A stretch of 64,000 nucleotides of DNA, taken from NCBI GenBank assembly GCA_008933735.1, contig WBUL01000001.1, forward strand, positions 90,057 to 154,056. The letters are read 5' to 3'. This DNA comes from Anaerolineae bacterium. Its GTDB lineage: Bacteria; Chloroflexota; Anaerolineae; Aggregatilineales; J027. Shown piece after piece: positions 1 through 64,000 of the stretch. Within the stretch, counting starts at the first letter, position 1, and each line of letters opens with the position of its first letter. The notes under the pieces were generated by a model, which was not told where the DNA came from, did not search any database, and was given only the letters and a program-made list of their open reading frames with translations. Made by a program: the position numbers and the translations under genes.

Positions 1-1
1 C

Positions 2-835
2 GTGCAAGAATTAATTCTCATCTCGCAGGACAGCACCGATTACGGCAGCGATCTCGGTGTGAAAGATGGGCTGGCGAAACTGCTGCAAGAACTGGTTAAA
101 GCCGTGCCCGATCTGCCCTGGATTCGCCTCATGTACGCCTATCCAGGCTATGTGACGGATCACTTGATTGACACCATCGCCAGCCACTCACAAATTGTCA
201 ACTACCTGGACATTCCCTTGCAGCACGGACACCGGAACACCCTGCTGCGGATGCGCCGCCCCGCTAATATTGACTGGGTTTACCGCACGCTGGACAAAAT
301 GCGAACCCGAATTCCTGACCTTGCCATCCGCACGACTTTTATCGTCGGTTACCCCGGTGAAACCGATGAAGAATTTCATGGGCTGATGAAATTCGTGGAA
401 GATTTACAATTTGACCGTGTGGGGGCATTTACCTACAGCTACGAGATTGGCACCCCCAGTGCTGCCCTTGAAGGTCAGGTAGAAGATGCGGTCAAACAGG
501 AGCGGAAAGAACATCTGATGGAAACCCAACAGCGCATTAGTCTGGCTAAGAATCAAGCGCAGGTTGGGCGGGTGTTGGGTGTGTTGGTTGAGGGGCACGG
601 AGAAACAGAAGATGAACAGGGTCGCCCCACCGGCGAAAAAATCTCCCTGGGGCGATCTTACCGGGATGCGCCGGAAATTGATGGTTATGTAATCATCGAA
701 GGAGAAGCTCCGATCGGTAAAATCGTCCCCGTTCGAATCACTGGCGCGATGACCTACGACCTCGTAGGAACCGTGAACGTGAATCCAGTGATGGTGATTG
801 ACGCGAATGGGATCATGACGACAAAAGCCCTTTGA
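2..835 (+). CDS. rimO: Ribosomal protein S12 methylthiotransferase RimO, C-terminal part (5' end lies outside the window)
   Basis: The ORF is open at the window edge. It shows a MiaB/RimO-type radical SAM core (IRTTFIVGYPGETDEEF) and a C-terminal TRAM domain (GRSYRDAPEIDGYVII, VRITGAMTYDLVG). Confidence 0.88.
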   Translation: MQELILISQDSTDYGSDLGVKDGLAKLLQELVKAVPDLPWIRLMYAYPGYVTDHLIDTIASHSQIVNYLDIPLQHGHRNTLLRMRRPANIDWVYRTLDKMRTRIPDLAIRTTFIVGYPGETDEEFHGLMKFVEDLQFDRVGAFTYSYEIGTPSAALEGQVEDAVKQERKEHLMETQQRISLAKNQAQVGRVLGVLVEGHGETEDEQGRPTGEKISLGRSYRDAPEIDGYVIIEGEAPIGKIVPVRITGAMTYDLVGTVNVNPVMVIDANGIMTTKAL

Positions 836-843
836 GGCACCTC

Positions 844-876
844 CCTGGTCAGGTATATTCTGGTCACCTGACCAGG
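844..876. other. 11-bp perfect inverted repeat (cctggtcaggt / acctgaccagg) with an 11-nt loop, just downstream of rimO
   Basis: Read directly from the sequence. No U-run follows, so it is not a canonical intrinsic terminator. Confidence 0.3.
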
Positions 877-958
877 CGTAATTCCCCCCACCTGGCGGTT
901 CAAGACCGTTTTTGTTTCTCTTACAATCCATGTTAAAGGAACGCCAAAGGGGGCGCTT

Positions 959-1411
959 ATGGACATGGAAATTCTCGCAGGCTGCATCGGGATTTCGACG
1001 GAAGACGTTGAAGTTTTGCTTAACCAATCCTCAACTGAAATTTACCAGAACACTTTTTACCAGAATCTGATCGCGGGGTTGGATTATAAACTGCTGGGGA
1101 AAACCTTACAGGACGCGCGTGCAGTCTACGATACTTATCTTCCGGACCTGGCTATCCATCTCCGCGACGTTTATCATCTGAGCAACCGAGGGATGACTTC
1201 ACTCACACTGGGGAACTGGCTGCTGGGTTTTCTGCACAACCCGAACACCCTCTCGAAGTTATACGAAATGCATCGGCATATCCCGATGGATGTCCTGGAG
1301 GAGGGATTACCTGCTGTCCTGGATATTCTAGGGCAAATGCCACCTACAGGTCGCACGGAGTGGCAAAAAGCAATGGCGCTGCTTTCTCTGCCCTTTTTCG
1401 CACAAGAATAG
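959..1411 (+). CDS. Hypothetical protein, 150 aa
   Basis: It is the only long ORF in this interval. I recognise no motifs. It is convergent with the radical SAM gene. Confidence 0.45.
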   Translation: MDMEILAGCIGISTEDVEVLLNQSSTEIYQNTFYQNLIAGLDYKLLGKTLQDARAVYDTYLPDLAIHLRDVYHLSNRGMTSLTLGNWLLGFLHNPNTLSKLYEMHRHIPMDVLEEGLPAVLDILGQMPPTGRTEWQKAMALLSLPFFAQE

Positions 1412-1418
1412 ACAAAAA

Positions 1419-1455
1419 TGGGCAGTTAGTTTACAACGGCTGCCCACTGTTTTCG
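1419..1455 (+). terminator. Possible intrinsic terminator for the 959..1411 gene
   Basis: A 7-bp stem (tgggcag / ctgccca) with a 14-nt loop is followed by ctgttttcg. It overlaps the stop codon and 3' end of the convergent radical SAM gene. Confidence 0.3.
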
Positions 1456-2840
1456 ACCTGTCCCTGTGTCAGTGCCATACCTACCTGACCTACTGCTATG
1501 TTTGCCCTCATTTTGAGTTCATTCAACAGGCCAATTCCCCCGTTGGATTTTGCTCGATGAAGTGCCACTTCATTAACCATCCAGCGCGTGGCAAAGCTGT
1601 AAAACCGTTTGCTGTGGCGACCGGCAACGGTTAAGTCACGGTCAGTGCGCTCTGCCCAGGGTTTATCGGCCCGAACACGCGCTTCGACTTCGTAATAATA
1701 GGCTGTCCCTTTAATCGGATAAGCAACTGTGGTGAGAAAAACATCCGGGTTGGCTAATTTGAGGTGCTGTACTGTTTCTTTAATATCATCCACTTCTTCA
1801 CCATCGTAGCCAAGCATAATGAACATCCCAGCCTGAATCCCGTATTTTTGCAGCATGTGGGTGACGTGCCGCACTTCTTCTACATCAACTTTGCGTTTCA
1901 TGTAATCGATGACTTTTTGCGATCCGCTTTCCGATCCGTTCCAGAGACGATAACAGCCCATTTCCGCCAGCGTCTTGACAACCTCCTCATCCAGACGGTC
2001 GGCACGGGAAATACACTCAAAGGGAATCCGCACACCCCGGCTGGTGAGGGCTTCGTGAAATTCAAAGAACCAGCGCCGGTTGATCGTAAAAACATCATCG
2101 GCGTACCAGATTAAATCCGGGCTGTAACATTCCTTAATCCATAGAATTTCATCCGCCATGCTTTCGGGCGAGCGGCGGCGGTGACTTTCTCCAAATACGG
2201 AATGACTGCACCAGGTACAGGTATACGGGCAGCCCCGCGCACAGATGACCGAAACCGAGCTCTGCCCATGATGAACTTTCCACACCCGCATATATTCAGG
2301 CAGATCAATCGCTTCACGATCCGGCCAGGGGAGGGCATTCAAGTCCTTTATGAAGGCACGCGGTGAATTTTCCACAACTTCGCCATCACCACCCAGAAAA
2401 GCGATGCCGGAAATCTGCTCTAACTGGTTCAAACCATAGCGGGCCAGATGTGGCAGCAGTTCTTCCAGTGTAAGTTCACCTTCTCCTTTGACGATGACAT
2501 CCGCGCCATATTCAAGGTATTCCCTGGCGTAATAGGGAGGTTCCGGCCCTCCCAAGACAACCAGGATTCCCTGTTGTTTACAAAACCGGATCATCCTGAG
2601 GATATTCTGCTTGGTCATGAGGTTTGTATAAAGTCCGACCACCGAAGGTCTTTCCTGCCGCACCATATGTTCAAAGCCCGCCATTGATGCAAAAGTTGCA
2701 TCAAAAATCCCCACATCAAAGCCCTTCGACTTAAGATACGAGGAAAGATGCAGTATTCCTAGCGGCGGGTAGGGTCGCATGATCTTTAATTCATGCGGGT
2801 CATCATACAGAAAGTAGCCATGTGCCAGCAAAATATCCAT
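1431..2840 (-). CDS. B12-binding-domain radical SAM protein (class B rSAM), specific function unknown
   Basis: The N-terminus is Rossmann-like and resembles a cobalamin-binding domain (MDILLAHGYF...PPLGILHLSSYLKSKGFDVGIFD...VVLGGPEP). The radical SAM cluster motif CPYTCTWC (CxxxCxxC) lies within ICARGCPYTCTWCSH. Confidence 0.85.
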   Translation of the reverse strand: MDILLAHGYFLYDDPHELKIMRPYPPLGILHLSSYLKSKGFDVGIFDATFASMAGFEHMVRQERPSVVGLYTNLMTKQNILRMIRFCKQQGILVVLGGPEPPYYAREYLEYGADVIVKGEGELTLEELLPHLARYGLNQLEQISGIAFLGGDGEVVENSPRAFIKDLNALPWPDREAIDLPEYMRVWKVHHGQSSVSVICARGCPYTCTWCSHSVFGESHRRRSPESMADEILWIKECYSPDLIWYADDVFTINRRWFFEFHEALTSRGVRIPFECISRADRLDEEVVKTLAEMGCYRLWNGSESGSQKVIDYMKRKVDVEEVRHVTHMLQKYGIQAGMFIMLGYDGEEVDDIKETVQHLKLANPDVFLTTVAYPIKGTAYYYEVEARVRADKPWAERTDRDLTVAGRHSKRFYSFATRWMVNEVALHRAKSNGGIGLLNELKMRANIAVGQVGMALTQGQVENSGQPL

Positions 2841-2847
2841 ACAACAA

Positions 2848-4128
2848 CTATCCCTTTGGCGTCAGTGATCGGTTCATCACTTCTTCAACAATCTGCACAT
2901 CCTGTTGTGAAAACGCGCAGAGGTAAATTCGCTTGAGTGTGAAATTTTTTCTGTTCTTATAACTTTTATAACATCCGATAAATGTCTTCACCATCAGCTC
3001 AGCGATATCCAGGATTTCGCTGGTACGTCCCCCTTGTCCGGTGGCGAACAGAGGGAAAATGATGCTTTCAATATTTTTATAGTGGTCTTTCTGAGCCTCT
3101 TCCTGGTCACGACGCGGCCTGCCTACCGGGGAAATGAGCCCTTTCTCGCCGTTCACACGGATCACCTCACGAAAGCAGTTTCGCACCCCGTCCTCGATTC
3201 CCGAATTATCTGCCGAAATCATCTTCAGGGATTGTTTTGGGTCAACCTGAACCATCGCAACATGAAAGATATAGCGGGCATCATTTTCTTTGACCAGTTC
3301 ACTTTTGTCGTGTCCTGCATGTGTTGGGATCACATGCCCGGTGGCGACAGGGATGTTGTAATTTTCTGACATGAGTTGATCGTATAACTCTAGCTGAACC
3401 GTATCTTCTTTGAACCGGCCTCGTTCAACCCAGGAACCTCGCCAGCGCAGGTTGGAGGACAGCGAGCTGGTTTCAAAAACCCGCGCCATTTGCATATAAC
3501 TGTTTTCTGAATTGACCAGCACATCAATTCCTGACATACGGGTCATGTCTCCGGCAGCGAGGTACACCGTCAACTGCTCCAGCGGCACCTCTGGCAGTCC
3601 ATACACACGATGTTCCTGGTCATCCGGGGAAAACTTGGTTCTGACTTCCGGCTTTTGCTCATTCAACCTGCCAAGACCGATGAGCAGTTGGTCACGGGCT
3701 TCCAGAGTCTTGTGCTTGTTTCGCTCGATTTGTTCTACGAGAGTCCTGTACTGATGGTCTTTGGATTCTCGATAATCAACATATTGAACATTCGGCAGCG
3801 CGAGTTTACTCAAAACCTGGTTCACATCAAAACTTCCCCGTATCAGCACGGGGATAACGTATACATGAGTTCGTTTGGCGATCTCGATTTCGCGTCTGAC
3901 CCAGGCAGATTCGGCGGCAGGTTCAGAAAGCAGCAGCAGCACCATGTCTCGTACAGGTATCGCTTCAAAGATCTGTTCGTCCCAGCGTTCACCGCCCGCC
4001 AGATTTTCTGTGTCCAACCACACATCGTAATCATCCTGCATCAGTCTGCGCCGCAAATCCTGGGCGTCGCCCGTTAAGCCGTCATCTCGGCCTGTTTTAT
4101 AACTGATAAACAACCGTGCCTTAGGCAT
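2848..4128 (-). CDS. TIR domain - macro-like domain fusion protein
   Basis: The N-terminus matches bacterial TIR landmarks: LFISYKTGRDD...DVWLD...GERW...AI...MVLLLLSEPAAESAWVRREIEIA, with SxWxxxE and Glu80 at the usual catalytic position. The C-terminal ~240 aa matches macro-domain landmarks: LAAGDMTRMSGIDVLVNSENS (compare GDIT..DAIVNAAN), ATGHVIPTHAG...YIFHV, and IIFPLFATGQGG (compare FPaISTGvyG). The start is ATG preceded by GGAG. Confidence 0.7.
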   Translation of the reverse strand: MPKARLFISYKTGRDDGLTGDAQDLRRRLMQDDYDVWLDTENLAGGERWDEQIFEAIPVRDMVLLLLSEPAAESAWVRREIEIAKRTHVYVIPVLIRGSFDVNQVLSKLALPNVQYVDYRESKDHQYRTLVEQIERNKHKTLEARDQLLIGLGRLNEQKPEVRTKFSPDDQEHRVYGLPEVPLEQLTVYLAAGDMTRMSGIDVLVNSENSYMQMARVFETSSLSSNLRWRGSWVERGRFKEDTVQLELYDQLMSENYNIPVATGHVIPTHAGHDKSELVKENDARYIFHVAMVQVDPKQSLKMISADNSGIEDGVRNCFREVIRVNGEKGLISPVGRPRRDQEEAQKDHYKNIESIIFPLFATGQGGRTSEILDIAELMVKTFIGCYKSYKNRKNFTLKRIYLCAFSQQDVQIVEEVMNRSLTPKG

Positions 4129-4186
4129 TTTTCACTCCATAATTTCTTTATCTATAAGTTACGATGAGAATAGTTGCTATGGGCCA

Positions 4187-5218
4187 TTAGTACCCTTCAT
4201 CGCGGTCAACCACATTTAACAGGGGTTTTTTCTCCAGATAACGCCTGAGATTCTCTTCAAAAATATCTGCTGCTTTTTCGTTATAAGTCACCATACCGCC
4301 GGCAATATGCGGCGTGATGACAATATTCGGAGCCGTCCAGAGGGGATGATCTTCGGGGAGGGGTTCAGTTTCAAAGACATCCAGCGCCGCTCCCGCCAGA
4401 TGTCCGCTTTTCAGAGCCTCCAGCAGCGCGTTTTCATCTACCACACCGCCGCGCCCGATGTTGATCAGATAGGAACCGGGTTTCATCGCCTGGATGACTT
4501 TCTCACTGTACAGGTTGTGAGTTTTTTCAGTGAGGGGCGTCGTGACCACCACAAAATCGCAGTCCCGTACCATGGTTGCCAGGGCCTGCGGTGGATATAA
4601 ACGGTCAAAAGCGTTCCCATACTTATCGCCTGTATCATCCACGGTATAGTGATCAGTTTCTTCGACCTGACGGACGTTGCGTTTGGCTGCCAGGACTGTC
4701 ATGCCAAAACATTTGGCCAGCCGCGCAATCTCGCGTCCAATCGCGCCATAACCCACAATGCCAAGCGTTGCCCCGCGCAGTTCAACTGCCATGAATTTCT
4801 GGTGACGGTCATAACTCCATTCTTTTTTGCGGAAGGCTTCGCGCATCTGCGGAAATTTATGCCCCAGCGCAATGCACATGCCAATCGCATATTCGGCCAT
4901 CTTTGTGGCGTGGATGCCGCGCGTAGAGGTAATAATCACCTCCCTGTGCTGCTGAATAAGCGGCTGTTTAAGGGTCTCGTCCGCTCCGGCAAAATGACTC
5001 TGAACCCATTTCAGTTTTGGCATGGCATCGGCAGGAGGAAAGACCGAGCCAGTGTATAAAATTTCGGCCTCCTGCCAGATTTGCGCCGCCATATCCGTAT
5101 AGTTCCGGGCAGGACGAGAAATGATTTCCAGCCGCGGTGAGATTTCACGCAACTGCTGGAGAATTTCCTCGCTGAAATTCACCGTAATTAGAACTTTTAT
5201 TGTATCCGAGGACATCAC
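4187..5218 (-). CDS. D-isomer-specific 2-hydroxyacid dehydrogenase family, NAD-binding
   Basis: It has the NAD fingerprint GIVGYGAIGREIARLA and the family pattern NIGRGGVVDENALLEAL...GAALDVFETEPLP...PNIVITPHIAG. Confidence 0.85.
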   Translation of the reverse strand: MMSSDTIKVLITVNFSEEILQQLREISPRLEIISRPARNYTDMAAQIWQEAEILYTGSVFPPADAMPKLKWVQSHFAGADETLKQPLIQQHREVIITSTRGIHATKMAEYAIGMCIALGHKFPQMREAFRKKEWSYDRHQKFMAVELRGATLGIVGYGAIGREIARLAKCFGMTVLAAKRNVRQVEETDHYTVDDTGDKYGNAFDRLYPPQALATMVRDCDFVVVTTPLTEKTHNLYSEKVIQAMKPGSYLINIGRGGVVDENALLEALKSGHLAGAALDVFETEPLPEDHPLWTAPNIVITPHIAGGMVTYNEKAADIFEENLRRYLEKKPLLNVVDRDEGY

Positions 5219-6144
5219 CCTGCTTCCCTGCGGTTAAACATGAATTGAATAGCAAAGCCAAGCATCACGACTTGCACTATGATAAGCACTGGCAGCATAA
5301 TTCGCCAATCAAACGAAGTCTGCCCGCCCGAAGAGTCGGCCTTCAATGAAATGGGTTGAATATCCAGGGTTGGGGTCGTATGCATCGGAGCCAGGGCGAC
5401 GATAAATTCGGTAGGGGTCGCACTGGGAGTCAGGGAAGGGATGCTTGCCACCAGAACTGAAAGCGGCAGCGGTGTACTGGTCGCAGGGGCCGGCGATGGT
5501 GTTGCAGAAGGTGTCCAGGTCAATGTGGGTGTCCAGGTCACGGTCGGCGTGTCTGTTGGAACAGTTGGCGAAGGTGTCCAGGTGATCCAGACCTGAGTTG
5601 GCACAACGGCCTGCTCCTGTACAACTTCGACGGGATTCGCCTGCGGTTGGCTTAAGGCGGTTGGCCTCGACAGACTGCCACTGCCCCCATTCCCAAACAC
5701 GAGCGTATAGAAATTCCCATAGGGGCCAGAAGCAATTCCAATGCCTACCTCGTTATACAGGTCATGAGTCAGCCCTCTGTAATGGACGGAAGAATTGACC
5801 CAGAAATTCCAGGCATCGGAGGCTTTGGCAATCGGGCCGCCGTAAATATTTTCACTGACCAGACTGCCTGCATAACCCAGAACCACCGCCCGGCTTTTGG
5901 GGGTGCTGCCGCTGGTCTCTTCATGGCTCACAGTCCCCGTATCAGCCATCCATTGACTGTGCATCTGCGCTGCCGTGCTGAGGATTCCGTTTAATGCGTA
6001 GGGCGGCAACCCCTGGCTGGCACGCAGGGCATTGATCTGTTCCAGCAGCCACGATACTTCATCCTGGGCAAGAACAGGTCGAAAACCATACGGCAAAAAC
6101 AGGCCCACAAAAAACAGCACCACAAGCCATTTATTTATTTGCAT
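5215..6144 (-). CDS. CAP/SCP (YkwD-like) domain protein with a Thr/Pro-rich linker and a C-terminal membrane anchor
   Basis: An N-terminal signal/TM segment is followed by a CAP-like core (LLEQINALRASQGLPPYALN...AAQMHSQWMADTG.VSHE...ENIYGG). A TP-rich stretch comes next, then a hydrophobic C-terminus (MLPVLIIVQVVMLGFAIQF). Confidence 0.7.
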   Translation of the reverse strand: MQINKWLVVLFFVGLFLPYGFRPVLAQDEVSWLLEQINALRASQGLPPYALNGILSTAAQMHSQWMADTGTVSHEETSGSTPKSRAVVLGYAGSLVSENIYGGPIAKASDAWNFWVNSSVHYRGLTHDLYNEVGIGIASGPYGNFYTLVFGNGGSGSLSRPTALSQPQANPVEVVQEQAVVPTQVWITWTPSPTVPTDTPTVTWTPTLTWTPSATPSPAPATSTPLPLSVLVASIPSLTPSATPTEFIVALAPMHTTPTLDIQPISLKADSSGGQTSFDWRIMLPVLIIVQVVMLGFAIQFMFNRREAG

Positions 6145-7336
6145 AATTCACCAGCGTGTCGTAAATCGGATAGGTTCCCCGCACCCGACCCTGCTCATCC
6201 ACCAGCAGGAGGTTGGTATGCCCCCAATGATCAGGTGTTCCCGCCAGCGCAAAATAGACCACTCCCATCAACAAAGGGTCGTGTGACAATGGAATCCAAC
6301 CCCGTTCATTATCGCCCCAAAAAGCCTGTTTCACATAGGCGGCAGTCGTGCGGCTGTCCACTTCTGCGCCGCCGCCATCCACGGCCAACGGATCGACACT
6401 TTCACGGTGACGATAGCCGAATTCAGTAATTAGGATGGGCGGCATTTTCACCCCGATCACATTTTCCAAGTACCATTGTTCCCAGCGATAGCTGTTTATT
6501 CCTCGATTGTAAATCTGAAAGGGGGGAAGCCGCACAGGAATTGTTTCTGCTCCCTGAAAACGGTCAACACGAAATTCCTGTTCCCAGGGAGGACGGTGAA
6601 ATGCGCCCAGCGGGTATACGTGCGATGCCCAGAAATCCACATACTGCATCAGGTCTGGTTCTGCGGTGAACATCCCATCCAGAAATGCAGCCGCATCCAT
6701 CATTGTGATTTCTGTGCCAGGGAACGGCAGATGATTGGTATGCGGCAGGTACGCATCCAGCGCAGCAGGCGCAATTTTAATGGGTTTGTCCAGGGTCTTT
6801 AAACGCGATGCCACCGCCACAAAATAATGTGCATAGGCTGCCGGATCCGCCCTGCCGCCCCACTCACCGCCGTTATTGGGTTCATTGCCAATGACCACCC
6901 AGACCGGATTTTGAATGTCCATCTGAGAGAAAAATTGCGCCCATTGGTCAGCAATAACCTGATACTCCCCATCGTCCGGTGGCGCTGCCCAGTAATCGGG
7001 TGTTTCGACCATTGCCAGACGCAGCACAGGACGCAGCCTCAGTTCTTCACAGTATGCCAGAAATTCCTGCCACTTGGTTGGATTCATATCGTTGCTGTAG
7101 ATCAACTGCACAACCCACCCGCCTGCTCCGGTCATCTGACGGGCGTAGCGGAGATGTTCCCCCCAGCCATCCTGCGGGAAGTGTGTATGGCGCCCCAGAA
7201 AAAGCAAATGTGTCCCAATTTTAAAACCCGGAAACGGGTTCTCTTCCGTCGAATTGGGGAAAGGCCACAGAGCCAGTATAACGATGAGGATTCCTGCGAC
7301 ACGCCACATAGACGTAATGCTAACAAACCTCACCAT
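6131..7336 (-). CDS. Putative membrane-anchored glycoside hydrolase-like protein (TIM-barrel, NEP motif)
   Basis: It has an N-terminal TM segment and VVIGNEPNNGGEWGG, which resembles the acid/base NEP motif of clan GH-A enzymes. It overlaps the downstream CAP gene by 14 nt. The family assignment is tentative. Confidence 0.4.
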   Translation of the reverse strand: MVRFVSITSMWRVAGILIVILALWPFPNSTEENPFPGFKIGTHLLFLGRHTHFPQDGWGEHLRYARQMTGAGGWVVQLIYSNDMNPTKWQEFLAYCEELRLRPVLRLAMVETPDYWAAPPDDGEYQVIADQWAQFFSQMDIQNPVWVVIGNEPNNGGEWGGRADPAAYAHYFVAVASRLKTLDKPIKIAPAALDAYLPHTNHLPFPGTEITMMDAAAFLDGMFTAEPDLMQYVDFWASHVYPLGAFHRPPWEQEFRVDRFQGAETIPVRLPPFQIYNRGINSYRWEQWYLENVIGVKMPPILITEFGYRHRESVDPLAVDGGGAEVDSRTTAAYVKQAFWGDNERGWIPLSHDPLLMGVVYFALAGTPDHWGHTNLLLVDEQGRVRGTYPIYDTLVNYANK

Positions 7337-7569
7337 TCACTGCCCCGCCGATCCGCCTCTGCTCATACAACGTCAAAGGAGCGTAGTGTTTGCGTCAGGT
7401 TTTTGTCAGGTAAAGCCAGTAAACTAATTTAAAAAGGGCGAAATTTCTTCTTCTCCTTGCGAGAATCAGAGAGCCAGACCGATCTAGGCTCTCTCTCCTT
7501 TTAAACAACTTGTCATCGTCCTGAATCTCCAACTAAACTTATTGTTGCAAGGATGACAGGGGACTGCGT

Positions 7570-9288
7570 GTGAAACGAATTCTGATGATACTACTGATGC
7601 TTCTTTTGGGCGCTTGTCAGGAGGAGGAAGAACCGCTGCCTACAAGCGTGAGTCGGGATGAGGCTTTGGCTACAGCAGGTTTGCTCACCGATTCCGACCG
7701 TTTTGCGACGGAAACTGCCGCCAGCATTCCAACCATCACGGTTATTTTTACCTGGACTCCTTCTCCGACCATCACCCTGACCCCGACAGAAAGCCTGACC
7801 CCCACTCTGACCCCCACAGAGACCTTTACCCTATCGCCTATCCAGGAAACCGAAATTTTCCTGTATCAGCGCAGCACCTCTGTTGTGCTTACAGCTACGG
7901 CACAGGCACCGCCCACAGCGACCAATACCCCTACTGAAACCCCATTACCATCAGAAACTCCGACAGGCACCCCCACCCCTACTGAAACTCCTATCCTGCC
8001 CGATGTTCCCTTGCCAAATCGGGTTATTTTTACTTCGAATCGATTGGGAACCAATGACATCTGGCTGATGGCTTTGGACGGCAGTGCCCCCCTGCCAATT
8101 GTGTTTGCCCCCGACAGCAACGAAGTCGTGGCAACGTGCAGTCCGGATGGGGAACAGTTTGTGTTTGATTCTGACAGGGGCGGCGACCTGGAAATTTATC
8201 TCGGTCGATATGGTGCCACTGAACCCCGTCCCCTAACCGATACCGAAGGCGAGAATTTTCATCCGGTATGGTCGCCTGACGGGAGTCATATCGCTTTTGT
8301 GTCATCGCGCACAGGGGATAACAATATCTGGATCGTGGACAATGGCGGCGGCAATCCCCATGCCATTACTTCAGCGCCAGGGTCTGATCAGCACCCCCAG
8401 TGGTCACCGGATGGCAGGCAGTTATTTTATGCTTCCAATCGAGATGGGCAGTTTGACATTTACCGCTACGATCTCGAAACGGACACCGAAACCCGTTTAA
8501 CATCTACGGACGACCGTGATGAAACAGCGCCAGCATTTGGCTTTGACTTTACCACTCTGGTATATGTTGCCGAATTGGAACCGGGAAACAGCAAGACAGG
8601 CGCGTTGTGGGTTGACAACGGACAGGATCCGGCACGGGCAACAGTGAGTGCGGAAGGGCGTGTTGACCAGCCCGTGTGGATTGCTAACGGGAAGGTGCTT
8701 CTATCCGCAGATCTAGGCGGCATCACCCAGGTTTTACTGGTGGACCTGATCGGCGCGACTCGCAGTATTCTGACCAACATAGGCCCGCGTAATTTCTGGC
8801 CTCATCCCTGTTATCTTGCCTCTGAGGAAATGGTGGCCGCCCTTCCAACAGGCATCCCGCCAACACTGACCCCCACCCCGATCCAGGAACGCATCTCAGC
8901 CTTTACCCCTGTTGTAAATCCAGGGCCAGACTGGAAGCAAATCCGCAACACATTTGATCTGGAGGAATTGTCCGAGATCAACGACCCCCGGCTGCAAAAC
9001 GCAGAAGTCAGCATCGCCAATCAGCGCATCACTTATGAATGGTCGGAAGGAGAAAGCACCTATTCGATAACGCTCCTTCCAGAAATCATTGATGGGGCGC
9101 TGGAAATCAGCATCGCCAGTTATACAAAAGATGGTCTGCCAGAAGATCTGCTCAGTGTACAGGATATTGCTTTTTTAGTCCGGGAATATTTTCTGGAAGA
9201 AACGATCCCCCCCGGTAGCTATCGCGCTGAAAGCCTTAGCTTCGAGGTTGATCGGCTCACCCTGATTCTCTCATCCTCTTCAGAGTGA
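7570..9288 (+). CDS. TolB-like PD40/WD40-like beta-propeller lipoprotein with a Thr/Pro-rich linker
   Basis: It starts at GTG and has a lipoprotein-type signal (LLMLLLGAC). PD40 units are repeated (FHPVWSPDGSHIAFVSSRTGDNNIWI, QHPQWSPDGRQLFYASNRDGQFDIY). Confidence 0.8.
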   Translation: MKRILMILLMLLLGACQEEEEPLPTSVSRDEALATAGLLTDSDRFATETAASIPTITVIFTWTPSPTITLTPTESLTPTLTPTETFTLSPIQETEIFLYQRSTSVVLTATAQAPPTATNTPTETPLPSETPTGTPTPTETPILPDVPLPNRVIFTSNRLGTNDIWLMALDGSAPLPIVFAPDSNEVVATCSPDGEQFVFDSDRGGDLEIYLGRYGATEPRPLTDTEGENFHPVWSPDGSHIAFVSSRTGDNNIWIVDNGGGNPHAITSAPGSDQHPQWSPDGRQLFYASNRDGQFDIYRYDLETDTETRLTSTDDRDETAPAFGFDFTTLVYVAELEPGNSKTGALWVDNGQDPARATVSAEGRVDQPVWIANGKVLLSADLGGITQVLLVDLIGATRSILTNIGPRNFWPHPCYLASEEMVAALPTGIPPTLTPTPIQERISAFTPVVNPGPDWKQIRNTFDLEELSEINDPRLQNAEVSIANQRITYEWSEGESTYSITLLPEIIDGALEISIASYTKDGLPEDLLSVQDIAFLVREYFLEETIPPGSYRAESLSFEVDRLTLILSSSSE

Positions 9289-9359
9289 CAAAAACGCCGT
9301 GATGGGGTTCTCAATGTGGTATTATTGAGCGACCTAAGAGAAAGTGAGAGAAAGCGGAA

Positions 9360-10157
9360 ATGGGTTTATTAGAAGGGAAAAAGGCCCTGATTTTTGGCGT
9401 GGCAAATAAGGATTCCATTGGGTGGGGAGTTGCAAAGGCCTTCCACCGCGAGGGCGCGACACTTGGTTTTAGTTATGCATACGAATCGCTGGAGCGACGA
9501 GTCACCCCGCTGGCGGAAAGCGTGGGCAGTGATTTCGTGGAAATGTGTGATGTATCCAAAGACGAGGATGTGGATACCCTGTTTGAAAAAGCCCAAAAAC
9601 GCTTTGGCACGCTGGATATTGTCATTCACTCCATTGGTTTCGCTCCCAAAGAAGACCTCGGCGGGCGCTACTCCGAGATGAGCCGGGATGGGTTTCTGTT
9701 GGCTGTCAATATTTCCGCCTACAGCCTGGTTGCGCTGGCAAAACGTGCCCGCCCCCTGATGCCCAATGGCGGTTCCATAACTGCCATGACCTATATTGCC
9801 TCAGAGCGTGTCATGCCGCGTTATAATGCAATGGCGGCGGCAAAAGCACTGCTGGAAAACGCTGTGCGTTACCTGGCGGCAGATTTAGGGCCAGATGGTA
9901 TTCGTGTTAATGCGATCAGTGCCGGACCCATCAAAACCCTGGCGGCATCAGGTATTGGTGGATTCCGGAAGCTGCTGCGAGCCAGCGAGCAGGTTTCTCC
10001 GCTGCGGGCACTGGTGACGCAGGAAGATGTTGGAAACGCCTGTGTTTTCCTTTCCTCAGACTGGGCGCGTTACATCACAGGCGAAATCATGCATGTTGAT
10101 GCCGGGTATAACATCCTGGGCTTCACCGCCACTGAGGAAGAATTATTAGGTGATTAA
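9360..10157 (+). CDS. fabI: Enoyl-[acyl-carrier-protein] reductase (NADH) FabI
   Basis: The N-terminus [30 protein letters not shown] is typical of FabI. The SDR fold continues through to [12 protein letters not shown]. Confidence 0.9.
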
Positions 10158-11271
10158 ACTTTCCCAAAACCAACTGCGCCGATATATTCTGGGCAAACAG
10201 GGGCTGCTGGAGAGGCAGTCCCTTGAGGCCATGGATACCTTCGGGCCGCTCCATGCTACCGACCACACGACTCCCTATTTATCCCTGCTGGCACGAGTTG
10301 ACCCGTTTGTCTGGGAAAATCTGGCAGATAAACGCTATGATGAACACGCTTTTATCAAGCTGCGCTGTATGCGCGGAACGCTGCATTTGCTGCCCGAATC
10401 GCTGGCCAACACGGTACAGTGTGTGTATCAGTTGACCGAAAAAGAGACCTTCCACGAATTTGCTGAATATGATATTCCCGAAAAAGCGGCAATGGCAGCC
10501 CGGTTTGCTATCCTGGAAACCCTGGAAAAAGAAGGGCCTCAGTCTACGGCCAGCATCAAGAAATACCTCAGCGCAAATCTCCAGAAAAAATATAAAAATA
10601 AATATGGCAGCGAAACCACCATCATCGGGCCAGTCATGCGGTGGTTGTGGTCCTTGGGACTCATCGAATCGGGTGTTGGAGTAACCGATTGGCGGCAGAA
10701 AGAGGCGGCATTCCGCATCGTGGTCTCCGCTGTTGAGCCGTGTGACCGGAGTGAAGCAGATAAAGCACTGGCACAAACCTATTTTGAGCTCTATGCCCCT
10801 GCTACTTATGAAGATTGGGCCTGGTGGTGCGGGTTAAATGCCGAACGCTGTAAAACGGCCTTCAACAGCCTCAAGTTGATGGAGGCCAGTGTCAGCGGCC
10901 TGCCGCCAATGTGGGTGTTAGAAACCCAGGCAGAAGTCCTCTCGCAGACACCCGATACCCCGCCAGATATGGTGCGCCTTCTCCCCTACGAAGACGCCCT
11001 GATAAAAGCCTACAAACCGACCCGTTCTCGTTTTTATGATGATGCTGACATTGCAGAAGACAGCGCCTTCAACAAATTTGGCGAGGCGGTACCGACCATC
11101 TGGATTGACGGTCAAATTATGGGTGTGTGGACATGGATACAAAAACCGAATGAACCCATGACGGTTGAACCCTTCTTTCAGATGACCAAAGCGCTCCGCA
11201 AACGCTTAAACCCGGAAATCGAACGGGTGCAGCACTTCATCCAGGCCAGCCATGTGATCTGGAGCAGCTAG
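10150..11271 (+). CDS. Winged-helix DNA-binding domain protein, YcaQ/AlkZ-like (putative crosslink-repair DNA glycosylase family)
   Basis: The family-like pattern is [14 protein letters not shown]...[17 protein letters not shown]...[13 protein letters not shown]. The GTG start overlaps the fabI stop by 8 nt. Confidence 0.6.
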
Positions 11272-11413
11272 CCAGTCTTGATTGCCCTAAATTTTAGGAT
11301 CAAAAGCAAAGGCGATTTTATGCTACGCTATAGATATGGGCATCATTAACGGAATTCTTATGCAACTCATTCACAGCCAGTTCCGTATACAATGATAGAA
11401 AAGGAGACTTAAC

Positions 11414-11683
11414 GTGGCTAAAAAGAACGCACTGGAGCAGTTTGTTGAACATCAGAAAACGGCTGCTGAAGAAGCAGGCAAAGCACTGCTGTCTTTAATT
11501 CCGTCGGGCCTTCGCAAACACGGTTGGAAGGCTATTGAAGAAACCGCCAAAGGATTCGGGGCGCTGGTCGGGGGAGCTGCCGACGAAGTTAAAAAGGCGC
11601 TCGACAGCGTCGATGAAAAAACCGCCGAGACTCCCAAAAAAAGCGGGACAAAAGTGAAGGTTGATGTCGAGGAGAAGGAATAA
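11414..11683 (+). CDS. Small hydrophilic helical protein, paralog A (89 aa), unknown function
   Basis: A GTG start is preceded by AGGAG. It shares FVEHQK.A.EEAGKAL..LIP and the C-terminal K.KVDVE with the next ORF. Confidence 0.6.
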   Translation: MAKKNALEQFVEHQKTAAEEAGKALLSLIPSGLRKHGWKAIEETAKGFGALVGGAADEVKKALDSVDEKTAETPKKSGTKVKVDVEEKE

Positions 11684-11684
11684 C

Positions 11685-11945
11685 ATGGCTGAGGAAAGCA
11701 AGAAAAACACCGAATTCGAGAATTTCGTGGAGCATCAGAAAAAAGCCTTTGAGGAGGCGGGCAAGGCACTCGAGGCTCTGATTCCACCGGACTTCATGAC
11801 ACACAGCAAAGCCGCCTTCAAGGAATCCATCGAAGGGTTCCGCGTGCTGGTCAATGCGACGCTGGATACCATCTCTGCTGAAATAGACAAGACCAGGGAA
11901 AAAACCGACTCCACCGCCAGCAAGAAAAAGGTGGATGTGGAATAG
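11685..11945 (+). CDS. Small hydrophilic helical protein, paralog B (86 aa), unknown function
   Basis: I chose the ATG at 11685 (MAEESKKN), 1 nt after the paralog A stop, over the track start at 11661. It aligns with paralog A almost without gaps. Confidence 0.6.
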   Translation: MAEESKKNTEFENFVEHQKKAFEEAGKALEALIPPDFMTHSKAAFKESIEGFRVLVNATLDTISAEIDKTREKTDSTASKKKVDVE

Positions 11946-11954
11946 CTTCGCTCT

Positions 11955-11985
11955 AGCCGCGAGATAGCAAACCTCGCGGCTTTTT
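11955..11985 (+). terminator. Rho-independent terminator after the small-protein pair
   Basis: A 9-bp stem (agccgcgag / ctcgcggct) with a 9-nt loop is followed by TTTTT. The U-run overlaps the stop codon of the convergent ABC1 kinase gene. Confidence 0.6.
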
Positions 11986-13726
11986 ATTTCCGCTCTCGCC
12001 ATAGAATCGCACCGCTGATTGCCAATCCTGCCAGCAAGATACTTGCTGAAAGCCTCCGATTATTGGCCTCGATGCGATCTAGTTGTTCCTTGAGGTCTGA
12101 GTCCAGCTTAATGCGGGTTTGCAGGTCACCCCGGTCAGCCTTGCGGAGAATTTCATCGGCTAATACGGGAAGCTGAACGGCGCGAACAAGATAATCGCGT
12201 GCAGTGGCGAAGCTGAGTTTGAGATTTTCCTCGCTCATCATCGCCAGGATATTTTCTGGGCTAAACATCTCACGCATCAAATCCCCCAACGATTCCGAGT
12301 CGGCAGCAGACTCTTCCTCGATGCCAATTTTGCCACGCCGCACGAGTTCCACAACATACGGTTGCATCGCCACCCAGGGGTTAAAATCGGGATCCAGCCC
12401 TTTGCACAGGCCGGCAAGGATACCACCGCAGCGCCCCAGGTAGATCAGATTTTGCGGTACCTTAAACGGCGCAGAGAGAAAAATATCCCGAAATTCGCTG
12501 ATCAACTGGCGGATTTTTTCCGGTTCAAGCTGCAAAACCGCATCCATATCCAGGCCGTACACCATATCAAATACAAAGCGTGTGGCGTCAACCACCCGCT
12601 CACGATCAGCGTCGGGCATGAGAACGCCGAGCTCCTCGTAACATTCCACCAGACCGCGAGCATCACGCAGACCAACGGAAATTAGTACACGGCGCAGTGT
12701 CTCGCCCAGCTCAGCAGCGATACATCCCATCATGCCAAAATCAACAAAAATCAGTTGAAAGTTACGCGGCAGAGCTGCGCCGTTGGTCGGTTGGACTGGC
12801 TTTACGAAAATATTGCCAGGGTGAGGATCAGCATGGAAAAAATGCTCAATAAAGACCTGCATAAGATAGGTATCCAGCAGGCGGAGAGCCACAGCACGGC
12901 GGTCAATCCCAGCGGCTTCCAGTGCCGCATAATCGTTGAGCTTTATCGCGCTCACATCTTCCATGACGAGCACCCGGTGTGTTGTATAATCGTGGCAGAT
13001 GGAAGGAACATAAATGTCCGACTCATCGGCAAAAAGACGGGCAAACCGCTCTGCATTTTGCGCTTCGTGGATGTAATCCAGCTCTTCCCACAACACCGAG
13101 GCAAATTCTTGCAGCAAATGAGGTAGATCGGCCCGCCGCCGGATGAACCGAAATTTCATGCCCCAGCCCGATACCACTGCCAGCGCGTCCAGATCGGTTT
13201 GTACCAGGTTACGGATGCCGGGGCGCTGCACTTTAACAACCACGTTTTGACCGTCCAATCGCGCTTTGTAGACCTGCCCTAATGAGGCAGCAGCAACAGG
13301 GGTCGAAACAAAATCCACAAAATCATCAAATCTGCTGCCCAACTCCTGAGCAATCACCTGCCGAATCTGGGAAAACTCAACAGGGGCGACCTCATCCTGT
13401 AACCCTTCCAGTGCCCTAATGACACGTTCAGGAAGCACATCCACACGGGTCGATAAGAATTGCCCTAACTTAATCATCACCCCGCCCATCTCAACCGCCA
13501 GCGTGCGGAATTTTTCAGCCGTCTTCAGGGTGCGCTCTCCACGCCTGCGTGCTACGAATTTTTCTCCGAAGAAATATTTGAGGACAATCTCCCAGCCAAG
13601 CGCCTTCAGAAAATTGACCGAAAAGAACGCGATAATCCGGTAATAGCGCTGGGTATCGCGTTTATAGCGGGGAACTTCCAGACTAGGCGATAGGCGTGAA
13701 TTTGATTCGAAGCGAAGACTCGACAA
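11984..13726 (-). CDS. ABC1/UbiB (AarF) family atypical kinase with a C-terminal TM segment
   Basis: ABC1 motifs are present (LAVEMGGVMIKLGQFLSTRVDVLP, AAASLGQVYKA, VVVKVQRPG, FFHADPHPGNIFV). The C-terminus is hydrophobic (SASILLAGLAISGAILW). Confidence 0.85.
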   Translation of the reverse strand: MSSLRFESNSRLSPSLEVPRYKRDTQRYYRIIAFFSVNFLKALGWEIVLKYFFGEKFVARRRGERTLKTAEKFRTLAVEMGGVMIKLGQFLSTRVDVLPERVIRALEGLQDEVAPVEFSQIRQVIAQELGSRFDDFVDFVSTPVAAASLGQVYKARLDGQNVVVKVQRPGIRNLVQTDLDALAVVSGWGMKFRFIRRRADLPHLLQEFASVLWEELDYIHEAQNAERFARLFADESDIYVPSICHDYTTHRVLVMEDVSAIKLNDYAALEAAGIDRRAVALRLLDTYLMQVFIEHFFHADPHPGNIFVKPVQPTNGAALPRNFQLIFVDFGMMGCIAAELGETLRRVLISVGLRDARGLVECYEELGVLMPDADRERVVDATRFVFDMVYGLDMDAVLQLEPEKIRQLISEFRDIFLSAPFKVPQNLIYLGRCGGILAGLCKGLDPDFNPWVAMQPYVVELVRRGKIGIEEESAADSESLGDLMREMFSPENILAMMSEENLKLSFATARDYLVRAVQLPVLADEILRKADRGDLQTRIKLDSDLKEQLDRIEANNRRLSASILLAGLAISGAILWRERK

Positions 13727-14861
13727 AACGGGCTTCCCCTATTTCCAAATTCCACAGGGCGTATGGCAGTACAATATTCCGACGGTAAGGCCCGACTCGC
13801 AGCGTGAGTTCATCGGCGGAACGATACACATCCAGATCATTTTTATCCGCAAACGGTAGCGGTACGCTCAGGACAAAGCCGCCGTTGGGGGCAGGTTCAA
13901 TCGAATGGGTCAAGCCCTCAAACATGATGTCTGCCGGATTTCTATCCCCATACAGCAAGTCGGCCAACTGCCGCAGCGCATCCAACCCGCTGACATCACG
14001 ATCAAAAAGCGGCGCTTTCAAGGTCGGCAAGTTACCAAAGGCCTCCTGAATATAGGCCAGATTCTTCTTCTGCAAGTCCTTCCACGCGGCAAAGTAGGGG
14101 TCATTCACTTCCTCCGGAATCACCCGGTTCACCAGCACGGCGTCCGTGGTGTAGCCGTAGAGATTGAGATAGGTATAGGTACGCTGCGTCTCCTTAATGA
14201 CCATCTTTTCCGCGTTGATGACCAACCGCATGGTACTGAGGGTGGGATCAGCCAAGATTTTCCTTACATTATCCAGAGCATCAAACAACCCTTCAACATT
14301 GTCCAGTTCTTCTTTATCGGGCATTTCGGTTTTAAGAAGGGGCTTTAGTGGACGAAGTACCCAGCCCATCCCACGTGCCAGCGCGATAATTTTCTGCACC
14401 CACCAGCGCGAGGCTTCTGGCAGGCTGAGCAGCCGAAGCGTTTCTGCTGTCGGTGCAGAGTCTACGATCAACACATCAAAATCACCCTGCTCAACATACT
14501 GGTTAATCCACAGTAGCTGAGCACCTTCTTCCAGACCAGGCAAAATCGTGACTTCCTCCGCAACGATTTCTTCCACCCCACGCTGTGCCAGCAGTTGCAG
14601 CAAATATTTCTGGATACGCCCCCAGTATTTGTCCATCGAATAGCGGGCATCCACTTCCTGCGCCCACAAATTCTCCATTAACTGAACAGGTTCAGGGCCA
14701 ATCTTTACGTCCAGCGAATCCGCCAGTGAATGGGCGGTATCTGTGCTAATGACAATGGTTTTTAAGCCCAAGTCCGCACACCGCAGTGCTGTTGCTGCCG
14801 AAATACTGGTTTTCCCAACACCACCCTTGCCCGTATGCACAATAATTCTCATCGGTTTCAC
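13683..14861 (-). CDS. ArsA/Get3-family ATPase with a C-terminal HSP20-like domain
   Basis: It has the deviant Walker A HTGKGGVGKTSISAATA and the DTAHSL motif. The C-terminal beta-sandwich-like tail reads FVLSVPLPFADKNDLDVYRSADELTLRVG. It overlaps the downstream ABC1 gene by 44 nt. Confidence 0.85.
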   Translation of the reverse strand: MKPMRIIVHTGKGGVGKTSISAATALRCADLGLKTIVISTDTAHSLADSLDVKIGPEPVQLMENLWAQEVDARYSMDKYWGRIQKYLLQLLAQRGVEEIVAEEVTILPGLEEGAQLLWINQYVEQGDFDVLIVDSAPTAETLRLLSLPEASRWWVQKIIALARGMGWVLRPLKPLLKTEMPDKEELDNVEGLFDALDNVRKILADPTLSTMRLVINAEKMVIKETQRTYTYLNLYGYTTDAVLVNRVIPEEVNDPYFAAWKDLQKKNLAYIQEAFGNLPTLKAPLFDRDVSGLDALRQLADLLYGDRNPADIMFEGLTHSIEPAPNGGFVLSVPLPFADKNDLDVYRSADELTLRVGPYRRNIVLPYALWNLEIGEARFVESSLRIKFTPIA

Positions 14862-14989
14862 TCTCTTACCTTCTGTGATTCTATACGAGAGGGAACAAAA
14901 TAAGTTCTAACGGTTGTGTTAGAGATACATTAGCAATTTCACAGTGCGTCCAGCTTGTGTGAAGGCGAATTCGCCTTCAGATTGAGTTG

Positions 14990-17554
14990 TCAATTGGTTT
15001 CCAGATCGACGTTAAAAAAAGTCTCGCAGCCTACGTTGCCAGCGCGGGCAGCCTCAATCAACCGATCATACTCCATCCCCAATTCAAATTCGCCTGCCTG
15101 ATTCAAATCATGAACGGCCAGCACGAGACGATCCAATCTGGAGAAGGCTTCTGCACGCAGCAAATACAGAATGGCAAAGTCAGGATCAAGCCTTATTGCT
15201 CTTGTATAAGCTTCTGCCGCCGCCTCAATGTCCCCCAGATTACATTGAGCGAGTCCCTGCACCAAATACAAATCAGCAACTTCATCATTGATCGCTAAGG
15301 CAGCGTGAATATCTGGGAGAACTTCGCTGTAACGCCCCAATAACATATTCCCGGCTGCCGAAAAGGTCAAGCCAATAAAATTAGAGGCTACGTTCCCGTA
15401 GAAGCCAACGATACCACGATTCGCCAGCGTAGGATCAGGGAACTCAGTCACCACAAGGTTAGCATAATACTGAGCATCGCTAAGCCGTCCCGCACGCAGC
15501 GCAAGCAGTGCTGCGTAAATGTAAGGCCAGTTGGCTTCCGGGCCAAGCGCTATCGCCCGATCCAGATCGGTTTTGGCAGCGTTGTAATCACCTTTCGCGT
15601 AATACATCACTCCCCGGAACGTAAGGGCAAACCAATCGTCAGGGCGAAGTTCGATAACTTTGTTATATTGTTCGATAGCACCATCTAAATCATTATTGAT
15701 ATAAAATGCCTCGTTGCCCAGCATTAAGTACGTAATGGCCCAATCCTCTCCCCCTAAACGCTGTCCGGTCATCGCATCGCGCCGACCGTCAGCACTGCGT
15801 CCCAGGCGATAGTTGGCTATTCCGCGCATTGTATAGAGCAGAGGATTACCCGCATCCAGGTCAATGGCAGCATTCATGGCTTCAAGCGATTGTTCGGTAT
15901 CATCCAGGTAAAACTCAAAAAAACGCTGCACCTGTGCTGAAACCCCACCGCCTGTAACTTCAGCCTCATTAACCTCCAATTCATCCAGAACCGCAATATT
16001 CCGCAGCATATTAAACGCATTCCCGTTTGCCGATTCAAGTATCTGAGATAAGCGGATCACCATCGGCGCAATTGACTCCGTTTGCGGATCAATGACACGC
16101 AGCGACACATTGGCCGTTCTTTCCATCATCTCTCGCGGAAAATCGATGTATGGAAACGCGCTTGTTACTCCCATCTGAAGTTCTAAATTGACAATGTTGG
16201 CGTCATAGTTACCCCAGACGACAACCGCCGCTCCGTTGGTTTCGGCGGCGGCCAGCGCAGCAGCCGGGGTCGTGAGCACCTTCGGATATGCTCGCACGCG
16301 AAAGTTAGAAAATGGCACTTCCTTTTCCAGGGTCTGGGTAAGTTCATTCACCAGCAAACGAGTTACCGAGCGTTCTTCACCACCTACTCGCTCCAATTCC
16401 GCCACCAGCACCATATACTCCCCTGGGGCAACCGGCTCAACCCGTGCTGTTCTTTCTTCAGTTTCAGCCGGGGTGTCATCCCGCCGCATCAACAAAAACA
16501 GGACACCCAGCACCATCAATGTAAGAACGACACCCATAAGCAGGGCCAGGCGCTGGCGTTTGCGGGCAGCTTGCAAGCTGATCATTGAGTCGGAACGCGG
16601 AGCCGATTCGCCTGGAAGCGGCTGGAGGCTCTTGTTCAGGAAAGACCGAAAACCAACACTTGGTACCGCTTCGTTGATGCTGCTCGGTGTAGGAGTAGCA
16701 AAACGCGAGACTTTTATGGGATCGCTGGTTTCCTCCAGGGTACGAAGAATTTTTTCGAGCCGCGTCCCAACCTCCCGTACACTACCCAACCGCAAATCAT
16801 GGTCTTTTTCCAGCATTTCGTAGATCAGGCGCACCAGTTCCGGCGGCGCATCGGGGCGGAGTGACTGCAAATCCGGCACATTTTCCGACATGATTTTCAG
16901 AATAATGGCAGCAGGCTGTTCAGAATCAAAAGGCCGCTTGCCGACCAGCATCTCAAACATCATTACCCCGAATGACCAGATGTCTGCACGCTCGTCCAAA
17001 ACTTCGCCATTACAGGCTTCCGGACTGAGGTACGCATAGGTTCCCACCAGAGATCCGGTCTGGGTCATACGGGAACGGTCACTAAAACGGGCTACCCCAA
17101 AATCGGTCAGGCGTGGTGTACCATCTTCCGCCAGCAGCACATTCGCGGGCTTAATATCCCGATGGATTATCTTCAAGCGATGTGCGCGAGTCAGGGCATC
17201 AGCTAAATCCAGGGAGATTTCCAGCATTCGCCGGATAGGAAGCTGTGGGGTTTCGCGCAGAAGCTGCTGCAAGCTCCCCCCGGAGACATATTCCATCACC
17301 AGGTAGTGCTTACCATCTTCTTCTACGGATGCCAGCATTTTGACGATGTTGGGATGGTTCAGACGGCGCAGAGCTTCTCCTTCCCGTTCAAAACGCTCGA
17401 CCATATCCGGGTCTTCGTGGGTAACTTCCGGTTTGAGCAGCTTGATCGCCACCGGTTGGCTTATGGCCGTGTCTATCCCCCGGTAAACTTCCCCCATCCC
17501 ACCATAGCCAATGATTTTTTCGATCTCAAAACGCCCCGCAATTTTCTCAGCCAT
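14990..17554 (-). CDS. Ser/Thr protein kinase - TM - conserved ectodomain - TPR repeats (854 aa)
   Basis: The Hanks kinase motifs are GYGGMGEVY, VAIK, HRDIKPANVLL, DFG and YLSPE. A TM segment follows (LALLMGVVLTLMVLGVLFLLM), then repeated TPR-like units. Confidence 0.9.
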   Translation of the reverse strand: MAEKIAGRFEIEKIIGYGGMGEVYRGIDTAISQPVAIKLLKPEVTHEDPDMVERFEREGEALRRLNHPNIVKMLASVEEDGKHYLVMEYVSGGSLQQLLRETPQLPIRRMLEISLDLADALTRAHRLKIIHRDIKPANVLLAEDGTPRLTDFGVARFSDRSRMTQTGSLVGTYAYLSPEACNGEVLDERADIWSFGVMMFEMLVGKRPFDSEQPAAIILKIMSENVPDLQSLRPDAPPELVRLIYEMLEKDHDLRLGSVREVGTRLEKILRTLEETSDPIKVSRFATPTPSSINEAVPSVGFRSFLNKSLQPLPGESAPRSDSMISLQAARKRQRLALLMGVVLTLMVLGVLFLLMRRDDTPAETEERTARVEPVAPGEYMVLVAELERVGGEERSVTRLLVNELTQTLEKEVPFSNFRVRAYPKVLTTPAAALAAAETNGAAVVVWGNYDANIVNLELQMGVTSAFPYIDFPREMMERTANVSLRVIDPQTESIAPMVIRLSQILESANGNAFNMLRNIAVLDELEVNEAEVTGGGVSAQVQRFFEFYLDDTEQSLEAMNAAIDLDAGNPLLYTMRGIANYRLGRSADGRRDAMTGQRLGGEDWAITYLMLGNEAFYINNDLDGAIEQYNKVIELRPDDWFALTFRGVMYYAKGDYNAAKTDLDRAIALGPEANWPYIYAALLALRAGRLSDAQYYANLVVTEFPDPTLANRGIVGFYGNVASNFIGLTFSAAGNMLLGRYSEVLPDIHAALAINDEVADLYLVQGLAQCNLGDIEAAAEAYTRAIRLDPDFAILYLLRAEAFSRLDRLVLAVHDLNQAGEFELGMEYDRLIEAARAGNVGCETFFNVDLETN

Positions 17555-17567
17555 CCGCTATCCCTTG

Positions 17568-20132
17568 TTAACCACCAAAAAACGACGCGCAGCTTAAAGC
17601 ACCCGCATCTGACTCGGCGAGGATTGCCTCGACATTAGGCCAGATGTCACTCTGCTGCGCGACCTGAAAATCTTCTAATGAGCCAGCCAGATTACCCTGT
17701 TTGTTTCGCACTTCTGCCCGCAGCAAATACAGCATTGTAAAATCAGGTTCGCGCTCAATACCCTGGGAGTACACCGCTTCTGCCTCTTCATATTCACCGA
17801 GGATGCAGTAAGCCACGCCTTTGAGCATGTACAAATCTGCAATGTCATCTCTGATTGCCAGGGCTTCGTCAGCATTTTCAATGGCAGCTTCGTACTGCCC
17901 CAGCACCATATTGGAAAATGCTGACGTACTCACCGTGAAATAACGATTGTTCGTAGATTCACCCCCTGGCAGCAGACTGGAGAGACGCACTGTCAGCGTC
18001 GGATCGGGAAAATCTGTCAACACCGTATTTAACAGCGCAATTGAATCATTAATACGCCCTTCGCGGATCGCCAGCATGTTTGACGTGATATAGGGAATTG
18101 CTGAATTAGCACCAATCCCAATTGATTGTTCAAGGTCAGCCCTGGCGTTTGTGTAATCGCCCTCCAGGTAATAAAAACTGCCACGTGCCGAATAAGGGAA
18201 CCAATCGTTCGGCTCAATTTCAATGGCCTGGGTATATCGGGCAATGGCGGCCTGAATGTTATCCAGCAGCACCGCATTATTTGCCAGCAGCACATAGGCA
18301 ATCGCCCATTGTTCATTTGTCAAACGCAGCGCCGAGTTAAAATCGCGCTCTGCTTCGGTATAACGCCCGACATTGGCAAGAATATTGCCACGTTGAAGAT
18401 ATAACACCGGGTTGCTCCCATCAATGCGTAATCCTGCGGTCATTTCCTCAATCGCAGTGTCCGGGTCGGTGAAATAAGTGGAAAAATAGCGCACAAAATT
18501 CGCGCTGACCCCGGCACTTACCACTTCAAAATCATTGTTGGCGGCATACTGCTCCACCACCAGCAGGCTGATAGCCGCTTCAAATGCCCGATCCTCAATC
18601 GTGTGAATCAGCACCATGGCAGAGGCAACCGGCATAACAATCGTCTGGCGGCGGGGGTCTTCTATTCGTAAGCGAACTGCAATACTTTCTTCGATCTGGG
18701 AACGGTCAAAAAGAGAGGTCTCGACTACACCGGGGCTGATGTTCAGGTTAATGACTTCGTCATCATAATTACCCCAGACAATCAGATGTGCCCCGTTGGC
18801 CTGGGCCGCTTCGACGGCTTGTTCCTCGGAAGTAATCAGCCCGTTGTAATCACGGATGCGGATTTGGGCAACAGGCGCACCTGTTTCAAGACGATTGGTC
18901 AAATCTTCAAGGATAAACCGTTTAACATCCCGTTCTTCACTTGCCAGGTTTTCCAGGTTTGCCACCAGCACCATATTCTCCCCTGGCGCTACCGGATCAA
19001 CCAGCACAATCGCCGACGTGGGGGCAGCCTCTGGAGCTTTCGATTGATCCTCCCCCCCTGTACCACCCAGCAGCGCCAATACTCCAGCGGCGATAACCAA
19101 CACAGCGATTCCAGCCCCTATTCCTATCCAGCGTCTTGATTTCGCTGGTGATGAAGGAAGTACAGCACTCGGCGAGGACTGCGGCACAATATTTTGTGAT
19201 GAGCCAGGCGTGATTGTTGCGCCCTCCATAAATGGCGAAGGCGAAGGGGTCGGAGTCCTGAAACGTCCCGGATCACCTGGCGGCACACTGCCACGAATCC
19301 CACTGCTCAACATCTCCAGGATGGCTTCCAGCTCTGCCCCAACGAGCCGCACGCTGGAAATGCGTTTTTCTTTATCTTTTTCCAGCATTCGCAGAATGAG
19401 TGAGATCAACTGTGGCGGCGTATCGGGCCGAAATTCCAGAATATCCGGTACGGGCTTGGTCATGATGTCCAGCAGCACAGCCGTTTGTGTGTCCGCCTCA
19501 AAAGGCCGCCGCCCTGCCAGCATTTCATATAACACCACGCCAAACGACCAGATATCGGTACGGGCATCCACACGTTTCCCTTCGCACGCTTCCGGGCTGA
19601 GATAGGAATACGTGCCGACGACGGCTCCGGTTTTAGTGATTGTACCCAGCGTGGTTTTACCGATTCGCGCCACGCCAAAATCAGTCAGTCGCGGAACACC
19701 ATCTTTGGTCAACAGAATATTTGCTGGTTTAATATCCCTGTGAATAATCTTCAAACGATGGGCACGAGTTAGCGCGTCTGCCAGATCAAGCCCGATCTGC
19801 AAAATCCGCTCTATCGGAAGTTGGGGCGACTTCCGCAGCAGATCAAGAAGTGATCCCCCTTCGACATATTCGAGAACCAGATAATACTCTTCATTTTCCT
19901 GAACAGTCGAAATCATTTTGACGATGTTGGGGTGGTTTAGCTGACGCAGCGCCTCGCCCTCCCTTTCAAAACGTTCCATCAGCTCCGGGTCTTCCATCAT
20001 GACTTCTTTTTTGATGGTCTTGATTGCCACATCCTGTTCCAGTTGAAGATCGTGACCATGATAAACCAGACCCATTCCGCCCTGACCAATAACTTCACCT
20101 AACTCAAACCGTCCCGCAATAATCTCACCCAT
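17568..20132 (-). CDS. Ser/Thr protein kinase - TM - conserved ectodomain - TPR repeats (854 aa from the chosen start)
   Basis: The architecture matches 14990..17554. I chose the ATG at 20132 (MGEIIAGRFELGEVIGQGGMG). The 40-codon upstream extension in the ORF track overlaps the 3' end of the upstream kinase. Confidence 0.85.
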   Translation of the reverse strand: MGEIIAGRFELGEVIGQGGMGLVYHGHDLQLEQDVAIKTIKKEVMMEDPELMERFEREGEALRQLNHPNIVKMISTVQENEEYYLVLEYVEGGSLLDLLRKSPQLPIERILQIGLDLADALTRAHRLKIIHRDIKPANILLTKDGVPRLTDFGVARIGKTTLGTITKTGAVVGTYSYLSPEACEGKRVDARTDIWSFGVVLYEMLAGRRPFEADTQTAVLLDIMTKPVPDILEFRPDTPPQLISLILRMLEKDKEKRISSVRLVGAELEAILEMLSSGIRGSVPPGDPGRFRTPTPSPSPFMEGATITPGSSQNIVPQSSPSAVLPSSPAKSRRWIGIGAGIAVLVIAAGVLALLGGTGGEDQSKAPEAAPTSAIVLVDPVAPGENMVLVANLENLASEERDVKRFILEDLTNRLETGAPVAQIRIRDYNGLITSEEQAVEAAQANGAHLIVWGNYDDEVINLNISPGVVETSLFDRSQIEESIAVRLRIEDPRRQTIVMPVASAMVLIHTIEDRAFEAAISLLVVEQYAANNDFEVVSAGVSANFVRYFSTYFTDPDTAIEEMTAGLRIDGSNPVLYLQRGNILANVGRYTEAERDFNSALRLTNEQWAIAYVLLANNAVLLDNIQAAIARYTQAIEIEPNDWFPYSARGSFYYLEGDYTNARADLEQSIGIGANSAIPYITSNMLAIREGRINDSIALLNTVLTDFPDPTLTVRLSSLLPGGESTNNRYFTVSTSAFSNMVLGQYEAAIENADEALAIRDDIADLYMLKGVAYCILGEYEEAEAVYSQGIEREPDFTMLYLLRAEVRNKQGNLAGSLEDFQVAQQSDIWPNVEAILAESDAGALSCASFFGG

Positions 20133-20149
20133 CACCACCAGACTTCCTT

Positions 20150-21199
20150 CTAAAAAGTAACCGTCTCCAAAATCGCCGCATCCGTATATGCAAGGATGGC
20201 AACTAATACCACAGACAGCGTCAATAATAGCAGTACAAATATAATCATACATCCAATCCGCCGCTTGAAATTCAGAACTGCCTTTTCCTCTTCGGTAATT
20301 TTTCTACGAGAAAATGTTTCTGGTGGCGGTTGAAACCGGGAAAAAGCGACCGCAGGCAGCGACTGCCGAATACTGGTATCCAATCCCTGGATAATTGCCT
20401 CCAGTTCTGCGCCTACCAGCCGCACACTGGAAATCCGTCTTTCGCGGTTTTTTTCCAGCATGTCGTAAATCAAACTGACCAACTGCGGTGGAGCATCCGG
20501 GCGCAGTTTTTTTAAATCGGGGATGGGTTTGTTCAGGATAGAGACAAGGATAGCGACCTGCTGCTCTTCCTCAAAAGGCCGCCGCCCTGCCAGCATTTCA
20601 TATAACACCACGCCAAACGACCAGATATCAGAGCGCGTATCAGCGATTTCCCCGGTGAGCACTTCTGGACTCAGATAGGCGGATGTCCCGATCAGATCGT
20701 TCGTGCGGGTAATCACCCCACTATCGACCATACGGGCCACACCAAAATCGGTCAGGCAGGGAGTGCCATCATTTTTCAAGAGGATATTCGAAGGCTTGAT
20801 GTCCCGGTGGACAATTCTCAGGCGGTGAGCACGAGTCAGGGCGTCTGCTACATCCAGCCCAATTTGCAGTATCCGGTCAATCGGCATTTGTGGGTGTTTC
20901 CCCAACAAATCCTTCAGCGACCCACCTTCAATATAATCCATCACTAAGTAATGCTCATCCCCCATGTCAAAGTTTGCGATAACTTTGGCAATATTGGGGT
21001 GATTCAACTGGCGAAGCATTTCAGCTTCTTGCAAAAAGCGTGTCAACAGCGTGGGATCATCCAGAAGGGCGTCATTTTTGAGAATCTTGATAGCGACCAT
21101 ATGCCCGGTCGCCATATCCACCCCACGATAAACGTTGCCGTTGCCGCCGCGTCCAATGAGCCGCTCAATGCGGAATCGATCTGCGATTAGTTCGTTCAT
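20150..21199 (-). CDS. Ser/Thr protein kinase with a single C-terminal TM anchor (349 aa)
   Basis: It has the Hanks motifs GRGGNGNVY, VAIK, HRDIKPSNILL and DFG. The C-terminus is hydrophobic (CMIIFVLLLLTLSVVLVAILAY). Confidence 0.9.
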   Translation of the reverse strand: MNELIADRFRIERLIGRGGNGNVYRGVDMATGHMVAIKILKNDALLDDPTLLTRFLQEAEMLRQLNHPNIAKVIANFDMGDEHYLVMDYIEGGSLKDLLGKHPQMPIDRILQIGLDVADALTRAHRLRIVHRDIKPSNILLKNDGTPCLTDFGVARMVDSGVITRTNDLIGTSAYLSPEVLTGEIADTRSDIWSFGVVLYEMLAGRRPFEEEQQVAILVSILNKPIPDLKKLRPDAPPQLVSLIYDMLEKNRERRISSVRLVGAELEAIIQGLDTSIRQSLPAVAFSRFQPPPETFSRRKITEEEKAVLNFKRRIGCMIIFVLLLLTLSVVLVAILAYTDAAILETVTF

Positions 21200-21284
21200 C
21201 GGTTATACGCCAGATTTCAAATTTCTATTATAGTAGTCGTAAGGATTAATGCTACCAGAGGAACTGAGTTAGGATAATACAGCT

Positions 21285-21524
21285 ATGCCAGTACCATCCT
21301 GTGCAATATGCAGCGATTTAAATGCGACCCCTTCCCAGGCAGATTTAGACAGTGGGGATTACTGTCCTGTGTGTCACCGCCCCACGTGCCACCGCCACCT
21401 GACAACGGTGCGCTTTAAATGGCGTGAAACAGGTCAGGTGGACAGCGCGAAAATCTGTCGGAACTGCAAAACGACGTACCAGCACCGCTATTGGGACAGT
21501 GCCCGTCGTGATTGGATTAGTTAA
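21285..21524 (+). CDS. Small Cys-rich zinc-ribbon-like protein (79 aa)
   Basis: It carries three CxxC pairs (CAIC, CPVC, CRNC) plus an extra Cys and His. Confidence 0.45.
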   Translation: MPVPSCAICSDLNATPSQADLDSGDYCPVCHRPTCHRHLTTVRFKWRETGQVDSAKICRNCKTTYQHRYWDSARRDWIS

Positions 21525-21805
21525 CCGCGTTTGGGTAAATCCTCTACAATGGCTTCTACATAAACAGGGGTTACGCGCACCAGATTCGAATCGGCGACCG
21601 GTTTTTGTTCGGCCTGTTCCACCAGAGTGATTTTGATACCTTCGTTAGGCAGTTCATAGGCTGTATGCCAGCGCTGTGTGCCAAACGCATTGCGGAAGTA
21701 TTTGAGATTTGCTTGGGGGTCAAGTTTACGGATTTCGGAGCGGGCCCGTTGAAATTTCATGCCGGCAAGATGTTCCGCGAGTTTCAGGCGTTCCTGTTCG
21801 TTCAT
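21521..21805 (-). CDS. Hypothetical protein (94 aa from the chosen start)
   Basis: I chose the ATG at 21805 because GAGG sits 6 nt upstream. The track ORF extends to 21841. No motifs are recognised. Confidence 0.4.
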   Translation of the reverse strand: MNEQERLKLAEHLAGMKFQRARSEIRKLDPQANLKYFRNAFGTQRWHTAYELPNEGIKITLVEQAEQKPVADSNLVRVTPVYVEAIVEDLPKRG

Positions 21806-21882
21806 GTACATCCTCGTTTTTGGTATTAAGTGGTCAGGCAAACACGTTGAATTGTAGCATATCCTGACCTACAATTCCTGCT

Positions 21883-23124
21883 ATGTCTGAACAGCTATCT
21901 CTTTTTAATCCCGAAGAACAACGTCCTCAAACAGTCAGCGAAGTGACACGCTACATTCGCCAGCTTTTTGAGCGTGATCTAAAAATGCAGGCTGTCTGGA
22001 TTGAAGGCGAAGTCAGCAATTATAAACGCGCCGCCTCTGGTCATCTTTATTTCAGTCTGAAGGACGAAGATGCACAGCTCAAATGTGTCATGTGGCGTAC
22101 CACAGCGGTGCGCCTGGTGTTTGAACCTGCACACGGCGACCGGGTCATCGTCTGGGGCAGCATCAATGTCTATGAACCCCAGGGGGTTTATCAGATGTAT
22201 GTGGAGGTCATGCAGCCCGCAGGAATTGGCGATTTAAACCGCCAGTTTGAACTACTGAAATCCAAACTGGCGGCCGATGGGTTGTTTGACGAGGAAAAGA
22301 AAAAACCCATCCCCGCTTTCCCGCGCAAAATCGGGATTGTCACTTCCCCAGACGCCGCAGGATTCCGGGATGTCCTCAATATTCTGAGCCGCCGTTACCC
22401 GGTCGCTGAAATTATTCTCAGCCCAACCCAGGTGCAGGGCGATACCGCTCCGCCGTTGATCGTTCGTGCCATCGAAAATCTGAATCAGCGCAGCGATATT
22501 GATGTGATGCTGATTGTGCGCGGCGGTGGCAGTTTAGAGGACTTATGGTGTTTTAACGATGAGCGTGTGGTCAGGGCGGTTGCCGCCTCCAAAATCCCGA
22601 CCGTCACTGGCGTAGGACACGAAATTGATTTTACCCTGGTGGATTTTGCCGCTGATGTTCGCGCCCCAACTCCATCCGCTGCCGCCGAAATCGCCACTCC
22701 CAATAGCGAAGACATTCTCTATGATGTGCGGGATTATCAAAAACGCATGGCAAGCGCGGTTGATACGCTGCTGGAAGGTTGCCGTGACACCCTGGAAGGT
22801 CAAAAACGCACGCTGCGCCTGCTGTCGCCCCAGAACCAGATTAACCGTCTGCGCCAGCAAATGGACGACCTTTCAACCCGTTCCGCGAATGCAGCCAGGG
22901 TTTTAACGCGGCAGCAGCGACAGGAGCTCGCCGCACTGCAAAAACGGCTGGAAGCTGCCAACCCGGAAAACATTCTCAAACGTGGTTATGCGATTGTCAC
23001 CCGCGCAGGCGATGGCCTGAGAATGAACAGTGTGCAGCAGGCCGCGCCAGGGACAGGCATCGTTGTTAAGTTACAGGATGGGAACCTCAACGCCGTCGTG
23101 AAAGAGAGAAAAACTGATGAGTGA
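21883..23124 (+). CDS. xseA: Exodeoxyribonuclease VII large subunit
   Basis: An N-terminal OB fold (VSEVTRYIRQLFE...VWIEGEVSNYKRAASGHLYFSLKD) is followed by a catalytic core (IGIVTSPDAAGFRDV, RGGGSLEDLW.FNDE). It is followed by xseB. Confidence 0.9.
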   Translation: MSEQLSLFNPEEQRPQTVSEVTRYIRQLFERDLKMQAVWIEGEVSNYKRAASGHLYFSLKDEDAQLKCVMWRTTAVRLVFEPAHGDRVIVWGSINVYEPQGVYQMYVEVMQPAGIGDLNRQFELLKSKLAADGLFDEEKKKPIPAFPRKIGIVTSPDAAGFRDVLNILSRRYPVAEIILSPTQVQGDTAPPLIVRAIENLNQRSDIDVMLIVRGGGSLEDLWCFNDERVVRAVAASKIPTVTGVGHEIDFTLVDFAADVRAPTPSAAAEIATPNSEDILYDVRDYQKRMASAVDTLLEGCRDTLEGQKRTLRLLSPQNQINRLRQQMDDLSTRSANAARVLTRQQRQELAALQKRLEAANPENILKRGYAIVTRAGDGLRMNSVQQAAPGTGIVVKLQDGNLNAVVKERKTDE

Positions 23125-23329
23125 GAATTTTTCCCTGGAAGAAGCGCTGAAACAGCTAGAGGAAATCGTTTACCAGCTCGAAAGCGGAAATGTGCGTCTG
23201 GATGAAGCAGTTGCCCTGTTTGAAAAAGGGCAGCAGTTGGTTCAGCAGTGCGAAAATGATCTGGATGCCAAGGAGCTTCGCATTCAGCAACTTGTGTCTG
23301 GTGACAGACTGGCTCCCTTCACCCCCTGA
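23117..23329 (+). CDS. xseB: Exodeoxyribonuclease VII small subunit
   Basis: It is 70 aa, with LEEALKQLEEIV.QLESGNVRLDEAVALFEKGQQL typical of XseB. It overlaps the xseA stop by 8 nt. Confidence 0.85.
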   Translation: MSENFSLEEALKQLEEIVYQLESGNVRLDEAVALFEKGQQLVQQCENDLDAKELRIQQLVSGDRLAPFTP

Positions 23330-23362
23330 ATTTTGTTATGATTTTCCTCCTGGTGAGAGAAG

Positions 23363-24574
23363 ATGGTTATTACTGGAAGCTGGCAGGGGCGCCCTATTAC
23401 CATCAGCGTCAAACGCAACTGCCTGACGGTCAGCATTGACGATCCGTCCAGAGCAGATGTCCTTAGCTACGATCTGGCGGGACGCCTGTGGACGGCTTTT
23501 CTGGATGGAATCGCCTACCGGCGTGGCTTGGATGGCAGGATGCTGGCACGCTGGCGTGATCCTGGTCAGGAACGTTCTCGCGTATGGCTCACGCCAGACG
23601 AAGCCTTAAATATTGAATCCCGCGCGTACCACAATATAGAGACGTTGTATCAGGCAGTTCAATCCGGGGATGCTAACCTTAACCTAGCCCTCCCCGATGA
23701 AGGTCATATCGCGTTTCAGCGCGTGATCGCGTTTGACGAAAAGCGTTCCTTAGCCGATGCCCAACGCTACTATGAAATCTATCAACCGATTGGCATCCTG
23801 CCGCCTGACCAGTACATGGCCGTCGTTTTACAGGCAACCGAAGGCTGCTCATTTAATACCTGCACCTTCTGTTCCTTTTACAAAAACCGCCCTTTCCGCA
23901 TCAAACCACCAGGGGAGTTTCGTCAGCACGCGCAGGCGGTCAAAGATTTCCTGGGAGAGGGGCTGAGTCTGCGCCGCACCATCTTTCTTGGTGATGCCAA
24001 TGCACTGGTGGTTCCAATGCCCAGACTGCTGCCCCTTATCGAGACCGTGCACGAGATTTATGATGTTGAATCCCTGGGTGGGGTTTATGCGTTTTTAGAT
24101 GGTTTTAGCGGCGAGAAAAAATCTGCTCAGGATTATGCAGAACTTAACAAACGGGGCCTGAAGCGGATCTACATCGGACTGGAAAGCGGCAGTATGGAAC
24201 TGCTGAGGTTCCTCAAAAAACCGGGGATGCCCGACGACGCGGTTCAGGCTGTCAATGCCATGAAAGCGGGCGGCGTTGCTGTCGGGGTTATTGTGCTACT
24301 CGGAGTAGGCGGGCATCAATTTGCGGAAGAGCACATTCAGGAAACAATCCGCGTGCTGAACGCCATGCACTTAGATGATGACGACATTCTCTATTTTTCC
24401 AACCTGATAGTCAGCGAGGATATGCCATACGCCCGTGACGCGATGCAGGCAGGACTAAAATCACTCACACAGGAGGAATGCGCTGCCCAGGGGGAAGCAA
24501 TCGAACAAGCATTATTACTGGAATACGGAATACCCAAAATCAGCCGCTACGACATTCGAGAATTTGTCTACTGA
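23363..24574 (+). CDS. Radical SAM-like protein with an N-terminal domain of unknown function
   Basis: It has a Cys cluster (EGCSFNTCTFCSFY) with variant spacing, and TIM-barrel-like downstream motifs (IFLGDANAL, IYIGLESGS). The specific function is unknown. Confidence 0.6.
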   Translation: MVITGSWQGRPITISVKRNCLTVSIDDPSRADVLSYDLAGRLWTAFLDGIAYRRGLDGRMLARWRDPGQERSRVWLTPDEALNIESRAYHNIETLYQAVQSGDANLNLALPDEGHIAFQRVIAFDEKRSLADAQRYYEIYQPIGILPPDQYMAVVLQATEGCSFNTCTFCSFYKNRPFRIKPPGEFRQHAQAVKDFLGEGLSLRRTIFLGDANALVVPMPRLLPLIETVHEIYDVESLGGVYAFLDGFSGEKKSAQDYAELNKRGLKRIYIGLESGSMELLRFLKKPGMPDDAVQAVNAMKAGGVAVGVIVLLGVGGHQFAEEHIQETIRVLNAMHLDDDDILYFSNLIVSEDMPYARDAMQAGLKSLTQEECAAQGEAIEQALLLEYGIPKISRYDIREFVY

Positions 24575-24582
24575 GGAAACCT

Positions 24583-25653
24583 ATGTCCGACTATGGAATT
24601 AAAGAGCTCCGTGCTCAAATTGATGTCATCAACCTGCAAATACTGGAACTGCTGAATAAACGCGCCCGCATTGCTTCAGAAATTGGGCACCTTCAGGCGA
24701 AGCTCGGCACGCAGTTCTACGACCCGCAGCGCGAAGCCGAAATGCTTCAAGCGCTGGAACAGGCCAACAATGGCCCGTTCAGTAATGAAACCATCAAGGC
24801 CCTGTTCAAAGAAATTTTCCGTGCCTCCCTGGCGTTAGAAGAACGAGAAGCCCGTGCCAAAATCCTTGTCCAGCGTAAACATGCGGAGGAAAAAACCGTC
24901 ATCATGCTGCCGGATGGCACGGAAATCGGCAACGACCATTTCACTGTTATTTCCGGGCCATGCGCGGTAGAAAGTCTGGAGCAGATGGATGAAACCGCCG
25001 CCGCCATCTCCAGCCGGGGCGTAAAAATTCTACGCGGCATGGCATATAAACCCCGCACGTCGCCCTACGATTTTCAGGGGTTGGGAGAAGCGGGGCTGCA
25101 AATCGCCCGTCAGGTTGCCAACAAATATGATATGCTGGTCACCACCGAGATCATGGACAGAAGCCAGATACCGACCCTGTCTGAGTATGTAGATATTTTC
25201 TGGGTGGGGGCACGGAACATGCAGAACAGCTTTTTGCTGAAAGCGCTTGGTCAAATCCGCCAGCCTGTGATTCTTAAACGCAGCTTTGGGGCAACCCTGC
25301 AAGAACTCCTTTATGCAGCCGAATACATTGTCGCCAGTGGCAATCCCAACGTGATTTTGATGGAACGTGGCATCCGCACTTTTGAACCCTGGACACGCAA
25401 CACGCTTGACATTAGCGCGATTCCCCTGCTCAAACAGGAAACTCACCTGCCCGTGATCGTGGATATTTCGCACTCGGCAGGGCGGCGCGATATTGCGGTC
25501 CCATTAGCCAAAATTGTGCGGGCGAGCGGTGCGGACGGACTGATGGTGGAAGTGCATCCCAATCCCCCCGTCGCCATGAGCGACGCCAAACAGCAGTTAA
25601 GCATTCCAGAATTTCATACCCTGATGGACGCGATTGAAAAAGTTACGGTATAA
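24583..25653 (+). CDS. aroA: Bifunctional chorismate mutase / 3-deoxy-7-phosphoheptulonate (DAHP) synthase, type I-beta (Bacillus AroA(G)-like)
   Basis: An N-terminal AroQ-type chorismate mutase helix ([27 protein letters not shown]) precedes a KDOPS-like DAHPS core ([47 protein letters not shown]). I chose the ATG at 24583, just after the stop of the upstream gene, over the track start at 24478. Confidence 0.85.
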
Positions 25654-25761
25654 TCAGAAATATGATGACCTTATCCACCATGTCTGCCAAGATCCCATCG
25701 CGTCTCTTTATCGAGTCCGGTGGCTTTGTGCTGCACAGGTGATGAACCGCTAACCTATTCT

Positions 25762-25791
25762 AAAACCCCGGACTCAGGTTCGGGGTTTTTC
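25762..25791 (+). terminator. Intrinsic terminator hairpin between aroA(G) and proS
   Basis: The sequence aaaaccccg-gactcaggtt-cggggttttt has a G/C stem flanked by an A-run and a U-run. It ends 19 nt upstream of the proS ATG. Confidence 0.55.
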
Positions 25792-25809
25792 ATTTTAAGG
25801 AGCTTACCA

Positions 25810-27489
25810 ATGCGCTATTCAAGTTTGTTCGGCAAAACCACCTATGGGGATGCTCAGGACTCCAAATTTGCCAGCCATTCCTGGCTTGTCAAAGGGGGCT
25901 TTATCCGGGAGTCTTCAGCAGGGCGCTATTTTTTTCTGCCGCTGGGCTGGCGGGTCCATGAAAAAATTCGCGCCATCATCAAACAGGAGATGGACAGTGC
26001 AGGCGCCCAGGAGATGATAACGCCGATCCTGCACCCCCTCTCACTGTGGCAGGAAACCAACCGGGACTCATCCGTCGGGTTTGAACTCATGACAGTAGAG
26101 GACAGACGCGGGGCAGAATTTGCCCTCGGCGGCACGGCGGAAGAAATGATGGTGGACGTGGTACGGGGGTTTACGATCAGCTACCGTGACTTACCGTTTA
26201 ATATTTACCAATTTTCGACTAAATTCCGTGACGAGCTGCGAGCACGCGGCGGTTTGCTGCGCGTTCGGGAATTTGTCATGAAAGATGCCTATTCTTTTAA
26301 TCGCGGGCCGCAGGATTTTAAGCTGGAATACGACAATATGGCGCGAACCTATCATCGTATTTTCCAGCGTTTAGGGCTGAACGCCGTTATGGTAGAAGCA
26401 GATAACGGCTATATTGGCGGCGAGTACAGTCATGAGTTTGTGGTGGAATCCGAACTCGGAGAAAGCAGCTATTTTGTCTCAGAAGATGGCCGCTATGTCG
26501 CTCATGAGGATGTCGCAAAATTCAAGCGTGAACCTGTGAATCCCGATGACGATATCTTGCCCTTCCAGATCATTGAGCAGCCCGAATGGGTCAAAACCAT
26601 GGAGGACAATCAAAAACACTACGGTCTGCCCTATGCACACTATCTTAAAAATGTGGTCTACCGTCATGCCCAGACCAATGAAATCATCATTGCCACCATT
26701 CGGGGAGATTTAGAGGTCAATAAGACGAAGCTAGAGCAGGTTTTGAATGCTGTTGGGCTTCTGGTCGAGGCAACAGATGAAGATTTAGCGCGAATCGGCA
26801 CTCAGCGAGGATGGGTACACAGCTGGGGACATCCGGCACGCTACATTGGCGACCTCTCTTTGACCACCGTGAAAAACTTCATCGGCGGGCAGAAGGAAGC
26901 CACCACTGACTCCATCAACGTCAATTATGGGCGTGACTTTGAATGCGAGATGCTGGCAGACATCGCGCTGGCTCAGGATGGCTTTCTGACGGAAGACGGT
27001 TCTCAAAAACTTATCGAAAAACGCGGTATCGAAGTCGGGAATATTTTTCAGTTGGGTTATCACTACTCATCCAAAATGCAAGGCGCAGTCTACATTGATG
27101 AAGATGGCAAAGAAAAGCCGTTTTATATGGGATGCTATGGCATTGGCCTGGGGCGTACCCTTGCGGCGATTGTGGAACAGTACCATGATGATCGTGGTAT
27201 CTGCTGGCCTGAATCTGTTGCGCCGTTCGATGTACACCTCATTTCACTGCGCGGCGGCGAGGAAAAAGCGGTAGAACTCTACCAGAAACTGCGTGAAATC
27301 GGCGTGGATGTGCTGTGGGATGACCGTGACACTTCCCCTGGTGTGAAATTCAGCGATGCGGATATAGTAGGGATTCCGGTGCGATTGGTGATTTCAAAAA
27401 AAACCGGTGACTTCATTGAATACAAACGTCGCACCGAAAAAGAGGCTGAATTGCTGACCTGGGACGAGGTATTTGCTCGTTTGCTATGA
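25810..27489 (+). CDS. proS: Proline--tRNA ligase (bacterial type)
   Basis: The motifs are SHSWLVKGGFIRESSAGRYFFLPLGWRV, GGTAEEMM, SYRDLPFNIYQFSTKFRDELRARGGLLRVREFVMKDAYSF, and GCYGIGLGR at the C-terminal core. I chose the ATG at 25810 (MRYSSLFGK). The track extension runs through the terminator hairpin. Confidence 0.9.
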   Translation: MRYSSLFGKTTYGDAQDSKFASHSWLVKGGFIRESSAGRYFFLPLGWRVHEKIRAIIKQEMDSAGAQEMITPILHPLSLWQETNRDSSVGFELMTVEDRRGAEFALGGTAEEMMVDVVRGFTISYRDLPFNIYQFSTKFRDELRARGGLLRVREFVMKDAYSFNRGPQDFKLEYDNMARTYHRIFQRLGLNAVMVEADNGYIGGEYSHEFVVESELGESSYFVSEDGRYVAHEDVAKFKREPVNPDDDILPFQIIEQPEWVKTMEDNQKHYGLPYAHYLKNVVYRHAQTNEIIIATIRGDLEVNKTKLEQVLNAVGLLVEATDEDLARIGTQRGWVHSWGHPARYIGDLSLTTVKNFIGGQKEATTDSINVNYGRDFECEMLADIALAQDGFLTEDGSQKLIEKRGIEVGNIFQLGYHYSSKMQGAVYIDEDGKEKPFYMGCYGIGLGRTLAAIVEQYHDDRGICWPESVAPFDVHLISLRGGEEKAVELYQKLREIGVDVLWDDRDTSPGVKFSDADIVGIPVRLVISKKTGDFIEYKRRTEKEAELLTWDEVFARLL

Positions 27490-27575
27490 TCCCATGCAAA
27501 AATTGCGGACTTTGGTTCGCTTGAGGGTCGGACGGTTGCCCCCTATAATGACGAAGTGTTGGTGGAGAAGTAGCC

Positions 27576-28478
27576 TTGAATCGTCAAAATGTCCTGGTGG
27601 GGACTCTGCTGGTTTTTCTGGCAGCCGCCGCTTATGCGTGTCTGCCAATTTTTATTCGCAGTATCTACAAAGTTGAATCCATTCAAGCAGCGGATATTGC
27701 GGTATGGCGTTTTGTGTTCGCAGTAGCGCTGGTCTGGCCCGTATTGTTTATGAGTGGACAGGGAGAAAGCGTCCGCCAGTTATCCCGCCCTCAGACTGGG
27801 GTTCTATTGGGACTGGGGGGCCTGTTTTCCGTCTCTGGCGTGACATCCGCGCTGGCACTAGAACGTGTTCCCGCATCAACCTACACACTGCTGCTTTATA
27901 CCTATCCGGCAATGGTGGCGGTGCTGTCATTTGCGCTTGGCGAAATCCTGCCTATCAACAAGTGGCTGGCGGTTGGGCTGGCCCTTTTGGGTTGTGCACT
28001 GACTGTCAGCGGCCCGATCAAAATCAAAAATCCGCTGGACATCGCCTTCCCGTTTATCAACGCTTTTGCCTACGCGGTCTATCTGATTATCGCGGGGCGG
28101 TATAACCGGGTATCCGGCATGGCCTCTGGCGTGGTCAGCATGTCGGGGACGCTGATTGCCCTTGTGATTCTGATTCCATTTTGGGGTATCCATACGCCAC
28201 AAACAACAGAAGGCTGGTTGTATATCGCTGGTCTTGGCATCATCTCAACAGTGCTGCCCATTACTCTGATGTTTAAAGGCATTTCTATGATTGGTGCTTC
28301 CAATGCTGCGATTCTCAGCACGCTTGAGCCCATCATCACCGTATTTCTTGCCGCGCTGATTCTCAGCGAAGACATCAGCCCTTTGCAGTTGGCCGGCGGA
28401 GGTCTCATTATTGCCAGCGTTGTGCTCCTGCATTTGCCCATGCGCCGCCGCCTGCATCGAGCCGCAGTCAACGTCTGA
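27576..28478 (+). CDS. DMT-superfamily (EamA-like) transporter
   Basis: It has about 10 predicted TM segments in two EamA-like halves and a TTG start. Confidence 0.75.
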   Translation: MNRQNVLVGTLLVFLAAAAYACLPIFIRSIYKVESIQAADIAVWRFVFAVALVWPVLFMSGQGESVRQLSRPQTGVLLGLGGLFSVSGVTSALALERVPASTYTLLLYTYPAMVAVLSFALGEILPINKWLAVGLALLGCALTVSGPIKIKNPLDIAFPFINAFAYAVYLIIAGRYNRVSGMASGVVSMSGTLIALVILIPFWGIHTPQTTEGWLYIAGLGIISTVLPITLMFKGISMIGASNAAILSTLEPIITVFLAALILSEDISPLQLAGGGLIIASVVLLHLPMRRRLHRAAVNV

Positions 28479-30060
28479 CACGGGCCAGAACCATTCTGGG
28501 GACAGCACGTGCTTCTTCAATCTTCAAAAGCAGTGCCATCCCCCAGAAACTCGCCCCGCCAAGCCCGATCCCAACCACGAGCAGCACCAGCGTGGGCAAA
28601 TGATCTGCCAGCAGAAGCCATCCGACTGTTACCGCTGCCATTCCCAGCGCGGCTGCCGTCATCCGAAGCGTTCGGTTAGCCAATCGGTACGTTTTAAGAA
28701 CAGGTAAACGGCGCTGAAGCAGCAGCCACAGCGCTGTACTTTCAATCGCTGTCGCAACCGACATCGAGAGTGCCAATCCACCAAATGCGCCCCGTGCAAA
28801 ATCTGTGTCTGAACCCAGTACGCGGATAAAAATCAGGCTCAGGGTAATATTTAAGATCATGGTTGCGCCGCCAATTTTTACAGGTGTCCAGGTATCGTGC
28901 AGCGCATAAAAAGCACGTGCCAGAATTTCCAGCGCGGCATGACCCGCCAACCCGATTCCAAACAGCGCCAGCGCCCACGCTGTCCCGGCTGTATCGGTAG
29001 CTGTCCATTCACCACGCTCAAATAACACAGTCACAATGGGATCAGACAGCACTACCAGACCCAAACCTGCTGGAATACTCAAAAACAGCACGCTGGCAAG
29101 CGCCCCGGTCAGTGTCCTGGCAAAAGCCTGTTCATCACCTTCACTGTGCAGACGGGAAAGCGTAGGGAAAACAGCCGTCCCGATGCTCTGCCCAATGATG
29201 CCCAGAATCGTAAACATGAGCGTGAAGGCAGTTTGCAGCGCGGTCAGGCTGCCCGCCATCATACCGCTGGTCAGGGCCGCATTGACCCAGAAATTCACCT
29301 GGACAACACCCAGGCCCAACACACGCGGCCCCATCAGCAGCAGCACCTCCATCACACCAGGAACACGCCAATCTACCAATGGGACAATGTGGAGATGTTC
29401 TAACTTTCGCAGCGCGGGTAACTGCACCCCGGCATGAAATATCGCCCCCACAACCGCGCCCCATGCCAACCCATGAATCCCCATTGATGGTGCCAGCAGC
29501 AGCGCCCCAAAAATTAAACCGAGGTTATACATGCTGGGCGCAAGGGCAGGGGTCAGGAAATGTTGATGGGCGTTTAAAATGCCCATTATGAGGCCAGAGG
29601 TGCCAAAAATCACGACGGTTATCAGCATAATCCGCATGAGTTCTGTGGTGAGATTCTGTGATGACTGTGGGGCATCGGGGATCAGAATGTAGTCAACCAC
29701 CTCACCAGCAAAAATAAACATGACAGCACTGACCAGAATCGCCGCCAGCACCACCAGGGTAAGCACCGTACTGGCAAGCTTCCAGGCCCCCCCATAATCA
29801 CTTTTTGCCAGAAAGCTGGAAAACACAGGAATAAACGCCGACCCCAGCGCGCCACCTGCAACCAGAACAAACAGTGTTTCCGGCACACGCAGCGCCGCGT
29901 TAAACGCATCTAGCTGCCGCCCTGCACCAAACGCCGAAGCGATCACCATTTGACGGATCAGACCCAATGCCCCACTCGCCATCAACCCCAGCACAATCGT
30001 GCTGGCGGCCTGTGCTAATTGGCTGCTGCTTAACGCCTTGCCGACTGGATTGGGAGTCAT
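28468..30060 (-). CDS. murJ: Lipid II flippase MurJ (MviN family)
   Basis: It is a 530-aa polytopic protein. The N-terminus LGLIRQMVIASAFGAGRQLDAFNAALRVPETLF is characteristic of MurJ. Confidence 0.85.
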   Translation of the reverse strand: MTPNPVGKALSSSQLAQAASTIVLGLMASGALGLIRQMVIASAFGAGRQLDAFNAALRVPETLFVLVAGGALGSAFIPVFSSFLAKSDYGGAWKLASTVLTLVVLAAILVSAVMFIFAGEVVDYILIPDAPQSSQNLTTELMRIMLITVVIFGTSGLIMGILNAHQHFLTPALAPSMYNLGLIFGALLLAPSMGIHGLAWGAVVGAIFHAGVQLPALRKLEHLHIVPLVDWRVPGVMEVLLLMGPRVLGLGVVQVNFWVNAALTSGMMAGSLTALQTAFTLMFTILGIIGQSIGTAVFPTLSRLHSEGDEQAFARTLTGALASVLFLSIPAGLGLVVLSDPIVTVLFERGEWTATDTAGTAWALALFGIGLAGHAALEILARAFYALHDTWTPVKIGGATMILNITLSLIFIRVLGSDTDFARGAFGGLALSMSVATAIESTALWLLLQRRLPVLKTYRLANRTLRMTAAALGMAAVTVGWLLLADHLPTLVLLVVGIGLGGASFWGMALLLKIEEARAVPRMVLARVRR

Positions 30061-30506
30061 TCAGTTTTGCCTTCAAGTATCAATTTCAGGGTGGCAAAAT
30101 CTGCTTCCAACTGCCGGCGAATCAGCCGGCCTGTAATGAGTTTTGCGATGAGATTTGGGATCAATTTATCTGGCCCGGCTTCCTCATCATAAGTCAGAAG
30201 TGTGCCATCACCATTCGCTTCAAAGGTATAAACACCACTGATCGGATACTGCCCCCCTTTGCGCCGGAATGCCATACTTTGATTAGGCTCAAAGACAGTG
30301 ATTTCAAAGAACATTTCCTGATTGGTCTCCCCCCGCAGCCTAAAAAGCTGGCGGTAAACACTCCCTACCCCAAGTTCACCTTCTGAGGTTTTTCCCGCCT
30401 CCGAGACCACATCCAACCACTGCACTGTGTTGGCAGGCTCCACCACAAAGGCGAATACAGTTTCCACCGGGCGGTTAATTTGTACCTGAATTTTGTTTTT
30501 TATCAT
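30057..30506 (-). CDS. SRPBCC (START/Bet v1-like) superfamily protein
   Basis: I chose the ATG at 30506, which has GGAG upstream (MIKNKIQVQINRPVETVFAFVVEPANTVQW). It overlaps the murJ start by 4 nt. Confidence 0.55.
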   Translation of the reverse strand: MIKNKIQVQINRPVETVFAFVVEPANTVQWLDVVSEAGKTSEGELGVGSVYRQLFRLRGETNQEMFFEITVFEPNQSMAFRRKGGQYPISGVYTFEANGDGTLLTYDEEAGPDKLIPNLIAKLITGRLIRRQLEADFATLKLILEGKTE

Positions 30507-30601
30507 GATTTTTCTCCGGTGCATTATTTTAGCGGGCACGAATAACACCGTTAAGGGGCTTAAAATTTCATTATTTTGCACATACAATATTTCTAAAGAG
30601 T

Positions 30602-31321
30602 ATGATAGAGGAAGCACGAATGCTGGAAAAACGTCCTTTTAAAGTCTGGTCCCCGGAAGAACACGACACCTGGCGGATGCTGTACGAGCGCCAGTGTGAG
30701 CGTGTGAAAAAGCTGGCCTCCAGAGCCTATTATCTGGAAGGGTTTGAAAAGCTCAGGCTCACTTCTGACCGTATTCCTGACTTTTACCGCTTGGATGAGG
30801 TCTACCAGCGGGAAGTCGGCTGGGAATTGTTCAGTACGGATACCCAGTTCGCCGATGGGCAGGACTGGTTTGAGCATCTCGCCCGTAAGGAATTTATGAT
30901 CACCGAGTATATCCGCGACAAAAGTGACCTGGATTATACACCCCTCCCTGATGTGTGGCATGATACCTTTGGACATTTGCCATTGATGCTCAACCAACGG
31001 TATGCACATTTGGTGTACGACTTTGCCCACAAGATGTTGAAGTACAGCAAAGAAGAACGCAAAGGCATGGGCAGCATCTGGTGGTATACGATTGAGTTTG
31101 GCCTGATTCGGGAAGAGGGAGAAATTAAGATTCTGGGGGCTGGATTGGCTTCCTCATATGGCGAATCGGTTCATGCCCTTTCCGGTGCGGTGGACTTACG
31201 CCCGTTTGACCCAGACTATATTGCAACCATCAAACCCAGCCCGCATGAATTTCACAAGGAACTGTTCATTCTGGACTCATTTGAGCAGTTTGAAGATTTC
31301 GTTAACCACTGGGATGCTTAA
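30602..31321 (+). CDS. phhA: Phenylalanine 4-monooxygenase (pterin-dependent aromatic amino acid hydroxylase)
   Basis: The iron-ligand region is PDVWHDTFGHLPLM, and WWYTIEFGLI is typical of bacterial PhhA. An alternative ATG lies at 30620. Confidence 0.85.
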   Translation: MIEEARMLEKRPFKVWSPEEHDTWRMLYERQCERVKKLASRAYYLEGFEKLRLTSDRIPDFYRLDEVYQREVGWELFSTDTQFADGQDWFEHLARKEFMITEYIRDKSDLDYTPLPDVWHDTFGHLPLMLNQRYAHLVYDFAHKMLKYSKEERKGMGSIWWYTIEFGLIREEGEIKILGAGLASSYGESVHALSGAVDLRPFDPDYIATIKPSPHEFHKELFILDSFEQFEDFVNHWDA

Positions 31322-31349
31322 GCATATTTAACCCGTGCCCCTCAACTCT

Positions 31350-31874
31350 TTAGGCGAGGGGCCTGGATAAATCCAGTCGAATGTCCTGGCGCAGTGTTAA
31401 TTCTTCATGCGGCAGTGATTTAGCGATTTTTAACAGTGTGCGGCCATCCTCTGGATGCACGTAATCCGGCGCAAGCTCCGCCAGCGGGACAGCCAGATGT
31501 GCCTCGTGGACAATTTTCCGATCCGGCACGTGCCAGGGCTTGGGCCCAAAATCAAAGCTCTCTTGGTTCCACAATAAAATATCCAGATCGATGGTAATAA
31601 CGTGGAATCCAGCCTGCATTCCAGGGCGTTCACGCCCTAACCGCTGCTCAATCTGGCCCAGAATGTCACTCCGAAATTCGGATGGGCACAGGTTCGTTCG
31701 TAATTCCGCCACCGCGTCCAGAAAATTAGCCTGGTAAATTTCTCCAACTGGCGCACTTTCGTAAACCGAAGAGATCGCTTCAACCCTGCTTTTTTCCTGG
31801 AGAAGCGCTAAACCGGCAGGCAGATTTTTCTCAGGCTCGTGGTTGCTGCTGAGAAGCACAAAAACCCTATTCAA
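31350..31874 (-). CDS. folK: Divergent 2-amino-4-hydroxy-6-hydroxymethyldihydropteridine diphosphokinase (HPPK)-like protein
   Basis: The pattern matches the HPPK layout: VLLSSN...SSVYESAPVG...ANFLDAVAEL.T.L.P.E...IEQRLGRER...ITIDLDILLW...PL.ELAPDYVHPEDG. Several canonical residues differ. Confidence 0.55.
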   Translation of the reverse strand: MNRVFVLLSSNHEPEKNLPAGLALLQEKSRVEAISSVYESAPVGEIYQANFLDAVAELRTNLCPSEFRSDILGQIEQRLGRERPGMQAGFHVITIDLDILLWNQESFDFGPKPWHVPDRKIVHEAHLAVPLAELAPDYVHPEDGRTLLKIAKSLPHEELTLRQDIRLDLSRPLA

Positions 31875-31917
31875 GGTTCGAAATCCTCAGACTGTGTATG
31901 ATTAGATTTTGACATAC

Positions 31918-33258
31918 TTAATCGGCAACAGCACTCAAAATCATATCATGTTTGACGTTTTCAGGGTCAGGTGTTATGGCTCGATGATCGACTTGATAGA
32001 GTACAAATAGGGACAGAACCAGCAGGATGGCCTCAATGCCAAAAATGACACCGTAGGCGGTGGGATCGTGGTCAAACACAGCAGCAAAGAGGTCAAATAG
32101 AATGGTACCAGCCAGCACCCCACCCCCCCGCCATAGCGTAACCATCAGTGTCCATACGCCTAAGTCCAGGCCTGCTTTGCTTTCGCGGGTATTTTCAACC
32201 ATCAAACCGAGTGTACCAATATTCCACAGCCCATATCCGGTGCCAAGCAGCAGCAGGGAAGGATACAGCAGCGATTTCAGTTCAGCAAATGCAGTGATAT
32301 TGAGCAGCATAAAAGTGGCAATCATCAAGATCACGCCCCCCTGGGTGAAACGACGGTAGCCAATCCCTGGGAACATACGATAAGCCAACAGCGTTATCCC
32401 GGAAAATAAGATCGCCATTGTTCCCCAGTAGGCCTGGAAGCGTGTCGTATCGCCAACAGGCAGGTCAAATACATCCCCGCCGAAAGGTTCAAGGAGAGCG
32501 TCCTGCATGAAGGCGGCTACAAAACTTAATACCATAAACCAGGCCAGCATTCGCGCCGAATGATTTTCCAGCAGACCGCGCACTTCCTGCATGAAGGGCA
32601 GGCGCTTTTCCTCTGGAGGCTCGACCGAAAGCTCTTCCTCCGTGAGGGCCTGCTCCTCTCCCCACAGCGCAAACAACCAGATTCCGATCATTAACACACC
32701 AACTGTGACAAAAAATGTCACAAATGTGTTTTCCTCATATTCCGGCAGCAAATGAGCAAATAGGATTCCCGCAATCGCATATCCTGCCAGTAAAAATGTC
32801 CAGACAATCCCTATCGCACGCCCTCGCTGGTTTTCAGCCGCACGGTCATAAACCAGAGCCAGAAAGGTGCTGCCCGAAATGCTGTAACCGAGACTCGAAA
32901 TGATGAACCCCAGGACGACCCCCAACCACCATGCGCTGCCATGACGCACCAGTGCAACCGTCGATAAGGCGACCAGCAGATAGCCCATCACCATCATCAA
33001 CCTCCCACCCCATACCCAGGGCAAGCGTCGATAGCCGCGGAAATTCGTGTAATCGGAACGCTGACCTGCCCAGGTGGCAAGCGGCGCCATAAAGTAGCGT
33101 AGTGCAAGCAAGAGGCCGACCGGTGTAGCTGCATAGCCGAGGTCTTGAATCATCACGCGATTCCAGACCCCCGATCCCAGGACATCGGCCATCGTTGAAC
33201 CAATATGAAACGTCCCGATTTTCAGGTTGCGGATAATTGAGAGGTTTTTATGTTCCAT
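31918..33258 (-). CDS. MFS transporter of the PucC/LhaA (BCD) type
   Basis: The N-terminal signature is VWNRVMIQDLGYAATPVGLLLALRYFMAPLATWAGQRSD...GYRRLPWVWGG. It has about 12 TM segments. Confidence 0.7.
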   Translation of the reverse strand: MEHKNLSIIRNLKIGTFHIGSTMADVLGSGVWNRVMIQDLGYAATPVGLLLALRYFMAPLATWAGQRSDYTNFRGYRRLPWVWGGRLMMVMGYLLVALSTVALVRHGSAWWLGVVLGFIISSLGYSISGSTFLALVYDRAAENQRGRAIGIVWTFLLAGYAIAGILFAHLLPEYEENTFVTFFVTVGVLMIGIWLFALWGEEQALTEEELSVEPPEEKRLPFMQEVRGLLENHSARMLAWFMVLSFVAAFMQDALLEPFGGDVFDLPVGDTTRFQAYWGTMAILFSGITLLAYRMFPGIGYRRFTQGGVILMIATFMLLNITAFAELKSLLYPSLLLLGTGYGLWNIGTLGLMVENTRESKAGLDLGVWTLMVTLWRGGGVLAGTILFDLFAAVFDHDPTAYGVIFGIEAILLVLSLFVLYQVDHRAITPDPENVKHDMILSAVAD

Positions 33259-33390
33259 TCAGACCGTCAAAGTTGAGTAGAGATAGTTAGATTATATGAG
33301 ATTTAGGTAGGTTTGTCCAAGCAGACTTGCATCGCCCTGCTCCCCCGCTATAATTTGCTGCCTGTTGTTTCTTAATGGTCAGGAAACCCC

Positions 33391-35850
33391 ATGCTCCTGT
33401 TTGTAACACTGGTCTGGCTTGTCTTTGGTTTTGCTGTCGCCCGATACTTCCTCCAACAACACACCTGGTTCACCCTCCTTCCTATGAGTCTGGGTCTTGG
33501 GCTTACCCTGCAAACCCTGATGCTTAATCTGCTGCTGTATCCGCTGGATGCACTCACTGGATACTGGGTGAGTGTCGTGCTGAGCGGCACAATTGCCCTG
33601 ATCCTGTTCGTCTGGCAGCGAAAAGATGTCCAGCCAATTTCACTGGGGGCCTCACCGCTGGTTTTCGGACTGACTTTCGGCGCGGTATTGTTCATCTGGG
33701 TCTGGACACTGCCTGCCCTGTTTCGTTTTGAGTATTACGACCAGGAGTGGCATTACCCCCTCGCCGGAACTATCGCCGCCGGCGGGCTGCCCGTTCGCAT
33801 GTCTCTAAACCCCGATTACTGCCCGTTTTACCACTATGCCCCTGATTTGCTGGCAGGGACGATTTTTCGCGTTGCCAGAACCAGGATGTCAACTACTTAT
33901 GACTGGATAAATGCCGCATTTGTCCTGGCTTTCCTCGGTCTAGCGGCGAATGTCGTCAGATCGATCAGTCAGCGCCGCTCCCTGTTTGTGGGATGGCTGG
34001 GTATGGCTTTGTTTTTTCTCTACGGACATGCCGCCTGGATGGAGCTCCCGTTTTACAATGAAACAGTGCGTGAGTGGACGGCTGACATGCCTGCGTTCAA
34101 ATACTTCCACGAACGTGCGGAGGATATACGCCCGACGGTACTCAATGGAGGTTTTACCTTTACACAGGCGGCCTTTGTCCATACGAATGTGGGATTTCTT
34201 CATACACACAGCATCAATGTTGGATTAACCTGCATCATGCTGATCCTCTTGCTGATGCTGGATAAAAAGCCGGGAACACCCGGCACCGCATCGCACTGGA
34301 TCACTGTCGGCTTAATATTGGGGCTGCTGCCCCTTGCCTTTGAGACACTCTGGCCAGTACCGCTGGCGGCGATTGGCTTTTACGGGTTATACCTGCTCTT
34401 CACGGAAAAGGAACACTGGCGGCGTTTGACCGCACACGGAATGCTCATTTTCGCCCCTGCAATTGTGCTAGGGATATTTCAAGGGGGTGCCATCACCGAC
34501 GCACTCTTCTGTCAGGAAGACGGGCTTGGCCTTACCAGTGAAGGAGAACCCCTCACAACCGTGAGTTTCCCATCTGGCCCCGGTTACTATACCTGGCATA
34601 TAAGAGAGGACAACGATTACGTGGCTCTGGATGAGGTCAAAAATTGGCCGCGTGCTTTAGATGAATTTGGGATTGTTGTTCTGCTCTACCCTTTCATCCT
34701 GTATCACTACGCCGTGCGGCGGAGACATCCTTTTGCAACGGCATTTACCGTTGCAGCAATCCTGCCTGTGCTGGGAATACTCATCACTGATTTTGAGGTC
34801 ATCCGGGTAAACAGCACACGACTGGGGTCTGTGCCCCTGACCTTGCTGGCATTGATGGCTGCCGATTGGTTGGATTGGGAATGGCAGCAAGGGCGAAAAC
34901 TGCTGGTGATCGGGCTGGTGGCAGGAATGTGTTTTACGGGCGTGTTTTCTCTCTTCGGCAAGGCAGTACACTCACCCGATCCCGGTAACGAGGAAGACAG
35001 GAAATACGGAAACGCTGCTCTGTTCGCCGAATTAGACGAAAAAGTGCAGGAAAAGTGGTTCGGGAAGGTCGGTGAACGTGAACAGATCATCCTCGATATG
35101 TACAGCAGCCCTATCACATATATCCGTCCCAGCGTGCTGCTCGGCCATTACACCCTGTTTCTGGAGTCCCGTTCAGACTGGACAATCCTCCCCTATATTG
35201 CTGCCCTGCGCGAATTTCCCGATCCTGATTTTCTGAGGGCATTCAATATCGAATACATTTATCTCGACGAGGTCTGGTGGCGAAATGCTTACCCACAGGC
35301 CATCGCTCTGATCGAAAATCCCGCCTATTTTGAGGAGATTTTTACCGAAACGGATGGCGAAGCATTCCGCAAACTGTACCGCGTGGTTGAGTCCGAATCT
35401 GATCACCAACCGATCAATCTCGATGAAGCTCGCCTGATTCCTGCCCAATACTTTCTGGCAATTTTTAATTGGCCGGAGATTGTGCCGCCAGGAGCAGCCA
35501 TCTTTCATCCCGGCTTCTCGCTTGCACCCTATCTCAAAGACCATCTGCCCGGACTAAAAATTCAGAGCGATCTGGATGTGCCCGCGCAGTCAGCAATTGA
35601 TCAGTGGCGCGAGACGAAACTGCCGGACGGATTACGCGAAGCTGGGTTTGAGTATCTTTACCTGGACAGCCTCTGGTTCACATTTGCAAGTGATGCCGAT
35701 GTTAAGACCATAGATGAAAACTACACGCTGGCGTTTGAAATGAAACTCAACTCCAATGGGGCTTTTTTCCGGGTTTATCACGTGCCTGCGGCTACCGGGC
35801 AAAACGTAAATCTTCCTGCAAAATACGCTGCAAGCCATCTCGCAAAGTGA
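33391..35850 (+). CDS. Large polytopic membrane protein (819 aa), unknown function, possibly GT-C-like
   Basis: The N-terminal ~500 aa contain many hydrophobic segments, followed by a soluble C-terminal ~300 aa. No diagnostic motif is recognised. Confidence 0.45.
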   Translation: MLLFVTLVWLVFGFAVARYFLQQHTWFTLLPMSLGLGLTLQTLMLNLLLYPLDALTGYWVSVVLSGTIALILFVWQRKDVQPISLGASPLVFGLTFGAVLFIWVWTLPALFRFEYYDQEWHYPLAGTIAAGGLPVRMSLNPDYCPFYHYAPDLLAGTIFRVARTRMSTTYDWINAAFVLAFLGLAANVVRSISQRRSLFVGWLGMALFFLYGHAAWMELPFYNETVREWTADMPAFKYFHERAEDIRPTVLNGGFTFTQAAFVHTNVGFLHTHSINVGLTCIMLILLLMLDKKPGTPGTASHWITVGLILGLLPLAFETLWPVPLAAIGFYGLYLLFTEKEHWRRLTAHGMLIFAPAIVLGIFQGGAITDALFCQEDGLGLTSEGEPLTTVSFPSGPGYYTWHIREDNDYVALDEVKNWPRALDEFGIVVLLYPFILYHYAVRRRHPFATAFTVAAILPVLGILITDFEVIRVNSTRLGSVPLTLLALMAADWLDWEWQQGRKLLVIGLVAGMCFTGVFSLFGKAVHSPDPGNEEDRKYGNAALFAELDEKVQEKWFGKVGEREQIILDMYSSPITYIRPSVLLGHYTLFLESRSDWTILPYIAALREFPDPDFLRAFNIEYIYLDEVWWRNAYPQAIALIENPAYFEEIFTETDGEAFRKLYRVVESESDHQPINLDEARLIPAQYFLAIFNWPEIVPPGAAIFHPGFSLAPYLKDHLPGLKIQSDLDVPAQSAIDQWRETKLPDGLREAGFEYLYLDSLWFTFASDADVKTIDENYTLAFEMKLNSNGAFFRVYHVPAATGQNVNLPAKYAASHLAK

Positions 35851-36721
35851 CTTTGGGAACAATATCCAGGGCTGTCTTTAACCGAGTCAGGTCAGCGCAC
35901 ATATGCGGTACGCCAGGTGAGGACTCCGGGTTAAAAAGAAACTGCGGGGTCTTGCCTGTAAGCTGCCCAATAAGCTCCGCGATTTCAATGATGCTTGTTT
36001 CCACGCCGCTACCCACGTTAATCGGTTCACGTCCTGGATAGACTTCGATGGTAGCAGCCCGCGCCAGCGCCGCCACACTGTCATCGATGTACACAAAATC
36101 GCGGGTCTGCTTGCCACTGCCATGCATCACGACCGACCCACCTCCCAGAATCTGACGAAAAAACTGCGGAATTACAGGCGGATGTGCGGCAGTAACGGGC
36201 TGGTTGGGGCCATAGGCATTAAAAATTCGGAGTGAAATTGTTTCAATATTCCACGCCTCACCTATTGCCCGGATATAATGCTCGGAGGCCAATTTGCTGA
36301 CCGCGTATGGGGACTGGGGTTCAGGTTTTAGTCCCTCGTGAAGGTTTTTGGTCGGCTGCTTACCATATAACGCACCCGACGATGAAAAAACCAGCCGTTT
36401 TACGCCAGTATCACGCATGGCTTCCAGCACGCTGACCGTCCCGCCAACGTTGACATGGTTATAATCGCGGGGGTATTTGACGCTTTCCTGAACCGAAACC
36501 CGCGCCGCCAGATGAAAGACCACATCAACCCCCTGCATCAGCGTCCATAATTTCGGAATATCGTTCACATCACCGCGCTCGACAAACACCTCCGGTGGCA
36601 ACGTGACTTCTCGCCCTGCGCTTCTGTCATCAATACCAAGAACTTCATGCCCATCCTGAATCAATCGGTTTGCCAGAGCGCTTCCGATAAAACCTGCCAC
36701 GCCCGTTATAAAAAATCGCAT
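35792..36721 (-). CDS. NAD-dependent epimerase/dehydratase (extended SDR, UDP-sugar 4-epimerase-like)
   Basis: It has the GxxGxxG motif ITGVAGFIGSALA, the catalytic YxxxK (YAVSKLASE), and the HLAA pattern. Confidence 0.85.
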   Translation of the reverse strand: MRFFITGVAGFIGSALANRLIQDGHEVLGIDDRSAGREVTLPPEVFVERGDVNDIPKLWTLMQGVDVVFHLAARVSVQESVKYPRDYNHVNVGGTVSVLEAMRDTGVKRLVFSSSGALYGKQPTKNLHEGLKPEPQSPYAVSKLASEHYIRAIGEAWNIETISLRIFNAYGPNQPVTAAHPPVIPQFFRQILGGGSVVMHGSGKQTRDFVYIDDSVAALARAATIEVYPGREPINVGSGVETSIIEIAELIGQLTGKTPQFLFNPESSPGVPHMCADLTRLKTALDIVPKVTLRDGLQRILQEDLRFAR

Positions 36722-37581
36722 TAGTACCCCTTAACGACTGGTAGTTGATCTGTCTCAATGTCAAAATACTGGGCGGGCGACCAGCCTTCAGTGCCATCCT
36801 GCCGTCGCAAATACAGCCATTTACCTGATTCATCCTTTCCAAGTACCAGTACATTCTCGCGGTAATCTAACAGCCCAATGACGGTCTCATTGGGCGCCGG
36901 ATAGTAGAAGTTAATCGGGCTGGCATTCGTTTCGGCGCGAATAACGGGTTTCAGACCCACATCAAAATCCGCAATTCTGCCCCAACCAATCCTATGCCGA
37001 CTGCGTACCAGCACCCAGGTTCCACTTTGGTATACCAGAACTGCTTCCTGCCCTAACGGAAGTGATTGGAGTTTTTCGCCTTGTTCATCGGGCAGTGTGA
37101 ATAATACCGCCTCCTCGACACGAACATAGGCGCCCTGCTCAACAAAATCTACCAGATCAGCGGTTGGCGGGTTGATTTCAAGCTCAGACAGTGACATCCA
37201 CCCTACTGCTGAACGAGTATATACCAGCGCTCGATTCTCAAAAATTGCAGCGACACCAATAGACTCATCCGGCAAAATCCACGATCCAGAAGGGACATCC
37301 GAAATTGGCTCGATTTCAACAGGCACGTGAACCCCTGCACTGTAATGCACAACAGCAGGTTCAAGCGTCAAATCGTCATGTTTGAACCATCCCCGCTCGG
37401 TTTGTGCCCAGCTTCCCTGAATAACATAAACCAACAGCACCTCACCGGGGCGGGCTTTGCTCTGGAAAGCTGACGAGAATGTGGGCTCACTGTACAAAAC
37501 AAGGCTATCTACCACTTGCACCTGTGCTACAGGTACAGCATTATTAAGCAGGTAGATTAGAATCAGGTTTAGAAACAGCAT
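36721..37581 (-). CDS. Secreted protein with repeated SH3b-like modules
   Basis: I chose the ATG at 37581, which gives a signal-like N-terminus (MLFLNLILIYLLNNAVPVAQ). About four repeats follow the pattern G..V.V......W..V....G..GW. Confidence 0.45.
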   Translation of the reverse strand: MLFLNLILIYLLNNAVPVAQVQVVDSLVLYSEPTFSSAFQSKARPGEVLLVYVIQGSWAQTERGWFKHDDLTLEPAVVHYSAGVHVPVEIEPISDVPSGSWILPDESIGVAAIFENRALVYTRSAVGWMSLSELEINPPTADLVDFVEQGAYVRVEEAVLFTLPDEQGEKLQSLPLGQEAVLVYQSGTWVLVRSRHRIGWGRIADFDVGLKPVIRAETNASPINFYYPAPNETVIGLLDYRENVLVLGKDESGKWLYLRRQDGTEGWSPAQYFDIETDQLPVVKGY

Positions 37582-37601
37582 AGCGGAAAGTTTAACGCGC
37601 T

Positions 37602-38429
37602 TTGGAAAGTACCTCAAACACCACCTATGCCATTCCTTACTCCCGTCTGACAGTATGGTTGGTTTTGCTCTTTGCGTTCGGGATTATCGGGTTGTGGCTG
37701 GCCTTTACCCCTGGCGGAGTTCTGGGAAAAGCTGACGCTGTGGGTTATGCCATTTGCCATCGCATTGAAGTACGCTCATTTGTTGCCAATGGACGACCGC
37801 TCCCACTCTGTGCCCGGTGCACAGGGATTTACCTCGGTGTCATGACCGGACTGGGGGTCTTTGCAGCCAGTGGACGCCTCAGAGCCGCACGTCTTTATAG
37901 CTGGCAGGTCGGGGCTGTTTTGTTTTTATTTGTGGCCGTGATGGGCATCGACGGTTTGAACAGTTATTTTCATCTGTTCCCCGGTTTTACAGGATTATAC
38001 GAGCCGCGCAACTGGCTGCGCCTGACCACCGGCGTATTTTGCGGGCTGACTCTCATCAGCGTCGTGTTCCCTATTTTTAACCAGAGTATGTGGCGCAATG
38101 GCGGCGACAGGGTCTCCCCGATTGGGAATCTGAAAGAACTGGCGGGGTTGTCCATCCTGGCGGGGCTGGTGGTTTTGCTCACCCTGACGCAGAATGCCAC
38201 GATCTTACTGGCGCTGGGTCTCATCAGCGCTCTTGGCACAGTGATCGTGCTGACGATGATGATGACCGTTGCCTTTGTGACTGCGACCAACCGCTACCGC
38301 AGTTATACTGCCTACCCGGAAATGGCGCTGGCACTGCTCGCAGGGCTGGCAATGGCGATTACCATGATTGGGCTGATTGACTTTGCCCGCTTTCAGGTTA
38401 CAGGAACGTGGGGAGGTTTCGTTTTCTAA
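37602..38429 (+). CDS. DUF2085-family membrane protein
   Basis: The family pattern is CHRIEVRSF...GRPLPLCARCTGIYLG, with multiple TM segments. The start is uncertain (TTG). Confidence 0.6.
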   Translation: MESTSNTTYAIPYSRLTVWLVLLFAFGIIGLWLAFTPGGVLGKADAVGYAICHRIEVRSFVANGRPLPLCARCTGIYLGVMTGLGVFAASGRLRAARLYSWQVGAVLFLFVAVMGIDGLNSYFHLFPGFTGLYEPRNWLRLTTGVFCGLTLISVVFPIFNQSMWRNGGDRVSPIGNLKELAGLSILAGLVVLLTLTQNATILLALGLISALGTVIVLTMMMTVAFVTATNRYRSYTAYPEMALALLAGLAMAITMIGLIDFARFQVTGTWGGFVF

Positions 38430-38524
38430 ACGACATGAGCAGTACCTTTTAGCACCCTTTTTTTAGGATTCCTGACTTTGCAAAATCGCTTAAACTAATA
38501 AGAAAGTCAGGAAAAGGTGTTGTC

Positions 38525-39109
38525 ATGGAATCCTTCCTCACAGGACTTGGTCTATCCGGCAGTGCAGGGTTAAATGCCTATCTACCGCTGCTTATCATTG
38601 GTTTGATGGTGCGGCTTGATCTGATGGAGGTCCAGGAACCATACGACACACTCGCTTCGTGGCCTGTACTGCTTGTGCTGATTCTGCTGCTGCTTATCGA
38701 GATGACTGCTGACAAAATCCCCGCAGTAGACAGTTTAAATGATGGCATCAACACTCTGATTCGCCCCACCGCCGGCGCAGTTCTGATGGCGGCCAGCACC
38801 AGCAGTGTCGAGTCGACTGACCCAACCGCCATTACAATTTTCAGTTTATTAAGCGGCAGTATTTTTGCAGGCAGCACCCATGCCGTCAAAGCAGCGGCAC
38901 GCCCTGCTGTAACAGTCACAACTGGCGGAACAGGGAACTTTATTGTGAGTTTCATTGAGGATGTGATCAGCTTTTTCGTGTCGCTTTTTGCTATCCTGCT
39001 GCCGTTCATTGTCATTTTCTTTGCGATGAGTATGGTCACGATTGTCAGTTGGTGGGTCTGGGACAGAAAACGTACGCGGCGGTATTTTCAGCCTAATAAT
39101 CCATATTGA
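38525..39109 (+). CDS. DUF4126-family membrane protein
   Basis: It begins GLGLSGSAGLNAYLPLLIIGL and contains EMTADKIPAVDS, both typical of DUF4126. Confidence 0.55.
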   Translation: MESFLTGLGLSGSAGLNAYLPLLIIGLMVRLDLMEVQEPYDTLASWPVLLVLILLLLIEMTADKIPAVDSLNDGINTLIRPTAGAVLMAASTSSVESTDPTAITIFSLLSGSIFAGSTHAVKAAARPAVTVTTGGTGNFIVSFIEDVISFFVSLFAILLPFIVIFFAMSMVTIVSWWVWDRKRTRRYFQPNNPY

Positions 39110-39115
39110 GAACTT

Positions 39116-39502
39116 ATGATTGATAAAATTGCATGGATATATATCCAGAATCGAAAAATTTTAAGCACCCGCTCCAAAGGGAAAGACACTTTTTACCTAC
39201 CTGGGGGAAAGCGTGAAACTGGCGAATCCGATGTCCAGACCCTGACTCGGGAGATTCAAGAAGAACTCTCGGTTGACCTACTCCCTGAGAGTCTTGAGTA
39301 TCTGGGAACATTTGAAGCCCAGGCCCATGGTCGGAAGGATAAGGTACGAATGACCTGTTACACAGGTGACTATACAGGTGAGTTGATTCCGGATTCGGAA
39401 GTAGAGGAAATCATCTGGTTTAACTATGCTGACCGAGGACGCAGCTCACCCGTCGATCAACTGATTTTTGATTGGTTGAAAGCCCGTGACCTCATTGATT
39501 AG
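39116..39502 (+). CDS. NUDIX hydrolase
   Basis: The Nudix box is GGKRETGESDVQTLTREIQEELSV (GX5EX7REUXEEXGU pattern). Confidence 0.8.
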   Translation: MIDKIAWIYIQNRKILSTRSKGKDTFYLPGGKRETGESDVQTLTREIQEELSVDLLPESLEYLGTFEAQAHGRKDKVRMTCYTGDYTGELIPDSEVEEIIWFNYADRGRSSPVDQLIFDWLKARDLID

Positions 39503-39972
39503 CGCTGAATTGCCGAAAACCACCCTTCTGCACGTTCAATCAGATTTTTGAGCTCCTGCAAGCCTTGTAAGGCGTTCTGACGGGTTCCGTCGTCAATGTC
39601 CAGGACCGCGAACTCATCCTCATCCAGCACCAGATACCGCCCGTCTGGATAGACAAATACATCCAGCGCTAAATCTTCGGCATAAATCGCATCGTTCTCA
39701 AGACGCGCAGGACGGGTGATATTACAGTACCATCCTTTCAAATGGTCATCATCCACGTCATGCATCTGGAAAACATTGTACCAGCGGTCACTATAAAACC
39801 ATTCAACCATCCGGTCGCCTTTACGAAAGGTGTGATAACTGGTCACGTAATTATTGCGGCTGAAAAAGGCCTCAAGCTGGATGTGCGTTTCTTCCCGGAG
39901 GAGCACCCTGCCGGAATAATGCCAGACATACTCCCCTTTTTCATTGAACTTATAAACAGTAATATTCTGCAT
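39499..39972 (-). CDS. DUF402 domain protein (nucleoside tri/diphosphatase-like)
   Basis: It contains WYCNITRPA...DLALDVFVYPDG, typical of DUF402. It overlaps the NUDIX stop by 4 nt in convergent orientation. Confidence 0.6.
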   Translation of the reverse strand: MQNITVYKFNEKGEYVWHYSGRVLLREETHIQLEAFFSRNNYVTSYHTFRKGDRMVEWFYSDRWYNVFQMHDVDDDHLKGWYCNITRPARLENDAIYAEDLALDVFVYPDGRYLVLDEDEFAVLDIDDGTRQNALQGLQELKNLIERAEGWFSAIQR

Positions 39973-39975
39973 GTC

Positions 39976-40620
39976 CTACGCACGCCCGATTGTATGGACT
40001 ACCATGAGCAGACCAGAGGCAACCGTAATACGCGGGGATTCATGCTCAATCACATTGCTGATGCCGCGTGCCGGGCCAAACTGTAGGGTTTCATTATTCA
40101 GAGGATATTTCAAACCAGATGTGACGACCCCTGAAACCGCACCGCCCATCGGAATTAACGAAATGGTATCGCCCGGTCTGCCCATGATAACATGGTCACC
40201 TGCGGAAATCAGCCACATCGTTTGTTTACCGGAAACCAGCCGTGCATCCCGGCCAACAAGCTGCGGCAGTCCCAACAGATAAATATTGGCGAGCGTCTGG
40301 TCCAGTCTATCACCCAGCGCTCCGATCACCCGAATCGCTGATAGATCACGCCGTGCGGCTTCTAAAAGCGCCAGTTCCAAATCCGTTTCATTTTTTTCTG
40401 GTGGGAATTTTTGAATTTCAACGTATGAGTTTGCGAGTTTTTCCAGAGTGGGCGAACTGATTGAGTCCATGTCGCCAATAACCAGCGCCACCTTCATGCC
40501 AGCCCGTAGGGCATGTTCCGCGCCGCCATCTGCTGCGATGACAAAGTCAGCAGCATCCAGCGCTTCGCGTACCGCCGGGCCATCAGCAAACTCTCCATTG
40601 GCAAAAATAACGGTCACCAT
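39976..40620 (-). CDS. thiN: Thiamine pyrophosphokinase
   Basis: The pattern is VIAADGGAEHAL...VIGDMDSI...PPEKNETDLELAL...GALGDRLDQTLANIYLL, followed by a C-terminal thiamine-binding beta domain. Confidence 0.78.
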   Translation of the reverse strand: MVTVIFANGEFADGPAVREALDAADFVIAADGGAEHALRAGMKVALVIGDMDSISSPTLEKLANSYVEIQKFPPEKNETDLELALLEAARRDLSAIRVIGALGDRLDQTLANIYLLGLPQLVGRDARLVSGKQTMWLISAGDHVIMGRPGDTISLIPMGGAVSGVVTSGLKYPLNNETLQFGPARGISNVIEHESPRITVASGLLMVVHTIGRA

Positions 40621-40623
40621 GAA

Positions 40624-41577
40624 CTAGCGTTTGCGCCGCCGCCATTCTTCCTTCAAGACCAGGTTCGCAACATCTGGTTCTTCCAGAAATTCCTTGAGCA
40701 GACGGACAAATTGAGTGTTTTCTTCCAGCATGGGGTAATGCTGGGAGTTTTGCATGACGAGTAACTTCAAATTAGGCCGGTTATCCACCAGAGCCTGCAA
40801 CACATCATCGCTGGGCTGCGCTACCAGGCGATCTCCGCCACCAATGATGACCACCGCCGGGACAGAAACCTCCATGATATCACGAAAGGTTTTCACATCC
40901 ACTGAACCACGTGCACCCTGTTCTACCGCTTTATAATCCGCTTTTGAGACTTCTTTTTTGAGCTTGTCGTAATCCGGGCTGGTTTCAGAAATAGCATGAT
41001 GCACAATATCTTCAGCATATTTGACCGAAGCCAGCAGTTTACGAATATAAACCGCCGGATGGTCAGTATCGACCTGACGCACTTCCTCCAGCACCGCTTT
41101 CGCAGTAACGACCGGGATAATGGGCAAGGTTTCGGGAGCTGCTTCTACGCCATCCGTGACCTCAACAATTTTGTTCGTAGTCAGCGCAGTACTTTTGGGA
41201 TTCAGATCAAACAACGGTGGGCTTACCACCATCATCCGGTGAACCTTTTCCCGGTGCTGAGGAAGATTGGCGAACCGGGCCGCAATCACCGCCCCCAGAC
41301 CATGCCCAATCAGCACCGTTTTACGAATACCCATTCGATCCATGAATTGGTCAAGCAGGTTGGTCTGTTGGTCAATCGTGTAACGTTCGGGGTTTCTTCC
41401 GGAATCCCCGAATCCCCACAGGTCGATTGCATAGCAGCGATACTTAACAGCAAGCTGCTGCATGGTCGGTACCCAATAGCGCCACGAACCTAACCAGCTA
41501 TGCAGCAGAATAATCGGTTTTCCTCGGCCCAACACCTCGTAGTGAATCAGGTCGTCTTCAACAGTTATCGCGCTCAT
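40624..41577 (-). CDS. Alpha/beta-hydrolase-fold protein with the nucleophile Ser replaced by Gly (GHGLG) and an enlarged lid
   Basis: It has HYEVLGRGKPIILLHSWLGSWRYW...DLWGFGDSG, then GHGLG where GxSxG is expected. The His is retained (SQHYPM). It is a paralog of 53426..54265. Its ATG shares one base with the CheY stop codon (TAATG). Confidence 0.8.
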   Translation of the reverse strand: MSAITVEDDLIHYEVLGRGKPIILLHSWLGSWRYWVPTMQQLAVKYRCYAIDLWGFGDSGRNPERYTIDQQTNLLDQFMDRMGIRKTVLIGHGLGAVIAARFANLPQHREKVHRMMVVSPPLFDLNPKSTALTTNKIVEVTDGVEAAPETLPIIPVVTAKAVLEEVRQVDTDHPAVYIRKLLASVKYAEDIVHHAISETSPDYDKLKKEVSKADYKAVEQGARGSVDVKTFRDIMEVSVPAVVIIGGGDRLVAQPSDDVLQALVDNRPNLKLLVMQNSQHYPMLEENTQFVRLLKEFLEEPDVANLVLKEEWRRRKR

Positions 41578-41948
41578 TAAGCGAATTGATCCAAAATGTC
41601 TTTAACCTGGCGAGTCAAATCCTCAGGGGCAAAGGGTTTTACGATATAGCTGTAAGCCCCTGCATCCATTCCCTGGTCAATTTCTGTATCCTGCCCGTTC
41701 GCGGAAAGAAACACAACCGGAATATCCTTCACCACCTCTATTGCCTTCAGCTCTCGGCAGGCCTCATAGCCGTTCATTTTGGGCATACGTACATCCATCA
41801 GGATCAGGTCAGGTTTGTTTTTCTGAGCCATATCAATCGCCTCGATCCCGTTTCTTGCTGTAATCACTTCATGGCCCGCATAGGTGAGTGTGAAGTCAAT
41901 TAAATCTCGAATATCCTGCTCATCTTCCGCTATGAGTATTCTTGCCAT
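41577..41948 (-). CDS. Single-domain response regulator (CheY-like receiver)
   Basis: It reads MARILIAEDEQDIRDLI...DLILMDVRMPKMNGYE...KPF. I chose the ATG at 41948, which has GAGGAG upstream, over the TTG at 41957. Confidence 0.9.
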   Translation of the reverse strand: MARILIAEDEQDIRDLIDFTLTYAGHEVITARNGIEAIDMAQKNKPDLILMDVRMPKMNGYEACRELKAIEVVKDIPVVFLSANGQDTEIDQGMDAGAYSYIVKPFAPEDLTRQVKDILDQFA

Positions 41949-41966
41949 CCCACACAACTCCTCGCG

Positions 41967-44900
41967 CTAACTACTTTTCGCAGTTGGCATTTTAACATAG
42001 AAGGTTGTCCCCTTCCCTACCTCACTCTCAAACCAGATACTGCCTTTATGCATTTCAACCAGCGATTTAACAATGGATAATCCCAGACCAGTGCCAGGGG
42101 TATCCAGCACGAGAGATTCATACTCATCCCCCCGGAAGAAGCGGTCAAAAACACGATCTTGAATTTCTTTTGGAATACCCACCCCGGTATCAGACACACT
42201 CATCACAACCGCGTCTCCTTCCTGGCGGGCAACCAGCGTAATCACCCCGTCAGCAGGCGTATAATTGAAAGCGTTATCTGCCAGATTCTGCATCACCTGA
42301 AGGGTTTTGTCGTAGTCAGCCCAGATTTTCGGCAGTGCGGCATCCATGTTCACATTGATCTGCATAGGTTTGTTACTATCCTGCGTGCGCCCCTCCAGAT
42401 GGCTTCGAGTGCGTTCCAGCAGATCGGGAACTTCGACTTCTGTGAATCGTAAGGGCACACGATTCTGGTCAATCTTGGAAACTTCGAGCAGGTCATTCAC
42501 AAGAATACTCAGACGATCAGCATTTTGTTTGATGGTTTCCAGGAAACGCTGCTGCGCTTCTGAAATTTCGCCTGCTGCCCCAAGCAGCAGCAGGTCCGCA
42601 TAACCTTTGATAGAAGTCATAGGAGTCCGCAGTTCGTGAGACACCGTAGACACAAATTCTGTCTTCAGACGATCAACTTCCATCAACTGGGTGATGTCAC
42701 GAATGACGGATACTGTGCCCAGAAATTGATCGCCCATGTTCACCGGAGAAAGACGAACGTTAATTGTACGTCCATCCCCCAATTCAATGGCAAGTTCTAC
42801 GAAATCCCCTTCCATATAGGAGGCGGGGTCACTTGTCCAACGGTTGATCGCCGCCAACCAGTCGCCACCGCTTCCACCATATAAACCCGCCAGTTCACGA
42901 ATGGGGCGATTGACCACACGTTCAGCCGGAAGCTGCAAAATACGTTCTGCTGCCGTATTGAACAGCACAATCGTGCCCGATTCGTTGGCATACATGACCC
43001 CATCTGCCACCGAGTTGATAATGGCCGTGTTTTTAGTCGATTCAATCTGTTCCGTCCGCAAAATGGCGCCCAAGCGTTCCGCCTGGTCCCGGATGAGGCT
43101 GTAGAGTTCGGAGTTGTTCATTGCATTCGCAAGCTGGCTCGCCGCCGCGGCTACCAGTTTCAGATGATCTGCATTAAACGCGCCGACTTTTTCGCTGAAG
43201 AGCATCATAACGCCGCGTACATCATCACCGCCCTGCAAAAGCGACGCCACCGCCGCACGGTGCCGCCGATCACGGTCACTGACCACTAACCAGCGCGGGT
43301 CGTTCTGAACATCCTCGATCACCACATTGGTCTGATTCTCCAACACCCAGCCGGCCAGCCCTTCGTCCTGTGCCAATTGCGTCCGCATATCGTCTGGCAC
43401 TGGTTCTTCTTCGCCATAGGCATGAAGCACATACAACCGTTCCGAAATCTCATCAATGCCCAGGATTACCGCGGTTGTCGCGCCAATGGCACGCGCCACT
43501 TTTTCCAATGCAACAGAGAGAATCCGCTGAATATCCAGCGAGGCAGCTACTTCGGATGTGATGTCATACAGCGTAGAGACACGCTCGCGTTCCTGATCAA
43601 GTTCAGAAGTGCGTTCGTTAACACGAATTTCCAGGCCCTGTGCAAGTTCTGCGGTCTGCTCAAACAGCCGTGCATTCTGGATAGCCACACCTAATTGAGC
43701 CGCTACTGTCGTCAGAATACGCTGATCGTTCAGACCAAACGCGCGGGGGTTCTCATTATCCTGAACTGCGAGCACCCCGACCACTTCCTCACCAGAAACC
43801 ATCGGCACCCCGAGGAAACACTTTGTGTCCGGCATGAAGGGATCACTGATGCCAAAGCTGCGTCGCGCCTCAACCATCTGTGACCCAGCCAGCAGCAGAG
43901 GGCCTTTGCGCCGAATGACATACGAAAATTCATCATTCCCCATTGGCAGCGGTGGCAGGGTAAGATCACCTCCCTCGCTCTGCACGGCAATCGGGAAACT
44001 GATTGTGCTCTTTTCTCTGTCAAACAGCGCCACATACAAAACATCCGCATCCAGAAGCACCGGTAGCTGGTCACGTACAATCGGGAATAATTCATCCACA
44101 TCAACCGTACTGGATACCGCTGTTGACAGGTCGTTGATAATATACAACTCCTCGATATGAGAGCGGGTTTCAGTCTGCAACCGAGCATTCTCAATGGCGA
44201 CAGCCGCGTTACTGGCAAGTGTTCGCGCCAGGCGCACGTCAGCCGTTTCAAAATAACGGTTCTGCTCACGGATTTCGAGTTCAATCAACCCGATGGACAG
44301 ATCATTCACCACCAGTGGCACCAGCAAGCGGCTGGTCGCGCCCCGCCTCTCCATCAGGCTAATTTCTCTGGGATCCACATCTTTTTGTCCCAGACGCATG
44401 GCGACCACCTGGCGCTGACGCAGCACCCGCTCACGCACCGGAAACTCACTCAATTCATAAATCGTACCGGGCAAATCCGCATAATCAGTATCTCCCCAGG
44501 CATTGATGGCTGCGTGAATTTCCAGCTTGTTTTCAATATCATCCCACAGCGCAATCGAACAGGCATCCGCCCGCAGCGCTGAGAGCATCTGACTGACTAC
44601 ACGCCGCATCGCTTCATTCAAATCAAGGGTTATTGCAGTCGCCTGAGCGGCCTCAAACAGGGTTTCCAATTCGTGGGTACGAACAACAGATTGTTCAAAC
44701 AGGCTCGCATTCTGCACCGCAATAGCGGCCTGACTTGCCAGCGTCTGGGCAATTTCGAGGCGTTCTTCAGAGAAGTCGTAGTAGTCTTCCATCACTTCAA
44801 ACTGCATCGCCCCAATGACCGTTCCGCCTACAACCAGCGGCACAATCAACGCGCTGCGAACCTTTTCAGGACTCCGCATGAAGGGTCTCAGATCGTCCGC

Positions 44901-47900
44901 AAGCGGCGAATTCTGGAAATCTTCAATGATGAATGGCAGCAGTGTTTCGCGGATACGTGCGACCACGCGGTTATCGGGCAGTGGATATACCTTGTTCGGC
45001 GCTTGATGCCCACGCGGATATTCCACCACAATACGCCCAAGGTCATTCTCGTGGTCAATCTTGATGGCGGCGGCCTCCTGGATTTCCAGTGCTTTGGCTG
45101 TTTCGCGCAGGGTAATTTCCAGAATATTTTCTATATCCAATGACTGTGCCAGCGAAACCGCGACACGGTTCAGCAGTTCCAAACGCTGTGCCTGATTTCT
45201 GAGTTCGCTGGCGCGTTGATTGGTCTGCTCGAACAACTGGGCATTATTCAGAGATACAGCGGCCTGGTTTGCAAACGTGAGCAGCAGTTGTTCGTGATGG
45301 GCCGAATAGAAATGCGGCTGTTCTTTCTCAACCGCAATCACCCCAACAATCGCATTCTGATAAATCAGCGGCGCACCCAACCAGTTTTTATACGGCAGGG
45401 CCTCTCCATAGGGGAAACGCGGGTCATTCGCACCAATATTCCCGACATTTACCACCTGCCGATTTTCGGACATTTCACGAAACAGCGTACTGCTGTCAAT
45501 GTCCACATACAACCCGACCAACTCTTCCGCCGAAGCCACATCCGGGTGTTTGTAGCCTTGAGCTGCTGCCACCCGCAAACGTGTTCCTTCACGCAGCCAC
45601 AATGACACACCATCATACGGGATCACACGGTCAAGGGCTTGTAAGATCACCGAAATAACCGAATCCGTATCTAGGTTTGAGGTAATCTGGCTGGAAACCT
45701 GAGACAGAGCACGAAGTTGTTCGGCGCGTTGTTCCAGATCGGATTGCAGTTTCGCCCGTTCGGACACGTCTTCGATCAACAGCACCACGCCCGTAACCGC
45801 ATCCCCCTGCCGAAGGGGGTACGTGTAAAAATTACCCGTAACTGTTTCCTTCAGTTTACTGTCAAAAAGAATGTCAAATTGATGGTAAGGCACGCCCTTC
45901 GCCAGGGCGCTGTCAATTGAATGGCGCAAGAAATCAGCAAATTCCGTCTCATAATCATACAGAATTTGACCTACCGCTGTCTCCTGCCAGCCATAACGCT
46001 GCTGCATGAAGGCATTCACCGAAGTGATGCGGTGATTGGTATCCAGCACGATAATACCCTGCTGGATGGACTGTACCACCGCTTCACTGTAGGCTTTTTC
46101 CGCCCGGAGGTCATCCAGCAGGCGCGAATGTTCGATGGCGACAGCAGACAGGTTCGCCATACGGCGGACAAGATCAATATTTTCTGAGAAACCGAAGGCG
46201 TTTTCCAGCTCGCTGCCCAGACGCAGCACTCCCAGGGTGCGCCCGCCTGTAATCATGGGTACCATGAGCGTAATACGTTCACCCTGTTCATACCAGCGCC
46301 GCAGGTCAGGGTAAGTCAGCGCCTGAGTATCGCCGCGCAGGTGATACAACAATGCACGGTTCTCGCGGTAGCTCAACGAGACAGAAGTACTGCGTGCAGG
46401 CAGCGGTTTGTCATCAAAAAGATGCACCTGTCCATCCGCAGTCAGTTCAACACGCTGGAGATGAAATTCTGACCCGTCCTCCGTCGGCAAGGCAACATGC
46501 ATACGAGTAAAAGCGATCATCTGTTGTAAGCCATCCGCCAGCGTGCGAATGACGGTTTCCATGTCCAGGGACGATGCTACCGCTTCCATCATAACGGAGA
46601 GGCGCTGCTCATTTTCACGCTGGTGAACCGTTTCCAGATACAGGCGGGTATTTTCCATGGCTGCTGCTGCCTGCACCGCAAACAGCTCGATCACCTGCAA
46701 ATCGGTTTCGGTGGGACGTGTGTTATTCACCGGCATTTCCAACCCGATGATCCCAATCACCCGGCTCTGTCCCTGGCCGTAAAGCGGCAGATATAAAATA
46801 TCCTGGGGATGCCATTCATCTGGCGCAACCTGTTCTGGAACGGGCTTTTCGCCGCGCAGCACATACTGCTGTACCCAGGGCTGGTCATAACGCAGATAGT
46901 AAGCAGCACCCAGCCTGAGAGACTGAAATTCCGGGTCGGCCAGGCGTTCACGCCAGACTTCCCCTGGCAGCACGGCCGCCCGCATTTTGGGCAGTTCATC
47001 ATCTTTATAGCCGACATGGATCAGCAGCGTGTTTTCCAGGTTTTCATCACGCATCGTAATGCGGACTTTTTGCCAGCCGCTCGCCTGAATCCCACGTGCG
47101 ACGGCGTCCAGGCGAGAAGGAATATCCGAGAAAAGTTGAATTTCCTGCGCGACTTTGTGAAGCTGTGCTAGACGATCACGTTCTGCCTGTGTACCAGCCG
47201 CTTCTGCCTGAATGTTTTCCAGCAGGAAATAGTTTTCCACGCTGAAAGCCGCTTCCGCCGCAAAAAATTCAAGCGTTTCAACGGTCGCTGCTGTGGGTCG
47301 CCGCCCATTGGCAGGATCATCAACACTGAACCAACCCAGCAGTTTTTCATCCGACCCGTAGAAGGGGATAAGGAACAAGTCTTCTGGGTTCCAAGCATGG
47401 GAACCTTCTTCCTGGGGGACGGTAATATGCTGGCTTATTTCATCGCTCAGCCCATCGAACATCCACTCAGCCTGATATTCGGCGGGCAGGAAATAGGCAC
47501 TGCCCATTTTCCAGCGGTCGTGCAGCAGTTTTTGGATCCTATCCAGTGTAGGTGTAATCTGCTGAGCTTCCTTGAAGGCGTCTGAGGTCAGGCCATACTG
47601 CGCTACACGGCGGAAAACCTGGGTTTTTTTGTCCCAGACATTCATCAGCACCACACGAAAACCAACCGTTTGCGACAGGGTCCGTGCCAGGTCTCCCAGC
47701 ACTTTCTCAAGCGTTGCACCTTCGCGGATGGTTTCACCCAGCGTATAGACTTTGCTCAACTGATCGGCCCGCCCGCGCAGCATTTCGTTCATACGAAGCT
47801 GCTCACGGTAACGGCGAGCATTCGCAACCGCCAGAGAGGACTGTTTGGTCACCCGTGCCACAAATTCCTGGAGTGAACTGCTGAAGGCATTCGGAGTTTT

Positions 47901-50786
47901 GCTGGCTACATGCACCAGCCCGGTATATTCGCCCTCAATGACAATGGGCTCAACCAGCGCCGAGCGTGCAGATTCCGGAACGGCACTCAGGTCAGACCCC
48001 AGGTAGTCACTGATAAAAACCGCTCGTTTGTCTTTCCAGGATTGTTCTTCGATCGGCACAAAGGTTTTTGCTGGGAAAACATCGCCGGCTCCGACCCGTT
48101 TTTCTACAAGCGGACGCTTTTCGTCATACCACTCGTTTGGAGGTGCAAGCAGCAGAACTGTAACATCATCCGCCGCCGTTCCCTGCAAAACCTCACTACG
48201 AACGATCTCTAAAATACGATCAAGGTCAAGGCTTTCCGACAGATTAATGCTGATCCGATCAAGAGCATTGAGCTCATCGACCCGATTCCGCAAATCTTTG
48301 TCCGTTGCCTGGTAAAGGCGCGTTCGTTCAACAGCAGAGGCAATCTGCGCGGCAACCGCGTTCAGCAGGGCCACATCATTGTCTGTGAAGATGCCGTCAT
48401 GTTTATTCCCGACCGACAATTCTCCTATGACCCGATTCTGGAACACCACTGGAATGGTGACCGTATTGGTCAAATGCAGTTCATCAATGACCACTCGGTA
48501 GGCTGAAAGCACCCGCTTATCCCGATTAACGTTGTCGGAACGGAAGGGACGACGTGAAAGCACTACACTATCGGAAAAGCCGGGGCTAAAAATATCCAGA
48601 CGGAAGTCCTGGCTAAGCTTTCTACCGTAAACATTTTCCGGCTTATAAACAAGATCACCTTTTTCGCTATCCAGAAGTCCCAGCGCAGCCATCTCACAAT
48701 TCAGTAAGGCGGTTGTTTCCCCAAGTACCTGTTGGATAATGTCTTCAAGCCGGACTGCGCCAGAGACAATTTCAGCGATTTTCCGCAGCCCATCGGCCTC
48801 AACAGCGCGACGGCGCGTTTCGGAATACAGACTGGCATTGTTAACAAGAACAGCCGCCTGCCCCGCAAAAAGATTCATTAACCGGGCTTCTTCTTCATCA
48901 AAATCATGCCCATCCGAGTCATTGGCAACAACCACCAGCCCAAGACGGTCACGCCCAACCTGAAGTGCCGCCACTGCCATCTTTTTCACTTCCAGTTCGG
49001 CGGCAAGGTGGCCCAGCTCAGACCGCATGATCTGCGGATCATTGAATAAATTATTGTGATACCAGTAGACTTTATTTTGCCAAAGTTCAGCGACCAGCCC
49101 ATCTACCGCCAGGGTATATTCGCTGCCATCATGGCCGTAGAAACCGGGTCGGGAAACCAGCACGTTGGCATTCGGCTCATAGAGGAAAAGACCACATTTT
49201 TGTGCCTGGATCAGGGTTGCAATGCGAGCCGTAATCTGGCGATACAATTCAGCAGGTTCATGCAGCAGTTCAACCGCCTGGGCTACCTGTTGCAAACCTT
49301 CCAATTCCTCTGCCCGGCGCTGCTCTTCTGAGTACAAACGCGCATTTTCAACAACGATCGCAACTTGAGCGGCAAAAGCAGCTAACAACTGCATATCATC
49401 ATCACTAAATCCACGTCCACTGCGGGGATTAGCGACCAGCACCGCCCCGACACGTTGATTACCCACCAACATGGGTACCACAGCAACCGAGTGCATCCGG
49501 CCTGTATTCACCAGGGTACTGATACCCAATTGCTCAACGGTTAAGTCCTGGTAAGCATCGTTGGTATACCACCAGTCACTTTCTTGCCAGAGCTTATAAC
49601 CGGGTGAACCGGGGGTGACATCCAGTTTACAGTATGGTGCCATCGGATCAACAATTCCGTACAGGGGACGCTGCCCAACCAGCTCATCGCTGTCCTCATT
49701 CACCAGCATCACCCCACACATTTCAACGCCAATCATTCCGGCAATGCTGCTGTTCAGGTGCTGGAACAACTTCGATGGTTCGGTGAGCACCGTCATCGCC
49801 TGGGCGATCTGCTGCAAGCCGCTGAGTTCTGCCACCCTGGAGGTTTGTTCACGGTACAGGCGCGAATTTTCAATGGCAACTGCCACCTGTCCGGCAAGGG
49901 TCTGCAAAAGAGTCAGGTCTTCAAAATCAAATGCATAGGCTATCCGACTGGCAAGCTCAAGCGTGCCTAAAAAACGATCCCCTACCAGCAGAGGCACCCC
50001 GACGTAACTACGGAAAGTATAGTCGGTGACCTTTGGGCGCGTTTCCTGGCGTGTCTCAGAGTCGCTGATGATAATCGGCTGGCGGTAGCGGGCAATCCAG
50101 CCCGAATACCCTTCGTCAATCCGATATGTCCCACCAGCCTTTTCCAGAGCGGCGCTGTAACCGGGATCACCCAGACGAGCGATCGGGCGCAAGAAGAACT
50201 GATCTGCGTGCCAGTAATTGATTTCGCAGTTATCATAGGGAATCAGTGTGCCAACACGATGCAGAATCGAACTCAAAGTATCTTCAAGTTCACGGGATTC
50301 AGCCAGAATGACACTGATTTCCCCGATCACGCTGACTGCTTCCACTGGGTCATACTTCTGAACCGGGGTCCCGTTCTGAGATTTCTCTTTCATAACTACA
50401 ATCATCCGGCGGCCAGTGTCCGTCGGAATAACATGCGAAGTCGCCTCAACCTGGAGTTTGCCCACGCGAAAACTGGCCAGCCCTTCCGCCGCAAAAATAT
50501 CCCGGAAGGTGTCCGATGGCTGAACCTTACGGGCCAGGAGGGTCAGATTGGGGGTTTCCCCATTCATGCCAAATAAGCGCCGTGCGCGGTCATTCATATA
50601 AACAAGATGTCCCCGTTCCTCGGAGACAATCACAGCACTTGTGTTATCTATCAGATTGACAGGGACAAGGGGTTTTGCCTGTGGATCAACCACAAATCGG
50701 CGCGTTGCCCTGAGTTCGCGCACCAGGAAAAAGAGGTACACGAGAACAAGCAGTCCCAACCCTAATAAGACAACTGTGAATACCAT
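41967..50786 (-). CDS. Giant sensor histidine kinase (2,939 aa): TM - PAS - 8x GAF - PAS - 5x GAF - PAS - HisKA - HATPase_c
   Basis: The N-terminal TM segment is VVLLGLGLLVLVYLFFLV. There are 13 repeats, each ending in the GAF C-terminal helix pattern (for example QVAVAIENSRLY, QVAIVVENARLY, NAAVAIENARLQ, QLGVAIQNARLF). The H-box is FVSTVSHELRTPMTSIKGY. The N and G boxes are MQNLADNAFNYT, DTGVGIP and GTGLGLSIV. Confidence 0.9.
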   Translation of the reverse strand: MVFTVVLLGLGLLVLVYLFFLVRELRATRRFVVDPQAKPLVPVNLIDNTSAVIVSEERGHLVYMNDRARRLFGMNGETPNLTLLARKVQPSDTFRDIFAAEGLASFRVGKLQVEATSHVIPTDTGRRMIVVMKEKSQNGTPVQKYDPVEAVSVIGEISVILAESRELEDTLSSILHRVGTLIPYDNCEINYWHADQFFLRPIARLGDPGYSAALEKAGGTYRIDEGYSGWIARYRQPIIISDSETRQETRPKVTDYTFRSYVGVPLLVGDRFLGTLELASRIAYAFDFEDLTLLQTLAGQVAVAIENSRLYREQTSRVAELSGLQQIAQAMTVLTEPSKLFQHLNSSIAGMIGVEMCGVMLVNEDSDELVGQRPLYGIVDPMAPYCKLDVTPGSPGYKLWQESDWWYTNDAYQDLTVEQLGISTLVNTGRMHSVAVVPMLVGNQRVGAVLVANPRSGRGFSDDDMQLLAAFAAQVAIVVENARLYSEEQRRAEELEGLQQVAQAVELLHEPAELYRQITARIATLIQAQKCGLFLYEPNANVLVSRPGFYGHDGSEYTLAVDGLVAELWQNKVYWYHNNLFNDPQIMRSELGHLAAELEVKKMAVAALQVGRDRLGLVVVANDSDGHDFDEEEARLMNLFAGQAAVLVNNASLYSETRRRAVEADGLRKIAEIVSGAVRLEDIIQQVLGETTALLNCEMAALGLLDSEKGDLVYKPENVYGRKLSQDFRLDIFSPGFSDSVVLSRRPFRSDNVNRDKRVLSAYRVVIDELHLTNTVTIPVVFQNRVIGELSVGNKHDGIFTDNDVALLNAVAAQIASAVERTRLYQATDKDLRNRVDELNALDRISINLSESLDLDRILEIVRSEVLQGTAADDVTVLLLAPPNEWYDEKRPLVEKRVGAGDVFPAKTFVPIEEQSWKDKRAVFISDYLGSDLSAVPESARSALVEPIVIEGEYTGLVHVASKTPNAFSSSLQEFVARVTKQSSLAVANARRYREQLRMNEMLRGRADQLSKVYTLGETIREGATLEKVLGDLARTLSQTVGFRVVLMNVWDKKTQVFRRVAQYGLTSDAFKEAQQITPTLDRIQKLLHDRWKMGSAYFLPAEYQAEWMFDGLSDEISQHITVPQEEGSHAWNPEDLFLIPFYGSDEKLLGWFSVDDPANGRRPTAATVETLEFFAAEAAFSVENYFLLENIQAEAAGTQAERDRLAQLHKVAQEIQLFSDIPSRLDAVARGIQASGWQKVRITMRDENLENTLLIHVGYKDDELPKMRAAVLPGEVWRERLADPEFQSLRLGAAYYLRYDQPWVQQYVLRGEKPVPEQVAPDEWHPQDILYLPLYGQGQSRVIGIIGLEMPVNNTRPTETDLQVIELFAVQAAAAMENTRLYLETVHQRENEQRLSVMMEAVASSLDMETVIRTLADGLQQMIAFTRMHVALPTEDGSEFHLQRVELTADGQVHLFDDKPLPARSTSVSLSYRENRALLYHLRGDTQALTYPDLRRWYEQGERITLMVPMITGGRTLGVLRLGSELENAFGFSENIDLVRRMANLSAVAIEHSRLLDDLRAEKAYSEAVVQSIQQGIIVLDTNHRITSVNAFMQQRYGWQETAVGQILYDYETEFADFLRHSIDSALAKGVPYHQFDILFDSKLKETVTGNFYTYPLRQGDAVTGVVLLIEDVSERAKLQSDLEQRAEQLRALSQVSSQITSNLDTDSVISVILQALDRVIPYDGVSLWLREGTRLRVAAAQGYKHPDVASAEELVGLYVDIDSSTLFREMSENRQVVNVGNIGANDPRFPYGEALPYKNWLGAPLIYQNAIVGVIAVEKEQPHFYSAHHEQLLLTFANQAAVSLNNAQLFEQTNQRASELRNQAQRLELLNRVAVSLAQSLDIENILEITLRETAKALEIQEAAAIKIDHENDLGRIVVEYPRGHQAPNKVYPLPDNRVVARIRETLLPFIIEDFQNSPLADDLRPFMRSPEKVRSALIVPLVVGGTVIGAMQFEVMEDYYDFSEERLEIAQTLASQAAIAVQNASLFEQSVVRTHELETLFEAAQATAITLDLNEAMRRVVSQMLSALRADACSIALWDDIENKLEIHAAINAWGDTDYADLPGTIYELSEFPVRERVLRQRQVVAMRLGQKDVDPREISLMERRGATSRLLVPLVVNDLSIGLIELEIREQNRYFETADVRLARTLASNAAVAIENARLQTETRSHIEELYIINDLSTAVSSTVDVDELFPIVRDQLPVLLDADVLYVALFDREKSTISFPIAVQSEGGDLTLPPLPMGNDEFSYVIRRKGPLLLAGSQMVEARRSFGISDPFMPDTKCFLGVPMVSGEEVVGVLAVQDNENPRAFGLNDQRILTTVAAQLGVAIQNARLFEQTAELAQGLEIRVNERTSELDQERERVSTLYDITSEVAASLDIQRILSVALEKVARAIGATTAVILGIDEISERLYVLHAYGEEEPVPDDMRTQLAQDEGLAGWVLENQTNVVIEDVQNDPRWLVVSDRDRRHRAAVASLLQGGDDVRGVMMLFSEKVGAFNADHLKLVAAAASQLANAMNNSELYSLIRDQAERLGAILRTEQIESTKNTAIINSVADGVMYANESGTIVLFNTAAERILQLPAERVVNRPIRELAGLYGGSGGDWLAAINRWTSDPASYMEGDFVELAIELGDGRTINVRLSPVNMGDQFLGTVSVIRDITQLMEVDRLKTEFVSTVSHELRTPMTSIKGYADLLLLGAAGEISEAQQRFLETIKQNADRLSILVNDLLEVSKIDQNRVPLRFTEVEVPDLLERTRSHLEGRTQDSNKPMQINVNMDAALPKIWADYDKTLQVMQNLADNAFNYTPADGVITLVARQEGDAVVMSVSDTGVGIPKEIQDRVFDRFFRGDEYESLVLDTPGTGLGLSIVKSLVEMHKGSIWFESEVGKGTTFYVKMPTAKSS

Positions 50787-50798
50787 TGTCTGTCATCC

Positions 50799-51707
50799 TC
50801 ACCAGGACGTTTCAATTTTGCCAACCTCACTCTTGCCGCCGCGCCGCCGGACTTCCGCCGCCAGTTCGGTAATTTCCCGAATATCCGAGTAGCGCTGGTT
50901 CACATTAGATACTGAACCTGTCGCCAGCATCATGAGAGACTTTTCTTCTCCAGCATGAATGATCTTGCTGCGTTCTCGATCAATGAAAGAATAATGCTGC
51001 TGCACTTCCTGGTTAAATTTCGCAACCAGGGCCTCTTCCATCTCTCTGGATTTAGTGGAGTAGGTGACAATGATGAAATTGTCGTTGCCGGGGTGCCCCA
51101 GAAAATCGTTGGGGGTTCCGAAACTGTCCACGATTTCGCCCATCAAAAGTGCCGTAAAACGTAAGACTTCTGTCCAGGCAACAAACCCGTAAACTTCACG
51201 GAACGGGTCGCTGTTCATAATTTTTGCGTCAATATAAGTCCAGGTCGAATTTTCGGTAATTAGCTGGCGAAGTTTATCCTCGATTAACTGGCTGGTAGGC
51301 AAATTACTGCTAGGATCGGTTGATTGGTCACGCTCTGCACGCTCAATCTGGTTCTTGACCCGCAGTTTAAGTTCTTCGATGTCAAAAGGTTTGGTGATAT
51401 AATCGTCTGCCCCCAGTTCCAATCCGGCAATTCGGTCGGAACGTTCGTCTTTCTGGGTCAGGAAGATGATTGGAATATGGCTGGTGCGGGTTGTCGTTCG
51501 CAGTTCCCGGCACACATCAAAGCCGTTCATATCCGGCAGCATAATATCCAGAACAATAAGCTGCGGGAGCTGCTTGCGCGTCATGAGCAGGGCATCTCCA
51601 CCACGCGGTGCAACCTGCACATCATACCCCTGCCCCGTAAAGTAAATCCGCAGCATATTGGAGATGTCGTAATCATCTTCGACGACCAGAATACGGCCTT
51701 TGCTCAT
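50799..51707 (-). CDS. Response regulator receiver fused to a degenerate GGDEF-like domain (GNDNF in place of GGDEF)
   Basis: The receiver reads RILVVEDDYDISNML...LIVLDIMLPDMNGFD...ADDYITKPF. The C-terminal domain follows the GGDEF layout (FREVYGFVAWTEVLRF...DFLGHPGNDNFIIV). I chose the ATG at 51707, which has GGGAGG upstream, over the GTG at 51725. Confidence 0.78.
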   Translation of the reverse strand: MSKGRILVVEDDYDISNMLRIYFTGQGYDVQVAPRGGDALLMTRKQLPQLIVLDIMLPDMNGFDVCRELRTTTRTSHIPIIFLTQKDERSDRIAGLELGADDYITKPFDIEELKLRVKNQIERAERDQSTDPSSNLPTSQLIEDKLRQLITENSTWTYIDAKIMNSDPFREVYGFVAWTEVLRFTALLMGEIVDSFGTPNDFLGHPGNDNFIIVTYSTKSREMEEALVAKFNQEVQQHYSFIDRERSKIIHAGEEKSLMMLATGSVSNVNQRYSDIREITELAAEVRRRGGKSEVGKIETSW

Positions 51708-51776
51708 GCTAGCTAACCTCCCCACTTTGGGGTTTACATACGTGAAAAACCTGAGCCAGTGCGTACACTCAATGAT

Positions 51777-51805
51777 ACATTAGGATACACTTAACACCAA
51801 ATCAA
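51777..51805 (-). promoter_or_regulatory. Candidate sigma70-type promoter for the RR-HK-CheY-hydrolase operon
   Basis: On the minus strand the sequence is TTGATT, a 17-nt spacer, then TAATGT. It lies in the AT-rich 239-nt gap upstream of the response regulator gene. This is a pattern match only. Confidence 0.3.
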
Positions 51806-51946
51806 TATTAAAACGCGACTTTAACAATTTTCAGACTAAATATTAATTACGAAAGGTGAAAGGCAGCATCATGGCGTAGTCGTAACACAGTCTGGGGGAG
51901 AATACCAGAACTCCAACCTGATCTTACCGAAACTCAAACCAGTGGA

Positions 51947-53371
51947 TTACCATTCTTCAAGCATATCTTCTTCACCCATGTACGTTCGGCGCGAATAAAG
52001 ACGGCTGTGCAAGGCAGCCACCCGGTCATCAAGGGTTAGATGGTCGCTCATATCATAGGTAATTCCCTTACCAATGACACGCCTATCAGCAGAGGCAATG
52101 AGAATCACATCTGACTCAATCGTCCGTCCAGGAAAAACAATCATCCCCGCCCCAACCCGAACATTATGCCCCACGCATCCCCCTAAAACGGCCTGCCCAA
52201 CCTCAGACATCTCGCCGTAGGCATCCATCGCTTTGATGGGCGACGGCAGCAGATTAAAATCGGTAAAGGTTGTCCCCGCCCCCACAAAACTGTTCCGTCC
52301 CAGCACGCACATTTGCAGACAGGTATTTTGTGCCACAATAGTGTAGTCCATCATCGTCGTCATGAACAACGCCGCACGGAACGGTAAAAAGCAGTTCGCG
52401 CCGACCACACTCAACATTAAATGGCAGTTGTTTGCCAAAGTCGTATTATCACCAATGACACAGTTATCAATGACGACCCCCGCGCCAATTTTGCAGTTGT
52501 CTCCGATGGTTGTCGGGCCTAAGATCACGGCTGAAGGATCAATGTCGCAGTTCTTCCCTACCTTGACCAATTCTGAGCAGGAGACAAACTGGCGCTGCTC
52601 CAGAATAGAACGCCACAGGATTTTTAGCGTCAACAGGTTGCTTTTGGCGGCGGTTTCTTCAAAACGAAACCCCCTGGAAAATACTCCCAGGGGAATATTG
52701 GCATTAAAAATGTGAACCCAACTTTGGATGGGAACGCAGCTCCGCCAACTCAGAAAGTGGGTCAAATCCTGGTCGCGCCGGATCAAACTGTCACCGCTTT
52801 CCAATTCTTGCAGTTTGAGGTTGCTCATACTGTCAGGAACATTATAGTAGCCGCGCTCTTTGGCGTCCGACGGTACACGAACCACCTGCCATTCCACAGG
52901 TTCAGCCCACCCACGCGGAAAGTAATACAAGTCTATTTTATAAAACTCACCCCGGTCGTCGCTGCCTTTGTAATCTCTCAGGTTCGTCAGGGGAATGCTG
53001 TAACGTTGCCATGCGTAGTCATCCGCAGGCAGCGCCGCCTGACAGGGCCGACCCGAAGCCTGAGCTTTTTGCAAAAAATACACAAAAAATTCACGATCAA
53101 AATACAAATTATCCCGGTAGACCACCACTTCATCGTCGGGCCTTAATCCGTACCGGGGACGTTCCAACTCGTCTTTCAGTTGAAAAATGCCACCATTTTC
53201 ATTGGTCAAGCTCACTTCCAACGATGTTTTCCCGATCACACTCTCGACCAGATCATTCAGATGAAGGCCGAGGGGAACGGGTTTGCCGTTGGGGTCTAAA
53301 ACACTGAGTTCTCTGGCGGGTTCATTGAAGGGATGAATCAGAACTTCTTCGGCAATAACAAATTTCCGCAT
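51947..53371 (-). CDS. Protein with a C-terminal left-handed beta-helix (hexapeptide repeats) and an N-terminal domain of unknown function
   Basis: The imperfect hexapeptide repeats read IDPSAVILGPTTIGDNCKIGAGVVIDNCVIGDNTTLANNCHL...VGAGTTF...VGHNVRVGAGMIVFPG. The N-terminal ~270 aa are unassigned. Confidence 0.55.
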   Translation of the reverse strand: MRKFVIAEEVLIHPFNEPARELSVLDPNGKPVPLGLHLNDLVESVIGKTSLEVSLTNENGGIFQLKDELERPRYGLRPDDEVVVYRDNLYFDREFFVYFLQKAQASGRPCQAALPADDYAWQRYSIPLTNLRDYKGSDDRGEFYKIDLYYFPRGWAEPVEWQVVRVPSDAKERGYYNVPDSMSNLKLQELESGDSLIRRDQDLTHFLSWRSCVPIQSWVHIFNANIPLGVFSRGFRFEETAAKSNLLTLKILWRSILEQRQFVSCSELVKVGKNCDIDPSAVILGPTTIGDNCKIGAGVVIDNCVIGDNTTLANNCHLMLSVVGANCFLPFRAALFMTTMMDYTIVAQNTCLQMCVLGRNSFVGAGTTFTDFNLLPSPIKAMDAYGEMSEVGQAVLGGCVGHNVRVGAGMIVFPGRTIESDVILIASADRRVIGKGITYDMSDHLTLDDRVAALHSRLYSRRTYMGEEDMLEEW

Positions 53372-53425
53372 AACAAGGATTCCTCTGCTATTCCATTGTA
53401 ATGGAAAATGGTTAGGAACGCAGCG

Positions 53426-54265
53426 TTAGCGGGCGTCAAGGAAATTCAGCAGGTCGTTGATAAAACGTTCCGGGTCGTCCGCCATAGGAAAGTGCCCAGC
53501 ATTGTCAAAGAGCGAAAGTTGGGCATTTTCAATTTTGCCGACCAATTCATGCTGGTTATAGTGCACTATAATGTCTTTTTTACCATACATCCCCAGCACG
53601 GGCTGATGAATACGATGCAGTTGGTGGGTTAAATCCGTGCGTCGCAGCGTGCCAATACTCTGGAAAAACGACTGCAAATTGACCCGCGAAAGGTCGTCCA
53701 GCATCATGCGACGCACAGCGGCGCCATCATTTGCGGAAAAATACAAATACGTTCCCACAATAGCCCGCAGAATCGGATAGAATGCAAAACCTAACCCCGC
53801 CATGACGGGATTTCCACCAATCTTCAGGCCCAGATACAGGGATTCACCATTGACCGGCGACCCGACGACACCAACCCTGACAATACGCTCCGGATACTGG
53901 AGCGCACACTTGAGCGCGACGGTTCCTCCCATACTGTGTCCCACAACAGCCGCTTTAGGGATGCCCAGTCTATCCATAAACTGCCTGACCATATCCACAT
54001 AAGCATCCACTGAGAATTCCTGAACGGCCTCTTCGTTCGTACCAGCTTTGCGACTTTCCCCAAATCCCCAGAAATCCAGCGAATAAGTTCGGTATTGTTC
54101 CCCCACCTTTTCGATGGTTGGCCGCCACAACTGCCACGACCCAAGCCACCCGTGCAAAAACAGCACAGGGCGGCCTTTCCCGTACACTTCATAATGAATA
54201 ATACTGCGGTGTGGAGGATCTGTGGTCAGTAACGGCACTGTTGCATCCCAAAAAATTGCAAGCAC
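53426..54265 (-). CDS. Alpha/beta hydrolase with an intact GHSMG nucleophile elbow
   Basis: It reads HYEVYGKGRPVLFLHGWLGSWQLW...DFWGFGESR...VVGHSMGG...DNAGHFPM. It starts at GTG. Confidence 0.85.
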   Translation of the reverse strand: MLAIFWDATVPLLTTDPPHRSIIHYEVYGKGRPVLFLHGWLGSWQLWRPTIEKVGEQYRTYSLDFWGFGESRKAGTNEEAVQEFSVDAYVDMVRQFMDRLGIPKAAVVGHSMGGTVALKCALQYPERIVRVGVVGSPVNGESLYLGLKIGGNPVMAGLGFAFYPILRAIVGTYLYFSANDGAAVRRMMLDDLSRVNLQSFFQSIGTLRRTDLTHQLHRIHQPVLGMYGKKDIIVHYNQHELVGKIENAQLSLFDNAGHFPMADDPERFINDLLNFLDAR

Positions 54266-54310
54266 CAGGTACTTGCAAAAAACGACACTGCTCGAATAGC
54301 GGCGTGCAGC

Positions 54311-54853
54311 TTAAGATTCCATTTCTTCCAGGATCGAATACAACAGTTCCAGAAGGACGACCTTGACCGATTCCTTGTCTTTCGCAACACAAGGCAGCAG
54401 TTTGACGTTATCTTCAATCCGAAGCGCAATTCGCAAATCTTCTGGAGACCAGGCGTCGGGGTGATCCTGCTTGTTTGCGGCTACAACATAAGGGGTTGGC
54501 GCATAGGCGCGGAAAGTTTCCAGAATGCTTTTCGCTTCACGGAATGTCTCTGGCTTGGCACTATCGACCATGACCACAAACCCCAGCATCCCTTCTGCCA
54601 GAATTTCCCACATGAAGTCAAAACGACGCTGGCCGGGTGTCCCAAATAAATACAGTACAAGGTCATCTCCCACCGTGATCCGACCAAAGTCCATCGCTAC
54701 GGTCGTATCCGGCTTTTCCTGCGATTCCGGGGAGGAGTCCGAAATTTTGCGATCAGTCGAAACCACATCGATCTCACTCACCGCCTGAATGAACTGGGTT
54801 TTCCCCGCACTGAAGGGCCCGGTCACGACCATTTTTACAGTCTGCATTGGCAT
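54311..54853 (-). CDS. Small Ras-like GTPase (MglA/CvnD-like)
   Basis: The G1 motif is GPFSAGKT, G3 is FGTPGQ (Thr in place of Asp, as in MglA-type GTPases), and G4 is ANKQD. I chose the ATG at 54853, which has AGAGG upstream, over the TTG at 54889. Confidence 0.8.
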   Translation of the reverse strand: MPMQTVKMVVTGPFSAGKTQFIQAVSEIDVVSTDRKISDSSPESQEKPDTTVAMDFGRITVGDDLVLYLFGTPGQRRFDFMWEILAEGMLGFVVMVDSAKPETFREAKSILETFRAYAPTPYVVAANKQDHPDAWSPEDLRIALRIEDNVKLLPCVAKDKESVKVVLLELLYSILEEMES

Positions 54854-54898
54854 AAGCGCTTCGCCTCTACACTCATTCGATAATAGCAAAGGATGAAA

Positions 54899-55801
54899 TT
54901 AAATGGTTTTGATTTTCTCAATTAAACGGTTGACAACCGCTTTGCTCGGCGCACCATCTTTGCTGGGTCGCAGTCCGGCGGCGGCGGGTGCTTTTTTCTG
55001 GACTTTGGCGGCACTTGGCGGCTTTACCAATTCGACCAACCCGGCTTCCAGGAGGGCATGAACCACCCGCCGAATTTCGGTATCGGTCATATTGCAGGCT
55101 TTGGCGATCTGACGAATTGAGTTTTTAGGATTCACGAACCCAACCACACGCCATTCCGCTGTACTAAGCTGAATATCTTTGAATTTCTCGCCAGGAGAGT
55201 CCGGAAATTTCAGAGCAAAATCCAGATTGGGTAGTTCTTCTTCCAGCCGCTTCTGATCATGAATACGGCGTGATCCTTCAATAATGACGTTTTCGAGATT
55301 GATAGGAACAGTAATCCGCTCATCGGGCATCGCCGCCGTATCATCAAACAAAAACGGCTCTTTGTCCCAGGTCATCAAATCAAAAACAATATCCACTGTA
55401 TGTTTCTGGATGCTCTGGATAATTTGCTGTTTGGTCACGTAATTGGCATTGATGAGCATTAACGCCAGGGCCTTGTCAGAATGACTCTTGCCCCGATCAC
55501 GGATAATACGCGACTGTTCATCACTGAGCCTGCCCGATTTGTGCAGCACGCTGGTTAAATCACCACTTTTGTCCTTCATTGAGGCGAACATCAGTTTCCC
55601 CTCTTTGAAAATTACTTCGGCTCGCTGCTCCCCCGGTACAAGTTCAGGGATTTTGGTCTGGCCGTCGCCAAGCGTTAACATCTTGCCGCTTTCAATGCCC
55701 TCATAGATATGCAAAACGCCTGTTTTTTTGGCAAGATTAATCAGATTCAGAAGTTGGGTCGTACTGAATACACTTAAAGTACCTTTGAGTGGCATAGGCA
55801 A
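54899..55801 (-). CDS. DUF4388 (PatA-N-like) domain protein with a C-terminal winged-helix region resembling DUF742/CvnC
   Basis: The N-terminus is LKGTLSVFSTTQLLNLINLAKKTGVLHI. The C-terminus is AEWRVVGFVNPKNSIRQIAKACNMTDTEIRRVVHALLEAGLVELV. The start is either the TTG at 55801 or the ATG at 55795. Confidence 0.6.
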   Translation of the reverse strand: MPMPLKGTLSVFSTTQLLNLINLAKKTGVLHIYEGIESGKMLTLGDGQTKIPELVPGEQRAEVIFKEGKLMFASMKDKSGDLTSVLHKSGRLSDEQSRIIRDRGKSHSDKALALMLINANYVTKQQIIQSIQKHTVDIVFDLMTWDKEPFLFDDTAAMPDERITVPINLENVIIEGSRRIHDQKRLEEELPNLDFALKFPDSPGEKFKDIQLSTAEWRVVGFVNPKNSIRQIAKACNMTDTEIRRVVHALLEAGLVELVKPPSAAKVQKKAPAAAGLRPSKDGAPSKAVVNRLIEKIKTI

Positions 55802-55921
55802 GATTATCCGTGCTATTGCTCGTTATCAGTATAGCGCATCGTGCAAAATTGTCTAGTCTGATGCCGCAGGAATAGTCCTTAAGCACTATAATAAGGGAAG
55901 AAGTGTATTTAGGAAAACCGC

Positions 55922-57193
55922 ATGTCTGATGTCAATTACCCGGATATTCTGGGAGGAATCACACGTGGGCAGCGTGCCAATATAGATTTTGTCCAGTGCG
56001 CCCTCACCACGCGCCCAAATACGATTGCCGCAGGGCAGAATTTTGAAATCCTCTTGTTAATTCAGAATGTGGCCGATATGGATATCGATGTCACAGTTGA
56101 GTTAAAACTCCCTGACCACGACAAAGCCAGCCGGAAAAACATGTTTTTCAGCAAAAGTACCCGGTTGCTGGTCGGACTCAAGCCTGCCGAAGTTGGCTAC
56201 ATGACGCTGCCAGCATCCTGCTCTCCTAAAACTGAACCGGGCAGCTACGTTTTAGGGTTGAACGTCAGCGCTCAGCCGCTCAATAAAAGTGTCCGCTTTC
56301 AACTGATCCGACTCCCCACTGGGGGCGGCAGCTATGATATTAAATCCCTGCCCGAAGCCACAAGCGAACAAATGATGCAGCTTGTCCGTCTGCGCTGGCA
56401 TTTCCAGAGCAAACGTCACCAGATTGCAACCACCTTTGAAATTACCCCTCCCGGCCTGTCCGATCTGGTTGAATTTAAGGCGGGCTGGACAAGTCTGTGG
56501 ACCATGCACGACCATCTGGATGAATACATTCTTGAACCGCGTGTTCGGGCGCATTATGAACTGATGAAACGCGCTTTTACCCCGGAAAGGATCTTTCGGC
56601 CTGTTCTGAACGCCACCCTGAAATATTACAAAGATGCGGGGTACCTGCTTAAAACGGGAGAAGCCGTCTACATTGCGAAAGCCATGACTTACATGTTGTG
56701 CAAACCCCATATCAAACACCCAAATGAGTTAGAGCCGCGCCCTCCCTGGCCCGATTGGTATAAACATCTAGTGCGGGTGCTGTTTCAGGAGGATCGGCTG
56801 CGCGAACATCCGCTTAAAGTCGTGACGGAAATCCTGTATTTTTCTCTGCTCAAGGATGCCATTCTGTTTACCTTTGACATCCTGATCAAAAATATGCAAG
56901 AAGATTTCGGTACCCCGGATGAGCAGCAGCAGTACGCAGATACAATCATCAACCTGTTACGTAATAATGGGGAGATGGAGTTCGGCAAGGTCTATCTGCC
57001 TTTAATTGTCGGCGGCCTTTTCTTGAACCGTGACATCACAGTGCAGGGAGAAGACGTTCGTAACACCCTCTTTGACATCGAGAATGCCGTCAAAGCGCGT
57101 GCATCCGAAAAAACATCGGACAACGAATTCGTCTTTGAGATGTTCAGCAAGGCGCTGGATAAGATGCTGGAAGACTTTCGATGGATTCCATGA
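55922..57193 (+). CDS. Hypothetical protein, 423 aa
   Basis: It is a long ORF with no competing frame. The N-terminal ~130 aa look beta-rich and the remainder helical. No motif is recognised. Confidence 0.5.
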   Translation: MSDVNYPDILGGITRGQRANIDFVQCALTTRPNTIAAGQNFEILLLIQNVADMDIDVTVELKLPDHDKASRKNMFFSKSTRLLVGLKPAEVGYMTLPASCSPKTEPGSYVLGLNVSAQPLNKSVRFQLIRLPTGGGSYDIKSLPEATSEQMMQLVRLRWHFQSKRHQIATTFEITPPGLSDLVEFKAGWTSLWTMHDHLDEYILEPRVRAHYELMKRAFTPERIFRPVLNATLKYYKDAGYLLKTGEAVYIAKAMTYMLCKPHIKHPNELEPRPPWPDWYKHLVRVLFQEDRLREHPLKVVTEILYFSLLKDAILFTFDILIKNMQEDFGTPDEQQQYADTIINLLRNNGEMEFGKVYLPLIVGGLFLNRDITVQGEDVRNTLFDIENAVKARASEKTSDNEFVFEMFSKALDKMLEDFRWIP

Positions 57194-57284
57194 AGATTTT
57201 CTATCACAAAGTTAATGTCGCTGCCGACGAAAATCTAATATATTCATCATAGAATCAAGCTAGAGATCTTGTGGATTCAGGTAG

Positions 57285-59774
57285 ATGATGAGATTCGAGC
57301 GATTTACTGAACGGGCGCAGGATGCAGCCGCCCGCGCATATGAAATTCTGCAACGCTACGGCCATAATCAGGTAGACACAGAACATATCCTGCTGGCCCT
57401 GATCGAGCAGCCTGATGGGGTTGTGAGCCAGATTCTGGAAAAAATCAGCGTTAACGTAGATACTCTGCGCTATAAAATTGAAGAACTGCTTCGCAGCACC
57501 CCAAGGTCAGCCGTCTATGACAGCGCGGGAACCGGTCAGGTGTTTATTACGCCGCGGGTCAAACGGATTATTGACCTCGCCAACGAAGAAGCGAATCGTC
57601 TGCGCGACGAGTACATTTCCACCGAGCATATTTTCCTTGCCATCTTAAGTGAACGACGCACCGCTATTGCGCGTATTCTGACGGAAGGCGGGGTCACTCG
57701 TGAACGTGTCGAGGCCACGATCAAGGATATTCGCGGAGGGCAGCGGGTCACTGACCCGATGGCGGAAAGCCGTTACCGGATGCTGGAAAAATACTCCCGC
57801 GATTTAACCCAGCTTGCCCGCGCCGGAAAACTTGATCCCGTCATCGGGCGCGACGAAGAAATTCTGCGTGTGATTCAAATACTCTCCCGCCGTACCAAAA
57901 ACAACCCGGTACTGATTGGAGAAGCGGGGGTCGGAAAAACTGCGATTGTCGAAGGGTTGGCACAAAAAATCGCTAACGGTGATGTGCCAGAAATCCTGAT
58001 CGGCAAATCAGTGGTCAGCCTTGACCTGGGCGGAATGGTTGCAGGCAGTCGTTTCCGGGGTGAATTCGAGGAACGTCTCAAAGCAACGATAGAGGAAATT
58101 CAGCGCAGCGCAGGCGAAATCATCCTGTTCATTGATGAACTGCATCAGGTCGTTGGTGCTGGGGCAGCATCAGGAGCGCTGGATGCCAGCAATATGATGA
58201 AACCCGCCCTGGCACGCGGCGAACTGAACTGTGTCGGTGCGACCACCCTGGATGAATACCGCGAATACATTGAAAAAGACTCGGCACTGGATCGGCGTTT
58301 TGCGCCAGTGTTTGTCGATGAGCCCAGTGTCGAAGAAACAATCGAGATGTTAAAAGGTCTGCGTGATCGCTATGAGGCACATCACAAAGTCACTTTCAGC
58401 GAGCAGGCCCTTATTGCCGCCGCTAAACTGAGCCATCGGTACATTCCTGACCGTCAACTGCCGGATAAAGCCATCGACCTGATAGACGAAGCCGCCGCTA
58501 AACTGCGTGTCGCTCTTTATTCTATGCCGGATGATCTGAAGCAGTTGAAGCGCGAAATCGAACGACTGACCATTGAAATGGAACACGCGGGTTTGAGCCA
58601 GGATTACGAGCGTGCAGCGAACTTAAAAATGCACCTCGCCCGCCTGGAGGATGAGTACGAACAGCAGCGGGAACACTGGCAGCAGGAAAACACCCTCGAT
58701 GAGGTAGTCGACGAAAACGACATCGGTGAAGTGGTGGCCCAGTGGACAGGTATTCCCATGACCCAACTTATGGAAGACGAAGCCGAGCGCCTTCTCAGGA
58801 TGGAAGACATTCTCAAACAACGGATCATTGGGCAGGACGAAGCGATTGAAGTGCTGTCCGACGCGATACGCCGCGCTCGTTCCGGCCTCAAAGACCCGCG
58901 CCGCCCGATTGGATCGTTTATCTTCCTGGGCAGCAGTGGTGTTGGAAAAACCGAACTGGCAAAGGCACTGGCGGAATTCATGTTTGATGATGACGAAGCA
59001 CTGGTTCGTATTGACATGAGCGAATACCGCGAACAACATACCGTCAGCCGTTTGTTTGGGGCACCGCCGGGATACGTGGGTTATGAACAGGGTGGCCAAC
59101 TGACAGAAGCCATTCGCCGCCGTCCGTATCGTGTCATTCTGTTCGACGAAATTGAAAAGGCACACCCTGAGGTGTGGAATGCCCTGCTGCAAATTCTTGA
59201 TGAAGGTAAACTCACGGATGGTCAGGGACGAACGGTAGACTTCCGCAACACGGTCATCATCATGACCAGCAACCTCGGCACAGAATTCGCCAAGAAGGGC
59301 GGCGCACTCGGCTTTGTGGACAGCGATAACTACGATGCGGTCGCCGACCATCGCAAAATTGAAGAGGCCATGCGGCGCACCTTCCGGCCAGAATTCTTGA
59401 ATCGCATTGATGAAATCATCATCTTCAATTCGCTTTCACTGGATGCTGTGCGCCGGATTGTGGACTTGCAGATGCACTCGATTGCCGAGCAACTCGGGGA
59501 GCAGGGGTTAGTGGTTGAACTCACCGACTCCGCCCGCGACTGGCTGGCAAAAGAAGGCTATGACCGTGAATTTGGGGCTCGTCCCCTGCGTCGTGCCTTG
59601 CAGCGCTATGTAGAAAGCCCGCTCAGTGTCAAACTGCTTAAAAAGGAGTTTGTGCGTGGAGATGTGGTGGCGGTTGAAGCTGACGAAAACGGTATCTTCT
59701 TCACGAAGCGGGAAGGTGGCAGCTACTACATTCCAGTTGAGGATGAAGGCGAAGTCAACACCAGCAGTGAGTAA
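57285..59774 (+). CDS. clpC: ATP-dependent Clp protease ATP-binding subunit ClpC (Clp/Hsp100 class I AAA+)
   Basis: It has a double Clp_N repeat ([14 protein letters not shown]..., [16 protein letters not shown]) and two Walker A motifs ([18 protein letters not shown]). The middle region is short and UVR-like ([16 protein letters not shown]), unlike the long ClpB M-domain. Confidence 0.85.
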
Positions 59775-59782
59775 AAATCATC

Positions 59783-59810
59783 AGGGCAGGCCGAAGAAGC
59801 CTGCCTTTTC
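59783..59810 (+). terminator. Rho-independent terminator after clpC
   Basis: A 7-bp stem (ggcaggc / gcctgcc) with a 7-nt loop is followed by TTTT. It abuts the stop codon of the convergent DUF92 gene. Confidence 0.65.
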
Positions 59811-60608
59811 CTATAACACTAATGTTACCAGCACTGCGCCCACCCCGCCTCCACACAACGCCGCGCTAAAGTTCACCACATCGTTGTTAATCCAGCGAAA
59901 GCCCTTCCGGTGTTCCGCCGGAGCACCGTTTTGACAGATGGACTTCTCAGTTAATTTCTGCTGATCATCGCACCAGTACAGTGCCTGCACCGTTGCTCCT
60001 AAAACAGAGTCACATAAACTCCCCATGAGTCCGGCCAGCGTGACCAGTACCAACAAGGTGAAAAAGTCAAAAGAAAACGGATCCAGCAGGCCGCCAACAG
60101 CCCCGATGAACCCCGCACCGATTAACGAGGCCAGCGTACCGGAAACAGTCACTGCACCGGATGTTCCAGGTTCAACTTTTCTGAAATCCGTAATTAGCCG
60201 GGGAATTTGACGGCTCATGGTACCAATTTCGGTAGCCCAGGTATCCGCATTCATCGTGGCGAACGAAGCCAGATACGGCAGCCAGAGGTGTTTTTCTTCA
60301 ATCAGGAGGTACAGCACCGCTAGAAAGGTTCCGACGCCCCCGTTTGCCAATACCTGCCAGAGGTCGCGCTGTTCACCTTTGTCAAACTGCTCCCGCGCCC
60401 TGGATTTTCGCTGCTCGCCGATGCGGCTGAACGCCGATGACGAAACAAAAAACGCAATCAATACCAGCCCCCAGCCCCAGCCAGCGGTAACGGTGAATGT
60501 TCCCATTACCACTGCCCCCGCCGCGCCATCCCCAGTCAGGAGGCGCTGTTGATAGGCCAGCCAGGCAATCAAACTACTCAGGCACAGACCGAGGAAGAAC
60601 TGCGGCAA
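59811..60608 (-). CDS. DUF92 (TMEM19/VTE6-like) integral membrane protein
   Basis: The family-like motif is SSSAFSRIGEQRKSRAREQFDKGEQRDLWQVLANGGVG, and it has multiple TM segments. The TTG start directly abuts the FHA gene stop. Confidence 0.65.
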   Translation of the reverse strand: MPQFFLGLCLSSLIAWLAYQQRLLTGDGAAGAVVMGTFTVTAGWGWGLVLIAFFVSSSAFSRIGEQRKSRAREQFDKGEQRDLWQVLANGGVGTFLAVLYLLIEEKHLWLPYLASFATMNADTWATEIGTMSRQIPRLITDFRKVEPGTSGAVTVSGTLASLIGAGFIGAVGGLLDPFSFDFFTLLVLVTLAGLMGSLCDSVLGATVQALYWCDDQQKLTEKSICQNGAPAEHRKGFRWINNDVVNFSAALCGGGVGAVLVTLVL

Positions 60609-61298
60609 TCAGGCTTTGCCCATACGGAACAGCAGTTTCGTCTGCCCCATCGTCAGAACATGTCCATCCACAAGCTGCTGGGTGGTAGTCAGCGGAGTTT
60701 CGTTGAGCAGGGTACCGTTGGAACTACCAAGATCGGTGACGTACCAGAGGCCGTCGAGTTTTTCGATTTTTGCATGAGGACGTGACACTGACGGGTCCTG
60801 CAATCCGATTTCCCACGTAGCGGTCGCCGTCGCACGCCCAATTCGCACCACATCCTGCGGCAGCGGGATTTCGTAACCTTCCTGTGGGCCTGTTGTGATA
60901 ATCAAACGAGGACGCTGCGATTGGTCGGGCGGCATAATAAATGTTCCGGTCGCCCGCGCGGTCGCCTCATCTTCTTCCGTCACCACGGCAGAAAAATTAA
61001 TCACTGGCACATAAAGGCGTATCACATCACCATCTGCCAAAGGAAAAGGTTCAGTAATCCGCTGGTCATTGACAAAAGTCCCGTTGGCACTGCCCAGGTC
61101 GGAAATCATGAACACGCCATACTGATAGCTAATGACAGAGTGCTGGCGCGATACATGCTGCTCACGAATGCAAATTTCATTGTTCTGACTGCGCCCAATG
61201 GTGATCGTTGAGCCTTCTGTCAGAACAAAGTGTTTGCGGACACCTGTTTCCGGGTCAGTCCATGAAACTTTTGCTAAACCTCTAGGTTCATCACTCAT
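60609..61298 (-). CDS. Protein with two FHA domains
   Basis: The two FHA cores are TIGRSQNNEICIREQHVSRQHSVI...ISDLGSANGTFVN and VRIGRA...DPSVSRPHAKIE...VTDLGSSNGTLLN. I chose the ATG at 61298, which has AGAGG upstream. Confidence 0.85.
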   Translation of the reverse strand: MSDEPRGLAKVSWTDPETGVRKHFVLTEGSTITIGRSQNNEICIREQHVSRQHSVISYQYGVFMISDLGSANGTFVNDQRITEPFPLADGDVIRLYVPVINFSAVVTEEDEATARATGTFIMPPDQSQRPRLIITTGPQEGYEIPLPQDVVRIGRATATATWEIGLQDPSVSRPHAKIEKLDGLWYVTDLGSSNGTLLNETPLTTTQQLVDGHVLTMGQTKLLFRMGKA

Positions 61299-61426
61299 CC
61301 CAACAAAACCTCTTTGGCAAAATCGCTGTTCCGCAGAATTAACTGTCCAAGTATAACATTGTGGCCTAAACAATTCTATCCAGTAGGGCTATAATAGGAT
61401 GGTTCAAACAGATGTTCAGGTAAGCC

Positions 61427-62530
61427 ATGCACCATATTGTCTATCCCTTCACAGCTATCGTCGGTCAGGAAAACATGAGACGCGCCCTGATTTTGAATGC
61501 CATCAATCCGGCGATTGGTGGTGTACTGCTCCGGGGCGAAAAAGGCACCGCCAAATCAACTGCCGCCCGTGCACTTGCAGCCCTTCTCCCGGAAATGGAA
61601 GTGATTGCCGATTCACCGTTTAATGACAATCCGCGCACGCCGTCTCAGTGGTCGGATTATGTGCGTGAAAAATACGGGGCTAACGGTAAAGTCCAGGTCG
61701 ATATTCGCCGCACCCCGTTTATTAACCTGCCCGTGAGTGCCACCGAAGACCGGGTTGTCGGCACACTGGATATTGAAAAAGCGCTTAAAAAGGGTGAGAA
61801 GCACTTTGAACCGGGTATCTTAGCCGCCGCCAATCGTGGCATCCTGTACGTTGATGAAGTTAATCTGCTGGATGATCACATCGTTGACCTGCTGCTGGAC
61901 TCGGCTGCGATGGGCATAAATATTGTGGAGCGTGAAGGCATCAGCTTCCAGCACCCAGCAAAATTTATCCTGGTTGGCACGATGAATCCCGAAGAAGGGG
62001 AACTTCGTCCCCAGCTTTTAGACCGCTTCGCTCATTCGGTGGAAATCAAGGGTATCAACGACGTACAGGAACGGATTCATATCCTTGAACGCCGCATCAT
62101 ATTTGACCAGGACCCTATTGGATTTTACGAAGCATGGCGTGACAAGGAAGAAGAACTGTCACATCAGATCACCGAAGCACAGGGCATTCTGGACAATGTG
62201 GTTTATACACAGCGCGAACTGTATATGATTGCCAATCTGACCGCGAGTTTGAAAGTCGATGGACACCGCGCTGACCTGGTCATTCTGAAAACCGCCCGCG
62301 CCAACGCTGCTTTTGAGGGCCGCACCCGAATCAATGACCACGACATTCTGATCGCTGCCCAGTTGGCACTGCCACACCGTATGAAGCGTAATCCCTTTTC
62401 TGATGCCAGCCTGGACACGGGTGAAGTGGAAGGCCGCCTGGAGGAGATTTCTTCGGATTGGCAGGGTGGCGAAGAAGCAGAAACCTCGGAAACTGGCGAA
62501 TCAGCGGTCAAAAAAAAAGTCAATCGGTAG
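61427..62530 (+). CDS. Mg-chelatase subunit I-type AAA+ ATPase (ChlI/BchI family)
   Basis: It begins [23 protein letters not shown]. Walker A is GEKGTAKS and Walker B is [14 protein letters not shown], followed by [18 protein letters not shown]. The C-terminal tail is acidic. Confidence 0.85.
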
Positions 62531-63471
62531 CCACGGAAGCCGGTGAAGATGTTCAGGACTTCGGGCATACTGACCCTGCCCCGCAGAATGTCTTTGATAA
62601 CCGCGATGCCTACTGGTGGGAGGGCGGTAAAAAGGTCAAATCGGGCCAGGAATTTACCGCCCGCCAACTGGATACTCCGCTTGACCGCCTGACCAAAACT
62701 AATAAATCAGGTCGCCGCACCAATACAATCACCGAACGGAAACGCGGACACTACATCCGTTCCCGACCAGCCAGCGGCGACTACAGTGATGTCGCGCTTG
62801 ATGCCACGATTCGTGCCGCTGCCCCGTACCAGACTCAGCGTGACAAAGGCGACATGGCCTATGCGATTGAAACCGAGGATATCCAGAAGAAAATTCGCGT
62901 CAAAAAAGCCGCCAATCTGATTTTATTCGTGGTAGATGCGAGTTGGAGCATGGCTGTTGCGGAACGTATGAGCGCGACCAAAGGGGCGATTCTGTCTCTG
63001 CTGACCGATGCTTACCAGCGCCGCGACCGTGTTGGCTTGATCGTTTTCCAGAAAGATCGCGCTACTCTGATTTTATCCCCAACGAACTCGGTCACGATGG
63101 CAAAACAGGCGCTGTCAGATATTCCGGTGGGTGGAAAAACCCCCCTCTCCGCCGGACTGCAAATGGCACGCGAAATCTTCCGGCGGGAGACAATTTCTCA
63201 CCCTGATGTCATGCCGCTGATGATTCTGCTCACCGATGGCGCAGGGAATGTCTCCATGTCCGATGTGCCGCCGCAGGAAGAAGCCCATTACATCGCGGAA
63301 CAAATGAAAGAAGAAAGCATCCGCTCAGTCATCATCAACATGGAACACACCGCCTTTGACCAGGGACTGGCGCAAAAACTGGCTGATGCCCTCGGCGGGC
63401 CGTGTTATTCTGTGGCGGAACTTAAAGCCGAAATTCTGTATCAGACGGTACAGGCAGAATTAAACAAATGA
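62458..63471 (+). CDS. VWA-domain protein equivalent to the C-terminal half of Mg-chelatase subunit D
   Basis: It reads RGHYIRSRP...DVALDATIRAAAPYQ, then the VWA/MIDAS motif FVVDASWSM and LILLTDGAGN. The only in-frame start is the TTG at 62458, with GGAGGAG 11 nt upstream, and it overlaps the ChlI-like ORF by 73 nt. Confidence 0.8.
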   Translation: MAGWRRSRNLGNWRISGQKKSQSVATEAGEDVQDFGHTDPAPQNVFDNRDAYWWEGGKKVKSGQEFTARQLDTPLDRLTKTNKSGRRTNTITERKRGHYIRSRPASGDYSDVALDATIRAAAPYQTQRDKGDMAYAIETEDIQKKIRVKKAANLILFVVDASWSMAVAERMSATKGAILSLLTDAYQRRDRVGLIVFQKDRATLILSPTNSVTMAKQALSDIPVGGKTPLSAGLQMAREIFRRETISHPDVMPLMILLTDGAGNVSMSDVPPQEEAHYIAEQMKEESIRSVIINMEHTAFDQGLAQKLADALGGPCYSVAELKAEILYQTVQAELNK

Positions 63472-63474
63472 GCG

Positions 63475-63509
63475 GCGAGAAGGGCAGGTCACTGATCTGC
63501 CCTTCTCGC
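63475..63509. other. 13-bp perfect hairpin (gcgagaagggcag / ctgcccttctcgc) with a 9-nt loop, between convergent genes
   Basis: Read directly from the sequence. The stop codon of the minus-strand PD40 gene lies in the loop. On the minus strand a T-rich tract follows (catttgttt). It is a likely terminator. Confidence 0.5.
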
Positions 63510-64000
63510 AAAAACAAATAACACCAGACATCCGGCACACCAACTTACCCACCTTCGCCACATCAGTTCCATTGGCGGCGACCAGACAGGGTATTTATCA
63601 TAAAATCCGTCCGTAAGCTGAGTCAGCCCTGTTCCATCAGGCCGAATCTTAAAAATCCCTGCCTTAACCTCTGAAGTGAACACAATCCATTCTCCGTCAG
63701 GAGACCAATCAGGGGTTTGAATCAGCGAATACGGGCCTATTTGCCGTTTTGTAAAAGCCGCTTTGCTGGCTGCAAACCAGTGATCCGAAGGCAGAAGGGT
63801 CTGTATATCCGCTCCGTCAGGACGCATCAAAAAAGCGTTGTAATGAATACCGTCTTCCGCCATGAACAACAACCACTCCCCATCCGGCGACCAGGATGGC
63901 GCGGCAGCATAATACGATTTTTCGACCAGTGTTTGTAAATCCGCCCCGGACGGGCGCATCCGGTAGATTTTTTCGTAATCAGAAAAGGCAATCCACTCCC
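63489..64000 (-). CDS. PD40/TolB-like repeat protein, C-terminal part (5' end lies outside the window)
   Basis: The PD40 units are SWSPDGEWLLFMAEDG and TPDWSPDGEWIVFTSEVKAGIFKIRPDG. The frame stays open to the window edge (EWIAFSDYEKIYRMRPSG), so the track's Met start at 63959 is internal. Confidence 0.75.
   Translation of the reverse strand, partial: EWIAFSDYEKIYRMRPSGADLQTLVEKSYYAAAPSWSPDGEWLLFMAEDGIHYNAFLMRPDGADIQTLLPSDHWFAASKAAFTKRQIGPYSLIQTPDWSPDGEWIVFTSEVKAGIFKIRPDGTGLTQLTDGFYDKYPVWSPPMELMWRRWVSWCAGCLVLFVFARRADQ

Follow-up and report, generated by a model that had tools for sequence, protein, structure and literature searches.

The gene described here lies on the minus strand (4128→2848) of the window, by which we mean the whole 64,000-nucleotide stretch of DNA that was analysed. 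It is an ATG-initiated open reading frame of 426 codons for amino acids, and the plus strand over 2848-4128 offers no open frame, its translation being riddled with stops. An earlier reading of the letters alone had placed a 426-residue frame at these positions, which the translation bears out, and had missed the strand. The protein is a 100% match to NCBI entry KAB2906106.1 (from an Anaerolineae MAG), whose sole annotation is 'TIR domain-containing protein'. The gene encodes one soluble polypeptide joining a TIR domain to a macro domain, and its features and surroundings are as follows.

1431..2840, minus strand: gene for a B12-binding radical-SAM protein, starting 7 nt after the TIR-macro stop codon; context, outside the family's conserved module
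2848..4128, minus strand: complete coding sequence of the 426-aa TIR-macro protein (ORF translation), stop codon at 2848-2850
2869..3573, minus strand: divergent macro domain, residues 186-420 (profile-to-PDB E about 1e-8; Foldseek TM 0.71-0.81)
3028..3066, minus strand: macro phosphate-binding loop 2, SIIFPLFATGQGG, residues 355-367 (G364 invariant)
3472..3522, minus strand: macro strand and remodelled loop 1, VLVNSENSYMQMARVFE, residues 203-219 (conservation, HMMER alignment)
3574..3762, minus strand: helical extension and flexible linker, residues 123-185, the least conserved part (residues 156-161 of low model confidence)
3763..4116, minus strand: TIR domain, residues 5-122 (Pfam TIR_2 E=2.1e-18; AF2 pLDDT >90)
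3889..3909, minus strand: SAWVRRE motif, residues 74-80, with W76 and the predicted catalytic Glu80 of WxxxE (conservation in homologs)
4129..4186, minus strand: AT-rich intergenic spacer of 58 nt upstream of the TIR-macro gene (GC 0.33), holding a GGAG ribosome-binding site

The GGAG site sits 6 nt 5' of the ATG (plus-strand CTCC, 4135-4138), and a scan of the 4129-4186 spacer called no consensus promoter. The motifs on which the sequence-only reading was built are all where it had put them: FISY at residues 7-10, DVWLD at 35-39, SAWVRRE at 74-80, GDMTRMSGIDVLVNSENS at 193-210, IFHV at 287-290, and IIFPLFATGQGG at 356-367. No transmembrane segment was found in the protein (peak 19-residue Kyte-Doolittle hydropathy 1.15), nor does it contain a nuclease or SIR2 module, in agreement with the earlier description on all three counts. 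The AlphaFold2 model has a mean pLDDT of 94, and the linker (residues 123-185) shows a mean pairwise identity of 22% among homologs versus 39-42% for the TIR and macro domains.

The radical-SAM gene is probably co-transcribed with the TIR-macro gene. The pairing is kept on the contig of the closest homolog (radical-SAM identity 83%) and recurs in 0 of 58 other loci, for which reason we rejected the radical-SAM protein as a functional partner and regard the pairing as lineage-specific synteny; its PADLOC PDC-M51A match (39 bits) reflects generic radical-SAM homology. The composition of the TIR-macro gene is native, with a GC of 0.495 versus 0.516 +/- 0.020 for the window's 43 long ORFs and a GC3 of 0.542 versus 0.554 +/- 0.031, placing it at the 15th percentile of same-length windows. 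Both the 58-nt AT-rich spacer and the 18 G+C counted by hand in 2941-3000 were correct on recount; the hint of a separate origin that had been drawn from such AT-rich stretches did not hold, GC and GC3 both being within 1 SD.

The TIR and macro halves

Pfam TIR_2 (PF13676) matches residues 7-130 with 67.4 bits against a cut-off of 28 (E=2.1e-18), and the family profile matches the TIR structures of SARM1, AbTir, SPARTA TIR-APAZ, and Cat1. Within the SAWVRRE motif, S74 and E80 are invariant and W76 is at least 90% conserved across 84 homologs, whereas in a second set of 95 homologs S74, W76, and E80 are each at least 90% conserved. The invariance of E80 among the 84 upholds the earlier placement of this residue in the catalytic position of SxWxxxE. 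The protein also gives weak matches to the ThsB_TIR and ThsB1 models, and among TIR proteins it is most closely related to NADases with immune or effector roles (ThsB, SPARTA TIR-APAZ, SARM1). From its sequence, the TIR domain is predicted to cleave NAD+.

The macro half is more divergent. Pfam Macro (PF01661) gives no match to the query protein alone at E<=1, phmmer of the query against the PDB leaves this half without any match, and NCBIfam macro models reach it at sub-threshold level only (E 4e-4 to 0.018); the motifs in the query are thus insufficient for a macro assignment, and profiles are needed. The family profile reaches the macro domains of PARP14 (1.4e-8), PARP15 (6e-8), and MacroD2 (1e-6) in the PDB, as well as those of YmdB and macroH2A (overall range E 1e-8 to 1e-4), and its interpretable PDB matches here are all macro domains. 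Moreover, 12 of 95 relatives reach PF01661 by themselves, and a Foldseek search with the C-terminal half of the AlphaFold2 model returns macro structures at E 1e-8 to 1e-10, with a target-normalised TM of 0.71-0.81 to the macro domains of macroH2A, Af1521, and PARP14. Taken together, the profile matches, the relatives reaching PF01661, and the Foldseek match of the predicted structure confirm that the C-terminal half of the model has the macro fold (three-layer alpha/beta/alpha with a mixed sheet). The proposal of a TIR domain fused to a macro domain thereby stands, resting on Pfam TIR_2, the family profiles, and AlphaFold2 with Foldseek.

As for the ADP-ribose pocket, the macro half keeps the adenine-contacting Asp (D194, 70-90% conserved), the ribose-contacting Asn (N209, invariant), and the second phosphate-binding loop (G364-x-G366), and lacks the GGG of loop 1. 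The canonical NAAN...GGG[VL]D loop 1 is absent, a conserved YMQMARxFE standing in its place; along this stretch E208, Q213, M214, R216, and E219 are at least 90% conserved. Loop 2, SIIFPLFATGQGG, aligns with the PARP14 motifs SIAIPAISSGVFG and SICLPAIGTGNA when the family profile is compared with the PDB; it reads GTGxGG and carries no aromatic residue. Of the MacroD-type hydrolase motif (N...GGG[VL]D together with a G-[IV]-[FY]-G loop 2), the Asn alone is kept, which may still be compatible with a different catalytic mechanism. Many polar residues of this half are invariant (E208, N209, Q213, R216, E219, S224, R228, D242, Q245, and H289). The macro domain is predicted to bind ADP-ribose or a derivative, judging by these motifs.

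The family and its gene neighbours

The TIR-macro proteins form a rare, uncharacterised bacterial family of about 180 clusters at 50% identity (180 representatives at E<=1e-10), mostly from Chloroflexota and Actinomycetota. Outside the C-terminus of TIR proteins of about 410-440 aa the macro subfamily is hardly ever seen, and TIR_2 is found in 90 of 95 sampled relatives; the family is obligately fused. A candidate split into separate TIR and macro genes at one locus was rejected, as it is an intact ORF with one in-frame nonsense codon and not a fission. A motif scan was positive in 58 of 185,579 species genomes (about 0.03%), one genome shows paralog expansion, and TIR-macro diverges faster than its syntenic neighbours (63% versus 83% for the radical-SAM gene in the closest homolog). 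This combination of patchy distribution, paralog expansion, and fast divergence is the signature of an accessory gene. The family is thus patchy and accessory, not core, and the uniformly core homologs that the sequence-only reading had named as counting against its claim are not what we see.

Searches of phage, plasmid, and IMG/VR viral-contig collections found no family member. The window holds no defence island (the PADLOC matches there reflect generic kinase homology), and the gene's neighbours there, like those in most relatives, are of housekeeping or metabolic type, so a defence-island context is not borne out; the context is chromosomal and non-mobile. The literature gives no hits for 'TIR-Macro', and surveys of Thoeris and NAD-ADPr systems mention no such fusion, although Burroughs et al. 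2015 may still do so. The family has perhaps gone unexamined because one systematic TIR survey discarded standalone TIR proteins.

The most informative clue, missed by the earlier note, is a recurrent neighbour in relatives. An ADP-ribose-type NUDIX pyrophosphatase adjoins TIR-macro in 22 of 47 assessable species-level loci. The linkage recurs in both Chloroflexota and Actinomycetota and in two MAGs whose affiliation is uncertain; three orientations and two NUDIX subfamilies are represented. Three of the four NUDIX neighbours tested belong to the YffH/AdpP family (125-137 bits versus the TIGR00052 cut-off of 79.6); the best equivalog match is ADP-ribose diphosphatase, yet under the equivalog cut-offs. 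Nonomuraea carries an unrelated NudE-like NUDIX beside TIR-macro, which was recruited independently. NUDIX and TIR-macro co-diverge (Spearman 0.50, as high in 1 of 2000 permutations), with a family median identity of 37% for TIR-macro versus 51% for NUDIX. The partner is absent from the window copy and from about half of the loci, and is therefore not obligatory.

No conserved separate effector or second TIR was found in the neighbourhoods, so the TIR-macro protein must be largely self-contained. The 146 neighbours examined hit 150 Pfam families, none of them in more than 3 loci and most of them metabolic. Metabolic genes beside TIR-macro, in the window or in relatives, include those for 2-hydroxyacid dehydrogenase, radical SAM, acyl-CoA dehydrogenase, and isocitrate lyase. 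Phage_portal neighbours (by Pfam) occur at three loci, and a phosphoribosyltransferase lies close by in four. A secreted VIT-VWA protein is encoded directly downstream in 11 loci and nearby in 17; since nearly all of these are from Chloroflexota (the exception being one MAG labelled Bacteroidetes), the association could be synteny by descent, and we do not count the protein as part of the module.

Possible functions and known systems

From bacteria to plants and animals, immune signals based on ADP-ribose are written by TIR enzymes and read by macro domains, which to our knowledge have until now been investigated in proteins of their own. Their conserved, obligate fusion, which lacks a separate killing module and in relatives often adjoins a gene for an ADP-ribose pyrophosphatase, would offer a compact system in which to ask how TIR output is sensed, limited, or reset.

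Our preference, a tentative one, is for a ligand-regulated NADase whose macro domain senses ADP-ribose or a derivative and whose NUDIX neighbour acts as a brake. It starts from what is observed: which domains are present and which residues are conserved, that the two domains are obligately fused, that NUDIX genes are linked to them, and that the setting is chromosomal and non-mobile. The putative NADase activity would lie in the TIR domain, which through its catalytic Glu would convert NAD+ to nicotinamide and ADP-ribose or an ADP-ribose derivative. We further infer ligand binding by the macro domain and the direction of regulation: as a nucleotide sensor it would control TIR self-association and activity, as the SAVED, STING, CARF, and ARM domains do in other TIR effectors. 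A candidate for the ligand is what the TIR itself produces, in which case there would be feedback. Macro domains of type II Thoeris bind ADPR-type ligands and oligomerise upon binding (PMC11204291), and a TIR-SAVED effector acts alone, sensing a host nucleotide (bioRxiv 10.1101/2025.06.19.660554). Where present (about half of relatives), the NUDIX protein might remove ADP-ribose or the ligand and thereby define a threshold, return the switch to its resting state, or render the product harmless. Physiologically, the protein with the fused TIR may deplete NAD+ upon conflict or stress and so arrest growth. Several observations speak against a ligand-regulated NADase: the macro domain has no specific sequence affinity to the sensor macros of Thoeris ThsA, its nearest relatives include both readers and hydrolases, and its invariant polar residues could belong to an active site just as readily as to a binding pocket. 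Neither a defence island nor any copy on phages, plasmids, or viral contigs was found, and NUDIX is not obligatory. Should the macro domain gate the TIR, it would represent a new sensor class for TIR effectors and possibly a product-feedback switch.

A less probable but serious rival is a reading in which generator and eraser share one polypeptide as a bifunctional signal synthase/hydrolase, by analogy with the logic of Rel/SpoT or GGDEF-EAL proteins; this is the 'signal-quenching' option of the sequence-only reading. The messenger produced by the TIR would derive from ADP-ribose (an ADPR conjugate, for instance, or one of the glycocyclic ADPR isomers). Its hydrolysis by the macro domain would return ADP-ribose, which NUDIX would convert to AMP and ribose-5-phosphate, and the receptor or effector would be encoded elsewhere. 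Conserved polar residues crowd the remodelled loop 1, where the acidic E208 stands beside the invariant N209 and Q213, R216, and E219 follow. Hydrolases (MacroD1/2, YmdB, and Af1521) are among the nearest matches in sequence and fold. Known macro-fold chemistry also fits, as such enzymes hydrolyse 1''-O-linked ADPR esters and PARG cleaves the 1''-2' ribose-ribose bond, a linkage of the type that 2'cADPR contains. TIR, macro, and NUDIX would together make up a complete pipeline from NAD+ through signal and ADPR to AMP, and physiological signalling would agree with a chromosomal setting of housekeeping type and with synteny that is long-lived in Chloroflexota. On the other hand, GGG[VL]D, the canonical catalytic loop of MacroD, is missing, no conserved candidate receptor or effector lies nearby, and the family is far too sparse, even in Anaerolineae, for a core signalling pathway; with both halves constitutively active, moreover, the net reaction would be that of a plain NADase. 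Should hydrolysis prove to be its function, the macro domain would count as an eraser of TIR signals encoded by the host itself. It is likewise less than probable, yet conceivable, that TIR-macro and its NUDIX neighbour form an undescribed self-contained ADP-ribose-signal module, being either a SpoT-like synthase/hydrolase for an ADPR-derived messenger in filamentous bacteria or a self-amplifying NADase switch, where the fused macro domain would read the TIR's own product and the dedicated NUDIX would set the firing threshold.

The metabolic neighbours, the native composition without mobile-element association, and the phosphoribosyltransferase genes at four loci would also suit a housekeeping or salvage route of NAD+ catabolism, with a regulated NAD+ glycohydrolase, macro and NUDIX functions clearing ADP-ribose and reactive or esterified by-products, and no part in conflict or signalling. 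We deem this improbable given the presence in about 0.03% of species genomes, the paralog expansion, and the rapid divergence relative to neighbours, as well as the immune and effector NADases (ThsB, SPARTA TIR-APAZ, SARM1) that are the closest TIR relatives; moreover, we know of no TIR-based salvage route. A fused, compacted type II Thoeris system, in which the TIR would make a His-ADPR-like signal for an in-cis macro receptor and the same protein or an unlinked membrane effector would kill, is highly improbable. It has in its favour the same two domain types (bioRxiv 10.64898/2025.12.03.692087; PMC11204291) and the weak ThsB_TIR and ThsB1 matches. Yet there is no transmembrane or other killing module, and the type II layout of a ThsB TIR gene beside a ThsA with TM and macro domains, a two-gene operon, is absent from the window and from 58 loci. 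No PADLOC model for a ThsA macro matches, no ThsA macro structure is among 52 PDB matches at E<=10, and the best NCBIfam Thoeris match, to the ThcB4 model, reaches 52 bits where the cut-off is 220. Nor is any SIR2-SLOG, caspase-like, or other defined effector of Thoeris types I, III, or IV adjacent. That PADLOC matches TIR modules only agrees with the earlier remark that the protein does not fit the described Thoeris layouts.

Compared with known systems, TIR-macro thus shares with type II Thoeris a catalytic TIR and a macro domain of the kind that reads an ADP-ribose-derived product (PMC11204291; bioRxiv 10.64898/2025.12.03.692087), but it is one polypeptide with neither a TM killer module nor a second gene of that kind. 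Its macro domain lacks specific similarity to those of ThsA, and its relatives have a NUDIX partner instead. TIR-SAVED, TIR-STING, CARF-TIR Cat1, SARM1 ARM-TIR, and SPARTA TIR-APAZ likewise couple a sensing domain to a TIR NADase gated by assembly. In TIR-macro, however, the candidate sensor is a macro domain, which we did not find described in the literature as a sensor fused to TIR, no signal synthase is adjacent, and the candidate ligand would come from the class of products that the TIR itself makes. Since neither CD-NTase nor Cas10 was found in the window or among conserved neighbours, the likeness to sensor-TIR effectors of CBASS and type III CRISPR is architectural only.

With MacroD, macroH2A, and PARP14, the macro half shares the fold, the GD-x-T...VN-x-x-N strand, and the S-I-x-F-P-x-x-G-T-G-x-G loop 2; it differs in giving no Pfam Macro match by itself, in about 50 inserted residues, and in the conserved YMQMARxFE that replaces the glycine-rich loop 1 and the MacroD catalytic Asp region. 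SirTM-macro operons and DarT-DarG also couple an NAD+-consuming enzyme genetically to a macro domain (PMC9503650), yet their sirtuin or ART transferases modify macromolecules and the macro domain reverses this, whereas here the enzyme is a fused TIR. Finally, the NUDIX neighbours resemble the NudF and YffH-AdpP pyrophosphatases, passing TIGR00052 in three of four cases with ADP-ribose diphosphatase as best equivalog match; they differ in scoring under the equivalog cut-offs and in being dedicated, by position, to the TIR-macro gene.

TIR and macro domains in one polypeptide

The gene and its closest surroundings in the window are arranged as follows.

1431-2840, minus strand: B12-binding radical-SAM gene, start codon 7 nt past the TIR-macro stop codon
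2848-4128, minus strand: TIR-macro coding sequence, a single ATG-initiated ORF of 426 codons
4129-4186: upstream spacer of the TIR-macro gene, 58 nt, 33% GC

A ribosome-binding site (GGAG) lies 6 nt 5' of the ATG, and the plus-strand reading of 2848-4128 is full of stops. The identical protein at NCBI (KAB2906106.1, from an Anaerolineae metagenome-assembled genome) carries "TIR domain-containing protein" as its sole annotation, and no stretch of the protein is hydrophobic enough for a membrane helix. The residue strings quoted in the sequence-only reading were all found at their positions, but its suggestion that AT-rich stretches hint at a separate origin was not borne out, as the composition of the window copy is native.

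The N-terminal half is matched directly by Pfam TIR_2 (residues 7-130, 67.4 bits versus a cut-off of 28, E=2e-18). In PADLOC and NCBIfam it matched only TIR modules (pAgo-associated TIR, ThsB1, and ThcB4), with scores all far under any system-level threshold. As a single query, the macro half gave no Pfam Macro match at E<=1 and no PDB match with phmmer; in NCBIfam, its two ends matched macro models only below threshold. The homologs collected comprise 218 full-length relatives, and the family profile matches the macro domains of PARP14, PARP15, MacroD2, YmdB, and macroH2A (E 1e-8 to 1e-4) as well as the TIR domains of SARM1, AbTir, SPARTA, and Cat1; PF01661 is reached individually by 12 of 95 more distant relatives. 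An AlphaFold2 model with 84 homologs as input (mean pLDDT 94, pTM 0.73) is uncertain only in linker residues 156-161. With Foldseek, its C-terminal half retrieved macro structures with E-values of 1e-8 to 1e-10 (target-normalised TM 0.71-0.81) and its N-terminal half matched TIR-APAZ; a viral structure library returned only separate macro or TIR-like folds. The TIR_2 score, family profile, model, and fold search all agree and thus confirm the earlier proposal of a TIR domain fused to a macro-like domain, the former by Pfam directly and the latter by family profile and Foldseek rather than by single-sequence Pfam.

Conservation was read across two alignments of 84 and 95 sequences, reaching down to about 27% identity. 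In both, the TIR WxxxE helix shows S74, W76, and E80 as invariant or at least 90% conserved, and the macro half keeps N209, R228, D242, Q245, P260, G272, H289, and G364 invariant, with G193, N206, E208, Q213, M214, R216, E219, S224, and G231 near-invariant. By HMMER, GD(M)T...DVLVNSEN aligns with the canonical macro strand GDIT...VNAAN, and SIIFPLFATGQGG with the phosphate-binding loop 2. In place of the glycine-rich loop 1 and the MacroD catalytic Asp region, the family has a highly conserved sequence of its own, YMQMARxFE. Conservation is equal in the TIR and macro halves (mean pairwise identity 39% and 42%) and lower in the linker (22%).

Family architecture and distribution

With only the macro half as query, HMMER was run exhaustively over 1.84 billion representatives and returned 482 matches, of which 180 reach E<=1e-10 and 92 reach E<=1e-30. 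Almost every match lies at the C-terminus of a 405-440-aa protein, TIR_2 is found in 90 of 95 sampled members (the other five being short fragments), and the sole apparent split pair (locus L070) was set aside, since one in-frame stop interrupts an otherwise intact ORF. By these features, the macro subfamily is dedicated to TIR fusion.

The L070 stop falls at codon 147 (consensus Arg) of 3696-4970, so that a 146-aa TIR and a 258-aa macro gene are called; a second sample (L071) contains this macro gene again, with the same downstream neighbours. This ORF could be a pseudogene, a readthrough case, or a functional split. Other variants are TIR-TIR-macro proteins of 587-591 aa (P0070 and P0106) and a 1088-aa protein (P0220), whose unassigned ~670-aa N-terminal extension may be a dedicated sensor.

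Using one conserved peptide pattern on one genome per species (185,579 species), which makes the counts lower bounds, we found at least 58 loci: 34 in Chloroflexota (mostly Anaerolineae), 11 in Actinomycetota, and others scattered over taxa including Bryobacterales, Thermoanaerobaculia, several Proteobacteria, one cyanobacterium, and one planctomycete. One collected homolog is from Lokiarchaeota. Searches of 50,697 phage records, 72,556 plasmids, and the IMG/VR contigs found no member of the family. At least three copies are present in one genome. On a 6.25-Mb contig of a Phototrophicaceae MAG (L005/L016, locus coordinates 10001-13205 and 16356-18416; see also L050), paralogs P0022 and P0101 lie on either side of one short NUDIX gene. 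A third protein, TIR-only and 331 aa long, follows with an adjoining 339-aa protein ~6 kb downstream, and a further partial TIR-macro match (residues 1-227) ends at the contig end.

Genomic neighbourhood

Neighbours were clustered across 58 phylogenetically non-independent loci after simple longest-ORF calling. A ~205-aa NUDIX protein adjoins the gene in 25 loci, or in 22 of the 47 whose flanks extend for 1 kb or more on each side; it is directly upstream and divergent in 19, downstream convergent in three, and downstream co-directional in three, at gaps of 4 to 317 bp. By taxon, it occurs in 19/34 Chloroflexota, 4/11 Actinomycetota, and 2/13 other loci. Three of four tested pass the NCBIfam YffH/AdpP subfamily cut-off (125-137 bits versus 79.6), with ADP-ribose diphosphatase as best equivalog match. 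Pairwise identities of NUDIX and TIR-macro proteins are correlated (Spearman 0.50, a value reached in 1 of 2000 permutations). The Nonomuraea partner is different, being NudE-like and 22-24% identical to the others, which indicates that the same class of activity was recruited independently. The 64-kb window contains no NUDIX of the usual partner type anywhere. In a divergent Chloroflexota/Phototrophicaceae clade (L046 at about 11300-13600, L051, L054, and L059), NUDIX and TIR-macro are followed by a MutS domain V-type ATPase (557 aa) and then a phosphoribosyltransferase (200 aa, opposite strand), an arrangement that could reflect an extended module or simple synteny.

The other prominent neighbour is a secreted VIT-VWA protein, encoded directly downstream in 11 loci and in the vicinity in 17. 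In those 11 it is co-directional, ~760 aa long, and equipped with a signal peptide (e.g., L028, 11349-13634). All of these loci are from Chloroflexota except one MAG labelled Bacteroidetes, so this pairing may be inherited synteny. The remaining neighbours are heterogeneous and mostly metabolic (146 proteins and 150 Pfam families, none in more than three loci). A few of these 146 (loci L011-L044, alignment A3) have a conflict flavour, with an nSTAND1 NTPase and Phage_portal in three each and an extra TIR in two; prophage or conflict-system adjacency is thus possible in a minority of loci.

In the window, the gene is flanked by a 2-hydroxyacid dehydrogenase gene and the radical-SAM gene, whose product is most similar in NCBIfam to BchE, ApyD, and HpnJ-type enzymes, all under cut-off. 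Given the 7-nt gap, the two genes are probably co-transcribed. Next to the closest homolog (63% identity), the radical-SAM gene recurs 5 nt downstream at 83% identity, but the upstream gene differs; none of 58 other loci has this radical-SAM gene, and the pairing is therefore sub-lineage-specific synteny. TIR-macro thus diverges faster than this neighbour. Elsewhere the window carries housekeeping genes (MurJ, exonuclease VII, enoyl-ACP reductase-like, RimO-like, ArsA, and UbiB-like). The sole strong PADLOC matches are generic kinase homology of two Ser/Thr kinase-TPR proteins to the PD-T4-6, mad6, and MkoA kinase models (E down to 1e-88), probably encoded by the tandem ORFs 14990-17554 and 17568-20252 (minus strand, 854 and 894 aa). 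A 2,939-aa ORF (41967-50786, minus strand) is probably the source of very strong multi-GAF Pfam matches (E about 1e-129).

Proposed mechanism and relation to known systems

We consider one point secure: a selected module is formed by a TIR of the NAD+-cleaving type, a macro domain of the ADP-ribose-pocket type, and, in roughly half of the relatives, a pyrophosphatase of the ADP-ribose type, and it centres on ADP-ribose, or one of its derivatives, made from NAD+. Sensor-gated TIR logic is familiar from TIR-SAVED, TIR-STING, CARF-TIR, and SARM1. By analogy, we tentatively prefer the macro domain as a regulatory sensor, which would bind a ligand of the ADPR class and thereby regulate the fused TIR. 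Since ligand and TIR product would belong to one class, feedback is plausible, and the NUDIX would then set the threshold, reset the switch, or detoxify the product. In Thoeris II, the macro domains form oligomers once ADPR-type ligands are bound (PMC11204291), and a TIR-SAVED effector is able to work alone on a host nucleotide (bioRxiv 10.1101/2025.06.19.660554). In the TIR-macro loci, neither a second effector nor a signal synthase was found as a conserved gene.

The main rival, less likely but serious, casts the macro domain as an eraser; the protein would then both make and hydrolyse an ADPR-derived messenger, as a bifunctional synthase/hydrolase. The remodelled loop is densely conserved in polar residues and the NAD+-signal-ADPR-AMP pipeline would be complete, yet the MacroD catalytic loop is missing and no receptor is linked. 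A purely metabolic role would fit the genomic context but sits poorly with a sparse, paralog-rich, and fast-evolving distribution, making it improbable, and a compacted Thoeris II is very improbable since membership tests failed.

No description of the fusion or of the TIR-macro/NUDIX module was found in the searchable literature, and an earlier catalogue-level mention is possible; standalone TIR proteins were explicitly excluded from a recent systematic TIR survey. The protein belongs to no described Thoeris type, stands outside the CBASS and type III CRISPR effector classes, and is not a MacroD hydrolase, whereas it is a member of both the TIR and macro superfamilies. We rate its parts and logic as familiar, and the obligate fusion and the NUDIX partner as both previously undescribed.

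Follow-up and report, generated by a model that had tools for sequence, protein, structure and literature searches.

The locus lies on the minus strand of the 64,000-nt window, by which we mean the whole stretch of DNA that was analyzed, and its core consists of four closely spaced genes. The first encodes a regulator of 302 aa in which a receiver (REC) domain is joined to a degenerate GGDEF domain (50799-51707), and it is followed by a giant sensor histidine kinase of 2939 aa with 13 GAF units (41967-50786), a stand-alone receiver of 123 aa counted from its ATG (41577-41948), and an alpha/beta-hydrolase-fold protein of 317 aa with Gly93 at its nucleophile elbow (40624-41577). The TGA stop of the regulator (50801-50799) is followed after 12 nt by the kinase ATG at 50786, with a GAGGA ahead of the kinase that begins at the second base of that stop; the TAG stop of the kinase (41969-41967) is followed after 18 nt, again including a GAGGA, by the receiver ATG at 41948; and the receiver TAA and the hydrolase-like ATG have one base in common (TAATG at 41577). 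The coordinates, the shared strand, and the three junctions all agree with the initial annotation of this DNA, which had described a tightly coupled operon of four genes. The coupling stands, but the limit of four genes does not: the tight same-strand array contains six, and the conserved neighborhood about 10. A thiamin pyrophosphokinase (TPK) gene (39976-40620, minus strand, 214 aa) starts 3 nt past the hydrolase-like stop and is probably co-transcribed, and a gene for a DUF402 protein (NtdP/FomD-like nucleotide phosphatase family; 39499-39972, minus strand, 157 aa) starts 3 nt past the TPK stop. The DUF402 gene is the last of the array, and a convergent NUDIX gene overlaps its end.

Upstream of the regulator is a gap of 239 nt (51708-51946), a candidate promoter and leader region on the same strand. 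The motif TTGATT-N17-TAATGT pointed out earlier is indeed present in this gap, but its value as a promoter did not hold up. It agrees with the consensus at 4/6 and 3/6 positions, thus 7/12, which is at chance level and below the 9/12 used as the threshold of our promoter scan, and across the scanned region (38900-52100) neither promoter-like nor terminator-like sites were in excess over shuffled sequence. We therefore rejected it as promoter evidence. No Rfam family matched anywhere in the window at the gathering threshold, so the gap holds no known riboswitch or leader, and an ARAGORN search returned nothing.

Beyond the gap, the minus strand continues with a left-handed beta-helix (hexapeptide) domain protein of 474 aa (51947-53371), whose gene lies directly upstream of the regulator gene both here and in 8 related loci, an alpha/beta hydrolase paralog whose nucleophile motif, GHSMGG, is intact (53426-54265), a small Ras/Arf/MglA-like GTPase (54311-54889), and a DUF4388/PatA_N (PATAN) protein (54899-55801). 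The intact paralog is 27% identical overall to the protein lacking the serine, and the two have HYEV.G.G.P, WLGSW, and WGFG.S in common. The GTPase and PATAN genes form the upstream end of the conserved neighborhood, and an association of MglA-family GTPases with PATAN proteins has been described (PMC4316618).

Domain composition of the encoded proteins

The two receivers match Pfam Response_reg with E values of 4e-29 and 1e-30. That of the regulator is OmpR/PhoB-like, and its phospho-acceptor Asp54, together with Thr84 and Lys106, is invariant in an alignment of 22 regulator sequences. It is the only part of the regulator above threshold in Pfam. GGDEF reaches only E = 0.025 and 14.8 bits against a cutoff of 23.8, so homology of the C-terminal domain was established instead through a PDB profile alignment and a predicted structure. 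The AlphaFold2 (AF2) model has a pLDDT of about 85 for residues 130-290; its receiver half falls below 50, probably because the alignment holds too little diversity, and the C-terminal domain alone was used. Foldseek places this domain with WspR, PleD, and DgcB (probability 1.0, TMt 0.65-0.73), that is, in the palm-like GGDEF fold, and orthologues of the regulator match PF00990. PleD also gives the best PDB sequence match of the regulator, a 138-bit alignment that spans both domains. On NF007135, the NCBIfam model of PleD, the regulator scores 110.8 bits (cutoff 474) in a match confined to the receiver, and its single receiver departs from the REC-REC-GGDEF architecture of the PleD family.

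The substitution of GNDNF (residues 207-211) for GGDEF had been recognized from the start, and it is borne out by the PleD profile alignment, in which GGEEF stands opposite G-S/N-D-N-F, and by the AF2 model of the domain. The PleD residues D327, N335, D344, E370, and E371, which bind Mg and GTP, align to K162, R170, T179, D209, and N210 of the regulator; R359 and D362 of the PleD I-site align to D194 and G197, both invariant among the 22 sequences, and the RxxD motif is absent. All 22 aligned regulators carry G-x-D/N-N-F, and some more distant orthologues carry GGDDF. By these residues, the domain has lost the Mg-binding, guanine-binding, catalytic, and I-site residues of a GGDEF diguanylate cyclase. 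The protein ends in a conserved ...ETSW tail. Two proteins 38-39% identical to it, P0349 and P0309, were set aside because they occur in other gene contexts and are hence paralogs, uninformative about the cluster.

The kinase begins with one transmembrane helix (1-23) and continues with 8 GAF units (148-1557), a PAS domain (~1568-1670), 5 further GAF units (1671-2562), a second PAS domain (2588-2701), HisKA, and HATPase; the region between the helix and the first GAF unit is read as a putative further PAS-like domain. Pfam finds 12 GAF_2 stretches, and an HMM built from the kinase's own repeats finds 13 units, the number given in the initial annotation. The catalytic core gives E = 2.8e-19 for HisKA and 5.9e-28 for HATPase_c, and its motifs are intact: HELRTP at 2717 with the H-box His2717, NLADNA at 2834, DTGVGI at 2866, and GTGLGL at 2898. 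The stand-alone receiver is 36% identical to that of the regulator and likewise retains its phosphorylation motifs (LILMDVRMP, FLSANG, IVKPF). Its earlier label of CheY needs correcting to a stand-alone receiver: it scores 76 bits against CheY_Halo (NCBIfam), for which the cutoff is 200.

The fourth protein has the alpha/beta-hydrolase fold, with an Abhydrolase_1 match at E = 2.4e-22 in Pfam and an AF2 model (pTM 0.78) that Foldseek matches to esterases and poly(hydroxybutyrate) (PHB) depolymerase at E values near 1e-17. The top-ranking hits, at 15-21% identity, are aryl esterases and perhydrolases of a generic kind and PHB depolymerase; with epoxide hydrolases also among the hits, the search yielded no informative close relative. 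As first noticed, the elbow reads GHGLG in place of GxSxG, and the nucleophilic serine of PHB depolymerase aligns to Gly93, where no Ser, Cys, or Asp is found. Asp249 and His280, which align to the acid and the histidine of PHB depolymerase, are invariant in the family alignment (A1). The earlier view of the accessory domains as non-catalytic is supported by a loss of catalytic residues in both the regulator and this protein. Across the 83 related loci described below, the nucleophile position is Gly in about 59, Ser in about 6, Asp in about 6, and Ala in about 4, with Thr in the locus L086; members with Ser, Thr, or Asp there might still be enzymes. The family has 54 invariant positions, including His280, Asp249, an N-terminal MSAI, and a C-terminal W..R..R, and the basic tail EEWRRRKR is conserved. 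Around the former active site, too, conservation is strong: it includes the elbow geometry and, besides Asp249 and His280, the oxyanion region H-S/G-W. The conserved His/Asp pair could still have some catalytic function or bind a ligand. For the lid insertion (133-169), disorder is predicted (pLDDT <50). In the family, it is a low-complexity insertion of about 0 to 130 residues, the least conserved part of the protein and absent in one lineage. This insertion and the ..T.W tail of the regulator occur together in 46/46 long-form loci and in none of 13 short-form loci. A role as the thiamine-salvage partner of TPK was rejected as the main reading of the protein because the nucleophile is missing and the linkage to TPK is much weaker than that to the receiver.

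Conservation of the gene order in Anaerolineae

A pattern scan of GTDB species genomes for relatives of the hydrolase-like protein gave at least 592 hits. The best 80 of these at least 592 genome matches were read, and the set described here comprises 83 non-duplicate loci. Of these, 81 have a receiver gene upstream of the hydrolase-like gene. The gap between the two has a median of 24 nt and is no more than 100 nt in 80/83, with overlap in 8, and the linkage still holds where the hydrolase-like protein is only 33% identical. The giant kinase precedes the receiver in 77/83 loci, ending a median of 19 nt before it, and its open reading frames span 1995-3197 aa in related loci free of contig-end truncation. 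In all loci in which the regulator is readable to its full C-terminus, it lies upstream of the kinase (59/59). The initial annotation had made its case depend on the gene order recurring beyond this genome, and it does recur: the cluster is a real signaling module, and nearly all of the 83 related Anaerolineae loci share its gene order. Since this synteny is found within one bacterial class, shared ancestry may partly account for it.

Two loci (L068 and L084) keep the pair of receiver and hydrolase-like gene with no kinase in the flanking sequence examined, and two others (L024 and L029) have a hydrolase-like gene in its Ser form with no signaling genes in the flanks examined. In L086, the regulator is 52% identical and the cluster is the same. 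TPK lies within about 350 nt downstream of the hydrolase-like gene in 40/83 loci; as TPK and DUF402 are joined here just as tightly as the signaling genes, tight junctions alone are no proof of shared function.

The regulator is highly conserved. It is 70-94% identical among the homologues in the 22-sequence alignment and 54-94% identical across the related genomes examined, against 40-60% for the neighboring genes in the same genomes, which puts the cluster among the most constrained signaling systems of Anaerolineae. We would expect such identity in master regulators like WalR, MtrA, or RpaB. Our literature searches turned up no account of the cluster, in keeping with the remark in the initial annotation that the combination had not been seen described, and it is apparently undescribed so far.

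A proposed branched pathway and its alternatives

The gene structure, the folds, the lost catalytic residues, the synteny, and a purifying conservation are observations. Beyond them, we consider it about an even chance that the genes are co-transcribed and encode a branched two-component pathway whose partners are non-catalytic and which is conserved among those Anaerolineae genomes that were examined; its phosphotransfer steps and protein-protein contacts we infer from adjacency alone. In this proposal, the kinase, anchored in the membrane and otherwise cytoplasmic, would integrate intracellular signals through its 13 GAF and at least 2 PAS domains, autophosphorylate on His2717, and pass the phosphoryl group to the two receivers encoded on its two sides. 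If the GGDEF-fold domain of the regulator cannot make c-di-GMP, then its output would have to be binding, perhaps a dimerization or a docking to a partner that is controlled by phosphorylation. On the other branch, the stand-alone receiver is predicted to be translationally coupled to the nucleophile-less hydrolase-fold protein, which would act as a non-enzymatic partner, an adaptor or effector, of the phosphorylated receiver. In the cell, the pathway may act on the envelope or on filament polarity, to judge from the neighboring genes.

A different role for the hydrolase-like protein, which we regard as unlikely, is that of a ligand-binding but non-hydrolyzing receptor or co-sensor that feeds the kinase, for example via a PAS or GAF domain, in the manner of GID1 or of RsbQ with RsbP. 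The strong conservation of the core fold and of the surroundings of the former active site would suit a receptor, as would the conserved linkage to the kinase, and GID1, itself a non-catalytic hydrolase-fold receptor, shows that a receptor can function with a broken triad. However, RsbQ, D14, and GID1 form their pocket with the lid, a part that in this family is variable, predicted to be disordered, and missing in one lineage; it is the stand-alone receiver, and not the start of the kinase, to which the gene is coupled; and the receiver/hydrolase-like pair survives in L068 and L084 with no adjacent kinase. None of RsbQ, D14, KAI2, and GID1 appears among the top 50 Foldseek PDB matches of the model, nor do RsbQ, D14, and KAI2 appear among the 60 best profile matches of the protein. 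Sensing, moreover, is already provided for in the kinase by its 13 GAF and at least 2 PAS domains.

A more far-reaching version of the pathway, which seems to us doubtful, would join the whole ten-gene array into one signaling supermodule across Anaerolineae. Its named parts are the PATAN protein, the MglA-like GTPase, the intact hydrolase, the hexapeptide protein, the regulator with its receiver and dead GGDEF domain, the multi-GAF kinase, the stand-alone receiver, and the pseudo-hydrolase. In such a module, a polarity switch based on the small GTPase would be coupled with a phosphorelay that acts only through non-catalytic binding proteins. The pseudo-hydrolase would be an adaptor or receptor of a new kind that binds receivers and perhaps reads the ..T.W tail of the regulator with its lid insertion, and the processes under control would be filament polarity, gliding, or the synthesis of the cell envelope.

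The hydrolase-like gene could instead be a passenger that works with TPK and DUF402, or alone, and owes its position to inherited gene order. TPK and DUF402 are joined by 3-nt junctions no looser than those of the signaling genes, TPK is close by in nearly half of the loci, L024 and L029 carry the gene with no signaling genes in the flanks examined, and the intact paralog nearby suggests an enzymatic ancestry. On the other hand, the linkage to the receiver is far more constant than that to TPK and outlasts rearrangements that remove TPK, and most members have Gly or Ala at the nucleophile position, which speaks against a metabolic hydrolase; we think this explanation quite improbable. Least likely of all, in our estimate, is that the stand-alone receiver serves mainly as a phosphate sink or allosteric modulator of the kinase, as DivK does for DivJ and PleC, with the hydrolase-like protein modulating its dephosphorylation or stability: the set of kinase, receiver-effector, and stand-alone receiver does resemble DivJ/PleC-DivK-PleD, PleD is the closest PDB sequence to the regulator, and the His/Asp pair could act on an acyl-phosphate, but the nucleophile position is not conserved and no receiver phosphatase with a hydrolase fold is known to us.

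The Anaerolineae are filamentous bacteria that abound in sludge, sediments, and hot springs, and their regulation has hardly been studied by experiment. The branched pathway proposed here would give them a regulator conserved like a master regulator, yet one in a system whose two outputs are, as predicted from their sequences, neither a DNA-binding domain nor an enzyme. If the hydrolase-fold protein is a partner of the receiver or a receptor, it would be a further bacterial pseudo-enzyme built into a phosphorelay, and the same protein would open a way to finding out what multi-GAF kinases do. Aggregatilinea lenta (GCA_003569045.1), a named species, carries the cluster and, provided that it can be had in culture, is a candidate organism in which to test it.

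Relation to known signaling systems

The combination of a histidine kinase system with a small Ras-like GTPase recalls the Streptomyces conservon (CvnA kinase, CvnB roadblock protein, CvnC, and CvnD GTPase; PMC4316618). Gene content and order differ, since the neighborhood here has a PATAN protein, two hydrolase-fold proteins, and a hexapeptide protein, and no CvnC; a roadblock gene is absent from the window, and a Roadblock/LC7 protein is encoded in the neighborhood of L086. Among two-component families, the PAS-HisKA-HATPase core of the kinase scores best against the models of PnpS, WalK, PhoR, and NblS, and the two receivers against those of PhoB, RpaB, MtrA, and YycF, though all scores are far below the family cutoffs. 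Like WalK/PhoR-type systems with walHIJ, SipA, or LpqB, the cluster has accessory non-kinase genes in its operon and a regulator highly conserved across its lineage. It differs from them in an output that is GGDEF-like and not a winged helix, in 13 cytoplasmic GAF units, and in the fold of the accessory protein.

RsbQ-RsbP resembles the cluster in placing a hydrolase fold in signaling and in its genetic linkage to a signaling partner, and the initial annotation had drawn on RsbQ and D14/KAI2 as analogies. The analogy is weak. RsbQ, D14, and KAI2 have an intact Ser-His-Asp triad, which they require, and hydrolyze their ligand, whereas the protein here has Gly at a position that varies among G, A, S, T, and D in its family.

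For the regulator, a functional parallel is PopA of Caulobacter (REC-REC-GGDEF), in which receiver domains are fused to a dead GGDEF domain that binds c-di-GMP at a retained I-site. The two would be alike in acting by binding through a catalytically dead GGDEF fold, but with Asp194 and Gly197 at the I-site positions of the regulator, the ligand mode of PopA is not expected here. A system of similar overall plan is DivJ/PleC-DivK-PleD of Caulobacter, the alphaproteobacterial cell-fate pathway in which kinases signal to a stand-alone receiver and to a receiver-GGDEF protein encoded close together. PleD itself has two receivers, an active GGEEF, and an RxxD I-site, unlike the single-receiver regulator described here, and the Anaerolineae cluster, in a different phylum, is set apart by its giant 13-GAF kinase and by the pseudo-hydrolase attached to it.

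Gene array and its conservation

On the minus strand of the window, the regulator gene runs from an ATG at 51707 to a TGA at 50799 (302 aa) and is followed 12 nt later by the kinase gene (50786-41967, 2939 aa), with a GAGGA that starts within the regulator stop codon. Another 18 nt, again with GAGGA, separate the kinase from a stand-alone receiver of 123 aa (start at 41948), whose TAA has one base in common with the ATG of the hydrolase-like gene (41577-40624, 317 aa, hydrolase fold). The initial annotation described these coordinates and junctions, together with a 239-nt upstream gap (51708-51946) holding TTGATT-N17-TAATGT, and all of them are found in the sequence. The tight coupling it proposed also holds, but the limit of four genes does not: a minus-strand thiamin pyrophosphokinase gene (TPK; 40620-39976) begins 3 nt past the hydrolase-like stop and a DUF402/NtdP-like gene (39972-39499, minus) 3 nt past TPK, so the tightly joined unit comprises six genes. 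A convergent NUDIX gene overlaps the end of the last of these. The motif in the gap, offered as a promoter, has only 4/6 and 3/6 matching positions and carries no weight. A consensus scan of 38900-52100 gave 8 promoter-like sites, against 11.8 ± 3.5 in shuffled sequence, and terminators were no more frequent than in the shuffles. The receiver, first labeled CheY, is simply a stand-alone receiver.

The gene order, whose conservation the initial annotation had named as a check, is strikingly conserved beyond this genome. A pattern scan of GTDB species genomes placed relatives of the hydrolase-like protein in at least 592 places, and we compared 83 non-duplicate loci, three from exact look-ups and the best 80 of those matches, with hydrolase-like identities of 33-72%; most of the genomes are MAGs, a few with evidently mis-binned labels (Oceanobacillus, Pleurocapsa). 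The receiver gene lies upstream of the hydrolase-like gene in 81 of the 83 (median gap 24 nt; at most 100 nt in 80, with eight overlapping as ATGA), and a kinase core lies upstream of the receiver in 77 (median gap 19 nt). Four loci have the receiver without a kinase core: two are contigs that end too soon (L018, L039), and in the other two (L068, L084) the regulator stands immediately before the receiver, with no kinase found in the fetched sequence. At L024 and L029 the hydrolase-like gene is in the Ser form, and no signaling genes were found in the fetched flanks. Wherever the full regulator C-terminus was readable, the regulator precedes the kinase (59/59), and Aggregatilinea lenta has all four genes in order. 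TPK falls within ~350 nt downstream of the hydrolase-like gene in 40 of the 83 loci, with DUF402 next in many of them, a link clearly looser than that to the receiver.

Kinase, regulator, and hydrolase-like protein

The kinase begins with a single hydrophobic helix that has basic residues behind it, and the remainder should therefore be cytoplasmic. The 13 GAF units first counted from the sequence were recovered with an HMM built from nine of the kinase's own repeats, four of the 13 being outside the building set; eight occupy residues 148-1557 and five 1671-2562, with PAS domains at ~1568-1670 and 2588-2701. HisKA and HATPase domains with intact H, N, G1, and G2 boxes follow the second PAS, in a PAS-kinase core that resembles PnpS, WalK, PhoR, and NblS at scores far under those models' cutoffs. 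Kinase ORFs not cut by a contig end span 1995-3197 aa and thus differ in how many GAF units they contain. At five related loci (L067, L072, L082, L083, L085) the ORF runs ~270 aa past the HATPase domain, and since the extra part in L083 matches a receiver, a hybrid kinase is probably present in some lineages. In L087, a metagenome copy nearly identical to L086, the kinase region (9928-15539) was called as many short opposite-strand ORFs, which might mean that the kinase is broken there or that assembly or sequencing went wrong; in L086 a 29-aa ORF (18317-18406) called between kinase and receiver, overlapping both, may have been miscalled or may encode a small peptide coupled to its neighbors.

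The regulator has an OmpR/PhoB-type receiver, and its residues 125-302 gave no significant Pfam match. Its family profile aligns with PleD through the GGDEF domain, where GGEEF faces G-S/N-D-N-F, bearing out the earlier reading of GNDNF in place of GGDEF. In this alignment PleD D327, N335, D344, E370, and E371 face K162, R170, T179, D209, and N210, and the I-site residues R359 and D362 face D194 and G197; we take the PleD residues, from PleD structures, to serve Mg and guanine binding, catalysis, and product inhibition. WspR, PleD, and DgcB all match an AF2 model, confident at 130-290, through their GGDEF domains (probability 1.0, TMt 0.65-0.73). Alignment and model together indicate a true GGDEF fold, predicted not to synthesize c-di-GMP and to have lost the I-site at which it could be bound. 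Across 120 database clusters, almost all with 302-306 aa (a single truncated entry has 265 aa), regulator identity is 70-94%, with 155 positions invariant in a 22-sequence sample, whereas TPK, DUF402, and the hydrolase-like protein show 35-60% in the same genomes. A regulator with just 52% identity and the motif GGDDF (P0254) lies within the same array in L086, and two remoter relatives (38-39%) are sited elsewhere, one by a Wzz/BY-kinase gene and the other an orphan, which by these comparisons puts the orthology boundary near 50%. The first of these two, the paralogous REC + GGDEF-like protein P0349, is flanked by a Wzz/GNVR-ParA-type tyrosine-kinase-like gene on one side and a GH2 glycosidase on the other (L088, 8305-13323), which may hint at a role of this domain family in regulating polysaccharides.

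The hydrolase fold of the fourth protein is clear (Abhydrolase_1 E=2.4e-22; AF2 pTM 0.78), with generic esterases and perhydrolases as structural neighbors (15-21% identity). In alignment, Gly93 takes the place of the nucleophile Ser of PHB depolymerase, confirming GHGLG in place of GxSxG, and the acid Asp249 and His280 are retained. Its homologues make up a large family, and every named member comes from Chloroflexota/Anaerolineae. The family keeps His280, Asp249, an N-terminal MSAI, and C-terminal W..R..R residues, while the nucleophile position varies over the 83 loci (roughly G 59, S 6, D 6, A 4; T in L086), a pattern that points to purifying selection on something besides covalent catalysis.

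Among L001-L085, the regulator carries a C-terminal ..[I/L]-x-T-x-W tail in 46/46 loci with a long hydrolase-like form (at least 318 aa, with a lid insertion) and in 0/13 with a short form (259-264 aa). Short-form loci also have shorter kinases (~2000-2700 aa) and TPK within ~350 nt in just 2/13, so the correlation may stem from one split between clades and not from co-variation that arose repeatedly. We take it as a lead toward a possible contact between tail and lid, not as evidence of one.

Wider neighborhood

Upstream of the regulator lie a 474-aa hexapeptide protein (51947-53371, minus) and, at 53426-55801 (minus), an intact alpha/beta hydrolase (GHSMGG), a small Ras/Arf/MglA-like GTPase, and a DUF4388/PatA_N (PATAN) protein. 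The hexapeptide/LbH domain is recognizable only at ~260-330, and the N-terminal ~260 residues have no Pfam match at E≤0.001. The hexapeptide gene directly precedes the regulator in L040, L068 (gap just ~39 nt), L072, L074, L079, L082, L084, and L085, and three of these loci (L068, L074, and L084) also have the hydrolase, GTPase, and PATAN genes ahead of the regulator, with the same order in distant relatives; in L062 this block is nearby, inverted. L086 reads PatA_N, GTPase, Roadblock/LC7, hydrolase, V4R, hexapeptide, shikimate dehydrogenase, regulator (GGDDF), 2101-aa kinase, receiver, and a 263-aa hydrolase-like protein (GHTLG, KEEWRRRTR tail); its Roadblock/LC7 (MglB-like) and V4R genes are not in the window. 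The intact hydrolase and the Ser-less protein are paralogs (27% identity overall, shared motifs, visibly more alike over the first ~55 aligned residues), which suggests that the pseudo-enzyme was born of duplication within this neighborhood. MglA-family GTPases associated with PATAN proteins are already described (PMC4316618); excerpts of that paper make no mention of a link to this two-component system.

Downstream genes in L001, L003, and L086 include epimerase, Wzy, MurJ, or polysaccharide genes. Past the cluster, the window (35792-39109) and L003 (14090-17408) have DUF4126, DUF2085, and an SH3-domain protein in common, which amounts to long-range synteny between lineages whose hydrolase-like proteins share 47% identity. 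L003 also carries an annotated NAD-dependent epimerase, with the window ORF at 35792-36721 as its putative counterpart.

A proposed branched two-receiver system

The cluster combines an intact kinase, two intact receivers, two domains that kept their folds and were stripped of catalysis, and tight junctions, in an order and with sequences that are strongly conserved. In the mechanism we propose, the kinase would phosphorylate both receivers, the regulator would bind a target in a phosphorylation-dependent manner through its dead GGDEF domain, and the hydrolase-like protein would act as a non-enzymatic pathway partner. We favor the stand-alone receiver as its probable partner because their junction is the most constant (80/83 loci), because it is overlapping or very short, favoring coupled translation, and because the pair persists in L068 and L084 without an adjacent kinase. 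The initial annotation instead suggested that the hydrolase-like protein may be a ligand-binding co-sensor, which is possible, but the lid (133-169) is variable, predicted by AF2 to be disordered, and sometimes absent, and the analogues named, RsbQ and D14/KAI2, need an intact triad and are absent from the best 50 structural matches; GID1 would be a better analogue. That the hydrolase-like gene is a passenger is unlikely, since its link to the receiver is far stronger than that to TPK. An output in polarity, motility, or envelope is a speculation drawn from the GTPase/PATAN and hexapeptide genes and from the genes found downstream in L001, L003, and L086.

As initially supposed, the combination seems undescribed: full-text literature searches, limited in reach, found no description of the cluster. 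What appears new is that the four genes form a fixed set, that this set is conserved across the Anaerolineae genomes we compared, and that a regulator under master-regulator-like constraint has a dead GGDEF output and is paired with a pseudo-hydrolase. We regard the cluster as a sound target for tests in a class that has been little studied. The components all belong to known superfamilies, and designs that pair one kinase with two receivers are known, the proposed layout being branched in the same way as that of DivJ/PleC acting on DivK and PleD.
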